Part shown: one piece after another, positions 1 through 64,000 of the stretch
How the letters are laid out: every line of letters starts with the position of its first letter
Numbering within the stretch: the stretch's first letter is position 1
Position numbers and translations under genes: made by a program
Notes under the pieces: generated by a model
Database searches by the model: none
What the model was told of the DNA's origin: nothing
The model's input: the letters and a program-made list of their open reading frames with translations, nothing else
NCBI GenBank assembly: GCA_964016885.1
Contig: OZ024740.1
Span: 130,758,001-130,822,000, forward strand
Direction of reading: 5' to 3'
Length of the DNA stretch: 64,000 bases
From: Eledone cirrhosa
Taxonomy: Eukaryota

Positions 1-536
1 AAGTTAAAAATGAAGATTAACCAGTCTTTCATGTATGAATAGTAATACCCTAGCTTGAGGGAATTAAGGTGGCATACTCAATAAAAGATCAACGAAGCAA
101 CAAGCTCAAGAGAACTTAATGCAAGAATGACTAGTAATGTGCTATTTTGAAATGGAATTCATCAATTAAGCACGTAGTGATAAGACGCGATAATACTAAG
201 TTAAGACATTACTTATTATTCAGAGTTACTCAAATTATCGCCCTTACCTAAATGCATCACTGTGATATTATTGTAATGGTGCTGCAATTATAATGGATGA
301 CTGTTGAAGACTACAAAAGCTTTTCCTTAAACCCAAGGCTATAACAAGACTTGATCGTAGTATAAACAGTCAGTTTATATAGGATTAGCAACAACCTAGT
401 TATAGAATAAATGATGTGGAAATGCAATGAAGATAAGATGGAGTCAAACAAAGGAATGTTAGTAAGAATGAGCTGAAGTATCGAGGTCAAGCCGATCACA
501 GTGATGAACGGGTCAGTGAATAATATTGCTCTTTTC

Positions 537-2210
537 CAGGGGCCACGTTTGCCTTAAAAATATGAGGGGCACAAACCAACATTTGTTGGAACATTTTAGT
601 TTTACTTATGTTGTCTTTCCTGAACCCTATCACATAAGTAAAACATTATTTACGCTAATTAAATTTTATATATTCAAATGAAGTTCAGATATAAAAACAA
701 AATAAGCTTAAAAAGTATTTATTATATCAAATAAACAAAATATAAAACATAGACGTTTGAATAAAATCATATAAAGTAAATGTATTGTCTTTTAGAACTT
801 TCCAAATGTATCATATCTCGCATCATTGCTGTCAATAAATAATTTAGCAACTTCTTCACAACTAATCTTTTTCAAAACATCTTTATGAACGTCTCATATT
901 AGAATATGATTCAACCTTTGCTAAGTCATGGTCGATCGCAACCATGTTTTGAGATTCTGCAGAGCGCTAAAAGATATTTCAGCTTCACAAGAACTGGTGG
1001 GAAACATTAAAAGTAGACATTTAGAAACATGCGATGAACTTCTGGTTGGATTTCACGGAATATTTTACGATGATCCTCGAGAGATGATGCACTATGATGA
1101 TTTCTATAAAAGAGTATTTCCTTCCTTAAAGAAAATTCATCAAGCTCTGGATACTGTATGATCACTTCTGCACAAACATTTCCATTCCTGGTATCTTTTA
1201 GGAACTTTTCATTGCCTGGGTAGCTCCAAAGGAGAAATATCGAGTTGATAAATCATTTTTTCTGCTGTATTGAACAGCTCCTGAAATTTTTCTTCACTGC
1301 GTAGATTTTTTTAGCTCCTCCTGCACCAGTTTGACACTATACAACATGTTACCTAGATTGAAGGTGGTACGTTGGAAATATTTGTTCAATCCTTCAAGGA
1401 ATTGATGTAATGGAATTTCAATCTGCAATCCAAGAACACATTGGCCCGGAGAGTGAGACGTAAGAATAACATTAGCTCTGGATGCAATGTTGGTGCCAAA
1501 CTCATTTGTTGCTCCTTGTAAAGAAATAGGTACATCTGAATAATTGTCAAGAAGGGCTTTGACTGCAGAAAGTCGTGTAAGCCATCAAGTAGGGCACACA
1601 TGTGTTAAGGAGCGTGGTGACGATACTTCATTTTCTTCATCAAGTTGTGATAAATACGCTTGCGTAAATTTCCCTGATGTACCATATAGTTACCGCAATT
1701 CATTCACGCATCCTAGAACATTTTGGATAAGTGAAGCTTGTTGTACATACTTAGTTATAATAAGTTGAGAAATATGAATGCCGCAGTGCACGTAATGGGC
1801 CAAATCAAGTTATGTTAGAATCTTTGAAATTATCTTTAAAACATAACCGTACGAATTAAATACATAAAAGTTTCAATCCAAAACGAAAGCAAACTATTTC
1901 AAATTATATATTTTTGAAAAATAGACGTGAATGTTCTCAAAGACTTGATTTCAGTCGAAAAAGCTTCAGTCGAAAAAGCTTTCCCTGTTAACTATTGTAA
2001 TATTTCGATTGGATAAACAATTCTACAATTCAAACTGTAAAGTCAAAATACAAAAGATGTAAAATATGAAGAATTTCTTACCTTTCTCTGAAATCACAAA
2101 CTCAGGGTAAAAATAGTACCTTGCAAAATAAAATATCTAGTAGCAAAATAAAATATTTAGCAACGAATGAAGCTTGGGGACAGTGAGAAAGTAGCATTTG
2201 TATCCCTTAT
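537..2210 (-). mobile_element. Decayed hAT-superfamily DNA transposon
   Basis: Left end begins CAGGGGCC, a hAT-type TIR start. Transposase remnants lie on the minus strand. The right boundary is uncertain: there is only weak TIR-like similarity near 2198-2212 before a microsatellite. Confidence 0.7.
792..1805 (-). pseudogene. hAT transposase C-terminal half with stops and frameshifts
   Basis: Manual minus-strand translation gives AHYVHCGIH (CxxH motif), VCPT*WLTRLSAVKALL (PTRW motif) and FPTSSCEAEISFSALQNLKTWLRSTMT*QRLNHI...FGKF* (hAT dimerization domain). Confidence 0.88.
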
Positions 2211-2493
2211 ATATACATAGATAGATACACAGACACACACAAACACACATAGACACGCACGCACGCACACACGCACACACACACACACACACACATAGTT
2301 TGTGTGTGTATATGTATGTGTGTCTGTGCGTGTGTGGGTGTATATGTGTGTGTGTGTGTGCGTGTATATGTGTGCGTGTGTATCTATCTATGTATATATA
2401 TATTGGTTTGGGTACAGAAAGAATTTTGTCTACAGTTTTTTATTGCCAGATCAAAGGCCACTGCTCTTTTCAACAACGCCAAATAACAAAGCT

Positions 2494-2551
<58 letters not shown>

Positions 2552-2582
2552 ATATATATATATCTATATCTACATATGTATC

Positions 2583-2658
<76 letters not shown>

Positions 2659-2746
2659 CATATATAAATGAAGAGAGAAAGAGGGATGGACGAAGAGAGT
2701 AAGAAATGTGTGTGTGTTTGGTACACATATATCTATCTATCTATCT
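2208..2746. repeat. Compound microsatellites (CA)n/(TG)n/(TA)n/(TATC)n
   Basis: Direct inspection. Confidence 0.95.
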
Positions 2747-2947
2747 TGATAGAGTGAGACACGCTTCACATCGGCTCTGCTATTCTATCGGAATTTACCC
2801 TGACTATAGTAAGTACCAGTGAATTTTTTCAGTGCAACACATTTGGAACACTTACCCCTGTTATGTAGGGAAACAATTTTACATTTACCCCCTTTTTAGG
2901 GGGTAAAATAAATAACTATTTTTCTGTGAAACTTCTTTCTTGGCCTC

Positions 2948-4800
2948 ATGGCCGGAAAGATGGCAGACATGTCTGCCATTAGCTCTGCCACGCCCCCCAA
3001 GTCTGAAGAACAAAAAATAGATACAACAAAACTAGACAACGAAACAAACAAGGAAAATGAAAAAACAAATGTTACGGAAAATGAACAAACGGAAAACAAA
3101 CAAACAGAAAATAAGAATACTAAAAACAACAAGGTAACTTTCGCCCAGACAACAAAAAAATCAATCACATATACACCTATTGACTTAACTGCCGCCAGAG
3201 AGAAACTGGCAGAAGCAAATAGTATTGGGGGAGAACGGAATGTTTTCCATTAATCCCCCCCCCCCAGAATTCAAGAAAACGTGACAAGAAAACACTGTTC
3301 TGTTTAGAACAGTCCTAAACAACACAAGGGAGCCAGCACAACCCACCCAAACGGAGATAGATTTGGTCCTAAAATATCATATGAAGAATATTCTCTTAAT
3401 ACGAAAGGACCGACTCTATGGCAGCATTTCTGTTAAACAAAAGACAAAGAAACAGCACAGAGACTTTCTCTAAGCCCACTCACATCAACAGCATACAGTT
3501 TCTATCCATCTTACATGGGTAGAAGAACTCAGAGAATCAAAATACAGACAATGCTGCCCACAATGGACTTCTGGTGGGCTATTGCAGGCCTCATAGACAT
3601 GGGCGAGGACACAGTGCTGTCAATGGGAAAGGCATCTGGAGATGTGTTCCTGGGAATGGGCCTCGACCTACTAGTACAAATGAGGCCCGAAAGAATAGCG
3701 CAAATCCCGGATCGCATCTGGCTGGATGACCTCACCCCAATATATATAACTGTAGAGGTGCGAAGACCAGCATGCTATTCATGCATGGAAAGGGGACACG
3801 TTAAGGCTAACTGCCCGAATCGTATCCCCCAAAAAGGACTATTGCCCACACCCACCACAAACAGTACACCAACAACACCCACCTCCAAAAATACACTAAC
3901 ACCACCAACACACACAGCAAACAAAATACAGACACCACCAACCACACGCACAGCACAAACATCACCACCACCAGCACCAAAAACAAGCACGACACAAAAA
4001 TCACCACCACCATCACCAACCACAAGGACAACACAAACATCACCACCACCATCACCAACCACAAGCACGACACAAACATCACCACCACCACCACAAAACA
4101 TTCCAAACAAACAATATAAAAAACAACAACAATTCTACCCCTCCCGCAAAAAAAAACAACCAGACACCACGTCCCTCCCACCTAGCGCTGAAGAGTTTCC
4201 TCCAACTTTTGAAGAAGAAGGAGGAGAAGCCTTCAGACAAGTTAAAAGGAAAAATCGAAAGCACACACCCAGCACACCACAACAACAAATAACCCACACA
4301 CAAACACCAACTCCAATCAAAAACACCCCACCCTCGACAAACAAAAATAAATCTGCGCCTCCCCTCTTCGAAACATTGACAGCATCACAAAAAAAGACTT
4401 TACAATACACATATATAAATAAAGAAAACAAAAAACTGTTTAAATTAATAAACAATAGACCTTTGGTGCAGACCGAAGGGCCAAACTTTATATCAACAGA
4501 GAACTTTACTAATTTAAAAATGATAAAGGTCCCTCTGGACCTTTATCGTTCCTTAAAAGAACAATTTAAACAGGATGTGAGCCCCCCCCCTTGTTTAAAA
4601 CCGTTAAATTGCGTCCTCTTGAAAGATTTCCCCATAACCTCCCCTCTCCCTGACACAAATCCAAATACCCCAACCCACCACACTCGGATACCCCCACACC
4701 ACCACGAAACATCCCTCCACCCAACACACCCGACTCCATGGAAATTACACAACCCGGACTCCGGGACGCGGAGAGGTAGGTGCTTTTCTTTCTTCACTGT
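2948..4800 (+). pseudogene. Tx1-type ORF1 (nucleic-acid-binding protein), frameshifted
   Basis: ORFs 2948-3253 and 3515 onward. Zinc knuckle CYSCMERGHVKANC (Cx2Cx4Hx4C) followed by a Pro/Thr-rich repeat region. Confidence 0.82.
3895..4095 (+). repeat. Tandem ~42-bp repeat in ORF1 encoding TTQTSPPPSPTT-like units
   Basis: Recurring CACAAACATCACCACCACC(A) units. Confidence 0.8.
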
Positions 4801-4809
4801 CAACACCAA

Positions 4810-7800
4810 AACAGATCAATTGAGAGTTGGTTGTTTGAATGCGCGTGGCCTGGGCTCAGCTTGGAAGCAAGCAAAGCTTCTAAGTGACATCAGGTAACGA
4901 AGTATAGATGTGATGGTTGTTTGCGAGAGTCGGATCAGCAGCGTGCGACAGATGACTCACGCCTTCGATGACTTTGAGATGCACGCATTTCTCTGTCAAC
5001 CCGGAGGTGGGGGTGGGGTTGCCGTACTGCTGGATAAACGTCTGGCTCCCGACATACAGATTATTCACTCGGACCCGGGGGGTAGATTACTGGTGCTCGA
5101 TGTCGGAGGCGGTGAAGGCTGGTCGGTCTTTATACCCCCCTTCGGGGCTGAAAGAGCCGACTTCTTCCAGCGTCTGGAGGCTTTTCTAGGAACGTCGCGT
5201 TCCCTGCTTTTAGTGGGGGACTGGAATGGAATCCTAGATGCGCGTTGGGACTATGCAGGGGCATGTCCCGATAGAGAGGGGTGCAGCAGCCTCAGAGGGT
5301 TACTCGATCGATTCGACCTGGTCGATAGATTTCGACTAGATTTTCCAACTGTGCCAACCTGGACTTGGGCAAACCGCAGTGGTCAATCTAGATCGTACCT
5401 AGATAGGTTTTTGGTTAGGAGTAAGGATAGGGACGCATTTAGTTGTCCAGAATTGCTCATGGTTGGCTATTCAGATCACAAATTAGTGACCTGCCTGGTC
5501 AACCTTGATAGAACGCATAGACAGGTCCCGGTTACTGGAAGAATAACTTGTCCTTGCCGGCAAAGGAAGCTTAAAGGAACCGGATTAGTAGCTTAGTTAA
5601 GATGCGGTTGACGGGAGCGATCGTCAACACCAGGTGGTGGGTATCGCTAAAGAGAGAGATTAGAGTAAGTTCGATAGGTTACAGTAAGGAACTAGCGGCG
5701 AATAGAAATAGGAGGGAAAAGGAGTTGACAGATAAACTAGAATAGGTGATTAGGAGCGGAGACGTGGCCAGAGTGTTAGCGTCGAGAACGGCGTTGAGCC
5801 AGTTCTTTGACGCGAAGCACGAAGGCTGCGTTGTCCGAAGTAAAATACGTGGTTTAGGAAACGAAGGGACCAAAGCTGATAGCTGGGCCCGCGTGACAGA
5901 AGCCAAGAGTGGGATTAAATCCACCATTCGGTCTTTGCGAGACCAGGATGGACGGGTGATCCTTGAACTAGAGCGGATGTGCGAGGCCTTTCAAAGGCAC
6001 TTTGCTCGACTGTTCGGAGAGGGCGGGGGGCTGGACGGGGATGTGGACTTCGGTCCATATCTCGACGGTCTACCGCGTCTTTCGAGCGGCGAAGCGGAGT
6101 GCTGCGAAAGGTCAATCACAGCCACTGAAATCGGAGAAGCGCTCAGCCAATGCAGCAGACGCAATTCTGTGTGTCTCGATGGTCTACCATACGAACTTTA
6201 TTTAGCTATGCCGGTCTTGTTCTCCCAACTCCTCGAGGTAGTCTATTGCCACTGGCAACAGAACGGGAGAATTCCCTGTTCTGTGACCAAGGGCGTAGTC
6301 ACGCTAGTGAGGAAGGACGAGAGCAAGGGGGATGAATTAAGTAACTTTAGGCCCATAACTCTGCTGAATGCAGAGTTAAAGATTTTGGCCAAGGTGTTAA
6401 CGAAGAGGTTGGCGCTTGTGGTGGGTGGCTTGGTGGGAGACGCGCAGACATGCGCTATCCCGTCCAGGTCCATTCATGACAACCTCCACCTCATGCGATA
6501 CACCGTAGAAAGGGTTGGGAACGAACCCGGCTTTGGTGGGGCCCTGAACAACTTGGATCAATCTAAGGCGTTCAATAGGGTCGACCATGGTTACCTGGAT
6601 GCGGTGCTAGCGGCGGCGGGCTTCGGACCCGTTTTCAGGGGCTGGATTTCTGCCATGCACAGTGGCAACGTCTGCTCTAGGGTTAAAGTAAACGGCTACC
6701 TCTCGGAGCCGTTCTAATCACTCGGTCCATCAGCAGGGGTGCCCCCTCTCCTCCCTTCTGTACGTATTGGCTCTCGAGCCACTGCTGCGGAAGTTGGAGT
6801 TGCTGCGGGGCATACCCCTGGAATCGGGATTGCACAAAGCGGTCTCCTCCTATGCCGACGACGTAACAGTAATGGTGGTGGACGCCTCGGAAATCGGGGC
6901 GATCGCCACTCTACTGGCGGAATACGAAAGGCTGACGGGGGCTAGGCTGAACCGGGACAAGTCAGTCGGTTTGCAACTCGGAACGTGGAGGGGCAAACCG
7001 ATGCCGTTCGACGGTGTCGTCGGACGGTGGACGGAGGGCCCGGTGAAGCTGCTCGGGGTCTGGTTCGGACCGGACCTCCAGGTGGAGAAGAATTGGGGCG
7101 AGGTGACGAGCAGGGTGTTTGCGCTGACCCAGAAGTGGGCCAAGTGCAAACTATCGCTGAAAGGTCGGGCGGAGGTGGCGAACGCTTACATAGCGTCCGT
7201 CATCTACTACCGCCTGACCGTCGTGCCTTGCCCTAAGGAAACGCTCACCATCATGGAGCGCATGCTCTTCCAGTTCCTCTGGAAGAAGCGGCCTCCCATG
7301 GTGAGGAGATCCATGTGCTGCCAGCACCCTTCGAAAGGAGGGCTGGGTATGCCGTGGCTGTTGATGCGTAGGCACGCATTAAGGCTGCGGCATCTACAGG
7401 TATGCCTCACCGGTCAGCCGGTGTGGGACCCGTTTGTGAGGCGAGCCTTCCCACAGCTCGTCTCGCTCACCGAGCTGCATTTCTGGGTGAAGCAAAGACC
7501 GAGAAAACTAGGCAACTGTCACACCGAATGTGCCCAGGCGCTCACGGCTCTCTGGCAAGCGGACCCGACTATCAGTGGAGAATCCACCTCGACATTCTAT
7601 AGAGGGTTGGTGGCTAGCAGGAGCGACGACACTCTTGGAGAGTTGCTAGGCATGGAGGAGGACGAACTGGCCAGCTTGTTCGGTAGAACTTTCGGCCCGG
7701 GACCCATGGAAATCTTCCAGAGGTCCCTAGCCTGGCAGTGCTACCGTGGGGCTCTGCCCGTTCGAGAAAAGCTCTACAGACACGGGCGCCCGGCCAAGGA

Positions 7801-8218
7801 TCCCGCGAAAAAGATCTGACCCAGATGCGTGCGCGACGAGGAAACTGTTGCGCACGCACTGGTACGCTACCCGGGCGTTGCCGATCTGTGGGGCTACGTC
7901 GAACGACTGCTGTCGCGTGTGGCGCCAAGTCCGTGGTGAACATCAAGCCGACTCCTCCCTTCAGAAATAAAGCAGAGGCGGTCTTTCTGTGCGTAATAGC
8001 CATGATGAAAGAGTTTGTGTGGTGGACGCGCCTGAAATGTCTGAGGTCGGGTGACTTTCTCTCTGGCCAACACCTGGTTTACTTCTTCCGATAGCACTTC
8101 GGAAGAAGGATCATGATGGAGAGAGAAGTGCTTGGCTCCAGACAGTTTTATGAAAGGTGGCTGAAAGTGGCGAGAATGGCTCGTGTAAATGGGCCTTCTC
8201 TCTACATTGTTCTGTAGG
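4810..8218 (+). pseudogene. Tx1/L1 ORF2: AP endonuclease plus reverse transcriptase, disrupted
   Basis: APE motifs LNARGL, VGDWNG, SYLDRF, SDH. RT motifs DGLPYE, NFRPITLLNAELKILAK, LDQSKAFNRVDH, YADD, KLLGV. GGLG motif and ETVAHAL zinc-knuckle remnant near 7840. Several stops and frameshifts. Confidence 0.93.
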
Positions 8219-8463
8219 TGAAGAAGTGAAAAGGAAAGGGGGAGCGCCTCCTCTCTGGGCTTCCCCCGGGAAAAAGTTTGCACACTTTTCGGGGGTGTGT
8301 GCAATCCCTAACACGCACCCTTCCTTTTGAAGACTTTTTATTATTATATTATTCTTATTGTTATGCCTTTTTTCTTTACTCGCATTTATGTAAACTCACC
8401 CCTGTGTATTTGTCCCTTTCTCTTGTGCCCTAGTGGCAAATATAGAAATATATATATCTCCAA

Positions 8464-8650
8464 CAGGGGGCTCACACATGCGGCGCGCGAACTACTTATC
8501 TGTGGCCCGTGGTAGAATCAATATTTCATACCGCGTTATAACAGGTGAAAATGTTCACCCACCACCACGTTTGGCCCACTGCACCTCTCCTCCAGGACGT
8601 AATAGCCCGTTTGTGTTTGAGAGAACCCTTGACTTTGAGAGCACCCTTCT
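8464..8650 (+). mobile_element. Possible small non-autonomous hAT (MITE) remnant
   Basis: Starts CAGGGGG, contains GGCCCG/GGCCCA/AGCCCG subterminal-like motifs, ends GAGCACCCT. Confidence 0.4.
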
Positions 8651-8657
8651 ACACACA

Positions 8658-8718
<61 letters not shown>

Positions 8719-8871
8719 CACACACAGACATATTTTACTTTTTTTCTCTCTCTGGACTACGCCATGCTGGAGCTTCACTTTGGTATGTTATCGGCACGTC
8801 AACAAACCAACAAGCATTGGTGGGAGGGCAAACACAAACGCAAAAACTCACACAGACATACATACATATAT

Positions 8872-8962
8872 ACGACGAGCTTCTTTTAGTTTCGATCTAT
8901 CAAATCCACTCACAAGGCTTTGGTCGGCCCGGGCAGTGGGACTGAACCCGGAAATATGTGGA
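8872..8962 (-). mobile_element. tRNA-derived SINE fragment (Octopus OR2-like), internally deleted
   Basis: AAATCCACTCACAAGGCTTTGGTCGGCCCG...GCAGTGGGACTGAACCCGG matches a common octopus SINE as recalled. B box GGTTCAGTCCC on the minus strand. Confidence 0.75.
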
Positions 8963-9059
8963 CCCAAAAACATGTGAACCCGCAAATATATACATACGTA
9001 AATGTATGTATGTATATATGTATGTATGTATGTAGATTTATATATATATATGTATGTAG

Positions 9060-9126
<67 letters not shown>

Positions 9127-9226
9127 AAAGTATATATACATATATGTATGTAGATTTATATATATATATACATATATATATGAATATATATATGTAGATT
9201 TATATATATATAAATATATGTATATG

Positions 9227-10135
9227 AGAGACGTAAAATAAAAAAAATATTAAAATTTACTTACTTACTAACATTTCACTCTAACTAATTAGTTTCTGAA
9301 ATGGAATAAACAGTTTCCGAAGAAACGTACGTAGAGCCTTTCGTCATCAGGGAAGTCTATTTTCAGCTAAGTTTCCAGGCAATTCGTGGACACAGGGAAC
9401 TTATGCAAAAATAATTCAGTGGATGGAAAAAGCAAAGCGTGGACTAAATTCCAAGCCATTGATTTTATAATTTTCTTCTTTTACGTCTCTCATATTATTG
9501 TTCTGCATGCCCATGTATTGAACCACAAAGTTACTAAGACAAAACCTATATATTTGCTAGCATAAGTATGTATCTGTGTATATATATGTTACTAGATATA
9601 TTAATTCTTTATAATTAACTCCAAATTATTTGTCGAGCAAAAATTGGCCAAAACTGCTACTATAGTAACGGTCCGGCTGCTGTCTTCTTAACAAACCACT
9701 CTTCACTGATTGACCTCGATGTCACGTGACTGATTCTTTTGAATTTGCCACCGACGCAGTAGGCAGTGATTTTTTCAATGGCTTGGAATTTAGTCCACGC
9801 TTTGCTTTTTTCCATCCACTGAATTATTTTGTGTAAGTTCCCTGTGTCCACGTATTGCCTGGAAACTTAGCTGAGAATAGACTTCCTTGATGACGAAAGG
9901 CTTCTCCGTACGTTTCTTCGGAAACTATGTTTATTCCCTTTCAGAAACTATTTAGTTGGAGTGAAATTTTAGTAAGTAAGTTAATTTTATAAATTTCTTA
10001 TTTTGCGTCTCTCATATTATCGTTCTGCATCCCCATGCATTGAACCACAAAATTACTAAAACAAAACTTATATATGTGCTAGCATAAGTATGCATCTGTG
10101 TATATATATATGTTACTAGATATATCAATTCTTTA
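9227..10135 (+). mobile_element. Non-coding PLE-like mini-element (inverted pLTR plus ~520-bp tandem unit)
   Basis: 9227-9462 is the reverse complement of 9776-10012. 9465-9612 is a direct repeat of 9985-10135. HHR-like core in the repeated arm. Flanked by (TA)n. Confidence 0.75.
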
Positions 10136-10154
10136 TATAAATATATGTATGTAG

Positions 10155-10251
<97 letters not shown>

Positions 10252-10322
10252 AGTATGTATATTTATATATATATATATGTATGTATATTTATATATATAT
10301 ATGTATGTAAATTTATATATAC

Positions 10323-10442
<120 letters not shown>

Positions 10443-11572
10443 TCATGCATACATATATACATATATTTATATTTAAGTGTGTAAGGATGTTGATATGATC
10501 TATGTCTTCTTTTTTTGGTAAGGATAACATTTTTGTCGTCAGATTTTATTACCTAGGGAGATAAATACCACACTTCTGGCTGAAAGCTGACCAGGTTCTC
10601 AACCTCATCAAACACTAATGCCGCATGCGTGTGTATATATGCGTGTGTGTATGTATGTGTGTGTGTGTATGTTCAACACCATTGCTTCTTCTTGTCATTT
10701 CTGTTGAAGGAGTCCTTACTTTCATTCTCTTTGATTTCTTTTGATTTTCTTTTATCTCCCTAGGGAATTCTTTGATAAGCTTATTTTATTCGTTGTATTC
10801 GTTTTCTTCATTCAAATCACTGACTGTCTAAGAGACGTACAAATATGACTTATCAAACTTACCAAACTAAAGGGACTTCTAGCGCCCTCAAGTTTCAAAC
10901 GCCGTCTTACTGCATAACGCCCCATAACGCCCCCTCACAGGATAACGTCCCTGTGGAGCAACGAAACGCCCCCGATGATGAACGACTCCGATTTTATCTT
11001 GTCTACAATTATTCTCTTTATCTCTCCTCTGTTAATTACAAGATTCATTTTAATCGGATTTCTTACTTGTAATTAAGTTTTTATAATTATTAATGTCTCC
11101 TCGTTAGTTAAGTACATAGTAAATTATTAGTAAAATGTTTTACTTGATATAAATTATATTTATTGCTATACTCACTAACAGCAAATGTTCATATATTAGA
11201 TAAATGGTACTAACGATCTAACGTCTTGATTATAATATCATAACATTCAGCTGCGAATAGTTAAAAGATGTTTTTTTCTTATAGTTGAAGCCCGTTTTTT
11301 TGTGTTGGATTAAATAACTTTATTAATATGTATAGCGATGTCAACTTAAACTTATGATATAGTAAATGGAATATGATAACATTTAAAATCGATTCACAAT
11401 AGGAATTTTAAGGATGTATAATAATTATTTCATTTTATTTTTTCATATATGAATAATTAAGAGGAGACAGGTTTGTGAATATGTACATATAATTATACAC
11501 ACAAGCACACACACAAGCTCACCGCACCACACACATACATACATAAAAACAACCCCCATATCCACCCCCTCA

Positions 11573-11615
<43 letters not shown>

Positions 11616-11713
11616 GTTAGAAAATATATAGCTTTCACCGTATTTTTGACTAAAGGAATTTTAGCTTGATAACGGGGTTTAGAAACCTCAGATAAATGGA
11701 AAAAGATGAGTAA

Positions 11714-11756
11714 TGGCGTACATGGGAGTCGAACCCACATCTGTGGTTATCGCGTC
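11714..11756 (-). other. tRNA-like 3' half (T-arm plus acceptor end), probably a SINE head or tRNA pseudogene fragment
   Basis: Minus strand reads GATGTGGGTTCGACTCCCATGTACGCCA. The 5' half is replaced by microsatellite. Confidence 0.5.
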
Positions 11757-11763
11757 GTGTATG

Positions 11764-11899
<136 letters not shown>

Positions 11900-11916
11900 A
11901 TAAATATATATATATT

Positions 11917-12012
<96 letters not shown>

Positions 12013-12159
12013 AATTAAAATACTAGAGTGTGTTGGAGTTAAACACCCTCTTCGTATTATAGAAATGACAGTAAAGGTATAGCTCAATGTAATTAAACAG
12101 AGCCGAAGAATTATGAAAATAAACCAAAGAATCCTTCAATACATCAAAAATCTTTATTA

Positions 12160-12197
12160 GCCAACAATGTTTCGTCCTATTAAGGACTCATCAGGGC
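12160..12197 (-). ncRNA. Minimal type I hammerhead ribozyme (canonical core)
   Basis: Minus strand: GCC-CTGATGA-GTCCT taat AGGAC-GAAA-C att G-TT-GGC. Confidence 0.85.
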
Positions 12198-13982
12198 AAT
12201 TAAAGCTATAAGAAGCACTATCGGTCAATACAAGCCAAAAGCTCAGAAGAATATGGAGTGTACATACATTAAAGCATCGGAAAATTATCGAGTAAAAATT
12301 ATCAAGTAAAAATGATCAAGTAATAATTGCTAAGGAAGCGAATAAAATGTTGAACCATATTACAAACATAGTACAATGCAAAAACAAAAGCTAACCAAAG
12401 GTGGTGATATAGAGCGGGAATTATTGTACTATATATAATATAATATAATATAATATAATACAATATAATTGATAATGATAATAATATTAAAAGGCCCAAT
12501 ATACATATATATATATATATATATACATATGTACACATATATACATATATATCAATACACATTTCCAACAATACAAGCACAAACTAACACTTATTAAGAG
12601 TTTAAATAAAAAAAAAAATAATAAGAATAAAAAAAAAAATAAATAAAAAAAAAAAAATAAAAATAAAAAAAATAAATAAAAATAAAAATAAAAATATAAT
12701 ACATATATTATTTACAGTATAAAATGAAGAAGAAATGAGTAAAAGTAAACATATAATATATAATATACTATATAATTATATAATTGATAATCTCCGGTTA
12801 ATTTGCACAAACAATATAAATGTTACAATAACACTATAATAACAATATCACAATACATTGGCATATAACTTAACAAATCATATAGAGTTACAGACAGGGC
12901 GAGAAAAAATATCTTACAGAAATAAACTATGTTGGAAAAATGGTGCTGGAAAAAATATCAATACCATTGCAAGAAAACAGATGGAGGTCAAGTTTCTATA
13001 CAATTGGTGTAAATACATATCCAAACATTACAAAAATAATAAAAATATAAACATATTACAGAATTTACAAAATTTAACATAATGGTACATATAATAATCG
13101 GTAAATAATTAAGATCAATAGTACGTTTACAAAGATTGGAATGATGTAACAATATCAATATCAAATAATGAACATAGTATAATATACATAAATACGTGGT
13201 TGGTGGACAGTAATTTGTGAATAAGTGAATAAGAACCAGACAGAAAACTACGCACGGTAGTATAAATATATAAATAAAATCAACTGGAAATCGAAAAACA
13301 AAAACAAAATAATTTACTTAGGTGTCACATGCAGTTAAGTAAACAAATTAGGAAACAAACCCAGATAAATGACTAGAAAACCCTATTAAATTAATTAATA
13401 TTGAAAGTATTTAAAATACATAATAAGTCAATACAAAATTAGCTATGGTTTAAGTAATCAAAATCTCCAAAGTTTAAGATATCTCAATAAAAATATACAG
13501 AAAAGAATGAAATATTCTACTATCAATTGAATAACGTTATCAAATAAACGGACTTTAAATAGAATTATGGTAGGCCAAAGGGGGCAGAAAAAATAAATGT
13601 ATGGAGGATACGAAGGAGCATAAAATAATAATCAATTTACTGTATTATACAATAGAAAGGAGCATAAAAGGGAATTGAATATAATTATAGTATAATTGAA
13701 GGGGCGAATGACATGTGTGTGTGGGGGGGGGGGTTAATTATCTAAAGAAGAATCCAAATAAAATAAAATAAAATAATATAAAATAAAATATATAATCAGA
13801 TATAAACTCATAAGGTGTTAATAGTGAAAATATAATATTTAAGAAGATAGATATGGTATGGTAGCCAAAAGACTATGAAAGCTAGATTGAAAAGCTGTTA
13901 AAAACCAATAATAATAATGATGATGATTATGATGGTGGTAAACAGAATTAACCTAAACTAAAAAGATAAGGGAATATAGCAG

Positions 13983-15878
13983 CTAATGGATACAATTTAC
14001 ACTACCAGAACCTTTACGTTTATAATAAAAGTAAGAATTTGAAATGGCGTGGGGGCAAGAAGAGAATATCTCACACTTTCTATTAAGTAAGGTTTCCCTA
14101 GAGAAAATTATAGAGTGGGTCTCAAGGATACAGAGATTACAAAATTTTCTATGTGTTGATAGATTATTAGAGCGTGCTACTATTCGCCAATTAAGGCTAT
14201 ATGGTATATTAGCCCCCTTAAGATCCCAGATATGGTGTGCTAAAGAAGTAGAATTCTTAAACTTAACATGTTTAAAATTAGAGATATGAGAATTAAACCT
14301 AGTCTTAAAAGTGTTAGATGTTGAGCCTATATATGTGCTATTAGAGGAATTAGTTTTAACTACACAAGCATAAGCGATGTTCTTAGAGAGGCAATTACCG
14401 TTTAAAGGGCAGTTAACACTCACTCTACACTTACACGTCCGGGTGCTATTGATCGGCTGAAGTAGTGTTGCTCACACGTAGGGTTACTATGAGATAAGGT
14501 CTACTCAGGTGGTAAGACATTTATGGATCTATTCAGATTAGTAGTACGTAGAGAGGAGTATCCATCCCTAATTTTCCCATTGTTAGTGCTAGCTAAATGA
14601 GAACTAATATTAGGGGTGGTAGAGAATGAAAGTTTAATTACATTTTTATTAAAAATACCATGGTATTTATTAGTAGGAGGGAAATGTTTCTCTAAGATAG
14701 AAAAGAAATACCTAGGGATGTTAGTTAATACTTCCTGATTATATGACGGGTTAAAATAAGTATTTAGTCTCCTTCTATTTTTATCCTTACCAACTCTACC
14801 GTTATCTAATATCCCATTATTAAGATTTGGGTTACTACAAGGACTAGTTAAAACCACATTATTAGAATCAGCCGAAACTCCATTAAGTCTCTTTCTGTTT
14901 CTACCTTTAGTATATCTGCTGCTATCTGGAATCATATCAAAAGGATTAGGGCTAATAATAGGATCAGTAGAAACAACACTATTAGAATTAGATTTAGCAA
15001 AAGCATTACCACTGAGTGAGCGCTCAGAGCGCTCGACTTGATTCATAGAACTATTAGATTCCCTATTACGAATCCGGTGGCTTAACTTATGGATGGGTTC
15101 AGATACACCTATGTGATTTCTACGATTCTTATGCATTCTACTCCCATTTATGGCCATATTATGGGATATTATGTTATTATTATTATAAGTAAGCGGATAC
15201 TTTCTAAGGTTACTATGATTATAATGTATTTTACCAGAGTAACCGGAGTTAGCTAGGGCATTATTATAGTACTCTGCATGTGCATCAAATGTTCCTACGT
15301 CCTTAGGGAGTGTAGAAATCCTATTAGATACACCATTAATTATAGGGCTTATCATAGATTTGGGGTGGTTAGAATTGGGACAAACATAAGAGAGTATTTC
15401 ATTAGGCTTATGGAAGGGTTTAAAACTATTAGTGACCAAGTCCAAAGTCACATCTAAAAAGTTGACCGCTCTATCGTTTCTATCTATCGTGATCGAAAGG
15501 TTAAAGCTTTTAAAAAACTTATAAAGCTTCTTCTTATTATGCTCCATGTTGTTGGTGCTAGAGTTAATCACAAACAATGCATCGTCACGATAAAGTCCAC
15601 CTTTAAGGTGCGGACAGGTAACATATAGTTCATTTAGGAGGAACAGCCGAACAAGATCAGTTACCTGGGCCGAATCACTCGAACCCATTGTAACGTCGAA
15701 ATTGTTGGGCGTGTTTTTGCGGGTCCAAAATGTATCCTCAAAATTAATGATAGTTCTACGGGCTGCTAGTATACTATCTACCTGTGATCGTGTAAGGCTG
15801 GACACTCTCATGGCCAACATTAAGGCTTTATTAAGGAAGATGGGTGATATCGATGTGTAATAGGCATCAATATTTTCA
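13983..15878 (-). pseudogene. Naiad-type PLE RT plus GIY-YIG endonuclease (one break near 14460-14500)
   Basis: IDAYYTSI, MGSSDSAQVTDLV, LYRDDAL, VNFLDVTLDL, SNHP, YFNPSY, KHFP...IFNKNVIKLSFS, CKCR...CPLNGNCL, YIGST...FKTRFNSH, LAHHIWDLK, CNLCILE, LNRKCE...CPH. Confidence 0.9.
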
Positions 15879-15959
15879 TAATATATATATATATATAACG
15901 GCGATGAATTAGTTTTGCGAGGTTTTTGATATGAAATAGTGTGTCGAAACAAATATTGT

Positions 15960-16120
15960 TATGCTTGGGTAGGGTCATATTTGTGTAATATTGCCAGAAT
16001 TAATAACAGAACACACTCACTGTTTGGTTGGTTTTCACTTTTCGCTTCTGTTTCTTTTATATCGGCAATCTAATTTATTCGGTCCTCAATGTTGCCATTG
16101 ACTGACCAACGGTCAAAATA
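15960..16120 (+). repeat. Dispersed repeat, second copy at 34980-35142
   Basis: Shared GGGTCATATTTG..AATATTGCCAGAAT..AGAACACACTCACTGTTTGGTTGGTTTTC..CGGTCCTCAATGTTGCCATTGACTGACC. Confidence 0.85.
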
Positions 16121-16157
16121 CAGATACAATATAGACACAAACACATATATATAGTTT

Positions 16158-16198
16158 ATCAAATTCTTTCGTTGCACATCTGCAACATCGTCAGTGGT
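16158..16198 (-). ncRNA. Degenerate hammerhead motif
   Basis: Minus strand: CTGACGA-t-GTTGCA gatg TGCAAC-GAAA. Stems I and III are poor. Related to the 55630 motif. Confidence 0.55.
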
Positions 16199-17475
16199 GC
16201 TATTGTTTCCTCCCGTTGCATTGTATTTTCTACGCCATCTTTATTTAGTCTGTTTATATATTTATTTATTTGTTTATTTTATTTTGTCTTCTTTGCGCAT
16301 GCGTTTGCGTGTGTGTATAGTGTTTTGTTGGATGTGTGTTCGTGATTGGGTGGCTGTGTATTGGTTAATGTATTCTATCTTTACTAGTATGTGTATATAT
16401 GTGTTTATTGTTATTGTGCTTGTGTATGTATTTATTTATATATTTATCTATTTATTTAATTATCTATTCATTTATATATATGAGTTGATACGTGTGTGTA
16501 TACGTCGTATTTAACTGTGTCGACATAATCTTCATCATATAATACCTGTCATTTATGCTCACAAGGGTTAATTATTACAAATAATTACATATATTTTATA
16601 TAAAATATGATCGTAACTCTGTTTAACCTACAACTAATTTGAAATTAATAAACAGCATTATGAAATAATTAATGCAGATATTTTTAAACACAAGTAATTA
16701 CATTTAATGTAAATCATACTTGAAATTACTCTGCAGCATATATTAGATTACATTTACTAAATAAATGTATGTGTGCTAGAATAAGTTTTCGAATGATACG
16801 TGTGACTTGCATTTGAATATGATGAGTTGCAATATTTAAAACTGTTTCTCGTTCAAATTCTACTATTTCTCACAAACCAATGTTATCAATACACATTATT
16901 ATCCGCTTTCCTAATGACTTAACGGTATTCACTCAATTTTATATAATACAGTCCATCGGTCATCGCATATATTTATCAATTTAAAGAGGATTGTCGTGCG
17001 ATTAAAGCAAAGTTACCAGTAGACCACAGTGTATACTCATTATTCGGAACAATGAAGTGACGTATGGTATCATGCAGCTGGTTACGTTATCAAATAGATT
17101 TGCAATTATTTGTGAATCTGCTGTACTGTGTCCGTCGTGTTGCTGAGTATTAATGGTCTAGTGCAATTGAATGTATTCAGGTAAGAAATTATGGATATTA
17201 TTTGACGCATGTTCTTGAACAATGGATATCATCTCTTACATGATATACTTAACAGTAAAAATATGCGATTTATATTCTTGGTAATGCATCGAAAATTGAA
17301 AAGAAGGGTGCATAAATTTACACGGTGCAGTTACTAACATGTAAGTGAAGTAGCTACAGGTACAAAGGAAATACACATGGTTATGCGTGGGTTAACCATA
17401 CCACAGTATCCTTGTTTGGGTAAAATAATTTACCATAGCTTTGAAGCGGTTGCACTCTCGGAATAAACAAAAATG

Positions 17476-17515
<40 letters not shown>

Positions 17516-17706
17516 AGTGGTAGCTTACTAAAATCGAAGCTTCGGCTGTGGCCAAGCAAAGTGGATCTACGATAAGGAATGAGTAGCAAATCACTCAATA
17601 ATGGTAGGTCCCAAGAGTAATAACATACGTTTAAATACCTTGACAAATTGACAATTGCGGTAGGCAAAAACCAACCATACAATACCAAAGTAACGAAAGA
17701 ACTAAT

Positions 17707-17762
<56 letters not shown>

Positions 17763-20141
17763 GTGTGTGTGTGTGTGTAGAATAGGAAAATACAAAGTAG
17801 TTGCATAAGTTAATGTCATTTATTGATAAGGTTTTGGTACATATTTCAATGACGACACTGGCCACGTGATTCCGCGTAACCAGTGCTATGATCACACCAG
17901 AGAGCTTCATTACATAATAATGTTACCTTCTCAAGGCAATCCAAATTAAAGGCGACAAGGGAACGTACCAATATAATGTTTTTGAAGACTTCACCGTTTC
18001 CTCGTGAGCACTAGTTCCCCTCCATAGGATTTCGTAGGCGCAAATGTGATGGAATTATAGTCTCTAACTACTACCCAAAACACAATGAAACTAGCCAAGG
18101 TAAGCCCTCGCTACTAATCCCCCTCATCACAGCCGGTTAGGTGACAACTTCGCAGGGTTCATGTCTGCCGCTAAGTTATAATTTACTTCTAATCCTACGT
18201 CCTGCAGCAGCCTAACAATAGTCTGCTGTATTTGTAAAGTATAAGTTTCACCACTACCCCTATTTATTGTCTAGATATTATGATTTCACAATGGAAATTA
18301 AAATTTGTAATAAGATTCACAATTAGAAATCAAAGTTAAAAATCAAAACTTTGAACTTCATAAACCATGACTAAAGGTAATAAAAAATAATAAATATGAA
18401 GATGTTTAAATTAGAGTTATAGATTATGAAAATGGGATCAATATTGGATATTCTTCTGAAAGTATCTAGGATATGGACGGTTTTTGAGCTCTATGGTTCA
18501 ATAACATTTTCTCCGTACAGAGCCGTATGGAATTCTAGGATTTTGGCCCGTAGTGGGTCCGAAATATATAATATATGTATAAATATATACATGTATACGG
18601 GGGCTTTTGTTTATTTGCCTTCGTTTGTTTACGAATATCATTTTTCCTAGACATAATACTGTGCTACCTCTTTGTTATTCTGAAATGTCTATTGGTATTT
18701 ATGAAACAAACGCGTATTTCATAAATTGTTGTCTAGACGGTTGGCTTTTAATATTGCTTATGTTCTATTTTTCTTTTCTCCATCATCCATTTCTATATTT
18801 TTGAAATAATTTCATATTTTTGAAATAATTTCATATTTTTGTAATATGTATTCATCCCATATTTTTGTTCCGTCAATGCTTAACGTTATCATCAAGTTTC
18901 ATAAACTATATATGTAAAGGGATATTTAGGACAGTTGATGCAATTTATTGATGATTTTTTTCAATTCAATTTTATTTACTACAATATTCTTAATAGATGT
19001 ACATTTACCGTGCCATTACTTTTATAGGTAGATACATGCAGTTAATACCCGAAACCCTCTGATTTGTGTTACAATAACTTCTCGGGTATATAATTTTATG
19101 TCATAATTTTCAGAAAACAAAATATTGTCAGCTCAAGCTGAGTAGGTAAATGTCGAAGCATATACATATATAAAAGCAAGCGCTCTTTTGTCAACTTTAA
19201 TTTATTAATGTATCTTCCAATTATAGTATAATTTAAATTTGAATATTCAGACAATAATTATAATACATTTAATTCAGTGAAGGACTTAATGTACCAGAGA
19301 CTATATTTATGACAGTTGGCAGATGTGATGAACCCTCCATTCAGATTCACCACATTAACTTGTGTATTTGTTACTCGCTTCTCATATAGCATTGATTACA
19401 CAAGCTTCGCACTAAACAATTCAATCACTGCTCCCTCGAAGCAGTGTCTATGGTCTTGACTCCTTTTACTACACACATTTTTGTTTCCATCAGCCGTCGA
19501 TTTTGAATAGTAGGTCCGTCAAATTGATAAGAAAGGAAGTTAACTACATTTTTTCTCTTTACAATTACTATTGTAATTTATTTGACGAGACTTTTATTCT
19601 TCGATGGGAAATTTCTCACGATGTCTAGCACAGTGGTAGTTATGTATGCACTATATTTCTGGCAAAAGGCTTCTTTGTAACGTATTTTAATAGATGTCAG
19701 TTTCATTATTCAATCGTTGTCAGTAAAATCACAATTACGAAAGAATCATTTCGTCAGTCTCTATTGTTAACTGAAAGAATAATACGTGGTAATAGAAATT
19801 GTTATGTGAAGGAAATTAATCACCTGATATTAATTCACATTACAAATCAAAATTAAGTAAAATAAATGGTAAAGAAATGTGTATAGAGTGATAATGCGAA
19901 AACCACTAAATAATAAGAATAAAAATATGTAGCACAATTTATGGCCTAGGAAAATAGAAATAAACAATTCACAATAAATTTCACAAAGATGTACGCATAT
20001 CCGGTTAATGTCATGTGTATTTGTTTAATGTCAAGCTTTTCGAATATACTAGAATGTCTCCTTCACTAATACGGTGAATGTCATACGGGAAGGTGGATAT
20101 AAATACAGCGGATCAAAACTCATGATGATGATTATGATGAT

Positions 20142-20372
20142 GACGCTGATGAAGGTGATGATGACGATGATGATAATGATAATGATGATGAGGATGGTGA
20201 TTATGCTGATGATCATGATGTGCGACGATGACGAGAATCATGATGATGAGGTCGTTTATGATGTTGCTGATAATTATTAAAAAAACATAATGACGATAAC
20301 TAATGATGGTGATAGCGACGTTGATGCTGAACCTATTGATGATGATGGGGATGATTACGATGATGATGGTGA
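20142..20372. repeat. Imperfect (GAT)n trinucleotide microsatellite
   Basis: Direct inspection. Explains the poly-Met and poly-His pseudo-ORFs. Confidence 0.93.
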
Positions 20373-20734
20373 TCGTGGCGAAAATACGTTTTGACAACTT
20401 TCACGTTCGTGATAACGAACTTACGTAACAGAGCATAGGGAAGATATGAATAATAGAGGTCAATAATTGATAACGTATTAATGAGTCTAACTTGTACAAC
20501 AGTCTATATTATGGATTGTGATATCTTTGATTCGGGTAATTATAATATTGGTGATTAATTATATTATTATCGCAGTTGCATGTTTACTTGAAACTGTTGA
20601 AACGCCAGGAACATCGATGGCCAAAAAACAATTGTAAGAATGAAAAGGCAAAAACAAATATAGACACTCTTGAACTATCGTTGAGGTATCGAGGTGGAAA
20701 TAACGTTTTGGATGAGTTTTGTCGCAACTTTTGA

Positions 20735-20963
20735 GACATTGGATGTATCCTCTTTCTTGCTTATTTCAGTAGATTGTTAACAGTCTAAGCTAGAGACTTG
20801 GCTATGTTTGATTGATTGTGTTTCATATGATAATTATTCCAATTGTTTTTGTCTTCCTTATTATTGAATATATTATCACGGGAAGCATTTGTGAGATTGT
20901 CAAGACATTGTTTCTTCGAATTTGCTTGTAGAAAATGTTTAAATAAATGTTGTGTGTATATGA

Positions 20964-21051
<88 letters not shown>

Positions 21052-21134
21052 GCACACGCACACATACACACACACATACACACACACATACACACATACA
21101 TACACACATACACACACACATACACACACACATG

Positions 21135-21165
<31 letters not shown>

Positions 21166-21370
21166 TAAAATAACAGTTTACAACACTTATTTAAACATTC
21201 TCTACAAGCAAATTCGAAGAAACAATATATTGACAACGTCACAAATGCTTCCTGTGGTAATATATTCAATAATAAAGAAGACAAAAACAATTGGAATAAT
21301 TATCATATGAAACACAATCAATCAAACATAGCTTACTGAAATTAGCAAGAAAGAGAATAGATCCAATGTC
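20735..21370. repeat. Inverted repeat (20735-20953 / 21180-21370) around a (CA)n tract
   Basis: Arms are reverse complements with scattered mismatches. The left arm has an extra ~30 bp. Confidence 0.88.
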
Positions 21371-22900
21371 TGAAAGTCGACTGCCTTCTATCCAAGAAAA
21401 GCCTCTCCAGCAACATTGTCTCCAAATGTGAGGACGAAACACCCACGTCCCGTAGGGCCTATATAGGGTTAACTCCCAATAGATTCAAGCAGCGTCTTTA
21501 TATACACACCCATTCTTTTCTTAACGCTTTAAGAAAGTATATGACGTCACTTTCAGCTTATATCTGGAGTCTAAAAGACAACCACACTCAGTATAGGTTG
21601 CACTGGGAGATCCTAGCTTAGGCTAGGTCGTATAACGGAAATAAAATATCTTGTGATCTTTGCGCCGCTGAAGCCCTGGAAATACTCTACGCCAATGACC
21701 AAATCTTAAACAAAAAATCTGAGGCAATTTCGCCTTGTAAACACAAATTGCATAACACTTTTCTGTATTACAGCCCCGCATTATAGCCTAACGGATAGTA
21801 CGGACATTACGCGGATAATTTACGTCTTGATGTGGTAGCTAACTATATTTTATGTTTATACCATTACTTATTTGTATAGGTACGTATACTTTACCCGTAT
21901 GTTTTGGGTAGTACGTATACTTTTTCGTACGTATATATGCTTGTATTTGTTATAGGTGTATATATTATATTACATATACATATATATGTGTATATCGTTA
22001 TGTATATATGCGTATTTTGGGTTTGTGTGTGTATGCGTGTATGCGCGATGCACGTATGTAAGGTGTGTATAGGTTTACATCGTGTATTCATCGACTTGCG
22101 TTTGGTGAACATATGTATATTTACCTGAAGATAGGTGTATGTGTGCGTTATATACTTATTTATGTGTGTATATGTATATACCTTTATATAATTATATGTA
22201 TATATACACACACACATACATTATTTGTTGGGGGTGATAAAATAAAGTACCAGTAATGCACTGGGTAATTACTGGCCTTGTGCCTAACGTAGAAACTATT
22301 ATTTGTTATGTGTATTTGATTTATACTTTCGTATGTGTGCGGGTACATGTGTAGCGCCTGTTTATATGTACGTCCAATTATACGTATGAATGGCGGGTGC
22401 TTTCGCGTATGCAAGTATATATACGTATTTAGATGCATGTATGTATATAGTTAACTATTATTGATTTTAATAACCACTGTCATTTTCATTCTACTAACTT
22501 ATTTACATTATTCTTAATTCTGAAGCCGCGAATCATTCGGTTTCCTAAATAGTATATTAATCTATGACTTCATTTACACCATAAACGTGGTTTTGTCTTT
22601 GCGTGTAATTGTTCTACGCTCCACATAACGACGTATTATCTTCGCTTTTTTCTGTTCATTGCCAGGGAACGTCTTCAAGAACCAAAGTATTGTCTTCCTA
22701 TATTCCTTCGGTTGCATCGTTTTTCGATATATTTACTTCTGCCTTGGTAGATAGATTTTGTTAGTGTAAGAAGATCCCGTTAATGGTGAAAGCATTGTTA
22801 CTTTAATAAATATTTGCTCTAGGGTTCTTATATATTTGATATATATTTATCCTTATCTAGACCTCTTGGGATTTTAGTCTTCACATTTATCATTATTACT
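21370..22900 (+). mobile_element. Naiad-type PLE 3' fragment 2 (GIY-YIG remnant 21370-21786 plus 3' UTR)
   Basis: Manual translation: AYIGLTPNRFKQRLYIHTHSF...TSLSAYIWSLKD...WEILA*ARSY...CDLCAAEALEI...LNKKSEAISPCKH. Confidence 0.85.
22230..22300 (+). mobile_element. 3' fragment of OR1-like SINE
   Basis: GATAAAATAAAGTACCAGTAATGCACTGGGTAATTACTGGCCTTGTGCCTAACGTAGAAAC matches the tail of the 35512 copy. Confidence 0.85.
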
Positions 22901-22914
22901 ATATATATATATAT

Positions 22915-22992
<78 letters not shown>

Positions 22993-22999
22993 ATGTGCG

Positions 23000-25008
23000 A
23001 TAACAAATTATCGTTAGAGGTAACCAAGTTAGAGGTTGTAAGTACTCTGTGTCGCAGATTAGTTTTAACGTACGGCTTTGGTTAACTCAACAAGATGTTT
23101 CCATTGTTAGGCACCGAGTTCACGGGAATTCCTATGTAGGTTATACTTGGTGTAATAATAGTGAAATATTGAAGAGTAACATGGTTGGCCATACAACAAG
23201 GGGCTTTATTTTATGTATTAACAATTGTTTCATTGTTCAGGTGAGTCAAGAGGCCACTATTCACTCGAAGTTGCGTCACTCGATCTCCATTACCTTATTT
23301 ACCTCTGATCAAATCCTCAGAATACAAATAATTCATGCATGCCATGATATATATAGAGAAATAGCGTAGAATCAAAACAATAACAGCAATAATAAAATGT
23401 ATGATAAATAGCTTACATATGTAAGTTACATATGTAAAAAGTAAAAAGAAAGAAAAAAGATACACTGAAAAAGTAAGAAAGTGGAAAAAATAATGAAAAA
23501 ATATAAAGAAATAAAGATAGGTGAGAGCATATAAGTACAGAATATGATAGTCGTGGTGGTGAGTAAGTGTCTGTATAAGGATGATGCGGTGAATGTAGAG
23601 CTAACATGTAAAGCCATATTCGAAACATACATAGATACGTGTAGAAAATCTGAGGTAGTAACACATGATAGATAAAAGAAAAAAGCAATAAATTAGAAAT
23701 TAAGTGCGAGATAGTAGTATGAGATCCATGGGCTAAGGGTGGATGGTGAATGGCGACATTTGACCAAGGTGTGTGGTAAATGTTTTGCTGATTGTCTTGT
23801 CTTAATGGGGTTGATGTGGTTTCAGCGAGAGAGGGTGAAAGAGATGTTAAGATATTTATGATCTAGTGACCGGCTGTTTGACAGCTAATAGCGGTGTGAT
23901 GGTATGTATTCCATACGTTAAAATCCAATTGGTTCAGTTCTAATTTTGAGATTTCTGGGTCGAATCATGGGAGTTTGAATCGTGTGACATTGGTAGCTAG
24001 TCTGTTCCTACAGAAAATTGATATTTCTGTTTTTCTGTTAAGCAGCATCTTTTCGTACCTTAAAATATGGAATAGCTCCATATTGCAAAGTCTGCAGTGA
24101 ATAATTTCATTGTTGTAAGCCCTTACTCCCGATAATTTTGGCCAGCTAATCCTATATTACTGGTTTGTGTTTTTAAACTGCCAGAATATATTGGCGAGCG
24201 TTGTAGAATTCTCCAGTATACGGTTCTTCATGGAGCGTCTGTGAACGTATCATCTTTTTTTACCTCCCCAGCCGTGGAAGCTGTGTAGAGCCAAGTAAGG
24301 TTGCCTGAATTTATAGTACACTGGTACACCATACTTGAATCCAGGAATCTATTTTGTAGTGAGCACTTATCCGGTAGGTGGCAGTTACAGTTGGAGGCTT
24401 TTTGTGTGCAGGTACTCCGTTGCGGTTTTGTATGTTGTTATAGGTGGGTTGAGATTTAGGCCTATTAATGTTCTGTTGTGATGCACCCTGATGTGTATGT
24501 GGTTGCTATATTGTTATGTGTTTGCGATTTGTATCTGGTGCTATGGTGTATGTTGGTTGATTATTTTCTTTAGAGATGTTTTTGAGGTTGATTTTATGTA
24601 TGTGTGATCCTACCTCGGCTGCAGTAGAGTGAGATAGTTTGAGAGTTCTTCTATTAAATATTATATGGTATGTGTGTAATTTAGGGAAGTGTTTGTCGAT
24701 TAGCTTAAAGAATGTAGAAGGTAATTTGGTTTTTATAGAGGAGTTGAATATTGGATTGAACCATAAGTATTTCCTATGTCTGGATCATCTATAGTGCCTA
24801 GGGATCCTTATATTAGTGTTCGGTTCAATTACTTTTGGTGCTCGTTGTCTAATTCTATGATTAGTCCAGAGGTAAATAATGTAATGGAGTTCGAGTGACG
24901 CAACTTCGAGGGATTGGCAGCCTCTAGACTCACCTGATCAATGAAACAATTGTTAATACCTAAAATGAAGCCCCTTGTTGTGCAGCCACCATGTTACTCT
25001 TCAATCTT

Positions 25009-25010
<2 letters not shown>
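23000..25010 (-). mobile_element. Naiad-type PLE fragment 3 with inverted pLTR piece
   Basis: Minus translation: YLWFNPIFNSSIKTKLPSTFFKLIDKHFPK...IFNRRTLKLS, CNCHLPDKC, TTLANIFWQFK, CRLCNME, LLNRKTE...CRN. 23170-23322 is inverted to 24852-25005. Confidence 0.85.
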
Positions 25011-25072
<62 letters not shown>

Positions 25073-25074
25073 TA

Positions 25075-25678
25075 TATATGAAAAGTGTAATTTACTACAC
25101 AAAACGAAGGTTATAGATAAAATTGAGGTTGGTAATGGCACATGGAATATATAAGAGACAGAATTCTTTTTTGTGAAAAAACATATAATTGTATAAGGTA
25201 AGGAAATAATAAAGGGTATAAAAAATGACCGGTTTCGATGGGTCTGCAAAAGCCATCTTTTCAAATGTTGATTAATATTAAGAAAAATTAATAATAAGAA
25301 GAGTTAAAATTTGAGATTTGAAAATTCAAGTATAGAATTCATTGTGGGATTTCATAGTAGTTTTCATCTTGGTAGCAACTCGTTGACTGCTTCTGGTAGA
25401 GAAGCAGTCAACGAATTGCTACCAAGATGAAAACTACTATGAAATCCCACAATGAATTCTATACTTGAATTTTCAAATCTCAAATTTTAACTCTTCTTAT
25501 TATTAATTTTTCTTAATATTAATCAACATTTGAAAAGATGGCTTTTGCAGACCCATCGAAACCGGTAATTTTTTATACCCTTTATTATTTCCTTACCTTA
25601 TAAAATTATATGTTTTTTCACAAAAAAGTATTCTGTCTCTTATATATTCCACGTGCCATTACCAACCTCAATTTTCTC

Positions 25679-25685
<7 letters not shown>
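25075..25685. mobile_element. Palindromic solo double-pLTR of the Neptune family (foldback)
   Basis: Two inverted arms meet at GTTGACTGCTTCT-ggtag-AGAAGCAGTCAAC. Matches the pLTRs at 42790-43320 and 47930-48190. Flanked by (TA)n. Confidence 0.92.
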
Positions 25686-25727
<42 letters not shown>

Positions 25728-25731
<4 letters not shown>

Positions 25732-26464
25732 GACATCGTTTAAATCTCGATTATATAGGCATTCTTACTCAATAAAACACCAGAGCCAAAGAAATGTAAC
25801 AACTTTAGCAGAAAAAGCTTGGACGCTCAGGGATAGCGATCAAAGGTTTACCCTAAAATGGGAGAAATTAGCTAAATCCCAAAGCTTTTCCAGGAGCCAA
25901 AATTTCTGCAAATTGTGTAATCTTGAGATTTATTACATAATCACACACGAACAAAAATTGCTTAATAACAGAATTGAACGAACATTATTCTGCCGTCACC
26001 GAACTAAAACCCTTTTTTTCCCACTACAAGCTGAATATTACATAAAAGAGGGACATCCCCCCAACTATATAAACCTCAATCTAGATAGAAAAATATAAAA
26101 ACAATCTCTTCTCAACATATTATGTATATTAATAACCTTAAATTACCACACTAATAATGGAAAGATATGCTGATGAGAATAGGTGCAAATATGCTATAAT
26201 GAATGTGTCTAAAAGCGACCATATGTATGTATATATATGTGAAAATGTATATAAATAAGTAAATATATATATATGTTTGATGTGTATATTAGATGTAAGT
26301 GTATTCATGTATTAAAGTGTTTATATATATATATATATATATACACACATAGACTGGAGTAAGTATGTATATATGTGTGTGTCTATACGTGTCTATATAA
26401 AGATAAGTTGAGTATGAAAATATATACACATGAATGCGTATGTATGTACATGTATATATGTATA

Positions 26465-26502
<38 letters not shown>

Positions 26503-27042
26503 CATGTGTATATATATGTAAGTACAAGCATATAAGTATGTGTATGTGAGTATATGTATTTTGTAGAGGTGTGCATATATGTTTGTGTGTGAATGCGTGG
26601 GCGAAAGGATACGTACACTTGAAAGAAAAATTTAAGTCTGAATGTTAATTAAATGCAAGCACAAAACCAACCATGCATATCTATACTATCTATAATCCTT
26701 CTATAGATTTATAAAAATAACCAATAATATATTCTATAAAAATGTCAAAACAACAGATGGGAATCTAATTACTCACTGCCACCAACAATTCTCACTGCTA
26801 TAAAAAAACACTCCCTCAACTATTCTTCTAACAACTTCACCCCTCCCTCCTAATATTCTCTATAAAAACCAAACAGGTCCTCAGTAAAATTATTCTGATG
26901 AAATGACAGTTGATAATAACATTGAAATATTGAATGTCTGCATAACTAATACTTTGTAGATAGCAGGTGTTTTCAGGTTATGTAACTGTTATTGAAACAC
27001 GTGTCAATACATTCCTTTTAACTAAACTGTATCCATTTAAAT

Positions 27043-27050
<8 letters not shown>
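25728..27050 (+). mobile_element. Naiad-type PLE 3' fragment 4
   Basis: TSFKSRLYRHSYSI...TTLAEKAWTLRD...LKWEKL...FCKLCNLEIYYI...LLNNRIE...FCRH, then 3' UTR and a terminal HHR. Confidence 0.85.
26891..27009 (+). ncRNA. Type I hammerhead with 10-bp stem II and 72-nt loop 2 insert
   Basis: TATT-CTGATGA-AATGACAGTT-(72 nt)-AACTGTTATT-GAAA-CACGTG-TC-AATA. Confidence 0.8.
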
Positions 27051-27088
<38 letters not shown>

Positions 27089-27134
27089 AAATAAAATAAT
27101 TAAGTCAGATGTTTAAAATTTGGCATTGTTTATT

Positions 27135-27185
27135 ACTGATATATTTCGGTGACAGCCATCTTTGGCTGTGACCTCTTCAGGCAGT
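27135..27185 (-). ncRNA. Hammerhead motif (canonical core); inverted twin at 30528-30582
   Basis: Minus: ACTGC-CTGAAGA-GGTCACAGCCA aaga TGGCTGTCACC-GAAA-TATATC-AGT. The twin has intact stem I ACTGC/GCAGT but a mutated core. Confidence 0.8.
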
Positions 27186-28312
27186 CCGAATGAGTGTGGT
27201 AGAGACAAGTACATATGTTGTTGAGGTGTTTAACTTTATCAATACTCTGATATGCCCAGTTCCTGGTTGGGTTGTTATTTCAATGAGGAACTAGAATCAT
27301 ATGAATTCAAACAAACGAATTTCAGCCACTAAAGGATTATTCTCCCATTGGTCAGTTGTTAGAACATTCGTCAGTCAAATGTCTATAGAAAATCGTTCTG
27401 AGCCAAGCCAATCTGTAGTTGTTGTTCTTGTTATTGTTCGGTACATCTGACCTCTATTCTTGTGTTGGTAGTGGTGTTATTGTTGGAGTCAGCTAAAAAA
27501 ATGTGATAAAGTGGTAGAAGGAATAAGCTGGTAACGGATCAAAATAAAATAAAATAATCGAAAAAAATGTGTATGTGAGTTATACCCATCTCAATGTTAT
27601 AAATATTTGTAAAATCAAACTTCCCATTGGTTAGTTTTGAGAGCATTCCTCAGTCCAAAGTCTGTAGAAATTATTTCTGGGGTGAGGCTCCCTGTAGTGT
27701 TTGTGCTTGCTATTGTTAAGTACATCAGAACTCTACCCTTATGTCGGTAGTGCTGTTGGTGTCGTGGTCAGCTTATCTCTTGCTGCTGCTGAGAATTTAG
27801 AATTATCTGTGTGTGTGTTTCTTCACCCCTCCTGCCACTATATCCCGTGGTGGTGGTGGCGTTCTGCCATGTATAGGAAAAAATAGAAGGCAATAAAATG
27901 AAGTAAACAGAAAATAAATAATAGATAGAGAATAAATTAAAAATTAATGAAAAGGTAATGAAAAAGTAATGAAAAGTGAATATGGAAAATGAAAAATGAA
28001 AATGAAAAGTGAAAAATAAAATGCAGATTCGAATAAAATAAGATAAAATGTGTGTGTGTTATAACCAATCTCAACTTAAATATAAATATAAGGTGATAAA
28101 GTGAAGAAAACAGAAAAAAATAATAATGAATAATGATAAATCAAAATTGAAAAATCAAAAATCAGGTAAATTAAAATGTGTGTCTTATAAAGATTTTGGC
28201 CGAATTATAAAGGCTCTCTCAGAATCAATCTTTAGGCTATCATGGTGTCTGCTCAGCCTGGGTTGGTCCCTATGGCTTGAGGAGAGTTCCCAACATATGG
28301 TGTTGTTACTGC

Positions 28313-30400
28313 CTATATAGCTTGAGGGAGTTCTGGCCGAGAGGTGTCTACATGTTCTGGAGAAGTACCTATAGGGCGTTCACATCTTATTGTGTTGCTA
28401 CTGTCCATATATCTTGAGGAAGGTCCGGCCCTGAGGTGTCTGCCTGTCTCGAAGAAGTCGGTTCTGAGGTTTATCAGGCCGCTTCCAACTCTTATTATCT
28501 CGAGGGTCTCGTTCAGACATAGTTTGCATATGCAAGATCCCCCTTTGTCGAGTGGTACATTCCTGATTATGGACCAGGCCAGAGAGTACGGGGTCATGTC
28601 CAGCTTAAGCTTCCAGATTAGGTCGGAGAGAGCCGCACTTTTCCATTTGGCCTCCTTATTGAAGGAATGGCGATGGTTATACCAGCGGTCATTAAAGCTC
28701 CTTGATGTTGCTCCTATGTAGAGGTGTTCGGAGTTGGGGGTTTTAACCCTACAACCGTACACTAGGTTCTTCTTAAGGCAGTCATTACCAAGGGGGCATG
28801 ATGCAGTGTTTCTGCAGTTGCAGAGGGTGGTCGACCTCTGAGTGCCTATATTGGGTTCCCGTTAGGTGTTATATGGTGGTCTTCCCCGAGGCGCGGTGGG
28901 GGGTTCCCGGGTCTGTTTGGGTTTCTTGGGTGGCCACAGGGTCCCCCCCTTCCCTCCTTTCACATCGTTCTGCTGAGTGCTTGTATTGCCATCTTCTAGT
29001 TGTGTGTGGTTTTTAAGCCTACTCCTGTTGATGCTAGATATGTGTTGGTCCAGATTTCTCGTGGTGGAACACAAGAGTTTCACAGTGTGTCTGTTGAAGA
29101 TCTTGTGGTATATATTGTACCTCGAGAGGCATTTATCAAGTACACCAAAGAATGATCGTGCCAAGCTGTTCTTTAGGGCCGCTGAGTAGTGTGGGTTGTA
29201 CCACGTCATTTTTTCTGAGTCTCCTCCTATATGTGTGGGTCGGGGGCGTCCTGAGTTGTTGGAGATTTGTTGGGTTGCTGGTGGTTCCCGCATTGTTGCT
29301 TCCCCTTTGGGCGCTATGCCTTTTGCTATCTTCACGGCCGGAATCTGTGGGGTGGTCGTTGCCCGCGCTGGGAGAGCTACCATGAGGTGCCCCCCCCCCA
29401 CACGTCTCCTCCAGTTGGGGTCGTCAGGCCAGGGTGGTTAGCATCACCCCTGAGACTGCTACTCATATTGGGTTTCAAGCCATGGTTAAGCGTACTCGTC
29501 ACCAACATGTTGGTGTCGGGCTCATGGTGCCTATTTGTTTTTTTTCTGTCTGTATTGTTAGAGTAAGCCCTTCCCCCCGGGCAACACGTGTGTGGGTGTC
29601 CGTTGGGCCATCCCCATCCCGGCGTTTCGGACTGTATGTTATATTTTGACCATGTGCCGCCTTATCTAGAGCTGCGTTGTAATATTCCGCGTTCTTATCG
29701 AATATTTCCTTACTTGCGGACAGCCTGGAGATCCTGTCCGTATCACTCTTCACCACAGCCTTGGTTATGGATCTAGGGTTGTTTGACTTGGCGTTAACAT
29801 ACACGAGTTTCTCGTTGGGCTTGTGGTAGGAGTAGTATTGTTCGGTATTCAGGTTTAGTGTCGTGTATAGGAAGTTAACTACCATTCTATTTGGGTCTAG
29901 TTCTGTACTGAGCCCCTGGTCCTTAAAGAAATGTTGTATACGCCTCCTCATTCCCTCCAACATATTGGTGCTGTGGTCATATACTGTGAAGAGAGCATCG
30001 TCACGATAAATCCGCCGCCCAGGCAGGGGATTTCATCTTTTATCTGCTTCAGCAGGAAGAACCCAACCAGGTCCGTTACCTGTGCTGAGAAGCTGGAGCC
30101 CATCGCGATGTCAAAATTATTTGGCCAATCACACTTGGTCCAAATGTCTCTATTGAAACGGATTAAGGTATTTATTGCGGCGTGGATGATGCTCACCTCC
30201 TCTCGGGTTAGGTCCGTGTTAGACATCGCTAAAAGTAGGGCCTTATTGAGTACTATGGGTGAGCTTGAGGAGTAGTGGCCTGCGATATCCAATTGTATAA
30301 AGCTGGTTTTACTTTTCTCCTGTAGTATCTTTAACCATTCTATTACCTATCCCGTCCAAAACCATTGCTGTAGTTTAGTTTCCTTGCGAAGCCATTTGAC
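28313..30400 (-). pseudogene. Naiad-type RT plus GIY-YIG, frameshifted
   Basis: MGSSFSAQVTDLVG, VNFLYTTLNL, YHKPNEKLVYV, WYNPHYS, KIFNRHTVKL, CNCRNTASCPLGNDCLKKNLVY, YIGATSRSFNDRWYNHRHSF, CKLCLNE. Confidence 0.9.
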
Positions 30401-30724
30401 GCTGCAACTCATATGATTCCAGATCCTCAGTGAATTAGCAACCCAACCAGGAACTGGACATATCAGATTATTGACTAAATTATACACCTCAATAACATGT
30501 GTATTCGTCTCTACCACACTAATTCGGACTGCATGAAGAGGTCACAGCCAAATATGGCTGTCACCAAAATATATATAGCAGTAATAAACGAAGCCAAATT
30601 TTAAGCATTTGACTTATTTATTTTACATTATTCCGGAGAAACCAAACCAACCTGCGCATTTCGTCGAGTGCTCCAATCTGCATACTGAGGTGTTGGTTTA
30701 CAACCAACATATACTCAAAATTCA

Positions 30725-30791
<67 letters not shown>

Positions 30792-33700
30792 TTTCTAGGT
30801 GATAATAATACATCGTGCGCATATTATTCGTTATCGATCTATGTAGAGTTAGTTACACAATATCAAATAAGGAATATATTAACCTACATGTATATCATCA
30901 GACGTTGTCTGAAGCAATGACAATTTTATTCAAAATCAATATTAAATTGAGGTATATGACCTTATATGGAGGTAGCTGAGGAACAAACCAATCAAATGTT
31001 TTTTTTACCATATGATGTTAAGGTGAAATATAACTCACTTTAGTTGAGGTCATGGCCCTTGAAAGGAATGGTTGAATGGTGTTAAAAATAGAATTACTAT
31101 AAATAACCTATGAAGAAAATGGAATTGATATATTGATAAGGGATTGAGTGAAGTTTAAAAAGGAATGTAAAAATTAAATGTTGAGTATTGGTGTATGGAA
31201 TTTTTAGGTGAATATAAATAAGTAAATATAAAATATACAGACATACCTAGGCTAAATATAGATAGGTAAAGATATGGTCATAAATAGGAAGGATAGTATA
31301 TTAAAAGATGAAAATTATAATAAGATAATAAAATATAATAATATAATAATATAATAAACTGTAATATAATATAGTACAGTATGGTATATTGTATATAGTA
31401 TAATATAGCGCATGATGCATCATAAAATATAAAATAGTAAATATGTTCAAGTGGGTCTATGTATAAGTAATCAAACTCAGATAAATGCATGTTGACATAT
31501 AGTCAAAATGAATAATTTTCTTAGTTCATAAAAGTACATATATTCACATATATAGATAGAAGTACAATTACATAGATACTCCTTTAAAAACATACATACG
31601 CATACGTAGATATAAACATATACAAATACATACATACACGCAAATAAACATATATATGTATATATATATATATATATATCATAAATGATGTCCATATAAT
31701 CATTTGATAAAATGTATACACTATTTCCTTTCCCAATTAGCATAATTAACCACATAAAAAAGCAATTAGACCAGGCTATAAGGATAAAGGCTCCTATGAA
31801 GAAATATTTGATAAATAAACGATGCAGCCTCTTCGCGGCCGACCGCAATAGAATATTTACCCAACATTTCAACAGCATGTAGAAATCGACTAAATATACT
31901 TTCAACCATACACTATTAGGTATACATTTAAAGTTAGAAGAAATTCCTACACTCTTATATATATATACACATATACATACCTATATACATGTACACACAC
32001 ATACATGTACATACACATATACACACAGATACACATATACCCGCATATATATATATACACTTGTATATATATTCTCTTATCATAGATACATAGATACATG
32101 TATACCTATGCAATTACAGGTGGTTATGTACCTTGATTCCCTTAGACAGTAACGCATGAATCTATGGAAGCTAAACAATTAAAAGGTTAACAAATAAAAA
32201 AATCAACAGGAAGGCGTATAATTAGGGGAAGGGGATAATAACAAATTATACGTCACATAGAACTATAGTGAGTTGCTATTTAGAATGTTTAATCAGATTT
32301 ATAGTACTTAAATGTTTTTTCGTATACGGTGATTACAAGCTATAATCAGTCCTGTCTTTTATGCAATAAATCGTCCTTAGATTTAGTAATTTCCAATATC
32401 TCCTCGGAACATAATCTGCATTCTCTCCTGTTCGAAATATATGGAGTTATTTGCAGAATGGTATTTCACGATAGCTAAAATCTACGTTTTGCTGTTTACA
32501 GTTATTTACTGCTTCAGCTAAATATGTGGTGTTAGCTTGTTTAGTATTGTTAAAGCTACTGGAGTGTGCGTAATATATTTTCTTAAATGTGTTCGATGTA
32601 GATCCTATATATGATTTGTTGGAGTCAGTAGTAGACACAGTGCATGTATATATTACATTATTAATCAAACAGTTGCCATTTAATGGGCAAACGCTTCTAT
32701 TTCTGCAATTACAACCATAAGTAAGATGGTTATTGGGGGTAACTACATAATTCTCATTAATCCTTGAGCTATTATTATTGTAATTCATGTTAGAGAGAGA
32801 ATGAGTGATGCTTTGTGGGCGATTTAGTGCTGGGGATGTATTGTGATATTGTGTTATGTTGTTTTTGTGTTGGTGATTTGGGTGGTTGTGTTTTCCAGGT
32901 TGAAGGATTGTATTATTTGTCCTTTTAAATGGTGCGCTCTTATTTAAATTATGTTGTGGTGGTGTGGTCATATTATTTTTAAATTTATAAATGTTGTAGT
33001 TGCATATTCTTTGCTAGAGATTGTTTGATGTAGAGTATGAGAATTTAACAGTATACCTGTTAAATATTTGGAGGTATCTGTGGTTTGGTGGAAAGGGTTT
33101 ATGTAGAATTTCGATGAATTGTTTTGGGATTTGTCCAATAGTTTGCAGGTTGAAGAGTGCGTTGTACTATGTTATGTTTCTTTTGCGGTTTTTAGTTAAG
33201 TTCTTATGTCCACTTATATTAATGTGCTGTGTTCTAGAAGAGTTCTTATGGATAGTGTTTGCATTTGTAGAATTTGGTAAATTGCAGTTGTTGTATTTGG
33301 TGTTATTATTGGGTAGATTATGAGAGGTTGAATGTTTGGTAGTCATATGTGAGTTGTTAACATTGGTCATATATCGTGTAGTAATAGTTGGTTTGGTTTT
33401 TCGATTGTTTGGTGTGATAGGAATGACCCCATTAAGCATTTGTTTCGATGGTATTTTGGGGTATTTGTAGTTTTTGCTAGGTTTATTAGTATGGTCCATA
33501 GTAATGTTGGGATATATGCAATTGTTTATTTATATCCACTTTTAGTTAGGGCTTCGATGTAGAAGGGTGCATTTTTATAAAATATATCCTCATTTGAAGA
33601 TAATTTAGAAAGTCTAAGAGATATGTTATATACTAATTTGTTGAGTATAGAGCCAGGGTGGTTAGAACCTGAATGTACATAGTGTAGATTCAGTTTGGGT

Positions 33701-34496
33701 TTGTGGTAAGGTTGATAATTATTCGTAGAGAGGTCTAAGGTAACGTCAAGGAAGTTAGCTACTTTTGAGGTGATGTTAAGGTTGTAATAGTCATTGAGGA
33801 ATTTTCTAATTTGGTTTTTGTTTTTCTTCATATTAGAATTGCTAAGATTGTTAGATATCAATAGACAATCATTCCGATAAAGACAACCATTCAGTAGATT
33901 TAACAATACTAAACTAGCTAACACACATATTTAGCTGAAGCAGTAAACAAATAGATTTCTAGCTATCGTGGAATACCATTCTACAAAGAACTCCATATCT
34001 TGGGAACAGGAAAGAATGAAGATTATGTTCCGAGGATATCTTGGAAATTACTAAATCTAAGGGCGATTAATTGTATAAAACACAGAAACTGATTATAGCT
34101 TGTAATCATCGTATACGAAAAACATGTAAGTACTATAAACCTAATTAAACATTCTAAACAGCAACTAAATATAGTTCTATGTGGCGTACCATTTGTTAGT
34201 ACCTCTTCCCCTAAGTATACGCCTTCCGGTTTATTTTTTTTTTATTTTTCAACCGTTTAAATTTTGAGCTTCCATAGATTCATGCGTTACTGACTAAGGG
34301 CATCAAGGTTTATAACCACTTGTTATTGCATGTGTATACATGTACCTACGTATGTATGATAAGAGAATATATATATATGTTTATATATATAAATGTGTGT
34401 ATATGTATATGTGCGTGTATATGTATATGTGTATGTACATGTATGTGTGTGTACATGTATATAAGTATAAGTGTGTATATATATATATATATATAT

Positions 34497-34925
34497 AACG
34501 AAGGAAATGTGGTAAAGAACCAGGTGGACCATAACGCACCAAAGTACTCAATACTTAGGGTAGTAGAGTGGGTAATAGGAACAAGACTTACTTACCGCTT
34601 CGACCTCCTCCCCCTCCCCCTCCCCAGTATCTTCTTTGACCTCACACCCAGCTGCAGCTGGCACTACCAACGCATGAATGGGTCTACTCCACCCCCTCTC
34701 CCTTTTTCTCCTACCGGCAGGTTTAGCTACCCCTTCCCCCACCAATTTGCCATCACAGATTTACTACTGACTTGTGATGTGACCAATCCTGGTGATTATC
34801 AGTTTGACCATATATGGAATTACCCCTTGATAAGCTCGGCTATTTAAATACCAGAATAAATTTTCATTCAGTACAGAATTAGCCGTCGAAACGGCTTGAG
34901 CTCAGCCGTCGGGGTCTTACTTGTT

Positions 34926-34930
<5 letters not shown>
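34497..34930 (+). mobile_element. Short PLE terminal fragment nested in (TA)n
   Basis: Contains a complete HHR. ATAGGAACAAG (34575-34585) is inverted to CTTGTTCCTAT (34920-34930). Absent from the left arm of the host element. Confidence 0.7.
34822..34915 (+). ncRNA. Type I hammerhead with U3:A8 core and stable stem III
   Basis: ACCCC-TTGATAA-gctCGGCTA...TAGCCGtc-GAAA-CGGCT tgagctc AGCCG-TC-GGGGT. Confidence 0.85.
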
Positions 34931-34980
<50 letters not shown>

Positions 34981-35136
34981 ATATTTGGGGAGGGTCATAT
35001 TTGCGTAATATTGCCAGAATGAATATCAGAACACACTCACTGTTTGGTTGGTTTTCGCTTCTCGCTGTCTTTTATATATATATATCTGCGATCTAACTTA
35101 CTCGGTCCTCAATGTTGCCATTGACTGACCGGCGGT

Positions 35137-35190
<54 letters not shown>

Positions 35191-35511
35191 TGGGTTCGTG
35201 TATGTATGTATTTGTATATGTTTATATCTATGTATGCGTATGTATTTTTTTAATGGAGTATCTACGTAATTATACCTCTATCAATATATGTGAATATATG
35301 TACCTTTCTTATCTTAGAAAATTATGCGTTTTGACTATATGTCAACATGCATTTATCTGAGTTTGTTTACTTATGTATAGACCCACTTGAAAATATTTAC
35401 TATTTTATGTTTTATGATGCCTCATACGCTATATTATACTATATACAATGTACAATACTGTACTATATTATATTACATTATATTATATTATTATATTATT
35501 CTTATATTATT

Positions 35512-35700
35512 AGGGCGGTGGATTGGCAGTATCGGTAGACGATTTGCCGCCATGCTTTCCAGCATAGTTGCGTCCCTTTATGATCTGAGTTCAAATCCCG
35601 CCGAGGTTGACTTTGCCTTTCATCCTTACGGGGTCGATAAAATGAAGTACCAGTAATGCACTGGGTAATTGCTGGCCTTGTGCCTAAAGTAGAAACAATT
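35512..35700 (+). mobile_element. tRNA-derived SINE (Octopus OR1-like), full length
   Basis: A box TGGCAGTATCGG, B box GAGTTCAAATCC, body GCCGAGGTTGACTTTGCCTTTCATCC..GGGGTCGATAAA..AGTACCAG. Second copy at 51283-51461. Confidence 0.88.
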
Positions 35701-36257
35701 ATATTATATCTTATTATAATTTTAATATACTATCCTTCCTAGGTATGACCATTACTTTACCTATCTATATTTACCCTAGTTATTTCTCTATATTTTATAT
35801 TTAATTATGTGTATTCACCTAAAGATTCCATACAACACAACTCAACATTTAATCTTTACATTCATTTTTAAACTTCACTCCCCCATCTACATTCCACTAT
35901 CAATATAACAATTCCTCTTTCTTCATAGGTTCTTTATAGTAATTCTATTTTTACCACCATTCAACCATTCCTTTCAAAGTAAGTTATATTTCATCTTTGA
36001 TTGGTTTGTTCCTCAGCTACCTCCAAATAAGGTCATAGAACTCAATTTACTATTGATTTTGAATAAAATGTTCACTGCATTTGACAACGGCTGAAGATAT
36101 ACATGTAGGTAAATATATTCCTTATTTAATATTTTGTAACTAACCCTACATAGATCGATAACAAAGTATGCGTACGATGTATTATTATCACCTAGAAACG
36201 ATCTTAAAGCAATGAAGTATATTTCTAATGACTTTAATTTTTATTTCATTGTTTTAA

Positions 36258-36306
<49 letters not shown>

Positions 36307-36448
36307 TATATATATATATCATGACTCTGTTTTCCTTTTGATGTTATATTGTTTTCCTAGATTTATTTTAACCTACAACATTTTCAACATATGGATTACA
36401 TTGAGTTCTTCATGCAGACTAGACCCCACAACTAACCGTGGATATTTC

Positions 36449-36479
<31 letters not shown>

Positions 36480-37281
36480 TTTATTTTTTTTTTGTTGAAA
36501 ATTATTTATTAACAATTTCAGTCTTTAGGTTCATGTTTCAGGCCGACGGCACATCCCGCTGCATTTGAAACTTTTGAGTGACAAATACGATAAATTTAAT
36601 TTAAAATTAAAGCGAAATAAATGTCTACAGTCTAATATTCTTTCGTGCATGTCATACATTTAATTCAAACTTATATATGAGACCAGCATATTTGGGGGAG
36701 GTACATATTTCTTTCAATCACCACTGGCAATTCATTTATTTATAGGATGGAAAGCATAGTTGATCTCATAATGATTTTCTATTAAGAATCTAAAGAGCCA
36801 CAGAAAATACAGCAATGAAATTTCATTCGATTACTCTCAAAGTCTGCTAAACCACTCATTTTGTATTTGTTCTTAAGATAATATTTTCTAATTGAATAGG
36901 ATAATTTCTGAAATGAACAAAACAAATACACTTATTATAAGAATGTAATATATATCATGTATATAATAAAAAAAAATGTTGTATGTTTCATCTGATAAAT
37001 AATGAATATGATATTAATATTGATACGGCGAAAACATAATATCGGTTTTAGTTGTATTTCTGAATGAACAGAATCATTGGAATACGACAAAAAGGTTCAA
37101 ATGCAGGCATATTCAGGATACACTTAGATATTTTTGTTGGATATATATTTGAGCGTGTTTTGAGCGTGTTTATAATTCGTATATGCTTTTTCTTTCACTT
37201 GAAGCAGCACGTAGATGGTCTGTTAGCATAACTATTGAATTATCTCTCTCTCTCTCTCACTCTGTATATATATATATATAT

Positions 37282-40200
37282 AATATTATAATGACATGAC
37301 AGGAGGCTGGATTTGTGTAAATCCTTGAAAGGTTTATTATACTATGATCATTTCAATGACCGGGTTCCGTATGAATCCGGTGATATCATCAGTTATTCGA
37401 AATATAATACGTGAATGTAATAGATAAAATCCATGGGGCTGAAAATCGGGGACCCGAGGGCGACCGCTATTCTGTTCCTTCAACCTCAGCCGGTCGCCCT
37501 GGAGTGAAGTGGCTAAAATTTATAGTATGCTACTTCCGGTCAGATATAGGCAAGCAAGAGGGGGACGGAAGATAAGTCTGCGGGAGGAAGACAGGAGGAG
37601 GGGAGAAGAGAAGGAAGGGAAGAGAGAAGTAGAAAAGTAAGGGTTGATGGCTACAAGAAGGAAGATAGAATGAAAGAGGAAGAAAGGTCGATATTAATGT
37701 CAGACCAGTCAAGCCAGGAGTGGCGCGAGAAAATGTTCACAGGGACCCGCATCTTAGCAGAGATGAATATATTGGGAGTCAGTGTGTTACAGTGTTTAGA
37801 CTTCTAGGATGAAGTTAAAAAAATTAATAATCGATATTCAATATTAAAGAGGTTAGAAAATTTAAAGTTCAACAGTTTAACATTTAATTATATAATAGTT
37901 CCGATTTGTTCTGTAATTTAAAGGAACTATGTGGCGGTTAAAACACCGGCCGCGCCCCGAGCCCCATGGCTAATTAAGCTACGCCGATTATTTTCATTTA
38001 CTGAAAGAAGGTGACATTTATTTGTCCAAGCACTCCAGGTGAGCTCGTTCGCCAGGGAGTTGGTCGCGCCGCCGCCAAAGCCCACCCAACGGTCCGACAG
38101 AAAGTTGGAACTTTAGAATTTTGCTTAACTCTATCGGATGAAGTTGAAAGAATTCAGAATAACATTATAAAACTAAGGAGTAAGAAGATTGAGAATTAAA
38201 CAAATAGAAAATTGAAGATTAAACACTCAAATAACTTCTATGAGGTTTTGGGTTGCGGGGTTTAATTAAATAGAGTCTTTTATGAAGAAACGTTAATTAT
38301 ATTATGTAGATCTGTAATTTATCCTAGTGGGAGGTAGAGTACGGGATACAGTCGTGTAATGTTTAATTTTTGGTCTCCGGAGGAGACATTTCTAGTGTCG
38401 TGTGCTAATGGGTACAGGTCCCAATGTGAGGAGTAGAAATACATGGATACATAGAAGTGGAATACGTGGAAGAGCACATTGGTACAGCAGAGGTATAAAT
38501 ATATAAACATATCAATATATAGGTATAAACATGTAAATAAACCAACAAGAGTGGTGTTGGAGTAAGATGGAGAAATCAGGACATAGGAGAATTACAATAT
38601 AGTTCAGGTTGCAGTATTTATGTTCCGGGCGGTGGGGGCAATCATGTGTCGTGTGCTAAGGGTGCACGCGAGTAAAAGTCCGAATAAGGGGAGTAAAAAG
38701 TACATGGATGTATAGAGGTAGAGTACGTGGAAAGACATTAATACAGCAAACAAAGATGTGAAGATATAGATAAACAAACAATAGTCGTTGTCTAGTAAAT
38801 GTAGAGTTCAAGACACAGGAGAAATACAATATAGTTCAGGTTGCGGTATTTATGTTCCCAGGGGGAGATATTCCAGTGACGTGTGCTAAGGGTACACGCG
38901 AGTAAAGGTCCGAATAAGGGAAGTAGAAAGTACATGGATGTATAGAGGTAGAATACTTGGAGGAGCATTAATACAGCAAATAAAGATGTAAAGATATAAA
39001 TAAACAAACAAGAGTCGTTGTCTATTAAATGGAGAGTTCAAGACACAGGAGAAATACAATATAGTTCAAGTTGCAGTCAGATAATGCATATAGATGTGGA
39101 AACTGTGTGTGTTCGAGTCTGGGAGTTCAGTGTGAGTTATACATGCCCAGAAGTATAGGGTAGCCATTTAGTTAATACAGTGCAGTACAATACATGTTAT
39201 GGTCTAGTCCGTGGAGTTTCGTCGAAGTTCGGATATTCTGTGAGGGGAGTAGCAATGGGCCAGGCGAAAACACCGAGTAGCCAAAGTTCGAATTGTGGTT
39301 AGATATACTCAGTCCCATGCCGCTGTTCATTATTACATTTTGAAGTGCTCAACATTTCAGGAGCATTGTTTATTCAGGTTTGAGGTTCACCACTGTATAG
39401 AGCTGGTCTATTCCGTATGGTCAATCGTAATGCAATAATATAGAGAGTACTCAACGTAAAGCAGTTCAAACGTCTTTGTTTTTTGTAGTTGGTGGTGCTA
39501 TTACGGAGTTAAATATTATAATGACATGACAGGAGGCTGGATTTGTGTAAATCCTTGAAAGGTTTATTATACTATGATCATTTCAATGACCGGGTTCCGT
39601 ATGAATCCGGTGATATCATCAGGTATTCGAAATATAATACGTGAATGTAATAGATAAAATCCATGGGGCTGAAAATCGGGGACCCGAGGGCGACCGCTAT
39701 TCTGTTCCTTCAACCTCAGCCGGTCGCCCTGGAGTGACGTGGCTAAAATTTATAGTATGCTACTACCGGTCAGATAAACGAAAACAGAAAGGGATGGGAG
39801 CATAAGTTAACTTCGATCTCATGACACAAGGTAAAAGAGAGAAAGAAAGGAAGGAGAGAGAAGAAGGGGGAAGAAAGAAGAAGAGAAGCCAGGGTTAATG
39901 TCAGCTAAAAGAAGAAAGGCAACTACTACCGGTCAGATATAGGCAAGCAAGAGGGGGACGGAAGATAAGTCTGCGGGAGGAAGACAGGAGGAGGGGAGAA
40001 GAGAAGGAAGGGAAGAGAGAAGTAGAAAAGTAAGGGTTGATGGCTACAAGAAGGAAGATAGAATGAAAGAGGAAGAAAGGTCGATATTAATGTCAGACCA
40101 GTCAAGCCAGGAGTGGCGCGAGAAAATGTTCACAGGGACCCGCATCTTAGCAGAGGTGAATATATTGGGAGTCAGTATGTTACAGTGTTTAGACTTCTAG

Positions 40201-41861
40201 GATGAAGTTAAAAAAATTAATAATCGATATTCAATATTAAAGAGGTTAGAAAATTTAAAGTTCAACAGTTTAACGTTTAATTATATAATAGTTCCGATTT
40301 GTTCTGTAATTTAAAGGAACTATATGGCGGTTAAAACACCGGCCGCGCCCCGGGCCTCATGGCTAATTAAGCTACGCCGATTATTTTCATTTACTGAAAG
40401 AAGGTGACATTTATTTTTCCAAGCACTCCAGGTGAGCTCGTTCGCCAGGGAGCTGGTCGCGCCGCCATTAAAACCCACCCAACAGTCCGACAGAAAGTTG
40501 GAGCTTTAAAACTTTGCTTAGAGAAGTAAAAGAGTAATGGTTGATAGCTACAAGAAGGAAGATAGAAAGAGAGAAGAAGGAAGGTCGATATTAATGTCAC
40601 ACCAGTCGGGCCAGGAGTGGCGCGAAAAATGTTCACAGGGACCCGCATCTTAGCAAAGGTGAATATATTGGGGGTCAGTGTGTTACAATGTTTAGACTTA
40701 TAGGATGAAATTAAAAAAATAATCAATATTCCGTATTAAAGAGGTTAGAAAATTTAAAGCTCAACAGTTTCATGTTGATATATCTAATAGTTCCGATTTG
40801 TTCTGTAATTTAAAGGTACTATTTGGCGGTTAAAACACCGGCTGCGCCCCGGGCCCCATGGCGAATTAAGCCACGCCGAGTATTTTCATTTACCGAAAGA
40901 AGGGGAAATTTATTTTTCCAAGCACTCCAGGTGAGCTCGTTCGCCAGGGAGCTGGTCGCGCCGCCGCCAAAACCCACCCAACGGTCCGACAGAAAGTTGG
41001 AACTTTAGAATTTTGCTTAACTCTATCGGATGAAGTTGAAAGAATTCAGGATAACATTATAAAACTAAGGAGTAAGAAGATTGAGAAATGAACAAACAGA
41101 AAATTGAAGATTAAACATTCAAATAACTTCTATGAGGTTTTGGTTTGCGGGGTTTAATTAAATAGAGTATTTTATGAAGAAACGTTAATTGTATTATGTA
41201 GATCTGTAATTTATCCTAGTGGGATGTAGAGTACGGGATACAGTCGTGTAATGTTTAATTTTTGGTCTCCGGAGGAGACATTCTAGTGTCGTGTGCTAAT
41301 GGGTACAGGTCCCAATGTGAGTAGTAGAAATACATGGATACATAGAAGTGGAATACGTGGAAGAGCACATTGGTACAGCAGAGGTATAAATATATAAACA
41401 TATCAATATATAGGTATAAACATGTAAATAAACCAACAAGAGTGGTGTTGGAGTAAGATGGAGAAATCAGGACATAGGAGAATTACAATATAGTTCAGGT
41501 TGCAGTATTTATGTTCCCGGGGGGGGGGGGGGGGCAATCCTGTGTTGTGTGCTAAGGGTGCACGCGAGAAAAAGTCCGAATAAAGGGATTACATTCACGT
41601 ATTATATTTCGAATACCTGATGATATCACCGGATTAATACGGAACCCGGTCATTGAAATGATCATAGTATAATAAACCTTTCAAGGATTTACACAAATCC
41701 AGCCTCCTGTCATTTCATTATAATATTTAACTCCGTAATAGCACCACCAACTACAAAAACAAAGACGGTTGAACTGCTTTACGTTGAGTACACTCTATAT
41801 TATTGCATTACGATTGACCATACGGAATAGACCAGCTCTATACAGTGGTGAACCGCAAACC

Positions 41862-41867
<6 letters not shown>
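37282..41867 (-). mobile_element. Non-coding tandem HHR element (2230-bp period) with inverted terminal arm
   Basis: 37282-37547 repeats at 39512-39777 and the similarity continues through both units. Internal ~490-bp and ~240-bp subduplications. 41588-41867 is the reverse complement of 39371-39651. No recognisable ORF. Flanked by (TA)n. Confidence 0.85.
41613..41670 (+). ncRNA. Type I hammerhead; minus-strand copies at 37339-37396 and 39569-39626
   Basis: ATAC-CTGATGA-tatcACCGG...CCGGTcatt-GAAA-TGATCA-TA-GTAT, with palindromic stem III. Confidence 0.82.
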
Positions 41868-41903
<36 letters not shown>

Positions 41904-41926
41904 TATATATATAGAGAGAGAGATAG

Positions 41927-41957
<31 letters not shown>

Positions 41958-42497
41958 TATATAGATAGATAGAGAGAGAGATAAATAGTGAGAGAGAGAG
42001 GTAAAGAGTGAGTGTGTGTGAGAGAGAGAGATGGAGATAATAATATTATGATCAGATTTCGTTAGAAGAAATTAAAGTCTATATCAGCATGCAATGATTT
42101 TGGCACGACAGTTTAAAGGTTTATCAAGTGTTTCCATGGTGGTTAAATGTGGGTACAATGAACGTAATTCCAAGAGTTTTTGACAGTCTCGAATTGCCAT
42201 TGACACACTGTATGCAATTTTCTTGGAACGAGAGGGAAATGTTATAACATTTGTTTTAATCACCCACTCAGCTGCCACTAGGTTAGTTGGTGCACCCTAC
42301 ACAAGTTACGTATGAAACGACAACATTAATTGACGGTGGATATGATTTTGTGTTGTCAATGAAGATTTGAATAAAACTTTATAGCTTTTTACTTTTTAAT
42401 CTTCTGAATATGTCGTACCCCCTCTCTCTCTATCTTTCTGTCAGACCACACTCATATGTACATATATTTACTACCGTAAACTTTTGGTAGATTTATC

Positions 42498-42570
<73 letters not shown>

Positions 42571-43118
42571 GTGAGATTTTTTTACAAAATAAAAAATAAC
42601 CGAGGTGTCCTACACGAGTGAAAGTATAAAGAAAAAAAGGTGAAATCGAAAATGCAACTGGAGTCTTATTTAAAAAAAAACATATATATTTATTTGGTTC
42701 CTTTATCGGTTTCGCAGTTCTCCTGCTTTTCAAAAGTAGAGTTGAGATGGAAGTCTGTGGTTTTTCTCATGTTATCACCTCTTTATATAATATATATGAA
42801 AAGTGTAATTTTCTACACAAAACGAAGGTTATAGAGAAAATTGAGGTTGGTAATGGCACATGGAATATATAAGAGACAGAATACTTTTTTGTGAAAAAAC
42901 ATAATTTTATAAGGTAAGGAAATAATAAAGGGTATAAAAAATGACCGGTTTCGATGGGTCTGCAAAAGCCATCTTTTCAAATGTTGATTAATATTAAGAA
43001 AAATTAATAATACGAAGAGTTAACATTTGAGATTTGAAAATTCAAGTATAAAATTCATTGTGGGATTTCATAGCAGTTTTCATCTAGGTAGCAACAATAA
43101 TTTTTCTTAATATTAATC

Positions 43119-43166
43119 AACATTTGAAAAGATGGCTTTTGCAGACCCATCGAAACCGGTCATTTT
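43119..43166 (+). ncRNA. Minimal hammerhead with U3:A8 core (7 copies: 25222-25269 -, 25525-25572 +, 42938-42985 -, 43119-43166 +, 48039-48086 +, 53362-53409 -, 55052-55099 +)
   Basis: AACAT-TTGAAAA-GATGG cttttgcagac CCATC-GAAA-CCGG-TC-ATTTT. Palindromic stem III; stem I is weak with one mismatch. Confidence 0.78.
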
Positions 43167-43337
43167 TTATACCCTTTATTATTTCCTTACCTTATAAAAT
43201 TATATGTTTTTTCACAAAAAAGTATTCTGTCTCTTATATATTCCATGTGCCATTACTAACCCCAATTTTCTCTATAACCTTCGTTTTGTGTAGAAAATTA
43301 CACGTTTCATATATACTAACCTACGCAAATCCGGAAA

Positions 43338-44612
43338 ATGGCACTGGAACAAGACAGCACAACTTCAAACTCCAATACAAATGAGGAAATCCTGAAAATC
43401 CTAAAAGAGATAAATGGAAAACTCACCATTCTGACAAAAAAACAGGATATACCCCAAACCACCACACAGACTGACAACCAAATTTATTTAAACGTTCAAA
43501 ACGTATGCAACTCCATCGAAAAACTTATGAATACCAACACAGACCAAACGACATTGCTCCATATCAGAAACCAAATGGGACACCTCTGGAAAAAACATCT
43601 AAAAACCAGAAAATTCACTTTCTGGAATATGATAAAAAACCTCAACAAAGCTGGAATTTACCAAACATGGATTAACTCAACACCGATAGTTTTACCACGT
43701 AAATTCCAAATAAAGCATATTACAAACGAACCTGAACCAGAAAGAAAACTCCGTGAACAAATGTCACTCAACAGGATAAACATGGAAATAGAACTCCTAA
43801 AATTAAGGGCCACCTCAAACGAGCAAGAGTATAAGGATACTGATAAAAATATGGAGGAAGAATGCACTAAAAAGGCCGAGGGAACAACCCTACAAAATAT
43901 AATCAAATCGTGGAAACAGGACTGCGAGAATGCAGAAACTATTTCCCTTAAACGGTAGGAAAAATCCGAAAACGGGTTCCTCAAATATGAAGAAGACTTT
44001 AGAAGGACGCACCAAACAGTTAACCCCTTTATAAAGCATTTGAACATAACAAGAACTACAACAGACACATTTACACCACCAAACCCAACACACACTAACC
44101 ACAGGCACATCCCCCACCAACACAAACCAAATACGGCCAACTACACCAAAAGAAACACACCCAACCACCACAACACAGGTTTCTGTAGAAATGCCCCCTA
44201 CATAAACCAACGACGAAATAACATAGATCCAACTCACAACACACACACCACATTCCTCAGAAGAAATCCACCCAGACCACTTGAAATCACAACAGAACTT
44301 ACCCACAACCACACCAGACATCACCCTCAATCCAACAAAAGACAACCCCCCAACCTCAACACTCTGTACCACAGAAATAACGCACCCAGACCACATGAAC
44401 CAACAACAGAACCCTTGCTCATCAACAACCACAACACATACCACCCCCACCATCACATTCACCCTCATGAAACAACAAGCTACAGACCCACACGCAACAG
44501 ACCAACAAAATATAATCACACACAAAACTACATTCCTTTTTTAGGGAAAAGCCTGAAATACCAGGATACTCGATGCCCCCCCCCCCCCCCCCTCAGGAGA
44601 AACCAAAAATAA
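43338..44612 (+). pseudogene. Upstream ORF of the Neptune element (helical/coiled-coil-like N part, His/Asn/Thr/Pro-rich C part), one in-frame stop
   Basis: 43338-43958 and 44040-44612 are in the same frame, separated only by TAG at 43956-43958. Confidence 0.72.
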
Positions 44613-46836
44613 TCAACCTCTCAAAGACACCTCTAACCAACACACAAATCAACATTTTAAGTAAGGACCTGAAATTTACACCTACACCACGTAAACCAAA
44701 CTTCCCCGAAATGAAGGATGACATCATGGAATACTGCCGAAAGCTGCGACTAACGGAATTCTTCCACAACGACACCAACACTGAAGACGAATCACTGGTT
44801 AGAAATAAAAGCAATTTCTGCCCACAAAAGGGAAGAAATAAAGCACTGGACACGTACTGCGAACACATCACTAACTTTACCTATGAAATAATTACAAATA
44901 AACACACGAAATCAAACCTATCTACACACGAATGGGAAGAATTATTCACACTTAGAAACAACCCTGAGATAACCATCAAAGAAGCCGATAAAGGCAGTAC
45001 TGTTGTCATTATGAATACGGACTACTATAGGACCCTCGCACTTAACATTTTAGAAAACAACACATACTATGAAAATACAGAAAACTACAAACACACCAAA
45101 ACAATGGGGAACCTTTTGACCTTACTGAATAAATATCGCAACAGCTTAACCACGAAATAGTTTAACTATATAAGCCACTTCAAATGCAATACAAGCTCTT
45201 TTTACGTCTTACCGAAACTCCACGAATGTAAACCCATAAACGATGCATGTGACACCTCAACCAACAATTACATTGAACTAACACCACCAGAAGACCTAAA
45301 ACTCAGGCCAATTATAGCAGGCCCTACATGTGAAACCCACAGACTTAGCAACTTTCTGGACATCCTACTGAAACCATTTCTACAACATATACAGAGCTAC
45401 ATACGAGATGACCTTGACATGCTGAAACACCTCCCTAAAACAGTAAGTGCAAATACAATTCTTGTCTCCTTTGACGTAATAAACCTCTACACAAACATAC
45501 CTCACAACTATGGAATAACAGCAGTCCAATACTGGCTTAACACACACCCATCAGAAATACCGACACGCATCAACACAGATTTTATCACTGACGGACTCCG
45601 CTTTATCCTACAAATAACTACTTCACATTCAATGGTTCAACATACAGACAAGTATCAGGTACGGCAATGGGCACGAAAGTAGCACCCACATATGCCAACC
45701 TAGTCATGGGATTCCATGAACAACAAATATACAGTCAGTCCCTTCTCTTATTTGGAGACTCTTTCCACACACACCTCAAAGCCAATTGGAAAAGATATCT
45801 AGACGACTGCTTTATCCTATGGCAAGAAGACAAGAACTCACTACGTTTAAAAACATGATAAACAACATAGATAATAACATACAATTCACAATGGAATCCA
45901 ATCCTAAGGAATTAGCCTTCTTGGATATTCTCATCTCTGTAATAGACGGGAAATTAGATACAGATATATTCTATAAACCCACAGATTCCAAGCAATACCT
46001 CTTTTTCACATCAAGTCACCCAAAACATACAAAACTTAACATTCCTTACAATTTGGCCAAACGTATATGTACCATAGTATCAGATCCACCTAAACGGGAG
46101 CAAAGACTAAAGGAACTAAAAGAGCCTTTCCACTTGAAATAATCAACAATGGAATAGACAGGGCAAAACACCTAAATCCCCATCAACTTAACAATCCAAA
46201 ACAGAAAACCACACTCAACACCCTGCCATATGTATCCACTTTCAACCCCAGAAATACCTAAATGTTTGATCACCTACACAAAAACCTCCCTATCCTACTT
46301 AAAGATGTAAAAATGAAGTCTATTCTTGAAACACACAAGATCCTTAAAAGTAAAAGACAACCCAAATCACTTAAACGCATTCTCACTGGACCAAATATAC
46401 CCAAACCAATCCTCAACCCTACAGTTACCAAATGTGGTAGAACAAACTGTGGAACGTGCCTCTACCTCACTGAAGGACAAACATTTACATTCAAAGATGG
46501 CCAAACATTTACAGTAAAAAACAATTTCACCTGCAACTCGGAGAACTTGATTTACGCAATAACTTGCGGTGGGTGCAAACACAACTACATAGGACAGACG
46601 GGCACCTCATTACGCAAAAGAATGACCATCTACCGCAACAAATCCGGGACTTTAACACAAGAAAAATCCCCTTGAGCAGCCATATTGCGAACTGCGCAGG
46701 TATGACACTACCCAACTTTAAAATCTTCCCCTTCTACAAGTGCTTAGATTCGTTCACACAGCAACAAAGAATAAACAAAGAAAATCTATTCCTTAACAAA
46801 TTTAAACCAAAACTAAACGGGTTATCACCCCAATAG
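44573..46836 (+). pseudogene. Neptune-type RT plus Cys linker plus GIY-YIG endonuclease, disrupted
   Basis: IINLS..L...LSK.LKFTPTP, IKEADKGSTVVIMN, LRPIIAG, FDVINLYTNIPH, MGTKVAPTYANL, WKRYLDDCF, FLDI, YKPTDS, CGRTNCGTC, TCNSENLIYAITCGGCKHNYIGQT, FKPKLN. Confidence 0.95.
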
Positions 46837-47462
46837 AATTGTCATAAAAGATAAACACACATACGCACGGAATCACTACTATTAAAGACCAGAGACCAAT
46901 TCTGTAGAATCAGGTTTATTCGTTGACAGACCATGCCTTTGTGTGACCAACACATCCCTGTTAAACCCTGCACGTGCACACACATATATCTATATATATA
47001 TGCGCACACAGAATTCACCACTGTCGGTTGCGGGGCCCAATCTACATGAAGAACTCAATGTGATCAGAATGACTTGTATTTTAATTTCACTGTCCCAACT
47101 TCTTATATTATGGAAAAAATATATGTGTCTGTATGTATATATATATATATATTTGGAGGCCATTTCTCTGTGTGTGGGTGTATGTATGTGTATATGTGTG
47201 TGTGTGTGTATGTGTGTGCATGTGGATGTATGTATTGCGTGTGCGCGCGTGTGTGTGTGTGTGTATGTATGTGTGTATCTGGATGTATGCGTATGTGTAT
47301 ATATATATATATGCGTGTGTGTGTGTGTATATATATGTGTGTGTATGTGTATATATATGTGTGTGTGTGTGTATGTTTGTATGTGTGTATGTATATATAT
47401 GTGTGTGTGTGTTTATGTATGTGTGTGTGTGGGGGGTGTATATATATATATATATATATGTG

Positions 47463-47505
<43 letters not shown>

Positions 47506-47538
47506 GTGTATCTGGATGTATGTGTATGTATATATATA

Positions 47539-47573
<35 letters not shown>

Positions 47574-47645
47574 GTGGGTGTATGTGTATATATGTGTGTG
47601 TGTGTATGTGTGTATGTATATGTATGTGTGATGTATGTATGTGTG

Positions 47646-47682
<37 letters not shown>

Positions 47683-48183
47683 GTATATGTATGTATGTGT
47701 GGATGAAGGTATGTGTGTATATATAGGTGTAAGTGCACTAAATCCCTTTCTATCACGCTCCACTCTCCTACCCACCACAAGAAGATATGTGTATGTATAT
47801 TGCTTCCACCCCCTCACTGACCAGCAGCTGGCCAGTTGGCCATTGCTAAATCTGACCTTTATAAAATAACCCACACCCCAAATAACTTCTCATTCACTAC
47901 CAGAAAGGGACACAGCAGTCAACCTGTTGTTGCTACCTAGATGAAAACAGCTATGAAATCCCACAATGAATTTTATACTTGAATTTTCAAATCTCAAATT
48001 TTAACTCTTCGTATTATTAATTTTTCTTAATATTAATCAACATTTGAAAAGATGGCTTTCGCAGACCCATCGAAACCGGTCATTTTTTATACCCTTTATT
48101 ATTTCCTTACCTTATAAAATTATGTTTTTTCACAAAAAAGTATTCTGTCTCTTATATATTCCATGTGCCATTACCAACCTCAA

Positions 48184-48217
<34 letters not shown>

Positions 48218-48218
48218 C

Positions 48219-49028
<810 letters not shown>

Positions 49029-51282
49029 ATATATATATATATATCAAGTGTCCGCTAACATATATATTGGCTGCAAATTTAATGTCTACTTTTACGCTGA
49101 AATGAGGATACTTATATTTCCGATAGTAGTATTGCACTGTATATCATTATAGCTTCATTCATTCTCCTTTCTTACAGAAGTCGTCATATGCCAAATTGGA
49201 GATATTAACAGTAATAGCTCATATCTACAGATAAACTATACATTGCAAATATCACTAAAATCCGTGGACAATGTCCTGCATGTAATATATCTACATTTAA
49301 GGTTTATTTGCGTCAGCAATATAGTAAAATATCAGCTTTTCAGTACAAGTGTGTCATTTCAAACATTCTAATGTAGAACAGAAAATGTTGTTTCCGTGTG
49401 GCATACTATCTATATACTTTTCAGATTAGTCATACGACATACACATGTACATATATAAATATATATATATATATATACATACGTGTGTGTGTGTGTGTGT
49501 GTGTGAGTGAGTAGGTCTGTTTATGTGCCTGAGTTTACGTAAGTATACATATACGTATTGCGTGCCCATGCCGGTAAATAATTATCTCTGTTAGCTACAG
49601 TTCTTTGCTGTGACCTTTTATAAAGACATACATGAAAGATTACTTGTCAAAACAATACTGCCCTTTTACTTCGTCAAAACGTACAAGTAAATTGAAGTCG
49701 TACGAAGTAAAAAATCAATAGCACAACGTAACAAGTAATCATTAATTGCGTTTTAAAAATGTAATGTTGCTGTATGTATATTTTCCTTACTTTCATGTAA
49801 AGTTGCTATTGCATCATGTGGAGCATACACGTATACATCTTTTTGCGTTCTAATTTGTGTAGTTGCGGAGAATATAGAAATTCCCACTTTGTGTACGTCA
49901 TCAGTTTGTCTTTGTTTTGGGGTTTCGTGTATTTGTTTATTTGTGCTAATGTAGGTTTTCCCTGTTGTATGTATTGTGTGCATTCTACTATTTAACTGGT
50001 ATTAATGTTGTGCCAAAAAGTAGAAACAATTAATGTTGTAGAGTATATCTTTTGTGAGTTTTGTGATGATTTTCTACTTCAGCTCTTGGTTTGCATCATT
50101 AAGGCCTTTTGTAAATTGTTGGCTCTTCCTAGTAGAACCATATTCGTGTGGTTTATTTTATGGACATGCCGTCTTTATTTATTTTCATATTTATAATTAT
50201 CCTGCTCGTTACTCCAATTATTACTACAGGTTTTCATTTTAAACTTCATACACTACAACTTGTATATTTCAGTTTCAACATTTATTTTTATTTTAAAATA
50301 TGTTTCGTGCACTATAAAAACCAGACATCATTGAGATAACTTTCACTGTCCATGGGATTTTACAGCACTCGATTAATATGGCTAATCTTCCTACATAAAT
50401 ATTTTTGTTACTTTCATGGAGCATATCCCGCACATTTCCCTGTGCGTTCGCTGTCAAGCACCGGTTTTTTAAGTATGTGCCACTATATGTCCATTTTCAT
50501 ATTTACGTCAGCCTGTTGTTCAGTGGATACATTTCCATTGTGTTTGTGTATGCAGTCGATTTTGTGAAGGCCTAGGTAGCCGGAGATGATATCTGATAGT
50601 TGTTTTTGATGTCACAATTAGCTTCAGATCACCATTATCAATATTCATTTCTAAATTGTATTTGTTAAGTCTTTTAATTTTCCCTCTTTACTTAATACCA
50701 CTTTTATAGTAAGTAGCGTGCTATTTTCTTTTCCTCTTTTCTACTACGTTCATGCATGCCTGTTTTGATGAACTATTTCATAGGTAACATATTTGGCTAT
50801 ACTTTCAACGTGAAATTTGCTGAGTTGCCATAAAGCATTGTACTACAATCAAATGTCATTGTCAGCCGACCATCCCCTCGCATCCACAGTAATATTCCCC
50901 TCCAACCATTGTATATTATTCAATGCGATGATTTAACGCTCTGGTGTATTAGTCTACGTTACTGTTGTTGCCTGTTGTTTTTTTTTATCTCATTAAATAT
51001 TATCTAATCCCAAATTTGTTAACTTGACATTATGCTTGGCTTTTTCTCTTTTCTCTGAAGCCTCATCTGATGTGAAACATATCAGGCTTTACCGATGCTC
51101 TGTTTTATTTGGTTCAGTCATAATTTAGTATTCTATATCTACAATCAGCAAATTTAAATTTTTTTTACAACATTGAATATGAAAGAGCAAGTGAAAACAA
51201 AACGTGCATGAGGTAAAATTCATTGTCGGGTGTGTTATTTAACACATGTAATTTAAGGCGTGCTGTGAGAACCGGGTAATAA

Positions 51283-51461
51283 CTGTTTCTACTTTAGGCA
51301 CAAGGCCAGCAATTACCCAGTGCATTACTGGTACTTTATTTTATCGACCCCGTAAGGATGAAAGGCAAAGTCAACCTCGGCGGGATTTGAACTCAGATCG
51401 AAAAGGGACGTAACTATGCTGGAAATCATGGCGTCCGACCCTCTACCGATACTGCCAATCT
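51283..51461 (-). mobile_element. OR1-like SINE with 13-bp target-site duplication
   Basis: Reverse complement of the 35512 SINE. AACCGGGTAATAA occurs at 51270-51282 and 51462-51474. Confidence 0.9.
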
Positions 51462-51625
51462 AACCGGGTAATAAGGTAATGAATTAACTATGACAGCTAT
51501 TCAACAATCATGGAGTTCATTATGACGACGTCGTGAGTATACCTGACAACTCACTTGTGTATATACATACATACACGCAAACACACATACACACACATGT
51601 ACATACATATATGTATATATATACA

Positions 51626-51703
<78 letters not shown>

Positions 51704-51705
<2 letters not shown>

Positions 51706-51825
51706 TGAAGGCGTGTAGCTGAGTGGTTAGAGAATTGGATTCGCAATCATAAGGTTGTGAGTTCGATTCCTGGACCAGGCGATGCGTTATGTCCTTGGGC
51801 AAGACACTTTATTTCACGTTGCTCC
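51704..51825 (+). mobile_element. tRNA-derived SINE 5' part (another octopus-type family)
   Basis: A box TAGCTGAGTGG, B box GAGTTCGATTCC, then GTCCTTGGGCAAGACACTTTATTTCACGTTGCTCC. Confidence 0.82.
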
Positions 51826-51994
51826 TTCTACCTGGAGTTGCGACCGATAGATTGTATTAGCAATTGGAAAGACCAACGGAAACATTGTTCCCTTGGTCGG
51901 ATTTGACGAAAGTCGATCGTTCCTTTATAGATATATATATATATAAGTATATATAATACTGGCAAAACGTATCAGTATATATAAATATGTATAT

Positions 51995-53040
51995 ACTATG
52001 ATAGGTTTTAGCCCGTATTGGCCAAGGCTATGTCTAACTTAAGAGCACCACATAACGTAGATTTTCAAATCATGATTTGGACACAATGGACCACTGAAGA
52101 AGTGAGTTAGTGTTTGCGTTGTCATCGGGTGTAGGAGGTTTAGCCGGGATTTTTTGAAGGAATTTGTCCAAAGACTTCTTGAACTTTATGGTGTCTGCTT
52201 CTGTATTAAGGTGTTTTGGTGTAATGTTAAAAAAGGGCGGGGCCAAATGAGGTGAGATAATTGTTGTGTAGTATTGTTATGAGATGCGAGTTTGATTTTT
52301 GTCGTGGGCAGATAGGACTGGGCCCAAGCCTTAGGTATAGTTTAAAAGTGATGCCAACATCATTTGGGAGATGCTGATGGAATACTTTCTATATTATGCA
52401 TATAATGTAGCGCTCACAGCGGCGCTGGAAAAATTAAAGTTTGAGGTTTTCTAGTCGGCCCCATTAGACAAGTCCTGACATACCATCTATGTTTTTCGTG
52501 GTTGATCTTTGAGTATCTTCAACTTTCATGATACTTTGTTTCGTGTGGGGAGACCACGGCGGAAAACTGTATTCAAGGTGTGGTCGAGCAAAAGTGGAGA
52601 AGAGAAGGATAATAGTGTGGATATCTCACGACTATCAGGTTCTGAGAATCCAGGAAGACACTCTGTTTATATAACTGGCCCAGCTAGCTTATATAGTTAT
52701 CCACAAATACTCCCAAGTCTCTATGCTGTTAGATGTCATGAGAGTTTCACCTGAAGGAAGGACGTATGGGAGTTTCAGAGCATCTTCTTTTCGAAAGCAG
52801 ATTAACGCAAACGTATCCTCATTCAGCAGCATATTGTTCATTTCCCCCCATTGGATTAAAGCCAGTAGATAGGATAGGAGGCATATCCTGTCACCCATTC
52901 CATTGATGACCTTCTGGATCTTGTAATCATCTGCGAAGATCCTTATGATGCTTTGCTTGATGATGTCAGTAATGTCGTTAATATAGATAAAGAAAAGAAG
53001 TGGTCCCCAAAAAGTGCCTTGTGGGACACCTATTACTCTC
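51995..53040 (-). mobile_element. CR1-like LINE 3' fragment
   Basis: Minus translation: GVPQGT.LGPLLFFIYINDI...IRIFADDYKI, RPHLEYSFPPWSPH, KVEDTQRSTTK, RLENLKL..FQRRCERY. Confidence 0.87.
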
Positions 53041-53138
53041 TCTATATATATATACGTTGTTACACAACAGTTAGTTCACCATACCGAGAAAAATTGTTTC
53101 ACCTTAGCGGATCCTCAACTCGTAATGGACACTGTTAT

Positions 53139-53221
<83 letters not shown>

Positions 53222-53229
<8 letters not shown>

Positions 53230-53777
53230 TAGTGTAATACAAAACGAAGGTTATAGAGAAAATTGAGGTTGGTAATGGCACATGGAATATATAAGAGACA
53301 GAATACTTTTTTGTGAAAAAACATATAATTTTATAAGGTAAGGAAATAATAAAGGGTATGAAAAATGACCGGTTTCGATGGGTCTGCAAAAGCCATCTTT
53401 TCAAATGTTGATTAATATTAAGAAAAATTAATAATACGAAGAGTTAAAATTTGAGATTTGAAAATTCAAGTATAAAATTCATTGTGGGATTTCATAGTAG
53501 TTTTCATCTAGGTAGCAACAACAGGTTGACTGCTGTGTCACTTTCTAGTAGTGAATGAGAAGTTATTTGGGGTGTGGGTTATTTTATAAAGGTCAGATTT
53601 AGCAATGGCCAACTGGCCAGCTGCTGGTCAGTGAGGGGGTGGAAGCAATATACATAAACATATCTTCCTGTGGTGGGTAGGGGAGTGGAGCGTGATAGAA
53701 AGGGATTTAGTGCACTTACACCTATATATACACACATACCTTCATCCACACATACATACATATACATATACATACAC

Positions 53778-53838
<61 letters not shown>

Positions 53839-53905
53839 CACACATACATACACACACACATACATATACATACACACATACACACACACACACATATATA
53901 CACAT

Positions 53906-53953
<48 letters not shown>

Positions 53954-55205
53954 CCACACATACATACACACACACGCACACACAATACATACATCCACAT
54001 TCACACACATACACACACACACACATATACACATACATACACCCACACACAGAGGAATGGCCTCCAAATATATATATATATACATACATACACATATATT
54101 CTTTCCATAATATAAGAAGTTGGGACAGTGAAATTAAAATACAAGTCATTCTGATCACATTGAGTCCTTCATGTAGATTGGGCCCCGCAACCGACAGTGG
54201 TGAATTCTGTGTGCGCATATATATATAGATATATGTGTGTGCACGTGCAGGGTTTAACATGGATGTGTTGGTCACACAAAGGCATGGTCTGTCAACGAAT
54301 AAACCTGATTCTACAGAATTGGTCTCTGGTCTTTAATAGTAGTGATTCCGTGCGTATGTGTGTTTATATTGTATGACAATTCTATTGGGGTGATAACCCG
54401 TTTAGTTTTGGTTTAAATTTGTTAAGGAATAGATTTTCTTTGTTTATTCTTTGTTGCTGTGTGAACGAATCTGAGCACTTGTAGAAGGGGAAGATTTTAA
54501 AGTTGGGTAGTGTCATTCCTGCGCAGTTCGCAATATGGCTGCTCAAGGGGATTTTTCTTGTGTTAACGTCCCGGATTTGTTGGCGGTGGATGGTCATTCT
54601 TTTGCGTAATGAGGTGCCCGTCTGTCCTATGTAGTTGTGTTTGCACCCACCGCAAGTTATTGCGTAAATCAAGTTCTCCGAGTTGCAGGTGAAATTGTTT
54701 TTTACTGTAAATGTTTGGCCATCTTTGAATGTAAATGTTTGTCCTTCAGTGAGGTAGAGGCACGTTCCACAGTTTGTTCTACCACAGTTGGTAACTGTAG
54801 GGTTGAGGATTGGTTTGGGTATATTTGGTCCAGTGAGAATGCGTTTAAGTGGACATTGCTAAACCTGACCTTTATAAAATAACCCACACCCCAAATAACT
54901 TCTCATTCACTACCAGAAAGGGACACAGCAGTCAACCTGTTGTTGCTACCTAGATGAAAACTACTATGAAATCCCACAATGAATTTTATACTTGAAATTT
55001 CAAATCTCAAATTTTAACTCTTCGTATTATTAATTTTTCTTAATATTAATCAACATTTGAAAAGATGGCTTTTGCAGACCCATCGAAACCGGTCATTTTT
55101 TATACCCTTTATTATTTCCTTACCTTATAAAATTATATGTTTTTTCACAAAAAAGTATTCTGTCTCTTATATATTCCATGTGCCATTACCAACCTCAATT
55201 TTCTC
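53222..55205 (-). mobile_element. 5'-truncated Neptune copy with inverted 3'UTR/pLTR arm
   Basis: 53250-54851 is the reverse complement of 46368-48190. Uninterrupted GIY-YIG frame at 54382-54672. 54853-55205 is an inverted arm. Confidence 0.93.
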
Positions 55206-55219
55206 TCTCTCTCTCTCTC

Positions 55220-55471
<252 letters not shown>

Positions 55472-55629
55472 CATATATATATATACATATATATATGTAT
55501 GTCATGTTGCCAATAAGAAACACACGCACCAGTCGCTTTCACTTCAATTTATTATAGATTTATAAATTTATAAATTTATAAATTTCTGGTTGGTTGGTTG
55601 GTTCCACAACCAGATAGTTGTTTATATAT

Positions 55630-55674
55630 AGTCATAGTTCTTTCGTCACACACTATGTGACCTCTTCAGTGACT
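55630..55674 (-). ncRNA. Type I hammerhead (canonical core)
   Basis: Minus: AGTCA-CTGAAGA-g-GTCACA tagtg TGTGAC-GAAA-G aa C-TA-TGACT. Confidence 0.8.
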
Positions 55675-56412
55675 GGGGATTCCTTTCTGTGTTTATGTGC
55701 CTCTCCTTTATTCTGTCCTACGCCATTTTGTTTCTGTGTGTGTGTTGTGTGCTCAGTCTGCGCATGCGCCACATCCGGGTGCCTGTGTGTGTTTATGTTC
55801 ATTTATTTATTTATTTATTTACATGTTACAAGTTGGTTGTTTGTTCTATGTGTGTGTGTGTTTTCATTTGTCCTTAATTGTAAGTTGTGTTGTTGCTGTT
55901 CCACTCATATTTTCTATTTAATTTTGGTTGTAATTCTTTTATGTTTATTGCCTCTGTAATTTGTCTAAACATTGCGTCTTTTCTGTGTGTAGATTCTATT
56001 TTTATTTCTAGTTCTCTAATTTACCCTTGTGTTCTATCTTAGCATGTTGGTAGAGTACAGATGATTCTTTATACATCTTGAAGGTCTGGCCAGTGTTAAT
56101 TTATCCGTTCCCCTACACTACGAGCTGTCTCACCTATGTACACTATATTTTTGTCTCTACATTGTCCTTCAGTACATCTTATGCTATACACTACATTTCT
56201 AGTTTTACAGTTAATATGGGGTCTTATTTTACAGGTTATACATTTCTTATCTATACATGAGCGTCTTTGAAAAGGGTATGTCTTGCTAATAAGTGTTTTT
56301 ACGGCGGTACCTGGTCTTTCTACTACCTTAATATTGAGTTTATATTTATTTAGGGCCCTTCTAAATTTGTAAGCTAATTCACCTCAAGGGGTTGTATCGA
56401 TGAATATTACAC

Positions 56413-56611
<199 letters not shown>

Positions 56612-56621
56612 AGATATATAC

Positions 56622-56679
<58 letters not shown>

Positions 56680-56711
56680 TGTATGTATATATATATATAT
56701 ATATATATATT

Positions 56712-59700
56712 AGAAGAATCCCCAGTAGGTATTAGTGAGCGTCTTATGTCCATGAGAATTCGGCTGGACAAAGGAAGATATGCGACCCTGGTGAGTATGT
56801 ATGCTCCAACTATGAATTCTGTCGATGAAGAAAATGTGTCCTTTTACCATTCCTTGAAAGGTGTTTTAAGAAATATCCCTCAGGCAGAAAAAGTCATCTT
56901 GCTTGGTGACGTTAATGCTAGAGTGGGTAGGGATTTTAACACATGGAATGTAATCGGAAGGCATGGGGTGGGAAAGTGTAACAACAATGGTATGCTGCTG
57001 CTGCAGATGTGTGAGGAGCTGGATCTGTGTGTTACCAACACCATGTTCCAACAAAAGAACAAATTCAAGACCACATGGATGCATCCTGCATCTAAAGAAT
57101 GGCTTCTTTTGGACTACGTCCTAGTCAGGATGCGTGACAGGCAGGATGTGCAGTGTGTTCGTGCTCTTCGTGGAGCTGATGCTGGACGGACCACCGCCTG
57201 GTACGCGCAAAAGAGAAACTAATCACTAAACGTAAAATCCGGGCTCCTGGTGCTGCCCTGCCCAAAGATTGAATGCTGCTCGTCTCAAGGATAAAAATGT
57301 GAAAAAGACATTGGAAGAAGAGATGCAGGCTGCAGATCTTGGTGAGGATTGGCCGACCCTTAAAAACTCGGTTTATGATGTAGGCAGGCGTTTTCTGGGA
57401 TTCGTCCAGAGAAAACATCAGGACTGGTTTAATGACAATGATGTACATATAGAAGACTTGTTGGCTGATAAGAGGGGTGCTCTGTCACGCTACTTGATGG
57501 CAAAACCACAGGAGAGAAATACGTTACATGATGAACTCAAGGATGTAAAACCCCGTGTTAGGCGAAGTCTTTCTCAGATGAAGGATCAGTGGTGGAGTGA
57601 GAAAGCTGGTGAGATACAAACTGCGTCAGATCCCGATAACACAAATCTGTTGTACAGTCAGTTGCGTGAGGTTTATGGACCGTCTTCTTCTCTGGTGACA
57701 CCGCTCGGCAGTAAGGATGGCAAATAACTTCTTCGTGACTCACAAGTAATTCTACGAAGGAGGCGAGAGCACTTTGATGATCTTTTGAATCAGCCGTCTG
57801 TCGTCAGTGAAGATTTCCTCAATCTCATTCCAGAAAGTCCTGTGAAAGTAGCTCTCGCAGTACCTCCGAAGCTGGTAGAGGTTGCAGTCGCTATTTCGAA
57901 GATGAACAGTGGAAGATCTCCAGGTATGGATGGCATACATGCGGAGCTCCTACAATATGGTGGTGAGAGACTCCTGCAACATCTTCACTCTTTGTTTGGC
58001 AGGATATGGGCTAATGAATCCGTACCTGACGATTGGAGAGATGCAGTAATGGTGGTCTTGTACAATGGAAAAGGTAACAGGAATGATTGTGGGAACTACA
58101 GAGGTATATCATTGCTTTCTTTCGTAGAGAAAGTTTTATGTAGGGTGCTTCTGGACCGTCTGTTGACACACATTGCAGATTGTGTTCTTTCTGAAAGTCA
58201 ATCTGGTTTTCGTGCTGGACGCAGCACTACTGATATGATCTTCTCAGCTAGACAGCTCCAGGAGAAGTGCATGGAACAAAGCTTGGATCTGTATCAGGTT
58301 TTTGTCGATCTGACAAAAGCTTTCCATACTGTTAACAGAAATGCATTATGGAAGCTTCTCCAGAAACTTGGTTGCCCTGATAAGTTCCTTGCTTTAGTTA
58401 GGTCTTTCAATGACGACATGAAAGCTTGGGTTAATGTCGGAGTACATGTCGGAGCCTATCTCAGTAAAAAATGGAGTGAAACAGGGGGATATTCCAGCAC
58501 CGACCCTGTTTGCCATATACTTTGCAATGGTTTTCTGTATTGCATTCAGGAATTACGAGCATGGTGTTTACATCCGATATCGAACCTCAGGCAGCATATT
58601 TAATATCAGGCGCTTTGCTGCGAAGACAAAAGTATTTACATCAGTCATAAGAGACTTCTTGTATGCAGATGATTGCGTTCTTGTAGCGGACACAGAGAGT
58701 GATATGCAGCACATTTTGTATGCATATTCTGACGCTTGCACTGCCCTAGGATTGACTGTCAGTCTCAAGAAAACCGTCGTCATGTACCAACCTTCCCCTG
58801 GTAAGCAGTACACTGAACCAAATATCTATGTGTATGGTAAATGACTTGGAGTGGTTGATCAGTTTGTCTACCTGGGAAACACTGTCAATCGATACGGCAA
58901 CCTTGACAGTGAAATCTCACTTAGGATTAGAAAGCAAGTGATGCTTTCGGAAAGCTAGAAAGGCGACTCTGGGGTCGGCGAGACATATGCAGGAGGACAA
59001 AGGTAAAGGTGTACAGGGCATGTGTGCTCTCTTGTCTTCTTTATGCCTGTGAGACCTGGGTCACATATCGACACCGCCTTAAGCAATTGAAGCGTTTCCA
59101 TCAGTGGTGTCTCAGACGGATCCATGGCGTTCACTGGAGGGACCACATCAGTGATGTCGAGATTTTGGAAAGCTCTATGTGTGACAGTATAGAAGCTCTC
59201 GTGCTTAAGCAACGACTCCGTTGGGGGCGTCACCCTGCCAGGATGAAGGATTCTAGAATACCAAAACAACTCTTTTATGGAGAGATGGTTAAAGGAAAAC
59301 GACTGCCACATAAACCAAAAAAGAGGTATAAGGATTCCTAGAAAGCCTCTATGAAAGACGCTAACATCTCTGCTGATACATGGGAAAATATTGCTGCTGA
59401 TCGTAATAAATGGAGAAAGACTGTGTATGAGGGAAAAGTTGCCTTTGAGGCATCTCGAATCGGATACGAGAAAGTAAAGCGGGATGTGAAGAAGGGCATT
59501 GCTGTTGCACTTCCAGAGCTCGAGGTTCCACCTATGCTGCTGACATGCAGCATCTGTGCGAGACTCTGCCTAAGCAAAGCTGGACTCGAAAGTCATCTTC
59601 GCAGTCATAAAGACCAGTGGTTGACTACCAGGCTGCTGTTGCAGATGCTACTCATCATGCTTGCCAATCATGTGCTAGAGAATGTAAATCAGCAAGAGGG

Positions 59701-60152
59701 CTCAAGCGACATGCAAAAGTACACGAACTCCAACCACAGCCGACTATTCCCAGTGAATGTTTTGGTTGTCGACTCTGTGCAAGCGATTTTAGATCATTGG
59801 CTGGGCTAAAAGCCACATTCGATCGCAGCGCTCTTAGTTGCTATCGTGTGTGTGTATGTGTATAAATATGTTAATGTGTGTGCGTGTGTGTGTATATATA
59901 TGTGTATATGTATATTATTATTGTTGTTGTCGTTATTATTATTGTTGTTATTATTATTATTATTATTATTGTTATTAATGTATATGTGTGTGTGTATATA
60001 TGTATGTGTGTGTATATATGTGAGTGTATGCGTGTGTATATGTATATATATATATATTATTTTTTTATTTTATTTTATTTTTTATTTATTTATTTTTTTT
60101 TTTTTATCTCATCATGCAATGGCCATACTCGATAACGAGGGGGCAGCCATCA
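56712..60152 (+). mobile_element. 5'-truncated RTE-clade (BovB-like) LINE
   Basis: APE C part (YAPT, LLGDVNARVG, TWMHP, LDYV), RT (SPGMDGI, NYRGISLLS, QSGFR, FVDLTKAF, GVKQG, LYADD), C-term LLYACETW, RLRW, RIPKQLFYGE, DRNKWR. 3' hairpin tail at 60119-60152. Confidence 0.93.
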
Positions 60153-60215
60153 TGTATGTATATGTATATGTAAAAAATGTATGTATATATATAGGTATGT
60201 ATGTATATATGTATG

Positions 60216-60250
<35 letters not shown>

Positions 60251-60329
60251 ATATGTATGTATGTATATATATATTTATGTATGAATATATGTATGTATGT
60301 ATGTATGTATATGTATGTATATGTATGTA

Positions 60330-61172
60330 TGTCAGGTCACCAGTTTGTGCTACTGGTAACATGTATCCCAGTACAACCTGTCTCATGGTCGGGTCGTTGG
60401 CGACTAAACTGGCAACCCCACCAAGATTTCTTGGTGAGGAGGGTGACTTTGGACATCCTGCAGGACTAAAAACAAAACCTGTCAAAGGTCAAAGGAGCTC
60501 TTAAGAGTCAATGGCCATCCAAAATCACTGGGAGAGATGATCCGTTAGCCTTTGTCAAGGCAGAATTCTAGGAGAAGGAATATTCTAATATAACACCTGC
60601 AACCCTAATGGTATCCAATGGTGTTGACTTGTACTGTTCTTCTTTATGGTAATTATCATCTTGGTTAAGAGAGTGGGACTGGCTTTGTGCAGTGCCTTTG
60701 CTCACTATAAAAGCTTCACGGCACAGGCATTGCTTTATATCTGGAGATCTCTCTGCACTTGTCGTCACATGGTACCATGGGGCCAGCACTATGTGTCAAT
60801 AATTGTCACAAGTTTAGTGTTTGTACCAGAGTTTTCAAGTCGCTGGCTGGACTAAAAAGTCACACTCGTTCAGCGCATCGGTAAGGGTTCTGCTACATGG
60901 ATATAAAGTAGTGGCTGTACACGAAAACGAGTTGGCAGCCACCATATGTATGTATGTAAGTATATATATATGTATGTGTGTATATGTATGTATATGTATG
61001 TATGTATATATATGTATGTATGTATGTATATATGTTTGTATAGATATATGTATGTATATATATATATTTATGTATATATAGATATGTATGTATATGTATA
61101 TGTATGTATGTGTATGTATGTATATATATATATATGTATGTATATATACATGTATGTATATGTATATGTATG

Positions 61173-61221
<49 letters not shown>

Positions 61222-61946
61222 TTGCATATATATGTATGTATGTATATATATGTGTGTATGTATATGTATATATATATATAATTATGTATATATATGTATG
61301 TATATATATATATGTATATATATGTATGTTTTCGAAACAAAAATATGTCAGGTCACCAGTTGGTGCTACTGGTAACATGTATCCCAGTACAACCTGTCTC
61401 ATAGTCGGGTCGTTGGCGACTAAACTGACAAACCCACCAAGGTTTTTTGTGAGTAGGGTGACTTTGGAAATCCTGCAGGACTAAAAACAAAACCTGTCAA
61501 AGGACAAAAGCTCTTAAGAGTCAATGGCCATCCAAAATCACCGGGAGAGATGACCCCTTAGCCTTTGTCAAGGCAGAATTCTAGGAGAAGGAAAACTCTG
61601 ATATAACACATGCAACCCTGATGGTATCCAATGATGTTGACTTGTTCTTCTTTTTGTAAATAACATCTTGGTTAAGAGAGTGGGACTGGCTTTGTGCAGT
61701 GCCTTTGCTCACTATAAAAACTTCACGGCTCAGGCATTGCTTTATATCTGGAGATCTATCTGCACTTGTCATCACATGGTACCATGGACCCAGCACTGTG
61801 TCAATAATTGTCACAAGTGTAGTGTTTGTACCAGAGTTTTCAAGTCACTGGCTGGAATAAAAAGTCACACTCGTTCAGCGCATTGGTAGGGGTTCTCCTA
61901 CATGGATATAAAGTAGTGGCCGTACTCGAAAACGAGTTGGCAGCCA

Positions 61947-61950
<4 letters not shown>
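60330..61950 (+). mobile_element. Two tandem ~610-bp RTE-related 3' fragments (60330-60944, 61346-61950)
   Basis: Direct repeats separated by (TATG)n. They encode [22 protein letters not shown] and end in the same hairpin type as the RTE. Confidence 0.82.
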
Positions 61951-62032
<82 letters not shown>

Positions 62033-62325
62033 ATATATATAAATATATATTAATAAGAGGAATTCCAACTTTGTCTGATTTACTCGTTTTATTTACAATC
62101 CTTTAAAATATATAATGGTATTATAATGAAATAGTATGATAGAATATTAAATTCTAAGTGTTAATTGAACAAGTACTTTCATGCTTTCGCAATCTTCAGG
62201 TTCATGATATGTGGTGACAGTCGAGATTGCAATTTTCAATAAATATATATATATATGTCGTTTCAACAGCCAGTTCTAAACTGCTGAAACGGCCTTCGTG
62301 TGTCGCCTTTGGACTTGTCAACCCT

Positions 62326-62379
<54 letters not shown>

Positions 62380-62382
<3 letters not shown>

Positions 62383-64000
62383 TGAAAGAGAACAAAGGAA
62401 CTATTATGACATTATAACAAGTTTATTGCCGACAGCCGTTTCGTCCGACCCCATGGTGGGACTTATCAAGGCATATAACATGTGATTGCAAGATCATTGT
62501 TTACATCAACGTATCACTCAAGACTAGCAGTTTGAATTGTTGTATACATCAGCAACTCCGCTTTAAGGGGGGCTCTTTTATATTAGTTGTCGGGGTCAGG
62601 GATTGAAGTTTAAAAATTAGACAAAAATATATAATTTACGCATCAACATTAAACTAAAAGACATGGGGTCCCGCAGAAGCACCTTAGAAAATCCCTCAAT
62701 GAGTGCATAAAGCTTACAGGCTCCAATAAACCTATTAGTCTAGAAGAAAATTAAGAGGCTAATAAAATAAGAAAATAAAAATATAAAGTTTCCCTAAAAA
62801 ATATATAAAGTTCCTATGAAATTTCTTCTACAGTAAAAAAATTTTTTCCGAAAGAAAAAAACCTTCTTCGCCCGAGATCACGTTTACAAAATTCAGAAAA
62901 CTGAATTGAAAACTAGGTTGAAAGAAACTAAACAATTAGAGGTTAATTCAGAGAGCCTTCCATAAATCTCTCAGAAAAGGCCCCTTTAATATTTCCAATA
63001 GGAACTTCTTCCGAGAGACCCTTCGAAGAATTAAAATTCTAGAGAGCCTTTAAGGATAAATATAAAAACGTATTGAGGAAAATGATACATTAAAAGTTAA
63101 AAATTAAAAATGACGGTATTTGGGATATCCGAGGAATTTTCAAAGGGCTGCTTCAACAGATACAACTTAGGCATAATAGATACAATAATCTAAGCAATTT
63201 AAGTAATTTAATTAGGGAGCAATTCAAGGAGTTTATCAAGTTGGGCAAGATTAAAGAAAGTGGTAACTAAGAAAATACATAAGCAAAAAGACAATAATCA
63301 TAAAATGTATCTTTAAGAAGGTATAAGGCAGCTTCAGTGATCTAACCATGTATTATCACAAAAAAACATTCTAAAATTATTGATACAGGATTAAAAATTA
63401 TTACAAAATGATTACAAAATTACCACAAAATCATTACAAAATTATCAAATCATCACTAAATTACCACAAAATCATTACAAAATTATCAAATTATCATAAC
63501 ATTATCGCAAAATTATTACAAAATTATCATAAAATTATTACAAAAATATAACAGGATGAATTGCTTAGATTATTGTATCTATTATGCCTAAGTTGTATCT
63601 GTTGAAGCAGCACTTTGAAAATTCCTCGGATATCCCAAATACCGTAATTTTTAATTTTTAACTTTTAATGTATAATTTTCCTCAATTCGTTTTTATATTT
63701 ATCCTTAAAGGCTCTCTAAAATTTTAATTCTTCGAAGGGCCTCTCGGAAGAAGTTCCTATTGGAAATATTAAAGGGGCCTTTTCTGAGAGATTTATGGAA
63801 GGCTCTCTGAATTAACCTCTAATTGATTAGTTTCTTTCAACCTAGTTTTCAATTCAGTTTTCTGAATTTTGTAAACGTGATCTCGGGCGAAGAAGGTTTT
63901 TTTCTTTCGGAAAATTTTTTTTTTCTCTAGAAGAAATTTCATAGGAACTTTATATATTTTTTAGGGAAACTTTATATTTTTATTTTCTTATTTTATTAGC
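62380..64000 (-). mobile_element. PLE terminal region with inverted arm (62757-63195 / 63563-64000), runs off the window
   Basis: Long inverted repeat, terminal HHR and (TA)n flank. The spacer contains an ~11-bp AAAATTATCAC-like minisatellite at 63385-63545. Confidence 0.8.
62427..62473 (-). ncRNA. Type I hammerhead with U3:A8 core
   Basis: Minus: TGCC-TTGATAA-GTCC caccatggggtc GGAC-GAAA-C ggct G-TC-GGCA. Confidence 0.85.

Follow-up and report, generated by a model that had tools for sequence, protein, structure and literature searches.

A hammerhead-type motif with a U3:A8 core pair and a predicted self-folding stem III in a truncated copy of an abundant Penelope-like element of Eledone cirrhosa

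The window analyzed here, a 64,000-nt stretch of contig OZ024740.1 of Eledone cirrhosa, contains a hammerhead-type motif at positions 34822-34915. In our reading, to which we assign a probability of roughly 0.7, it is the pseudo-LTR hammerhead of an abundant Penelope-like element (PLE), present in a dead, 5'-truncated copy, and a single copy of it is predicted to cleave its sense transcript after C34910. PLE hammerheads are known by the million, and most of them cut poorly as single copies. The genome studied offers a natural series that comprises canonical relatives, 1,559 copies with a C3:A8 core, two U3:A8 lineages (5,070 copies), and a stem III predicted to fold by itself; within this series, the two U3:A8 lineages overtook the mismatched C3:A8 lineage in copy number.

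Direct reading of the window sequence verified the motif base for base. Three helices meet at the core in a type I topology (5, 6 (+1), and 6 bp), with stem I open-ended, and all parts lie on the forward strand. Stem I is formed by ACCCC (34822-34826) and GGGGT (34911-34915), five pairs with probabilities of 0.68-0.94 in which the sequence reveals no obvious loop or bulge. The core box TTGATAA (34827-34833) corresponds to U3 U4 G5 A6 U7 A8 A9. Helix II with its loop occupies positions 34834-34887 (helix probability about 0.79). Its possible closing pair G34834:C34887 (G10.1:C11.1) is followed directly inside by an internal loop of C34835 and T34836 opposite T34886, and then by six base pairs between CGGCTA (34837-34842) and TAGCCG (34880-34885), which enclose a loop II of exactly 37 nt (34843-34879). 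The core nucleotides G12, A13, and A14 (34888-34890) are part of GAAA (34888-34891), the last base of which, A15.1 (34891), opens the stem III hairpin (34891-34909). Here ACGGCT (34891-34896) forms six base pairs with AGCCGT (34904-34909), ending in U16.1 (34909), around the loop TGAGCTC (34897-34903), which contains the palindrome GAGCTC. C17 (34910) and the stem I 3' strand complete the motif (34910-34915), and the predicted cut falls between 34910 and 34911, 20 nt upstream of the short end of the element and about 110 nt upstream of its long end. The hammerhead consensus is present at every core position except 3 and 8, where U3:A8 replaces the canonical C3:G8, a base-pair swap that retains pairing. 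The stems, the TTGATAA core, GAAA, and the GUC site were all located where the preliminary description had placed them.

A descriptor fitted to this architecture (CUGANGA or UUGANAA core, GAAA, U16.1, H17, and at least 5 bp in each of stem I, helix II, and a hairpin stem III) gave one match in the 64-kb window, the motif itself, and none on either strand of 100 dinucleotide shuffles. Sequence, predicted fold, and this control all agree with the U3:A8 hammerhead shape with preserved pairing that had been proposed for the locus. A spurious hit of a permissive hammerhead descriptor, of the kind illustrated by a much looser scanner that produced 11 matches among 30 shuffled windows, is a negligible prospect: the fitted descriptor found nothing in shuffled sequence, and the motif is found again in thousands of copies belonging to an element class known for its hammerheads. 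Rfam hammerhead models matched nothing in the window at the gathering score, nor in positions 34300-35300 at E ≤10. This result says little about the motif, since the same models also miss canonical PLE minimal hammerheads found by the scanner in seven related loci.

The motif is carried by a 342-bp 5'-truncated pseudo-LTR copy (34589-34930, forward strand), delimited by genomic matches and ending at the short 3' end ...CCTAT. This piece matches the 3' pseudo-LTR of the element at locus L032 at 96.8%, and a first genomic look, in which 40 of 2,381 candidates were scored, revealed 39 other genomic places matching exactly this interval at 97-98%. An inverted 3'-terminal piece of 88 nt is located upstream (34498-34585, reverse strand; 99% over 101 nt to the L032 element by blastn, in reverse orientation). 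It comprises the 11 nt that immediately precede the short end together with the roughly 90-nt tail, contains no hammerhead, and is the same sequence by which 11 of 30 copies continue past CCTAT at the 3' end. The inverted and forward pieces are joined head-to-head inside a (TA)n tract, of which (TA)11 at 34476-34497 represents the left part of the target microsatellite and (AT)n at 34931-34977 the right part. The 3-nt junction filler act (34586-34588) departs from the family sequence present upstream of TACTTACCG in 28 of 30 copies. Most copies extend upstream past the 5' break of the window copy, which is most likely an inert stub.

The genomic search for a parent element, recommended in the preliminary description, led to a Penelope-like family in which TTGATAA is shared beyond the window copy. 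The genome contains 2,844 flank-anchored matches spanning the motif and 13,876 matches to its 3' half. The L032 locus comprises an inverted 5'-truncated copy (1420-4706), a 664-bp pseudo-LTR (4705-5368), a body of ~3 kb, and a second pseudo-LTR (8335-8997). Self-comparisons of L032 and of another locus, L031, showed that the pseudo-LTRs derive from partial tandem units and that a 5'-truncated copy lies upstream in inverted orientation; many inverted pairs were seen as well, and the layout agrees with the Fig. 2 legend of PMC8557442. Five full units were found in tandem at a spacing of 3,542-3,543 bp. The family has two discrete 3' ends located 90 nt apart, either ...CCTAT (short) or the same sequence followed by a tail of ~90 nt (long). 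A first sample of 30 copies contained 18 short ends, 11 full tails, and 1 partial tail, and a second sample of 30 contained 16 short and 14 long ends. The family copies sit in (TA)n, and in 18 of 30 copies (AT)n directly follows ...CCTAT. According to PMC11167929 and the accessible portions of PMC8557442, endonuclease-bearing PLEs possess pseudo-LTRs with a hammerhead, a truncated copy in inverted orientation, a tail that may be present or not, and microsatellites as targets; the tail described in these sources is 30-40 bp long, versus ~90 nt here.

The single reading frame of L032 (5566-7629) encodes a reverse transcriptase part followed by a C-terminal Cys-rich and GIY-YIG-like part. The reverse transcriptase part has 450 relatives at E ≤1e-3 (best 5.9e-104), and RVT_1 was matched by one of the four relatives scanned; a Pfam search with the ORFs of the element itself matched no family. 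The C-terminal part, in which we take certain motifs to be GIY...YIG and Cys motifs, matches the C-terminus of the relative P0065 (E 7e-31), for which a search of solved structures found none. Judged from these sequence features, the element is an endonuclease-bearing PLE with a C-terminal EN. The Cys-rich linker and the (TA)n target give only a hint of a Neptune-like or Hydra-like type, as these are characterized in the accessible portions of PMC8557442. Two in-frame stops in the reverse transcriptase part are common to all four copies covering the site, and a third is private to L032. Since all covering copies share the two stops, the sampled elements may be non-autonomous. An intron or selenocysteine reading of the shared stops was rejected: relatives align without gaps at this place and the stops are TAA and TGA, leaving neither an intron nor consistent UGA recoding.

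All folding results reported here are thermodynamic predictions. The hammerhead junction is the centroid structure of the window copy, with helix probabilities reaching 0.94 for stem I, 0.79 for helix II, and 0.74 for stem III. Within stem III, the five core-proximal pairs have probabilities of 0.63-0.74 and the loop-closing pair 0.47. In a single copy A15.1:U16.1 forms with a probability of 0.63, whereas the three minimal hammerheads of the window reach 0.07, 0.01, and 0.04. Stem III is therefore predicted to form within one copy, in line with the suggestion that it would be stable in the monomer. It was also rightly described as atypical: minimal PLE hammerheads, in which stem III is absent or has 1-2 bp and two copies are needed, carry 8-10-nt palindromes in related PLEs, and the motif has a 6-bp hairpin instead. 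The palindromic character of the stem III and loop 3 region is nevertheless retained as GAGCUC in the loop. Two copies are predicted to pair through an 18-bp intermolecular stem III at -66.3 kcal/mol, versus 2 x -24.9 kcal/mol for two single copies, and the motif may also act as a dimer because the loop keeps its palindrome and such pairing is predicted.

The minimum-energy fold of the window copy is an alternative at -24.9 kcal/mol, compared with -24.1 kcal/mol for the hammerhead. It pairs TAGCCG of the helix II 3' strand with ACGGCT of the stem III 5' strand (P about 0.21). The subfamily to which the window copy belongs has a C/U mismatch adjoining G10.1:C11.1. The major subfamily (GAUCGGCUA, AGCUGU) has an extra A:U pair beside G10.1:C11.1, and the hammerhead is its minimum-energy fold. 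The window copy had been put forward as the best construct for activity assays, and with its mismatch and alternative minimum it compares poorly in this respect with the major subfamily.

The first 100 of the 2,844 flank-anchored matches, tallied by hand, contained 79 TTGAGAA, 17 TTGATAA, and 4 damaged cores, and no canonical core. Among 6,681 matches in family context, U3:A8 was found in 5,070 copies, C3:A8 in 1,559, U3:G8 in 43, and C3:G8 in 9. These four counts show that A8 is fixed family-wide and that U occupies position 3 in about three quarters of the copies. The preliminary description had raised the possibility that other copies would carry CTGATGA and that the core would then be a product of two chance transitions, which is not the case. 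Its view that pairing is kept in U3:A8 held, but it overlooked the mismatched C3:A8 copies. Since these multiplied, a paired 3:8 is not necessary for spread. The nine C3:G8 copies were considered as an ancestral lineage, but they are scattered singles among C3:A8-type sequences and were read as random A-to-G changes; their frequency (0.6%) is close to that of U3:G8 among U3:A8 copies. A search of the same genome for a canonical ancestor with CTGATGAGN{14,24}GAAACGGCT gave three matches, all of them head-to-head junctions of mini-insertions without stem I or II.

The recurrent differences between subfamilies within the 94 nt concern N7, the bulge base at 34835, loop II, and one G:C pair of stem III, which is replaced by G:U in the major subfamily. 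Position N7 takes all four bases in U3:A8 copies (about 58 G, 16 A, 14 U, and 12 C in a hand tally of the first 100 rows). None of the recurrent differences breaks a helix or changes U4, G5, A6, A8, A9, GAA, A15.1:U16.1, or C17.

Relatives of the protein encoded by the element were found in 78 metagenome loci, which were scanned with positions 3 and 8 left free. Minimal hammerheads occurred on the ORF strand in 28 of the 78 loci (37 motifs, of which 34 were C3:G8, none U3:A8, and 3 of other types), against a background of 6 matches on the opposite strand. They flank the ORF on both sides, their stems I and II show many compensatory changes, and their stem III is an 8-10-nt palindrome. Two canonical C3:G8 minimal hammerheads were also detected by the scanner in the window itself, both on the reverse strand (12160-12197 and 55630-55674). 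Canonical PLE hammerheads, including this pair and those of loci L042-L119, lie on the same strand as the ORF, as does the motif, but 100-200 nt from the ORF ends, whereas the motif is located ~1.2 kb downstream of the ORF. The occurrence of canonical C3:G8 with a dimer-type stem III in the relatives makes this the likely ancestral state, and the family of the motif would be derived in both respects.

Two further repeat families of the same genome carry U3:A8, with 313 and 2,059 matches. DNA similarity between the family of the motif and the second U3:A8 family of the window is limited to an inserted tail fragment, and no protein match between them was found within 1.5 kb. Kinship of the two was ruled out by this missing similarity, and, the inserted fragment aside, DNA comparison bore out the earlier remark that their flanks are dissimilar.

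A tree was built from 35 of 40 copies with the two core columns left out; five copies were dropped for truncated or non-homologous flanks. The tree is unrooted, and the U3 group was named only after a first tree had been seen. Position 3 requires two changes on this tree, and none of 200 bootstrap trees allowed a single change. Holding all U3 copies in one clade cost 50.6 log-likelihood units and was rejected (p-AU 4e-5). With C as the outgroup state, the tree suggests that C-to-U occurred twice independently on an A8 background. Such an order would start from a C3:G8 ancestor, with G8 changed to A8 at the base of the family and C3 then changed to U3 twice, restoring the core pair. The two U3 lineages subsequently became the most numerous, and they look youngest. 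The bulge base beside the core also changed several times across lineages, which indicates that parallel change or exchange between subfamilies is common and that the two C-to-U changes could be neutral.

This observation bears on the possibility that the motif is a neutral leftover, i.e., that a young family merely looks conserved and that U3 and A8 are chance transitions that hitch-hiked in successful masters. Copies of the window subfamily are 97-98% alike, so conservation among them carries no weight, and C-to-T is the commonest type of change. Together with the homoplasy of the neighboring bulge base, these facts would be expected of a neutral relic. However, lineages with many substitutions and indels in the flanks retain the three helices and the core, the recurrent differences within the 94 nt are all structure-neutral, the same U3:A8 pair occurs in three sequence-unrelated families of this genome, and related elements of other organisms carry a hammerhead at the corresponding position. 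We therefore regard a neutral origin of the pattern as very unlikely and retain the interpretation of the motif as a pseudo-LTR hammerhead.

If the motif acts as such, sense transcripts containing it whole, from the downstream pseudo-LTR or from tandem units, would be cleaved after C17. The 5' product would bear a cyclic phosphate, and the 3' product would start with GGGGUC. Read-through or tandem transcripts would thus be cut 20 nt before the short 3' boundary. Stem III would have changed from a short palindrome requiring a partner into a self-folding 6-bp hairpin whose loop retained the palindrome. The cut could serve to form mRNA 3' ends, to separate units, or for nothing. Since the reverse-transcription starts lie downstream of the cut, they would be missing from cleaved RNA, in keeping with the published result that insertion is templated by uncleaved RNA (PMC11167929).

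The fold could instead be kept for a job other than cleavage, as part of an RNA structure recognized by the reverse transcriptase beside its internal starts or as a shell around a promoter in loop II, with the core being an inactive relic of a formerly canonical ribozyme. The motif ends 20 nt and about 110 nt upstream of the two 3' ends at which reverse transcription would start, a position that would suit such a role. In the Anolis element, the hammerhead region and the RNA segment that insertion requires overlap, and mutating the hammerhead leaves insertion in vitro unaffected (PMC11167929). PLE clades without hammerheads thrive (PMC11167929; accessible portions of PMC8557442). The spread of C3:A8 lineages to 1,559 copies and the family-wide presence of A8, although the canonical base is G8, point in the same direction. 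On the other hand, the positions fixed across lineages are those required by the hammerhead, namely U4, G5, A6, A9, GAA, A15.1:U16.1, and C17, while N7, the sole free core position, takes all four bases. Moreover, position 3 moved twice towards pairing with A8. A protein-binding role predicts neither of these patterns, and we consider a function other than cleavage unlikely.

The organization of loop II deserves separate consideration. The sequence TATTTAAATA (34841-34850, forward strand), located in helix II and loop II, is presumably TATA-box-like, and TCAGTA in loop II (34868-34873, forward strand; TCAGT at 34868-34872) we take to be initiator-like, both by consensus, so that a promoter function would be conceivable. 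Among 30 copies sampled by the 3' half, 19 have their 5' ends in loop II, all inside a stretch of 9 nt, and the most frequent start is the A of T(C/T)AGTC, 29 nt after TATTTAAATA. Such copies often form head-to-head pairs with both inner ends at the loop II start point. Such ends look like run-off at an RNA 5' end, which would place the transcription start inside the predicted ribozyme. That the oversized loop II houses the promoter of the element, in a family that would also record compensatory evolution (G8A and then C3U twice), is a tentative and rather doubtful extension of our reading of the motif. If it were true, transcription would start in the middle of the hammerhead, transcripts of the upstream pseudo-LTR would carry an inactive 3' half, and only the downstream copy would be whole, which would explain the switch from a dimer-dependent stem III to a self-sufficient hairpin. 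Thousands of head-to-head mini-insertions of 60-150 nt were observed, with their inner ends at the loop II start point; under the same assumption, they would stem from reverse transcription initiated internally on RNAs of this kind, within their first 60-150 nt. The promoter-in-loop arrangement, if real, differs from that of Drosophila virilis Penelope, which, as far as the accessible parts of PMC2377424 and PMC4209133 describe it, has a TATA-less promoter with the start site upstream of the hammerhead.

The U3:A8 core had implicitly been presented as new, but it is itself already known from work of 2011 and 2014 (PMC3088659 and PMC4209133, both in their accessible parts). Perreault et al. 2011 (PMC3088659, accessible part) described the C3/G8 to U3/A8 covariation as natural in hammerheads, and according to the same text U3:A8 covarying cores had previously been shown to be active in vitro; our literature search for C3U/G8A activity assays found nothing usable. 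The importance of the pair is illustrated by the Anolis Poseidon element PAc (Frangieh et al. 2024, PMC11167929), in which mutating C3 or G8 singly abolishes activity and mutating both restores part of it. As in the family described here, the PAc hammerhead lies shortly upstream of two internal reverse-transcription starts that give rise to an optional tail. It differs in having a C3:G8 core, cleavage that needs the element protein, and a tail of 30-40 bp, compared with U3:A8 and a tail of ~90 nt here.

The animal non-LTR retrozymes are short repeats with hammerheads for which an origin from PLE pseudo-LTRs has been proposed (accessible parts of PMC7229834 and bioRxiv 10.64898/2026.07.22.740005). 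In these sources they are tandem units, each with a complete hammerhead, whereas the window copy is single. A retrozyme reading was rejected for the one tandem examined (L150, 257-bp unit), which holds the 3' half of the motif alone, with the 5' half absent.

The Cercyon PLEs of Schistosoma mansoni, as presented in the accessible text of Cervera and De la Pena 2014 (PMC4209133), are of the same class as the element described here and share the sense-strand pseudo-LTR location and the U3:A8 covariation. About 1,300 matches to U3-A8 hammerheads were reported there for Cercyon. Helix II of both the Cercyon motifs and ours has a G10.1:C11.1 closing pair and, on its 5' side, an unpaired base, and the stem III region is palindromic in both. 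However, the Cercyon motifs are described in that text as minimal, without a stable stem III, and are thought to be dimeric, whereas stem III of the motif analyzed here is a hairpin of 6 bp closed by a 7-nt loop, and loop II measures 37 nt. A large stem III is also a property of the hammerheads of fungal and protist telomere-associated PLEs, which are active as single motifs; for the Serpula lacrymans hammerhead, kobs values of 1.97 and 0.16 per min were given at 10 and 1 mM Mg, respectively (PMC4209133, accessible text). As described in the same text, those PLEs lack an endonuclease, are telomeric, and have canonical cores, in contrast to the endonuclease-bearing animal-type element in (TA)n with U3:A8 found here. 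Compared with these systems, three features are unusual. A U3:A8 core, a hairpin stem III, and a loop II of 37 nt occur together in an animal-type element with an endonuclease, the C3:A8 intermediate lineage is large, and one genome houses three U3:A8 families that are unrelated in sequence.

The window is densely packed with old copies of Penelope-like elements (PLEs). Many diverged fragments of PLE reverse transcriptase and endonuclease were found (14019-15874, 21382-21795, 23998-26053, 28436-30400, and 32355-34142), with 28%-57% amino-acid identity to the proteins of the parent element copy L032. Two canonical C3:G8 minimal hammerheads are present on the minus strand at 12160-12197 and 55630-55674, and helix II of the former (GTCCTTAATAGGAC) is nearly identical to that in the metagenome locus L043.

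The 5' ends of the first family, the abundant PLE repeat carrying the U3:A8 hammerhead with hairpin stem III at 34822-34915, concentrate inside the ribozyme. In 19 of 30 sampled copies (L120-L149), they fell within one 9-nt span of loop II, the commonest being the A of T(C/T)AGTC, 29 nt past TATTTAAATA; in the window, the stretch holding both sequences is 34841-34873. Many of the copies starting in loop II form head-to-head pairs, with arms of 60-150 nt. These ends may reflect a transcription start within the ribozyme together with internal starts of reverse transcription. Locus L150 (714-1381) contained a short tandem of two full units and one partial unit, each full unit of 257 bp comprising the motif's 3' half, the optional 3' tail, and 110 nt of the ensuing 5' region; it looks like the product of template jumping back onto the loop II start point. 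Separately, head-to-head mini-insertions were observed at three other loci (L039, L040, and L041, position about 1501), where the forward arm opens with CTGATGAG, the canonical hammerhead box. Neither stem I nor helix II was found around this box in any of the three, and it is possibly filler.

The reverse transcriptase reading frame of L032 is interrupted by in-frame TAA and TGA stops 18 nt apart (6601-6621), common to all four copies covering the site (L032, L031, L141, and L144), across subfamilies, and the alignment of relatives is ungapped there. A third in-frame stop, TAG (7156), occurs only in L032 and copies nearly identical to it. Elements of the first family, as sampled here, may be non-autonomous. 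Five full-length units in tandem, spaced at 3,542-3,543 bp and followed by a plus-strand copy, were located on the minus strand at G000:C1:91473158-91487446.

Two other repeat families of the genome carry U3:A8 hammerheads. The second, with 313 exact pattern matches, is represented by a minimal hammerhead at 62427-62473 (minus strand; core TTGATAA, helix II GTCC/GGAC), whose stem III (ACGGCTGT) pairs solely between two copies. Both TTGATAAG and GAAACGGCT are common to it and the first-family hammerhead; no DNA similarity between the two repeat families was found. The third forms an inverted pair at 48044-48081 (plus) and 42898-42985 (minus), flanking a weak reverse transcriptase-like match (45909-46085), and has core TTGAAAA, helix II GATGG/CCATC, and the palindrome ACCGGT; its stem I is weak. 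Genome-wide, its pattern matches 2,059 times, and each of the first 100 matches is U3:A8.

Pattern counts in the same genome, together with loci L164-L183, also revealed a lineage of 1,559 copies with the mismatched core C3:A8 (CTGAGAA). Private changes are more numerous in this lineage than in those with U3:A8, and it resembles an intermediate in the transition from the canonical core to U3:A8.

Follow-up and report, generated by a model that had tools for sequence, protein, structure and literature searches.

The hammerhead core in which a U3:A8 pair replaces C3:G8 is already published, for natural hammerheads in 2011 (PMC3088659) and for Penelope-like elements (PLEs) in 2014 (PMC4209133). 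In the account of Perreault et al., U3 and A8 covary in natural hammerhead cores, and in vitro activity of such variants had been demonstrated before (Perreault et al. 2011, PMC3088659). For PLEs, Cervera and de la Pena report that minimal hammerheads show poor activity as monomers and weak activity as dimers, and that the Cercyon PLEs of Schistosoma mansoni carry a U3-A8 variant of the minimal hammerhead with about 1,300 matches (Cervera and de la Pena 2014, PMC4209133). The Hydra clade of PLEs is described as having a C-terminal GIY-YIG endonuclease (EN), a CxCX5C linker, a hard-to-align RT motif B, insertion into (TA)n, and canonical hammerheads (Craig et al. 2021, PMC8557442).

We analysed a 64,000-nucleotide stretch of the Eledone cirrhosa genome (contig OZ024740.1, positions 130,758,001 to 130,822,000; hereafter the window). 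We consider it probable that the motif at 62427..62473 on its minus strand is a minimal type-I hammerhead with a compensated U3:A8 core, that it lies in the pseudo-LTR (pLTR) and 3′ end of a young, probable Hydra-clade PLE, and that it would cleave itself after GUC, most likely as a dimer. The minus strand from 62473 to 62427 reads TGCC-TTGATAA-GTCCcaccatggggtcGGAC-GAAA-CGGCTG-TC-GGCA, so that the U3:A8 motif with intact stems noted in the first-pass annotation is confirmed letter by letter as well as by the reversed controls given below. U3:A8 stands in place of C3:G8, a Watson–Crick pair being kept (U-A versus the consensus C-G), and the remaining core bases are intact: U4, G5, A6, N7 and A9, G12, A13 and A14, the A15.1-U16.1 pair, and H17 are all present (TGAT.A, GAA, A..T, and C17). 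Helix I is open and has 4 bp (TGCC/GGCA); helix II has 4+3 bp, a 12-nt insert extending GTCC/GGAC; and helix III grows from 2 bp in the monomer to 8 bp in the dimer. Cleavage is predicted after GTC and before GGCA from core letters that match the consensus save at positions 3 and 8 and from a two-copy cofold.

The motif is real, chance being excluded by three reversed-sequence controls: a strict descriptor, which demands at least 4 bp each in helices I and II, GAAA, a paired 15.2-16.2, and UH, is matched twice in the window, by the focal motif and one other, and 0 times in the reversed window; a 35-letter pattern left free (N) at positions 3 and 8 matches the genome at 217 sites versus 0 for the reversed pattern; and a wider pattern, covering both the family that carries the focal motif (F4) and its relative F15, has 402 genome matches versus 0 in the control. 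Rfam at gathering thresholds gives 0 matches across the window. Over 101 bases of the focal site, the whole of the model RF00163 (Hammerhead_1) can be aligned, but the 19.0 bits obtained (E 0.016) fall short of the gathering score of 34, and the canonical motif at 12156-12200 reaches 29.1 bits on the same model; because this canonical motif is likewise under 34, the Rfam cut-off fails to split real from unreal minimal motifs here. The focal motif resembles RF00163 over the whole model, with a helix II (GUCCCA..GGAC) and a GAAAC that equal the model consensus, but it loses score through U3, A8, and its 4-bp helix I.

Folding favors the dimer: the monomer attains the hammerhead fold at −11.6 kcal/mol versus −13.2 kcal/mol for its lowest-energy fold (z-score −0.69), whereas two copies cofold at −37.7 kcal/mol versus 2 x −13.2 for monomers and adopt a classical double hammerhead, whose helix III, ACGGCUGU, has 8 bp including two G-U pairs. 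This cofold agrees with the dimer proposal made for PLE minimal hammerheads, and the focal motif is like those in its helix III (1-2 bp), in a palindromic loop that suggests dimers, and in occurring as many scattered single motifs and inverted pairs (PMC4209133). It resembles the Cercyon motifs of the same report in being type-I and located in the pLTR, in its short helix I, and in having U3-A8 for C3-G8; compared with Cercyon as described there, F4 lives in another host and belongs to another PLE clade (probable Hydra, (TA)n-targeting), it has a C3:G8 sister family, and its RT/EN tree points to a swap within the lineage as well as to recurrence. The compensated core pair is identical to that of Perreault et al. 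(PMC3088659), whose account, in the part that bears on this pair, concerns other organisms and other hammerhead types and proceeds without a retroelement phylogeny. Mechanistically, the U-A pair would still hold residue 8 in its active-site position, and cleavage would thus be retained.

F4 is a young and abundant Penelope-like retroelement family of hundreds to >1000 copies. The 241 bases around the focal motif yield 1003 first-look candidates in the 3.0-Gb genome, the 40 of these 1003 that were scored being 98-100% identical, and T3 and A8 are carried by all 100 matches listed of the 217 found with the 35-letter pattern. The focal motif lies ~50 nt from the 3′ end of a 5′-truncated F4 copy of ~1.19 kb at 62376..63560 (−), which consists of 3′UTR, hammerhead, and a tail ending CACTAATAT, is 94-98% identical to other copies over oriented positions 561-1745, and adjoins at its 3′ end a (TA)n microsatellite at 62329..62379, the insertion target. 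Head to head with it stands an inverted partner copy with its own hammerhead at 63559..64000 (+), which extends beyond the window to 64383; the two arms (62376-63199 and 63559-64383) are 98.2% complementary over 825 nt, and such minus-then-plus F4 pairs recur genome-wide at many spacings. F4 3′ ends fall either at CACTAATAT or 153 nt beyond it, and a TA repeat follows in 29 of 30 loci. The fullest layout was seen at one locus (L122): (TA)n, a 293-nt inverted copy, a 633-nt pLTR with a hammerhead, a 725-aa ORF and a 171-aa EN frame, a 2.4-kb 3′UTR, a second hammerhead, the tail, and (TA)n. The tandem unit measures 5578 nt, and the extra 153 nt of the “long” 3′ end are where the following unit begins. 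F4 insertions into (TA)n take the form of head-to-head inverted pairs and of partial tandems. In a run at window 62380-62700 labelled with a second organism code lie 55% of the stretch's sampled words, and the F4 family may therefore be common to another species.

Where F4 copies stand in partial tandem, cleavage after GUC by the upstream pLTR motif would trim the 5′ end of the transcript. F4 copies retain ~50 nt (short form) or ~200 nt on the 3′ side of the cleavage site, which indicates that the RNA that was copied had not been cut at the 3′ hammerhead and counts against a role of the motif in 3′-end formation.

The F4 element is probably of the Hydra-clade type, an assignment made by comparison with the described features of that clade. 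F4 is like that clade (PMC8557442) in its C-terminal GIY-YIG, its CxCX5C linker, its divergent RT motif B, its (TA)n, its hammerhead, and a pLTR with an inverted truncated copy; it differs in its unit of 5.6 kb with a 2.4-kb 3′UTR, where the clade is given as “generally <3 kb”, and in N-terminal motifs that read RWR and DKA versus RWK and DKT. Matches of the EN frame to Pfam GIY-YIG score 18.9 and 20.9 bits, just below the cut-off of 22.6 (E 1.9e-3 and 4.6e-4), and GIY-YIG is always C-terminal, also in the homologues P0001 and P0004. Of the 17 related EN rows that span the linker region ahead of the EN, 13 have the linker (CNCRKKDKC in F4), and (TA)n marks the 3′ end of other window families besides F4. 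Pfam RVT_1 makes no call on the RT-like ORFs among the window proteins; the RT assignment relies on motifs recognised by eye, together with Atlas neighbours that carry HTH_animal/RVT_1 and longer homologues in which GIY-YIG is C-terminal, the search for these homologues having returned only 4 proteins, 2 of them chimeric gene models. In two F4 loci (L122:2318-4947 and L032:2775-4672) and in a related element of the window (13983-15958, −), the EN frame is −1 relative to the RT ORF, the RT/EN overlap in L122 being 58 nt; F15 has the C-terminal piece of its RT in frame with the EN. Programmed frameshifting, a small intron, or a defect common to these elements could account for the −1 offset.

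The closest F4 relative found is F15 (loci L090 and L114), whose EN is 54% and whose RT C-terminus is 67% identical to F4. Its hammerhead, tatgcT-CTGATGA-GTCCCAC..GGAC-GAAA-CACTG-TC-Agca, has a C3:G8 core and lies ~2.2 kb past the EN and ~70 nt ahead of (TA)n. Between F4 and F15 elements the coding DNA alone is alignable (~70%) and the 3′UTR is not; within that unalignable 3′UTR the motif forms a conserved island, where flanks, spacing, helix I, and the start of helix II persist and the core differs at positions 3 and 8 alone. Two pairs differ: pair 2.1-1.1 of helix I, next to the core, is C-G in F4 and T-A in F15; and pair 3-8 is U-A in F4 and C-G in F15. Compensatory changes in the helices are thus found, in a comparison of only two or three homologous families, and a conserved island with two compensated differences in an unalignable 3′UTR points to selection on a working fold and to a compensated swap. 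A third, related family (F1) bears a canonical C3:G8 hammerhead at 12159..12198 (−) with the GCC/GGC of helix I and the GTCC/GGAC of helix II as in the focal motif, and its RT-like (485 aa) and GIY-YIG EN (162 aa) ORFs at 13983..15958 (−) are 47% identical to the F4 proteins. The comparison supports a U3:A8 core in F4 that would be compensated and not a product of decay. In the F4 lineage, U3:A8 would have replaced C3:G8 in two steps, each a GC-to-AT transition, probably with a U3-G8 wobble as the intermediate; in a genome of 30-40% GC, two changes of this type are compatible with an AT-bias driver but do not demonstrate one.

The first 100 listed of the 402 matches to the wider pattern show how the two cores are distributed: 73 are U3A8, all with the F4 loop in helix II; 26 are C3G8, all with the F15 loop; 1 is C3A8, with the F4 loop; and none is U3G8.

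A reading in which the motif is a tolerated relic, transposition proceeding without ribozyme cleavage and U3:A8 reflecting relaxed constraint rather than a working core, strikes us as unlikely. It can draw on the low in vitro activity of minimal hammerheads (PMC4209133), on the F4 copies that keep sequence 3′ of the cut site, and on the Naiad PLEs, which are described as thriving at high copy number without canonical hammerheads (PMC8557442), an abundance that suggests the motif may be dispensable for transposition. It can also draw on several Hydra-type ENs of this genome (E3, E4, and E5 types) for which hammerhead descriptors detected no canonical motif between the EN and the terminal (TA)n: elements at 23990-24800 (−), 20000-21800 (+), and 32400-33900 (−) in the window, and others at L032 and in the C3 100.05-100.065 Mb stretch. 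Yet relaxed constraint sits poorly with a core (save 3 and 8), a helix I, and a helix II base that F4 and F15 keep amid an unalignable 3′UTR; both of the F4/F15 differences that touch a pair are compensated; and uncompensated cores were seen in no family, C3A8 and U3G8 occurring only as single decayed copies.

F4 is one of several U3:A8 families. The first-pass annotation had counted three distinct U3:A8 termini in the window, and three are indeed there: the focal motif; the motif at 34821-34916 (+); and a family (F3) with the arrangement TTGAAAA-GATGG..CCATC-GAAA-CCGG-TC in 7 copies. The second of these (F5; 34821..34916, +) has a 54-nt helix II region and a long helix III, CGGCTTGAGCTCAGCCG, and belongs to an RT/EN lineage unlike that of F4: the F5 motif is tied to its own RT/EN in three other loci, 1167-1245 nt past the EN, two of these three RT/EN loci having inverted F5 partners. 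The RT/EN adjacent to the window motif (33879-32474, −) was considered as part of one element with it and ruled out, as its EN alignment is that of a different family. F3 is a 223-nt non-coding unit with a TTGAAAA core, represented at 43120..43165 (+) and, in further copies, at 25223-25268 (−), 25526-25571 (+), 42939-42984 (−), 48040-48085 (+), 53363-53408 (−), and 55053-55098 (+); the seven copies lie within 30 kb (window 25223-55098), most of them in head-to-head pairs. The genome holds at least 599 F3 candidates, yet 600 kb of arbitrary sequence from other regions contains no F3 copy. An EN beside one F3 copy (L090) was rejected as the F3 coding partner, its 3′ end bearing the F15 motif. 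The fourth U3:A8 family, F9, is retrozyme-like with a 320-nt tandem unit, and a diverged relative of it retains U3A8 while helices II and III covary. Animal non-LTR retrozymes were reportedly described by Cervera and de la Pena in 2020. F3 and F9 look like such non-coding riders as these are presented by Li et al. (2026, bioRxiv 10.64898/2026.07.22.740005); the focal motif differs in lying in a protein-coding element, which is not a retrozyme.

Canonical motifs accompany these families. At least five C3:G8 families had been proposed for the window, and this count is confirmed: C3:G8 motifs stand at 12159-12198 (−), 55630-55674 (−), ~27130-27185 (−), 16148-16198 (−), 39622 (−)/41617 (+)/37392 (−), and 62199 (−). 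TTGATGA is present at 9887 (+) with a CTGATGA partner at 9350 (−); the two belong to an inverted pair (9305-9354, −, and 9883-9935, +) with CTGATGA/TTGATGA, CGAA..TTCG, and GAAA, and without helix I. The window also contains two non-LTR (LINE-type) elements, one at 3437-7819 (+) in a stretch of 53% GC with Exo_endo_phos and RVT_1, and one at 56373-60469 (+) with RVT_1.

Whether the U3:A8 families share a coding ancestry was judged on the proteins. By tblastn, the window and random stretches alike contain numerous related RT/EN fragments, which are 35-57% identical. Each EN was paired with the first hammerhead downstream of it and ahead of the terminal (TA)n, and where an internal (TA)n left adjacency doubtful, the continuity of the element was checked across copies: in F1 loci L058-L071 and F5 loci L072-L085, an internal (TA)n lies ~500 nt ahead of the 3′ end, and since homology runs through it across copies, adjacency to a TA run is no reliable element boundary. 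Five of the C3G8 EN-hammerhead pairings rest on one locus each. The RT+EN tree was built under LG+G4 from a query-anchored alignment of 19 elements with 340 kept columns, its rows being single, partly decayed copies of which 7 of 19 are under half filled. On this tree F4 (U3A8) clusters with F15 and F1, both C3G8, with support of 90/88, whereas the F5 clade (U3:A8, 100/98) lies elsewhere and adjoins an element without a detected motif, so that core type requires at least two changes. Forcing F4 and the F5 clade together, a U3:A8 group fixed after the first tree was seen, was rejected by the AU test (dlnL 59.5, p-AU 0.00015), and again under a mixture model in a quick search (dlnL 53.9, p-AU 0.00057).

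With core type mapped onto the RT+EN phylogeny, U3:A8 appears in separate lineages, and the recurrent core swap suggested in the first-pass annotation gains support, from two U3:A8 coding lineages that stand apart on the tree and from the AU rejection. The kinship that the annotation suspected with the motif at 34822 finds no such backing, the shared GAAACGGCT being the only likeness and F5 being phylogenetically distant. That all U3:A8 hammerheads of this genome come from one ancestral ribozyme of a single PLE subclade, vertically or by template switching, is very improbable: the GAGCTC loop in helix III common to F5 and F9 suggests that some U3:A8 families may be related, and inverted and tandem copies show template switching by the PLE RT, which makes transfer of a motif between elements conceivable, but the AU rejection of a joint U3:A8 group makes a single ancestral subclade fail as the sole explanation, and the flanks, spacing, and helix II start of the F4 motif match those of the C3:G8 families F15 and F1, not those of F5. 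F5 likely made the U3:A8 swap independently of F4, and the swap likely arose at least twice within this one genome.

A tight descriptor applied to 664 kb, made up of the window and six arbitrary 100-kb stretches, gives 74 matches versus 10 in the reversed sequence: 48 C3G8 (reversed, 0), 14 U3A8 (2), 1 C3A8 (0), 1 U3G8 (0), and 10 with other cores (8); a separate pattern adds three more F5-type U3A8 motifs. Outside the window there are 43 C3G8 and 6 U3A8 matches, of which 3 are credible, and two added F5-type motifs bring the credible U3A8 to 5; the window is enriched in U3A8 mainly because of the seven F3 copies. A U3A8 frequency equal to the product of the single-mutant frequencies does not fit these counts, in which doubles are much commoner, and singles much rarer, than that product would give. 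As hammerhead copies share descent, the fair count is by family, and by our own grouping of the 664-kb scan there are ~17-20 C3G8 families, four U3A8 families (F3, F4, F5, and F9), and none that is uncompensated. An intact-looking motif with a 7-bp helix I has only two exact-pattern genome matches, G000:C3:100068343 (L121) and G000:C3:35459112 (L120), one with C3-A8 and the other with U3-G8; each core is one transition from CTGACGA, as expected from decay of a CTGACGA motif.

What is new here is the contrast between the sister lineages F4 and F15, together with the statistical rejection of a single U3A8 clade. We lean towards, with moderate confidence, a wider interpretation: Hydra-type PLEs of one genome would have changed from C3:G8 to U3:A8 on at least two independent occasions; the new core would also have spread to the retrozyme-like riders F3 and F9; no family would have become fixed in an uncompensated state; and the whole would constitute a natural series of drift of an active-site pair under GC-to-AT pressure with pairing selected. 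Searches that demand CUGANGA or rely on the Rfam threshold miss a sizeable share of the hammerheads here, given 14 U3A8 versus 48 C3G8 motifs, plus the 3 of F5 type, in 664 kb. F4 and F15 offer matched natural constructs for cleavage assays; and F4 with U3:A8 beside F15 with C3:G8, together with an unrelated second U3:A8 lineage, suggests that selection acts on the 3-8 pair in retroelement hammerheads, the function of which is debated.
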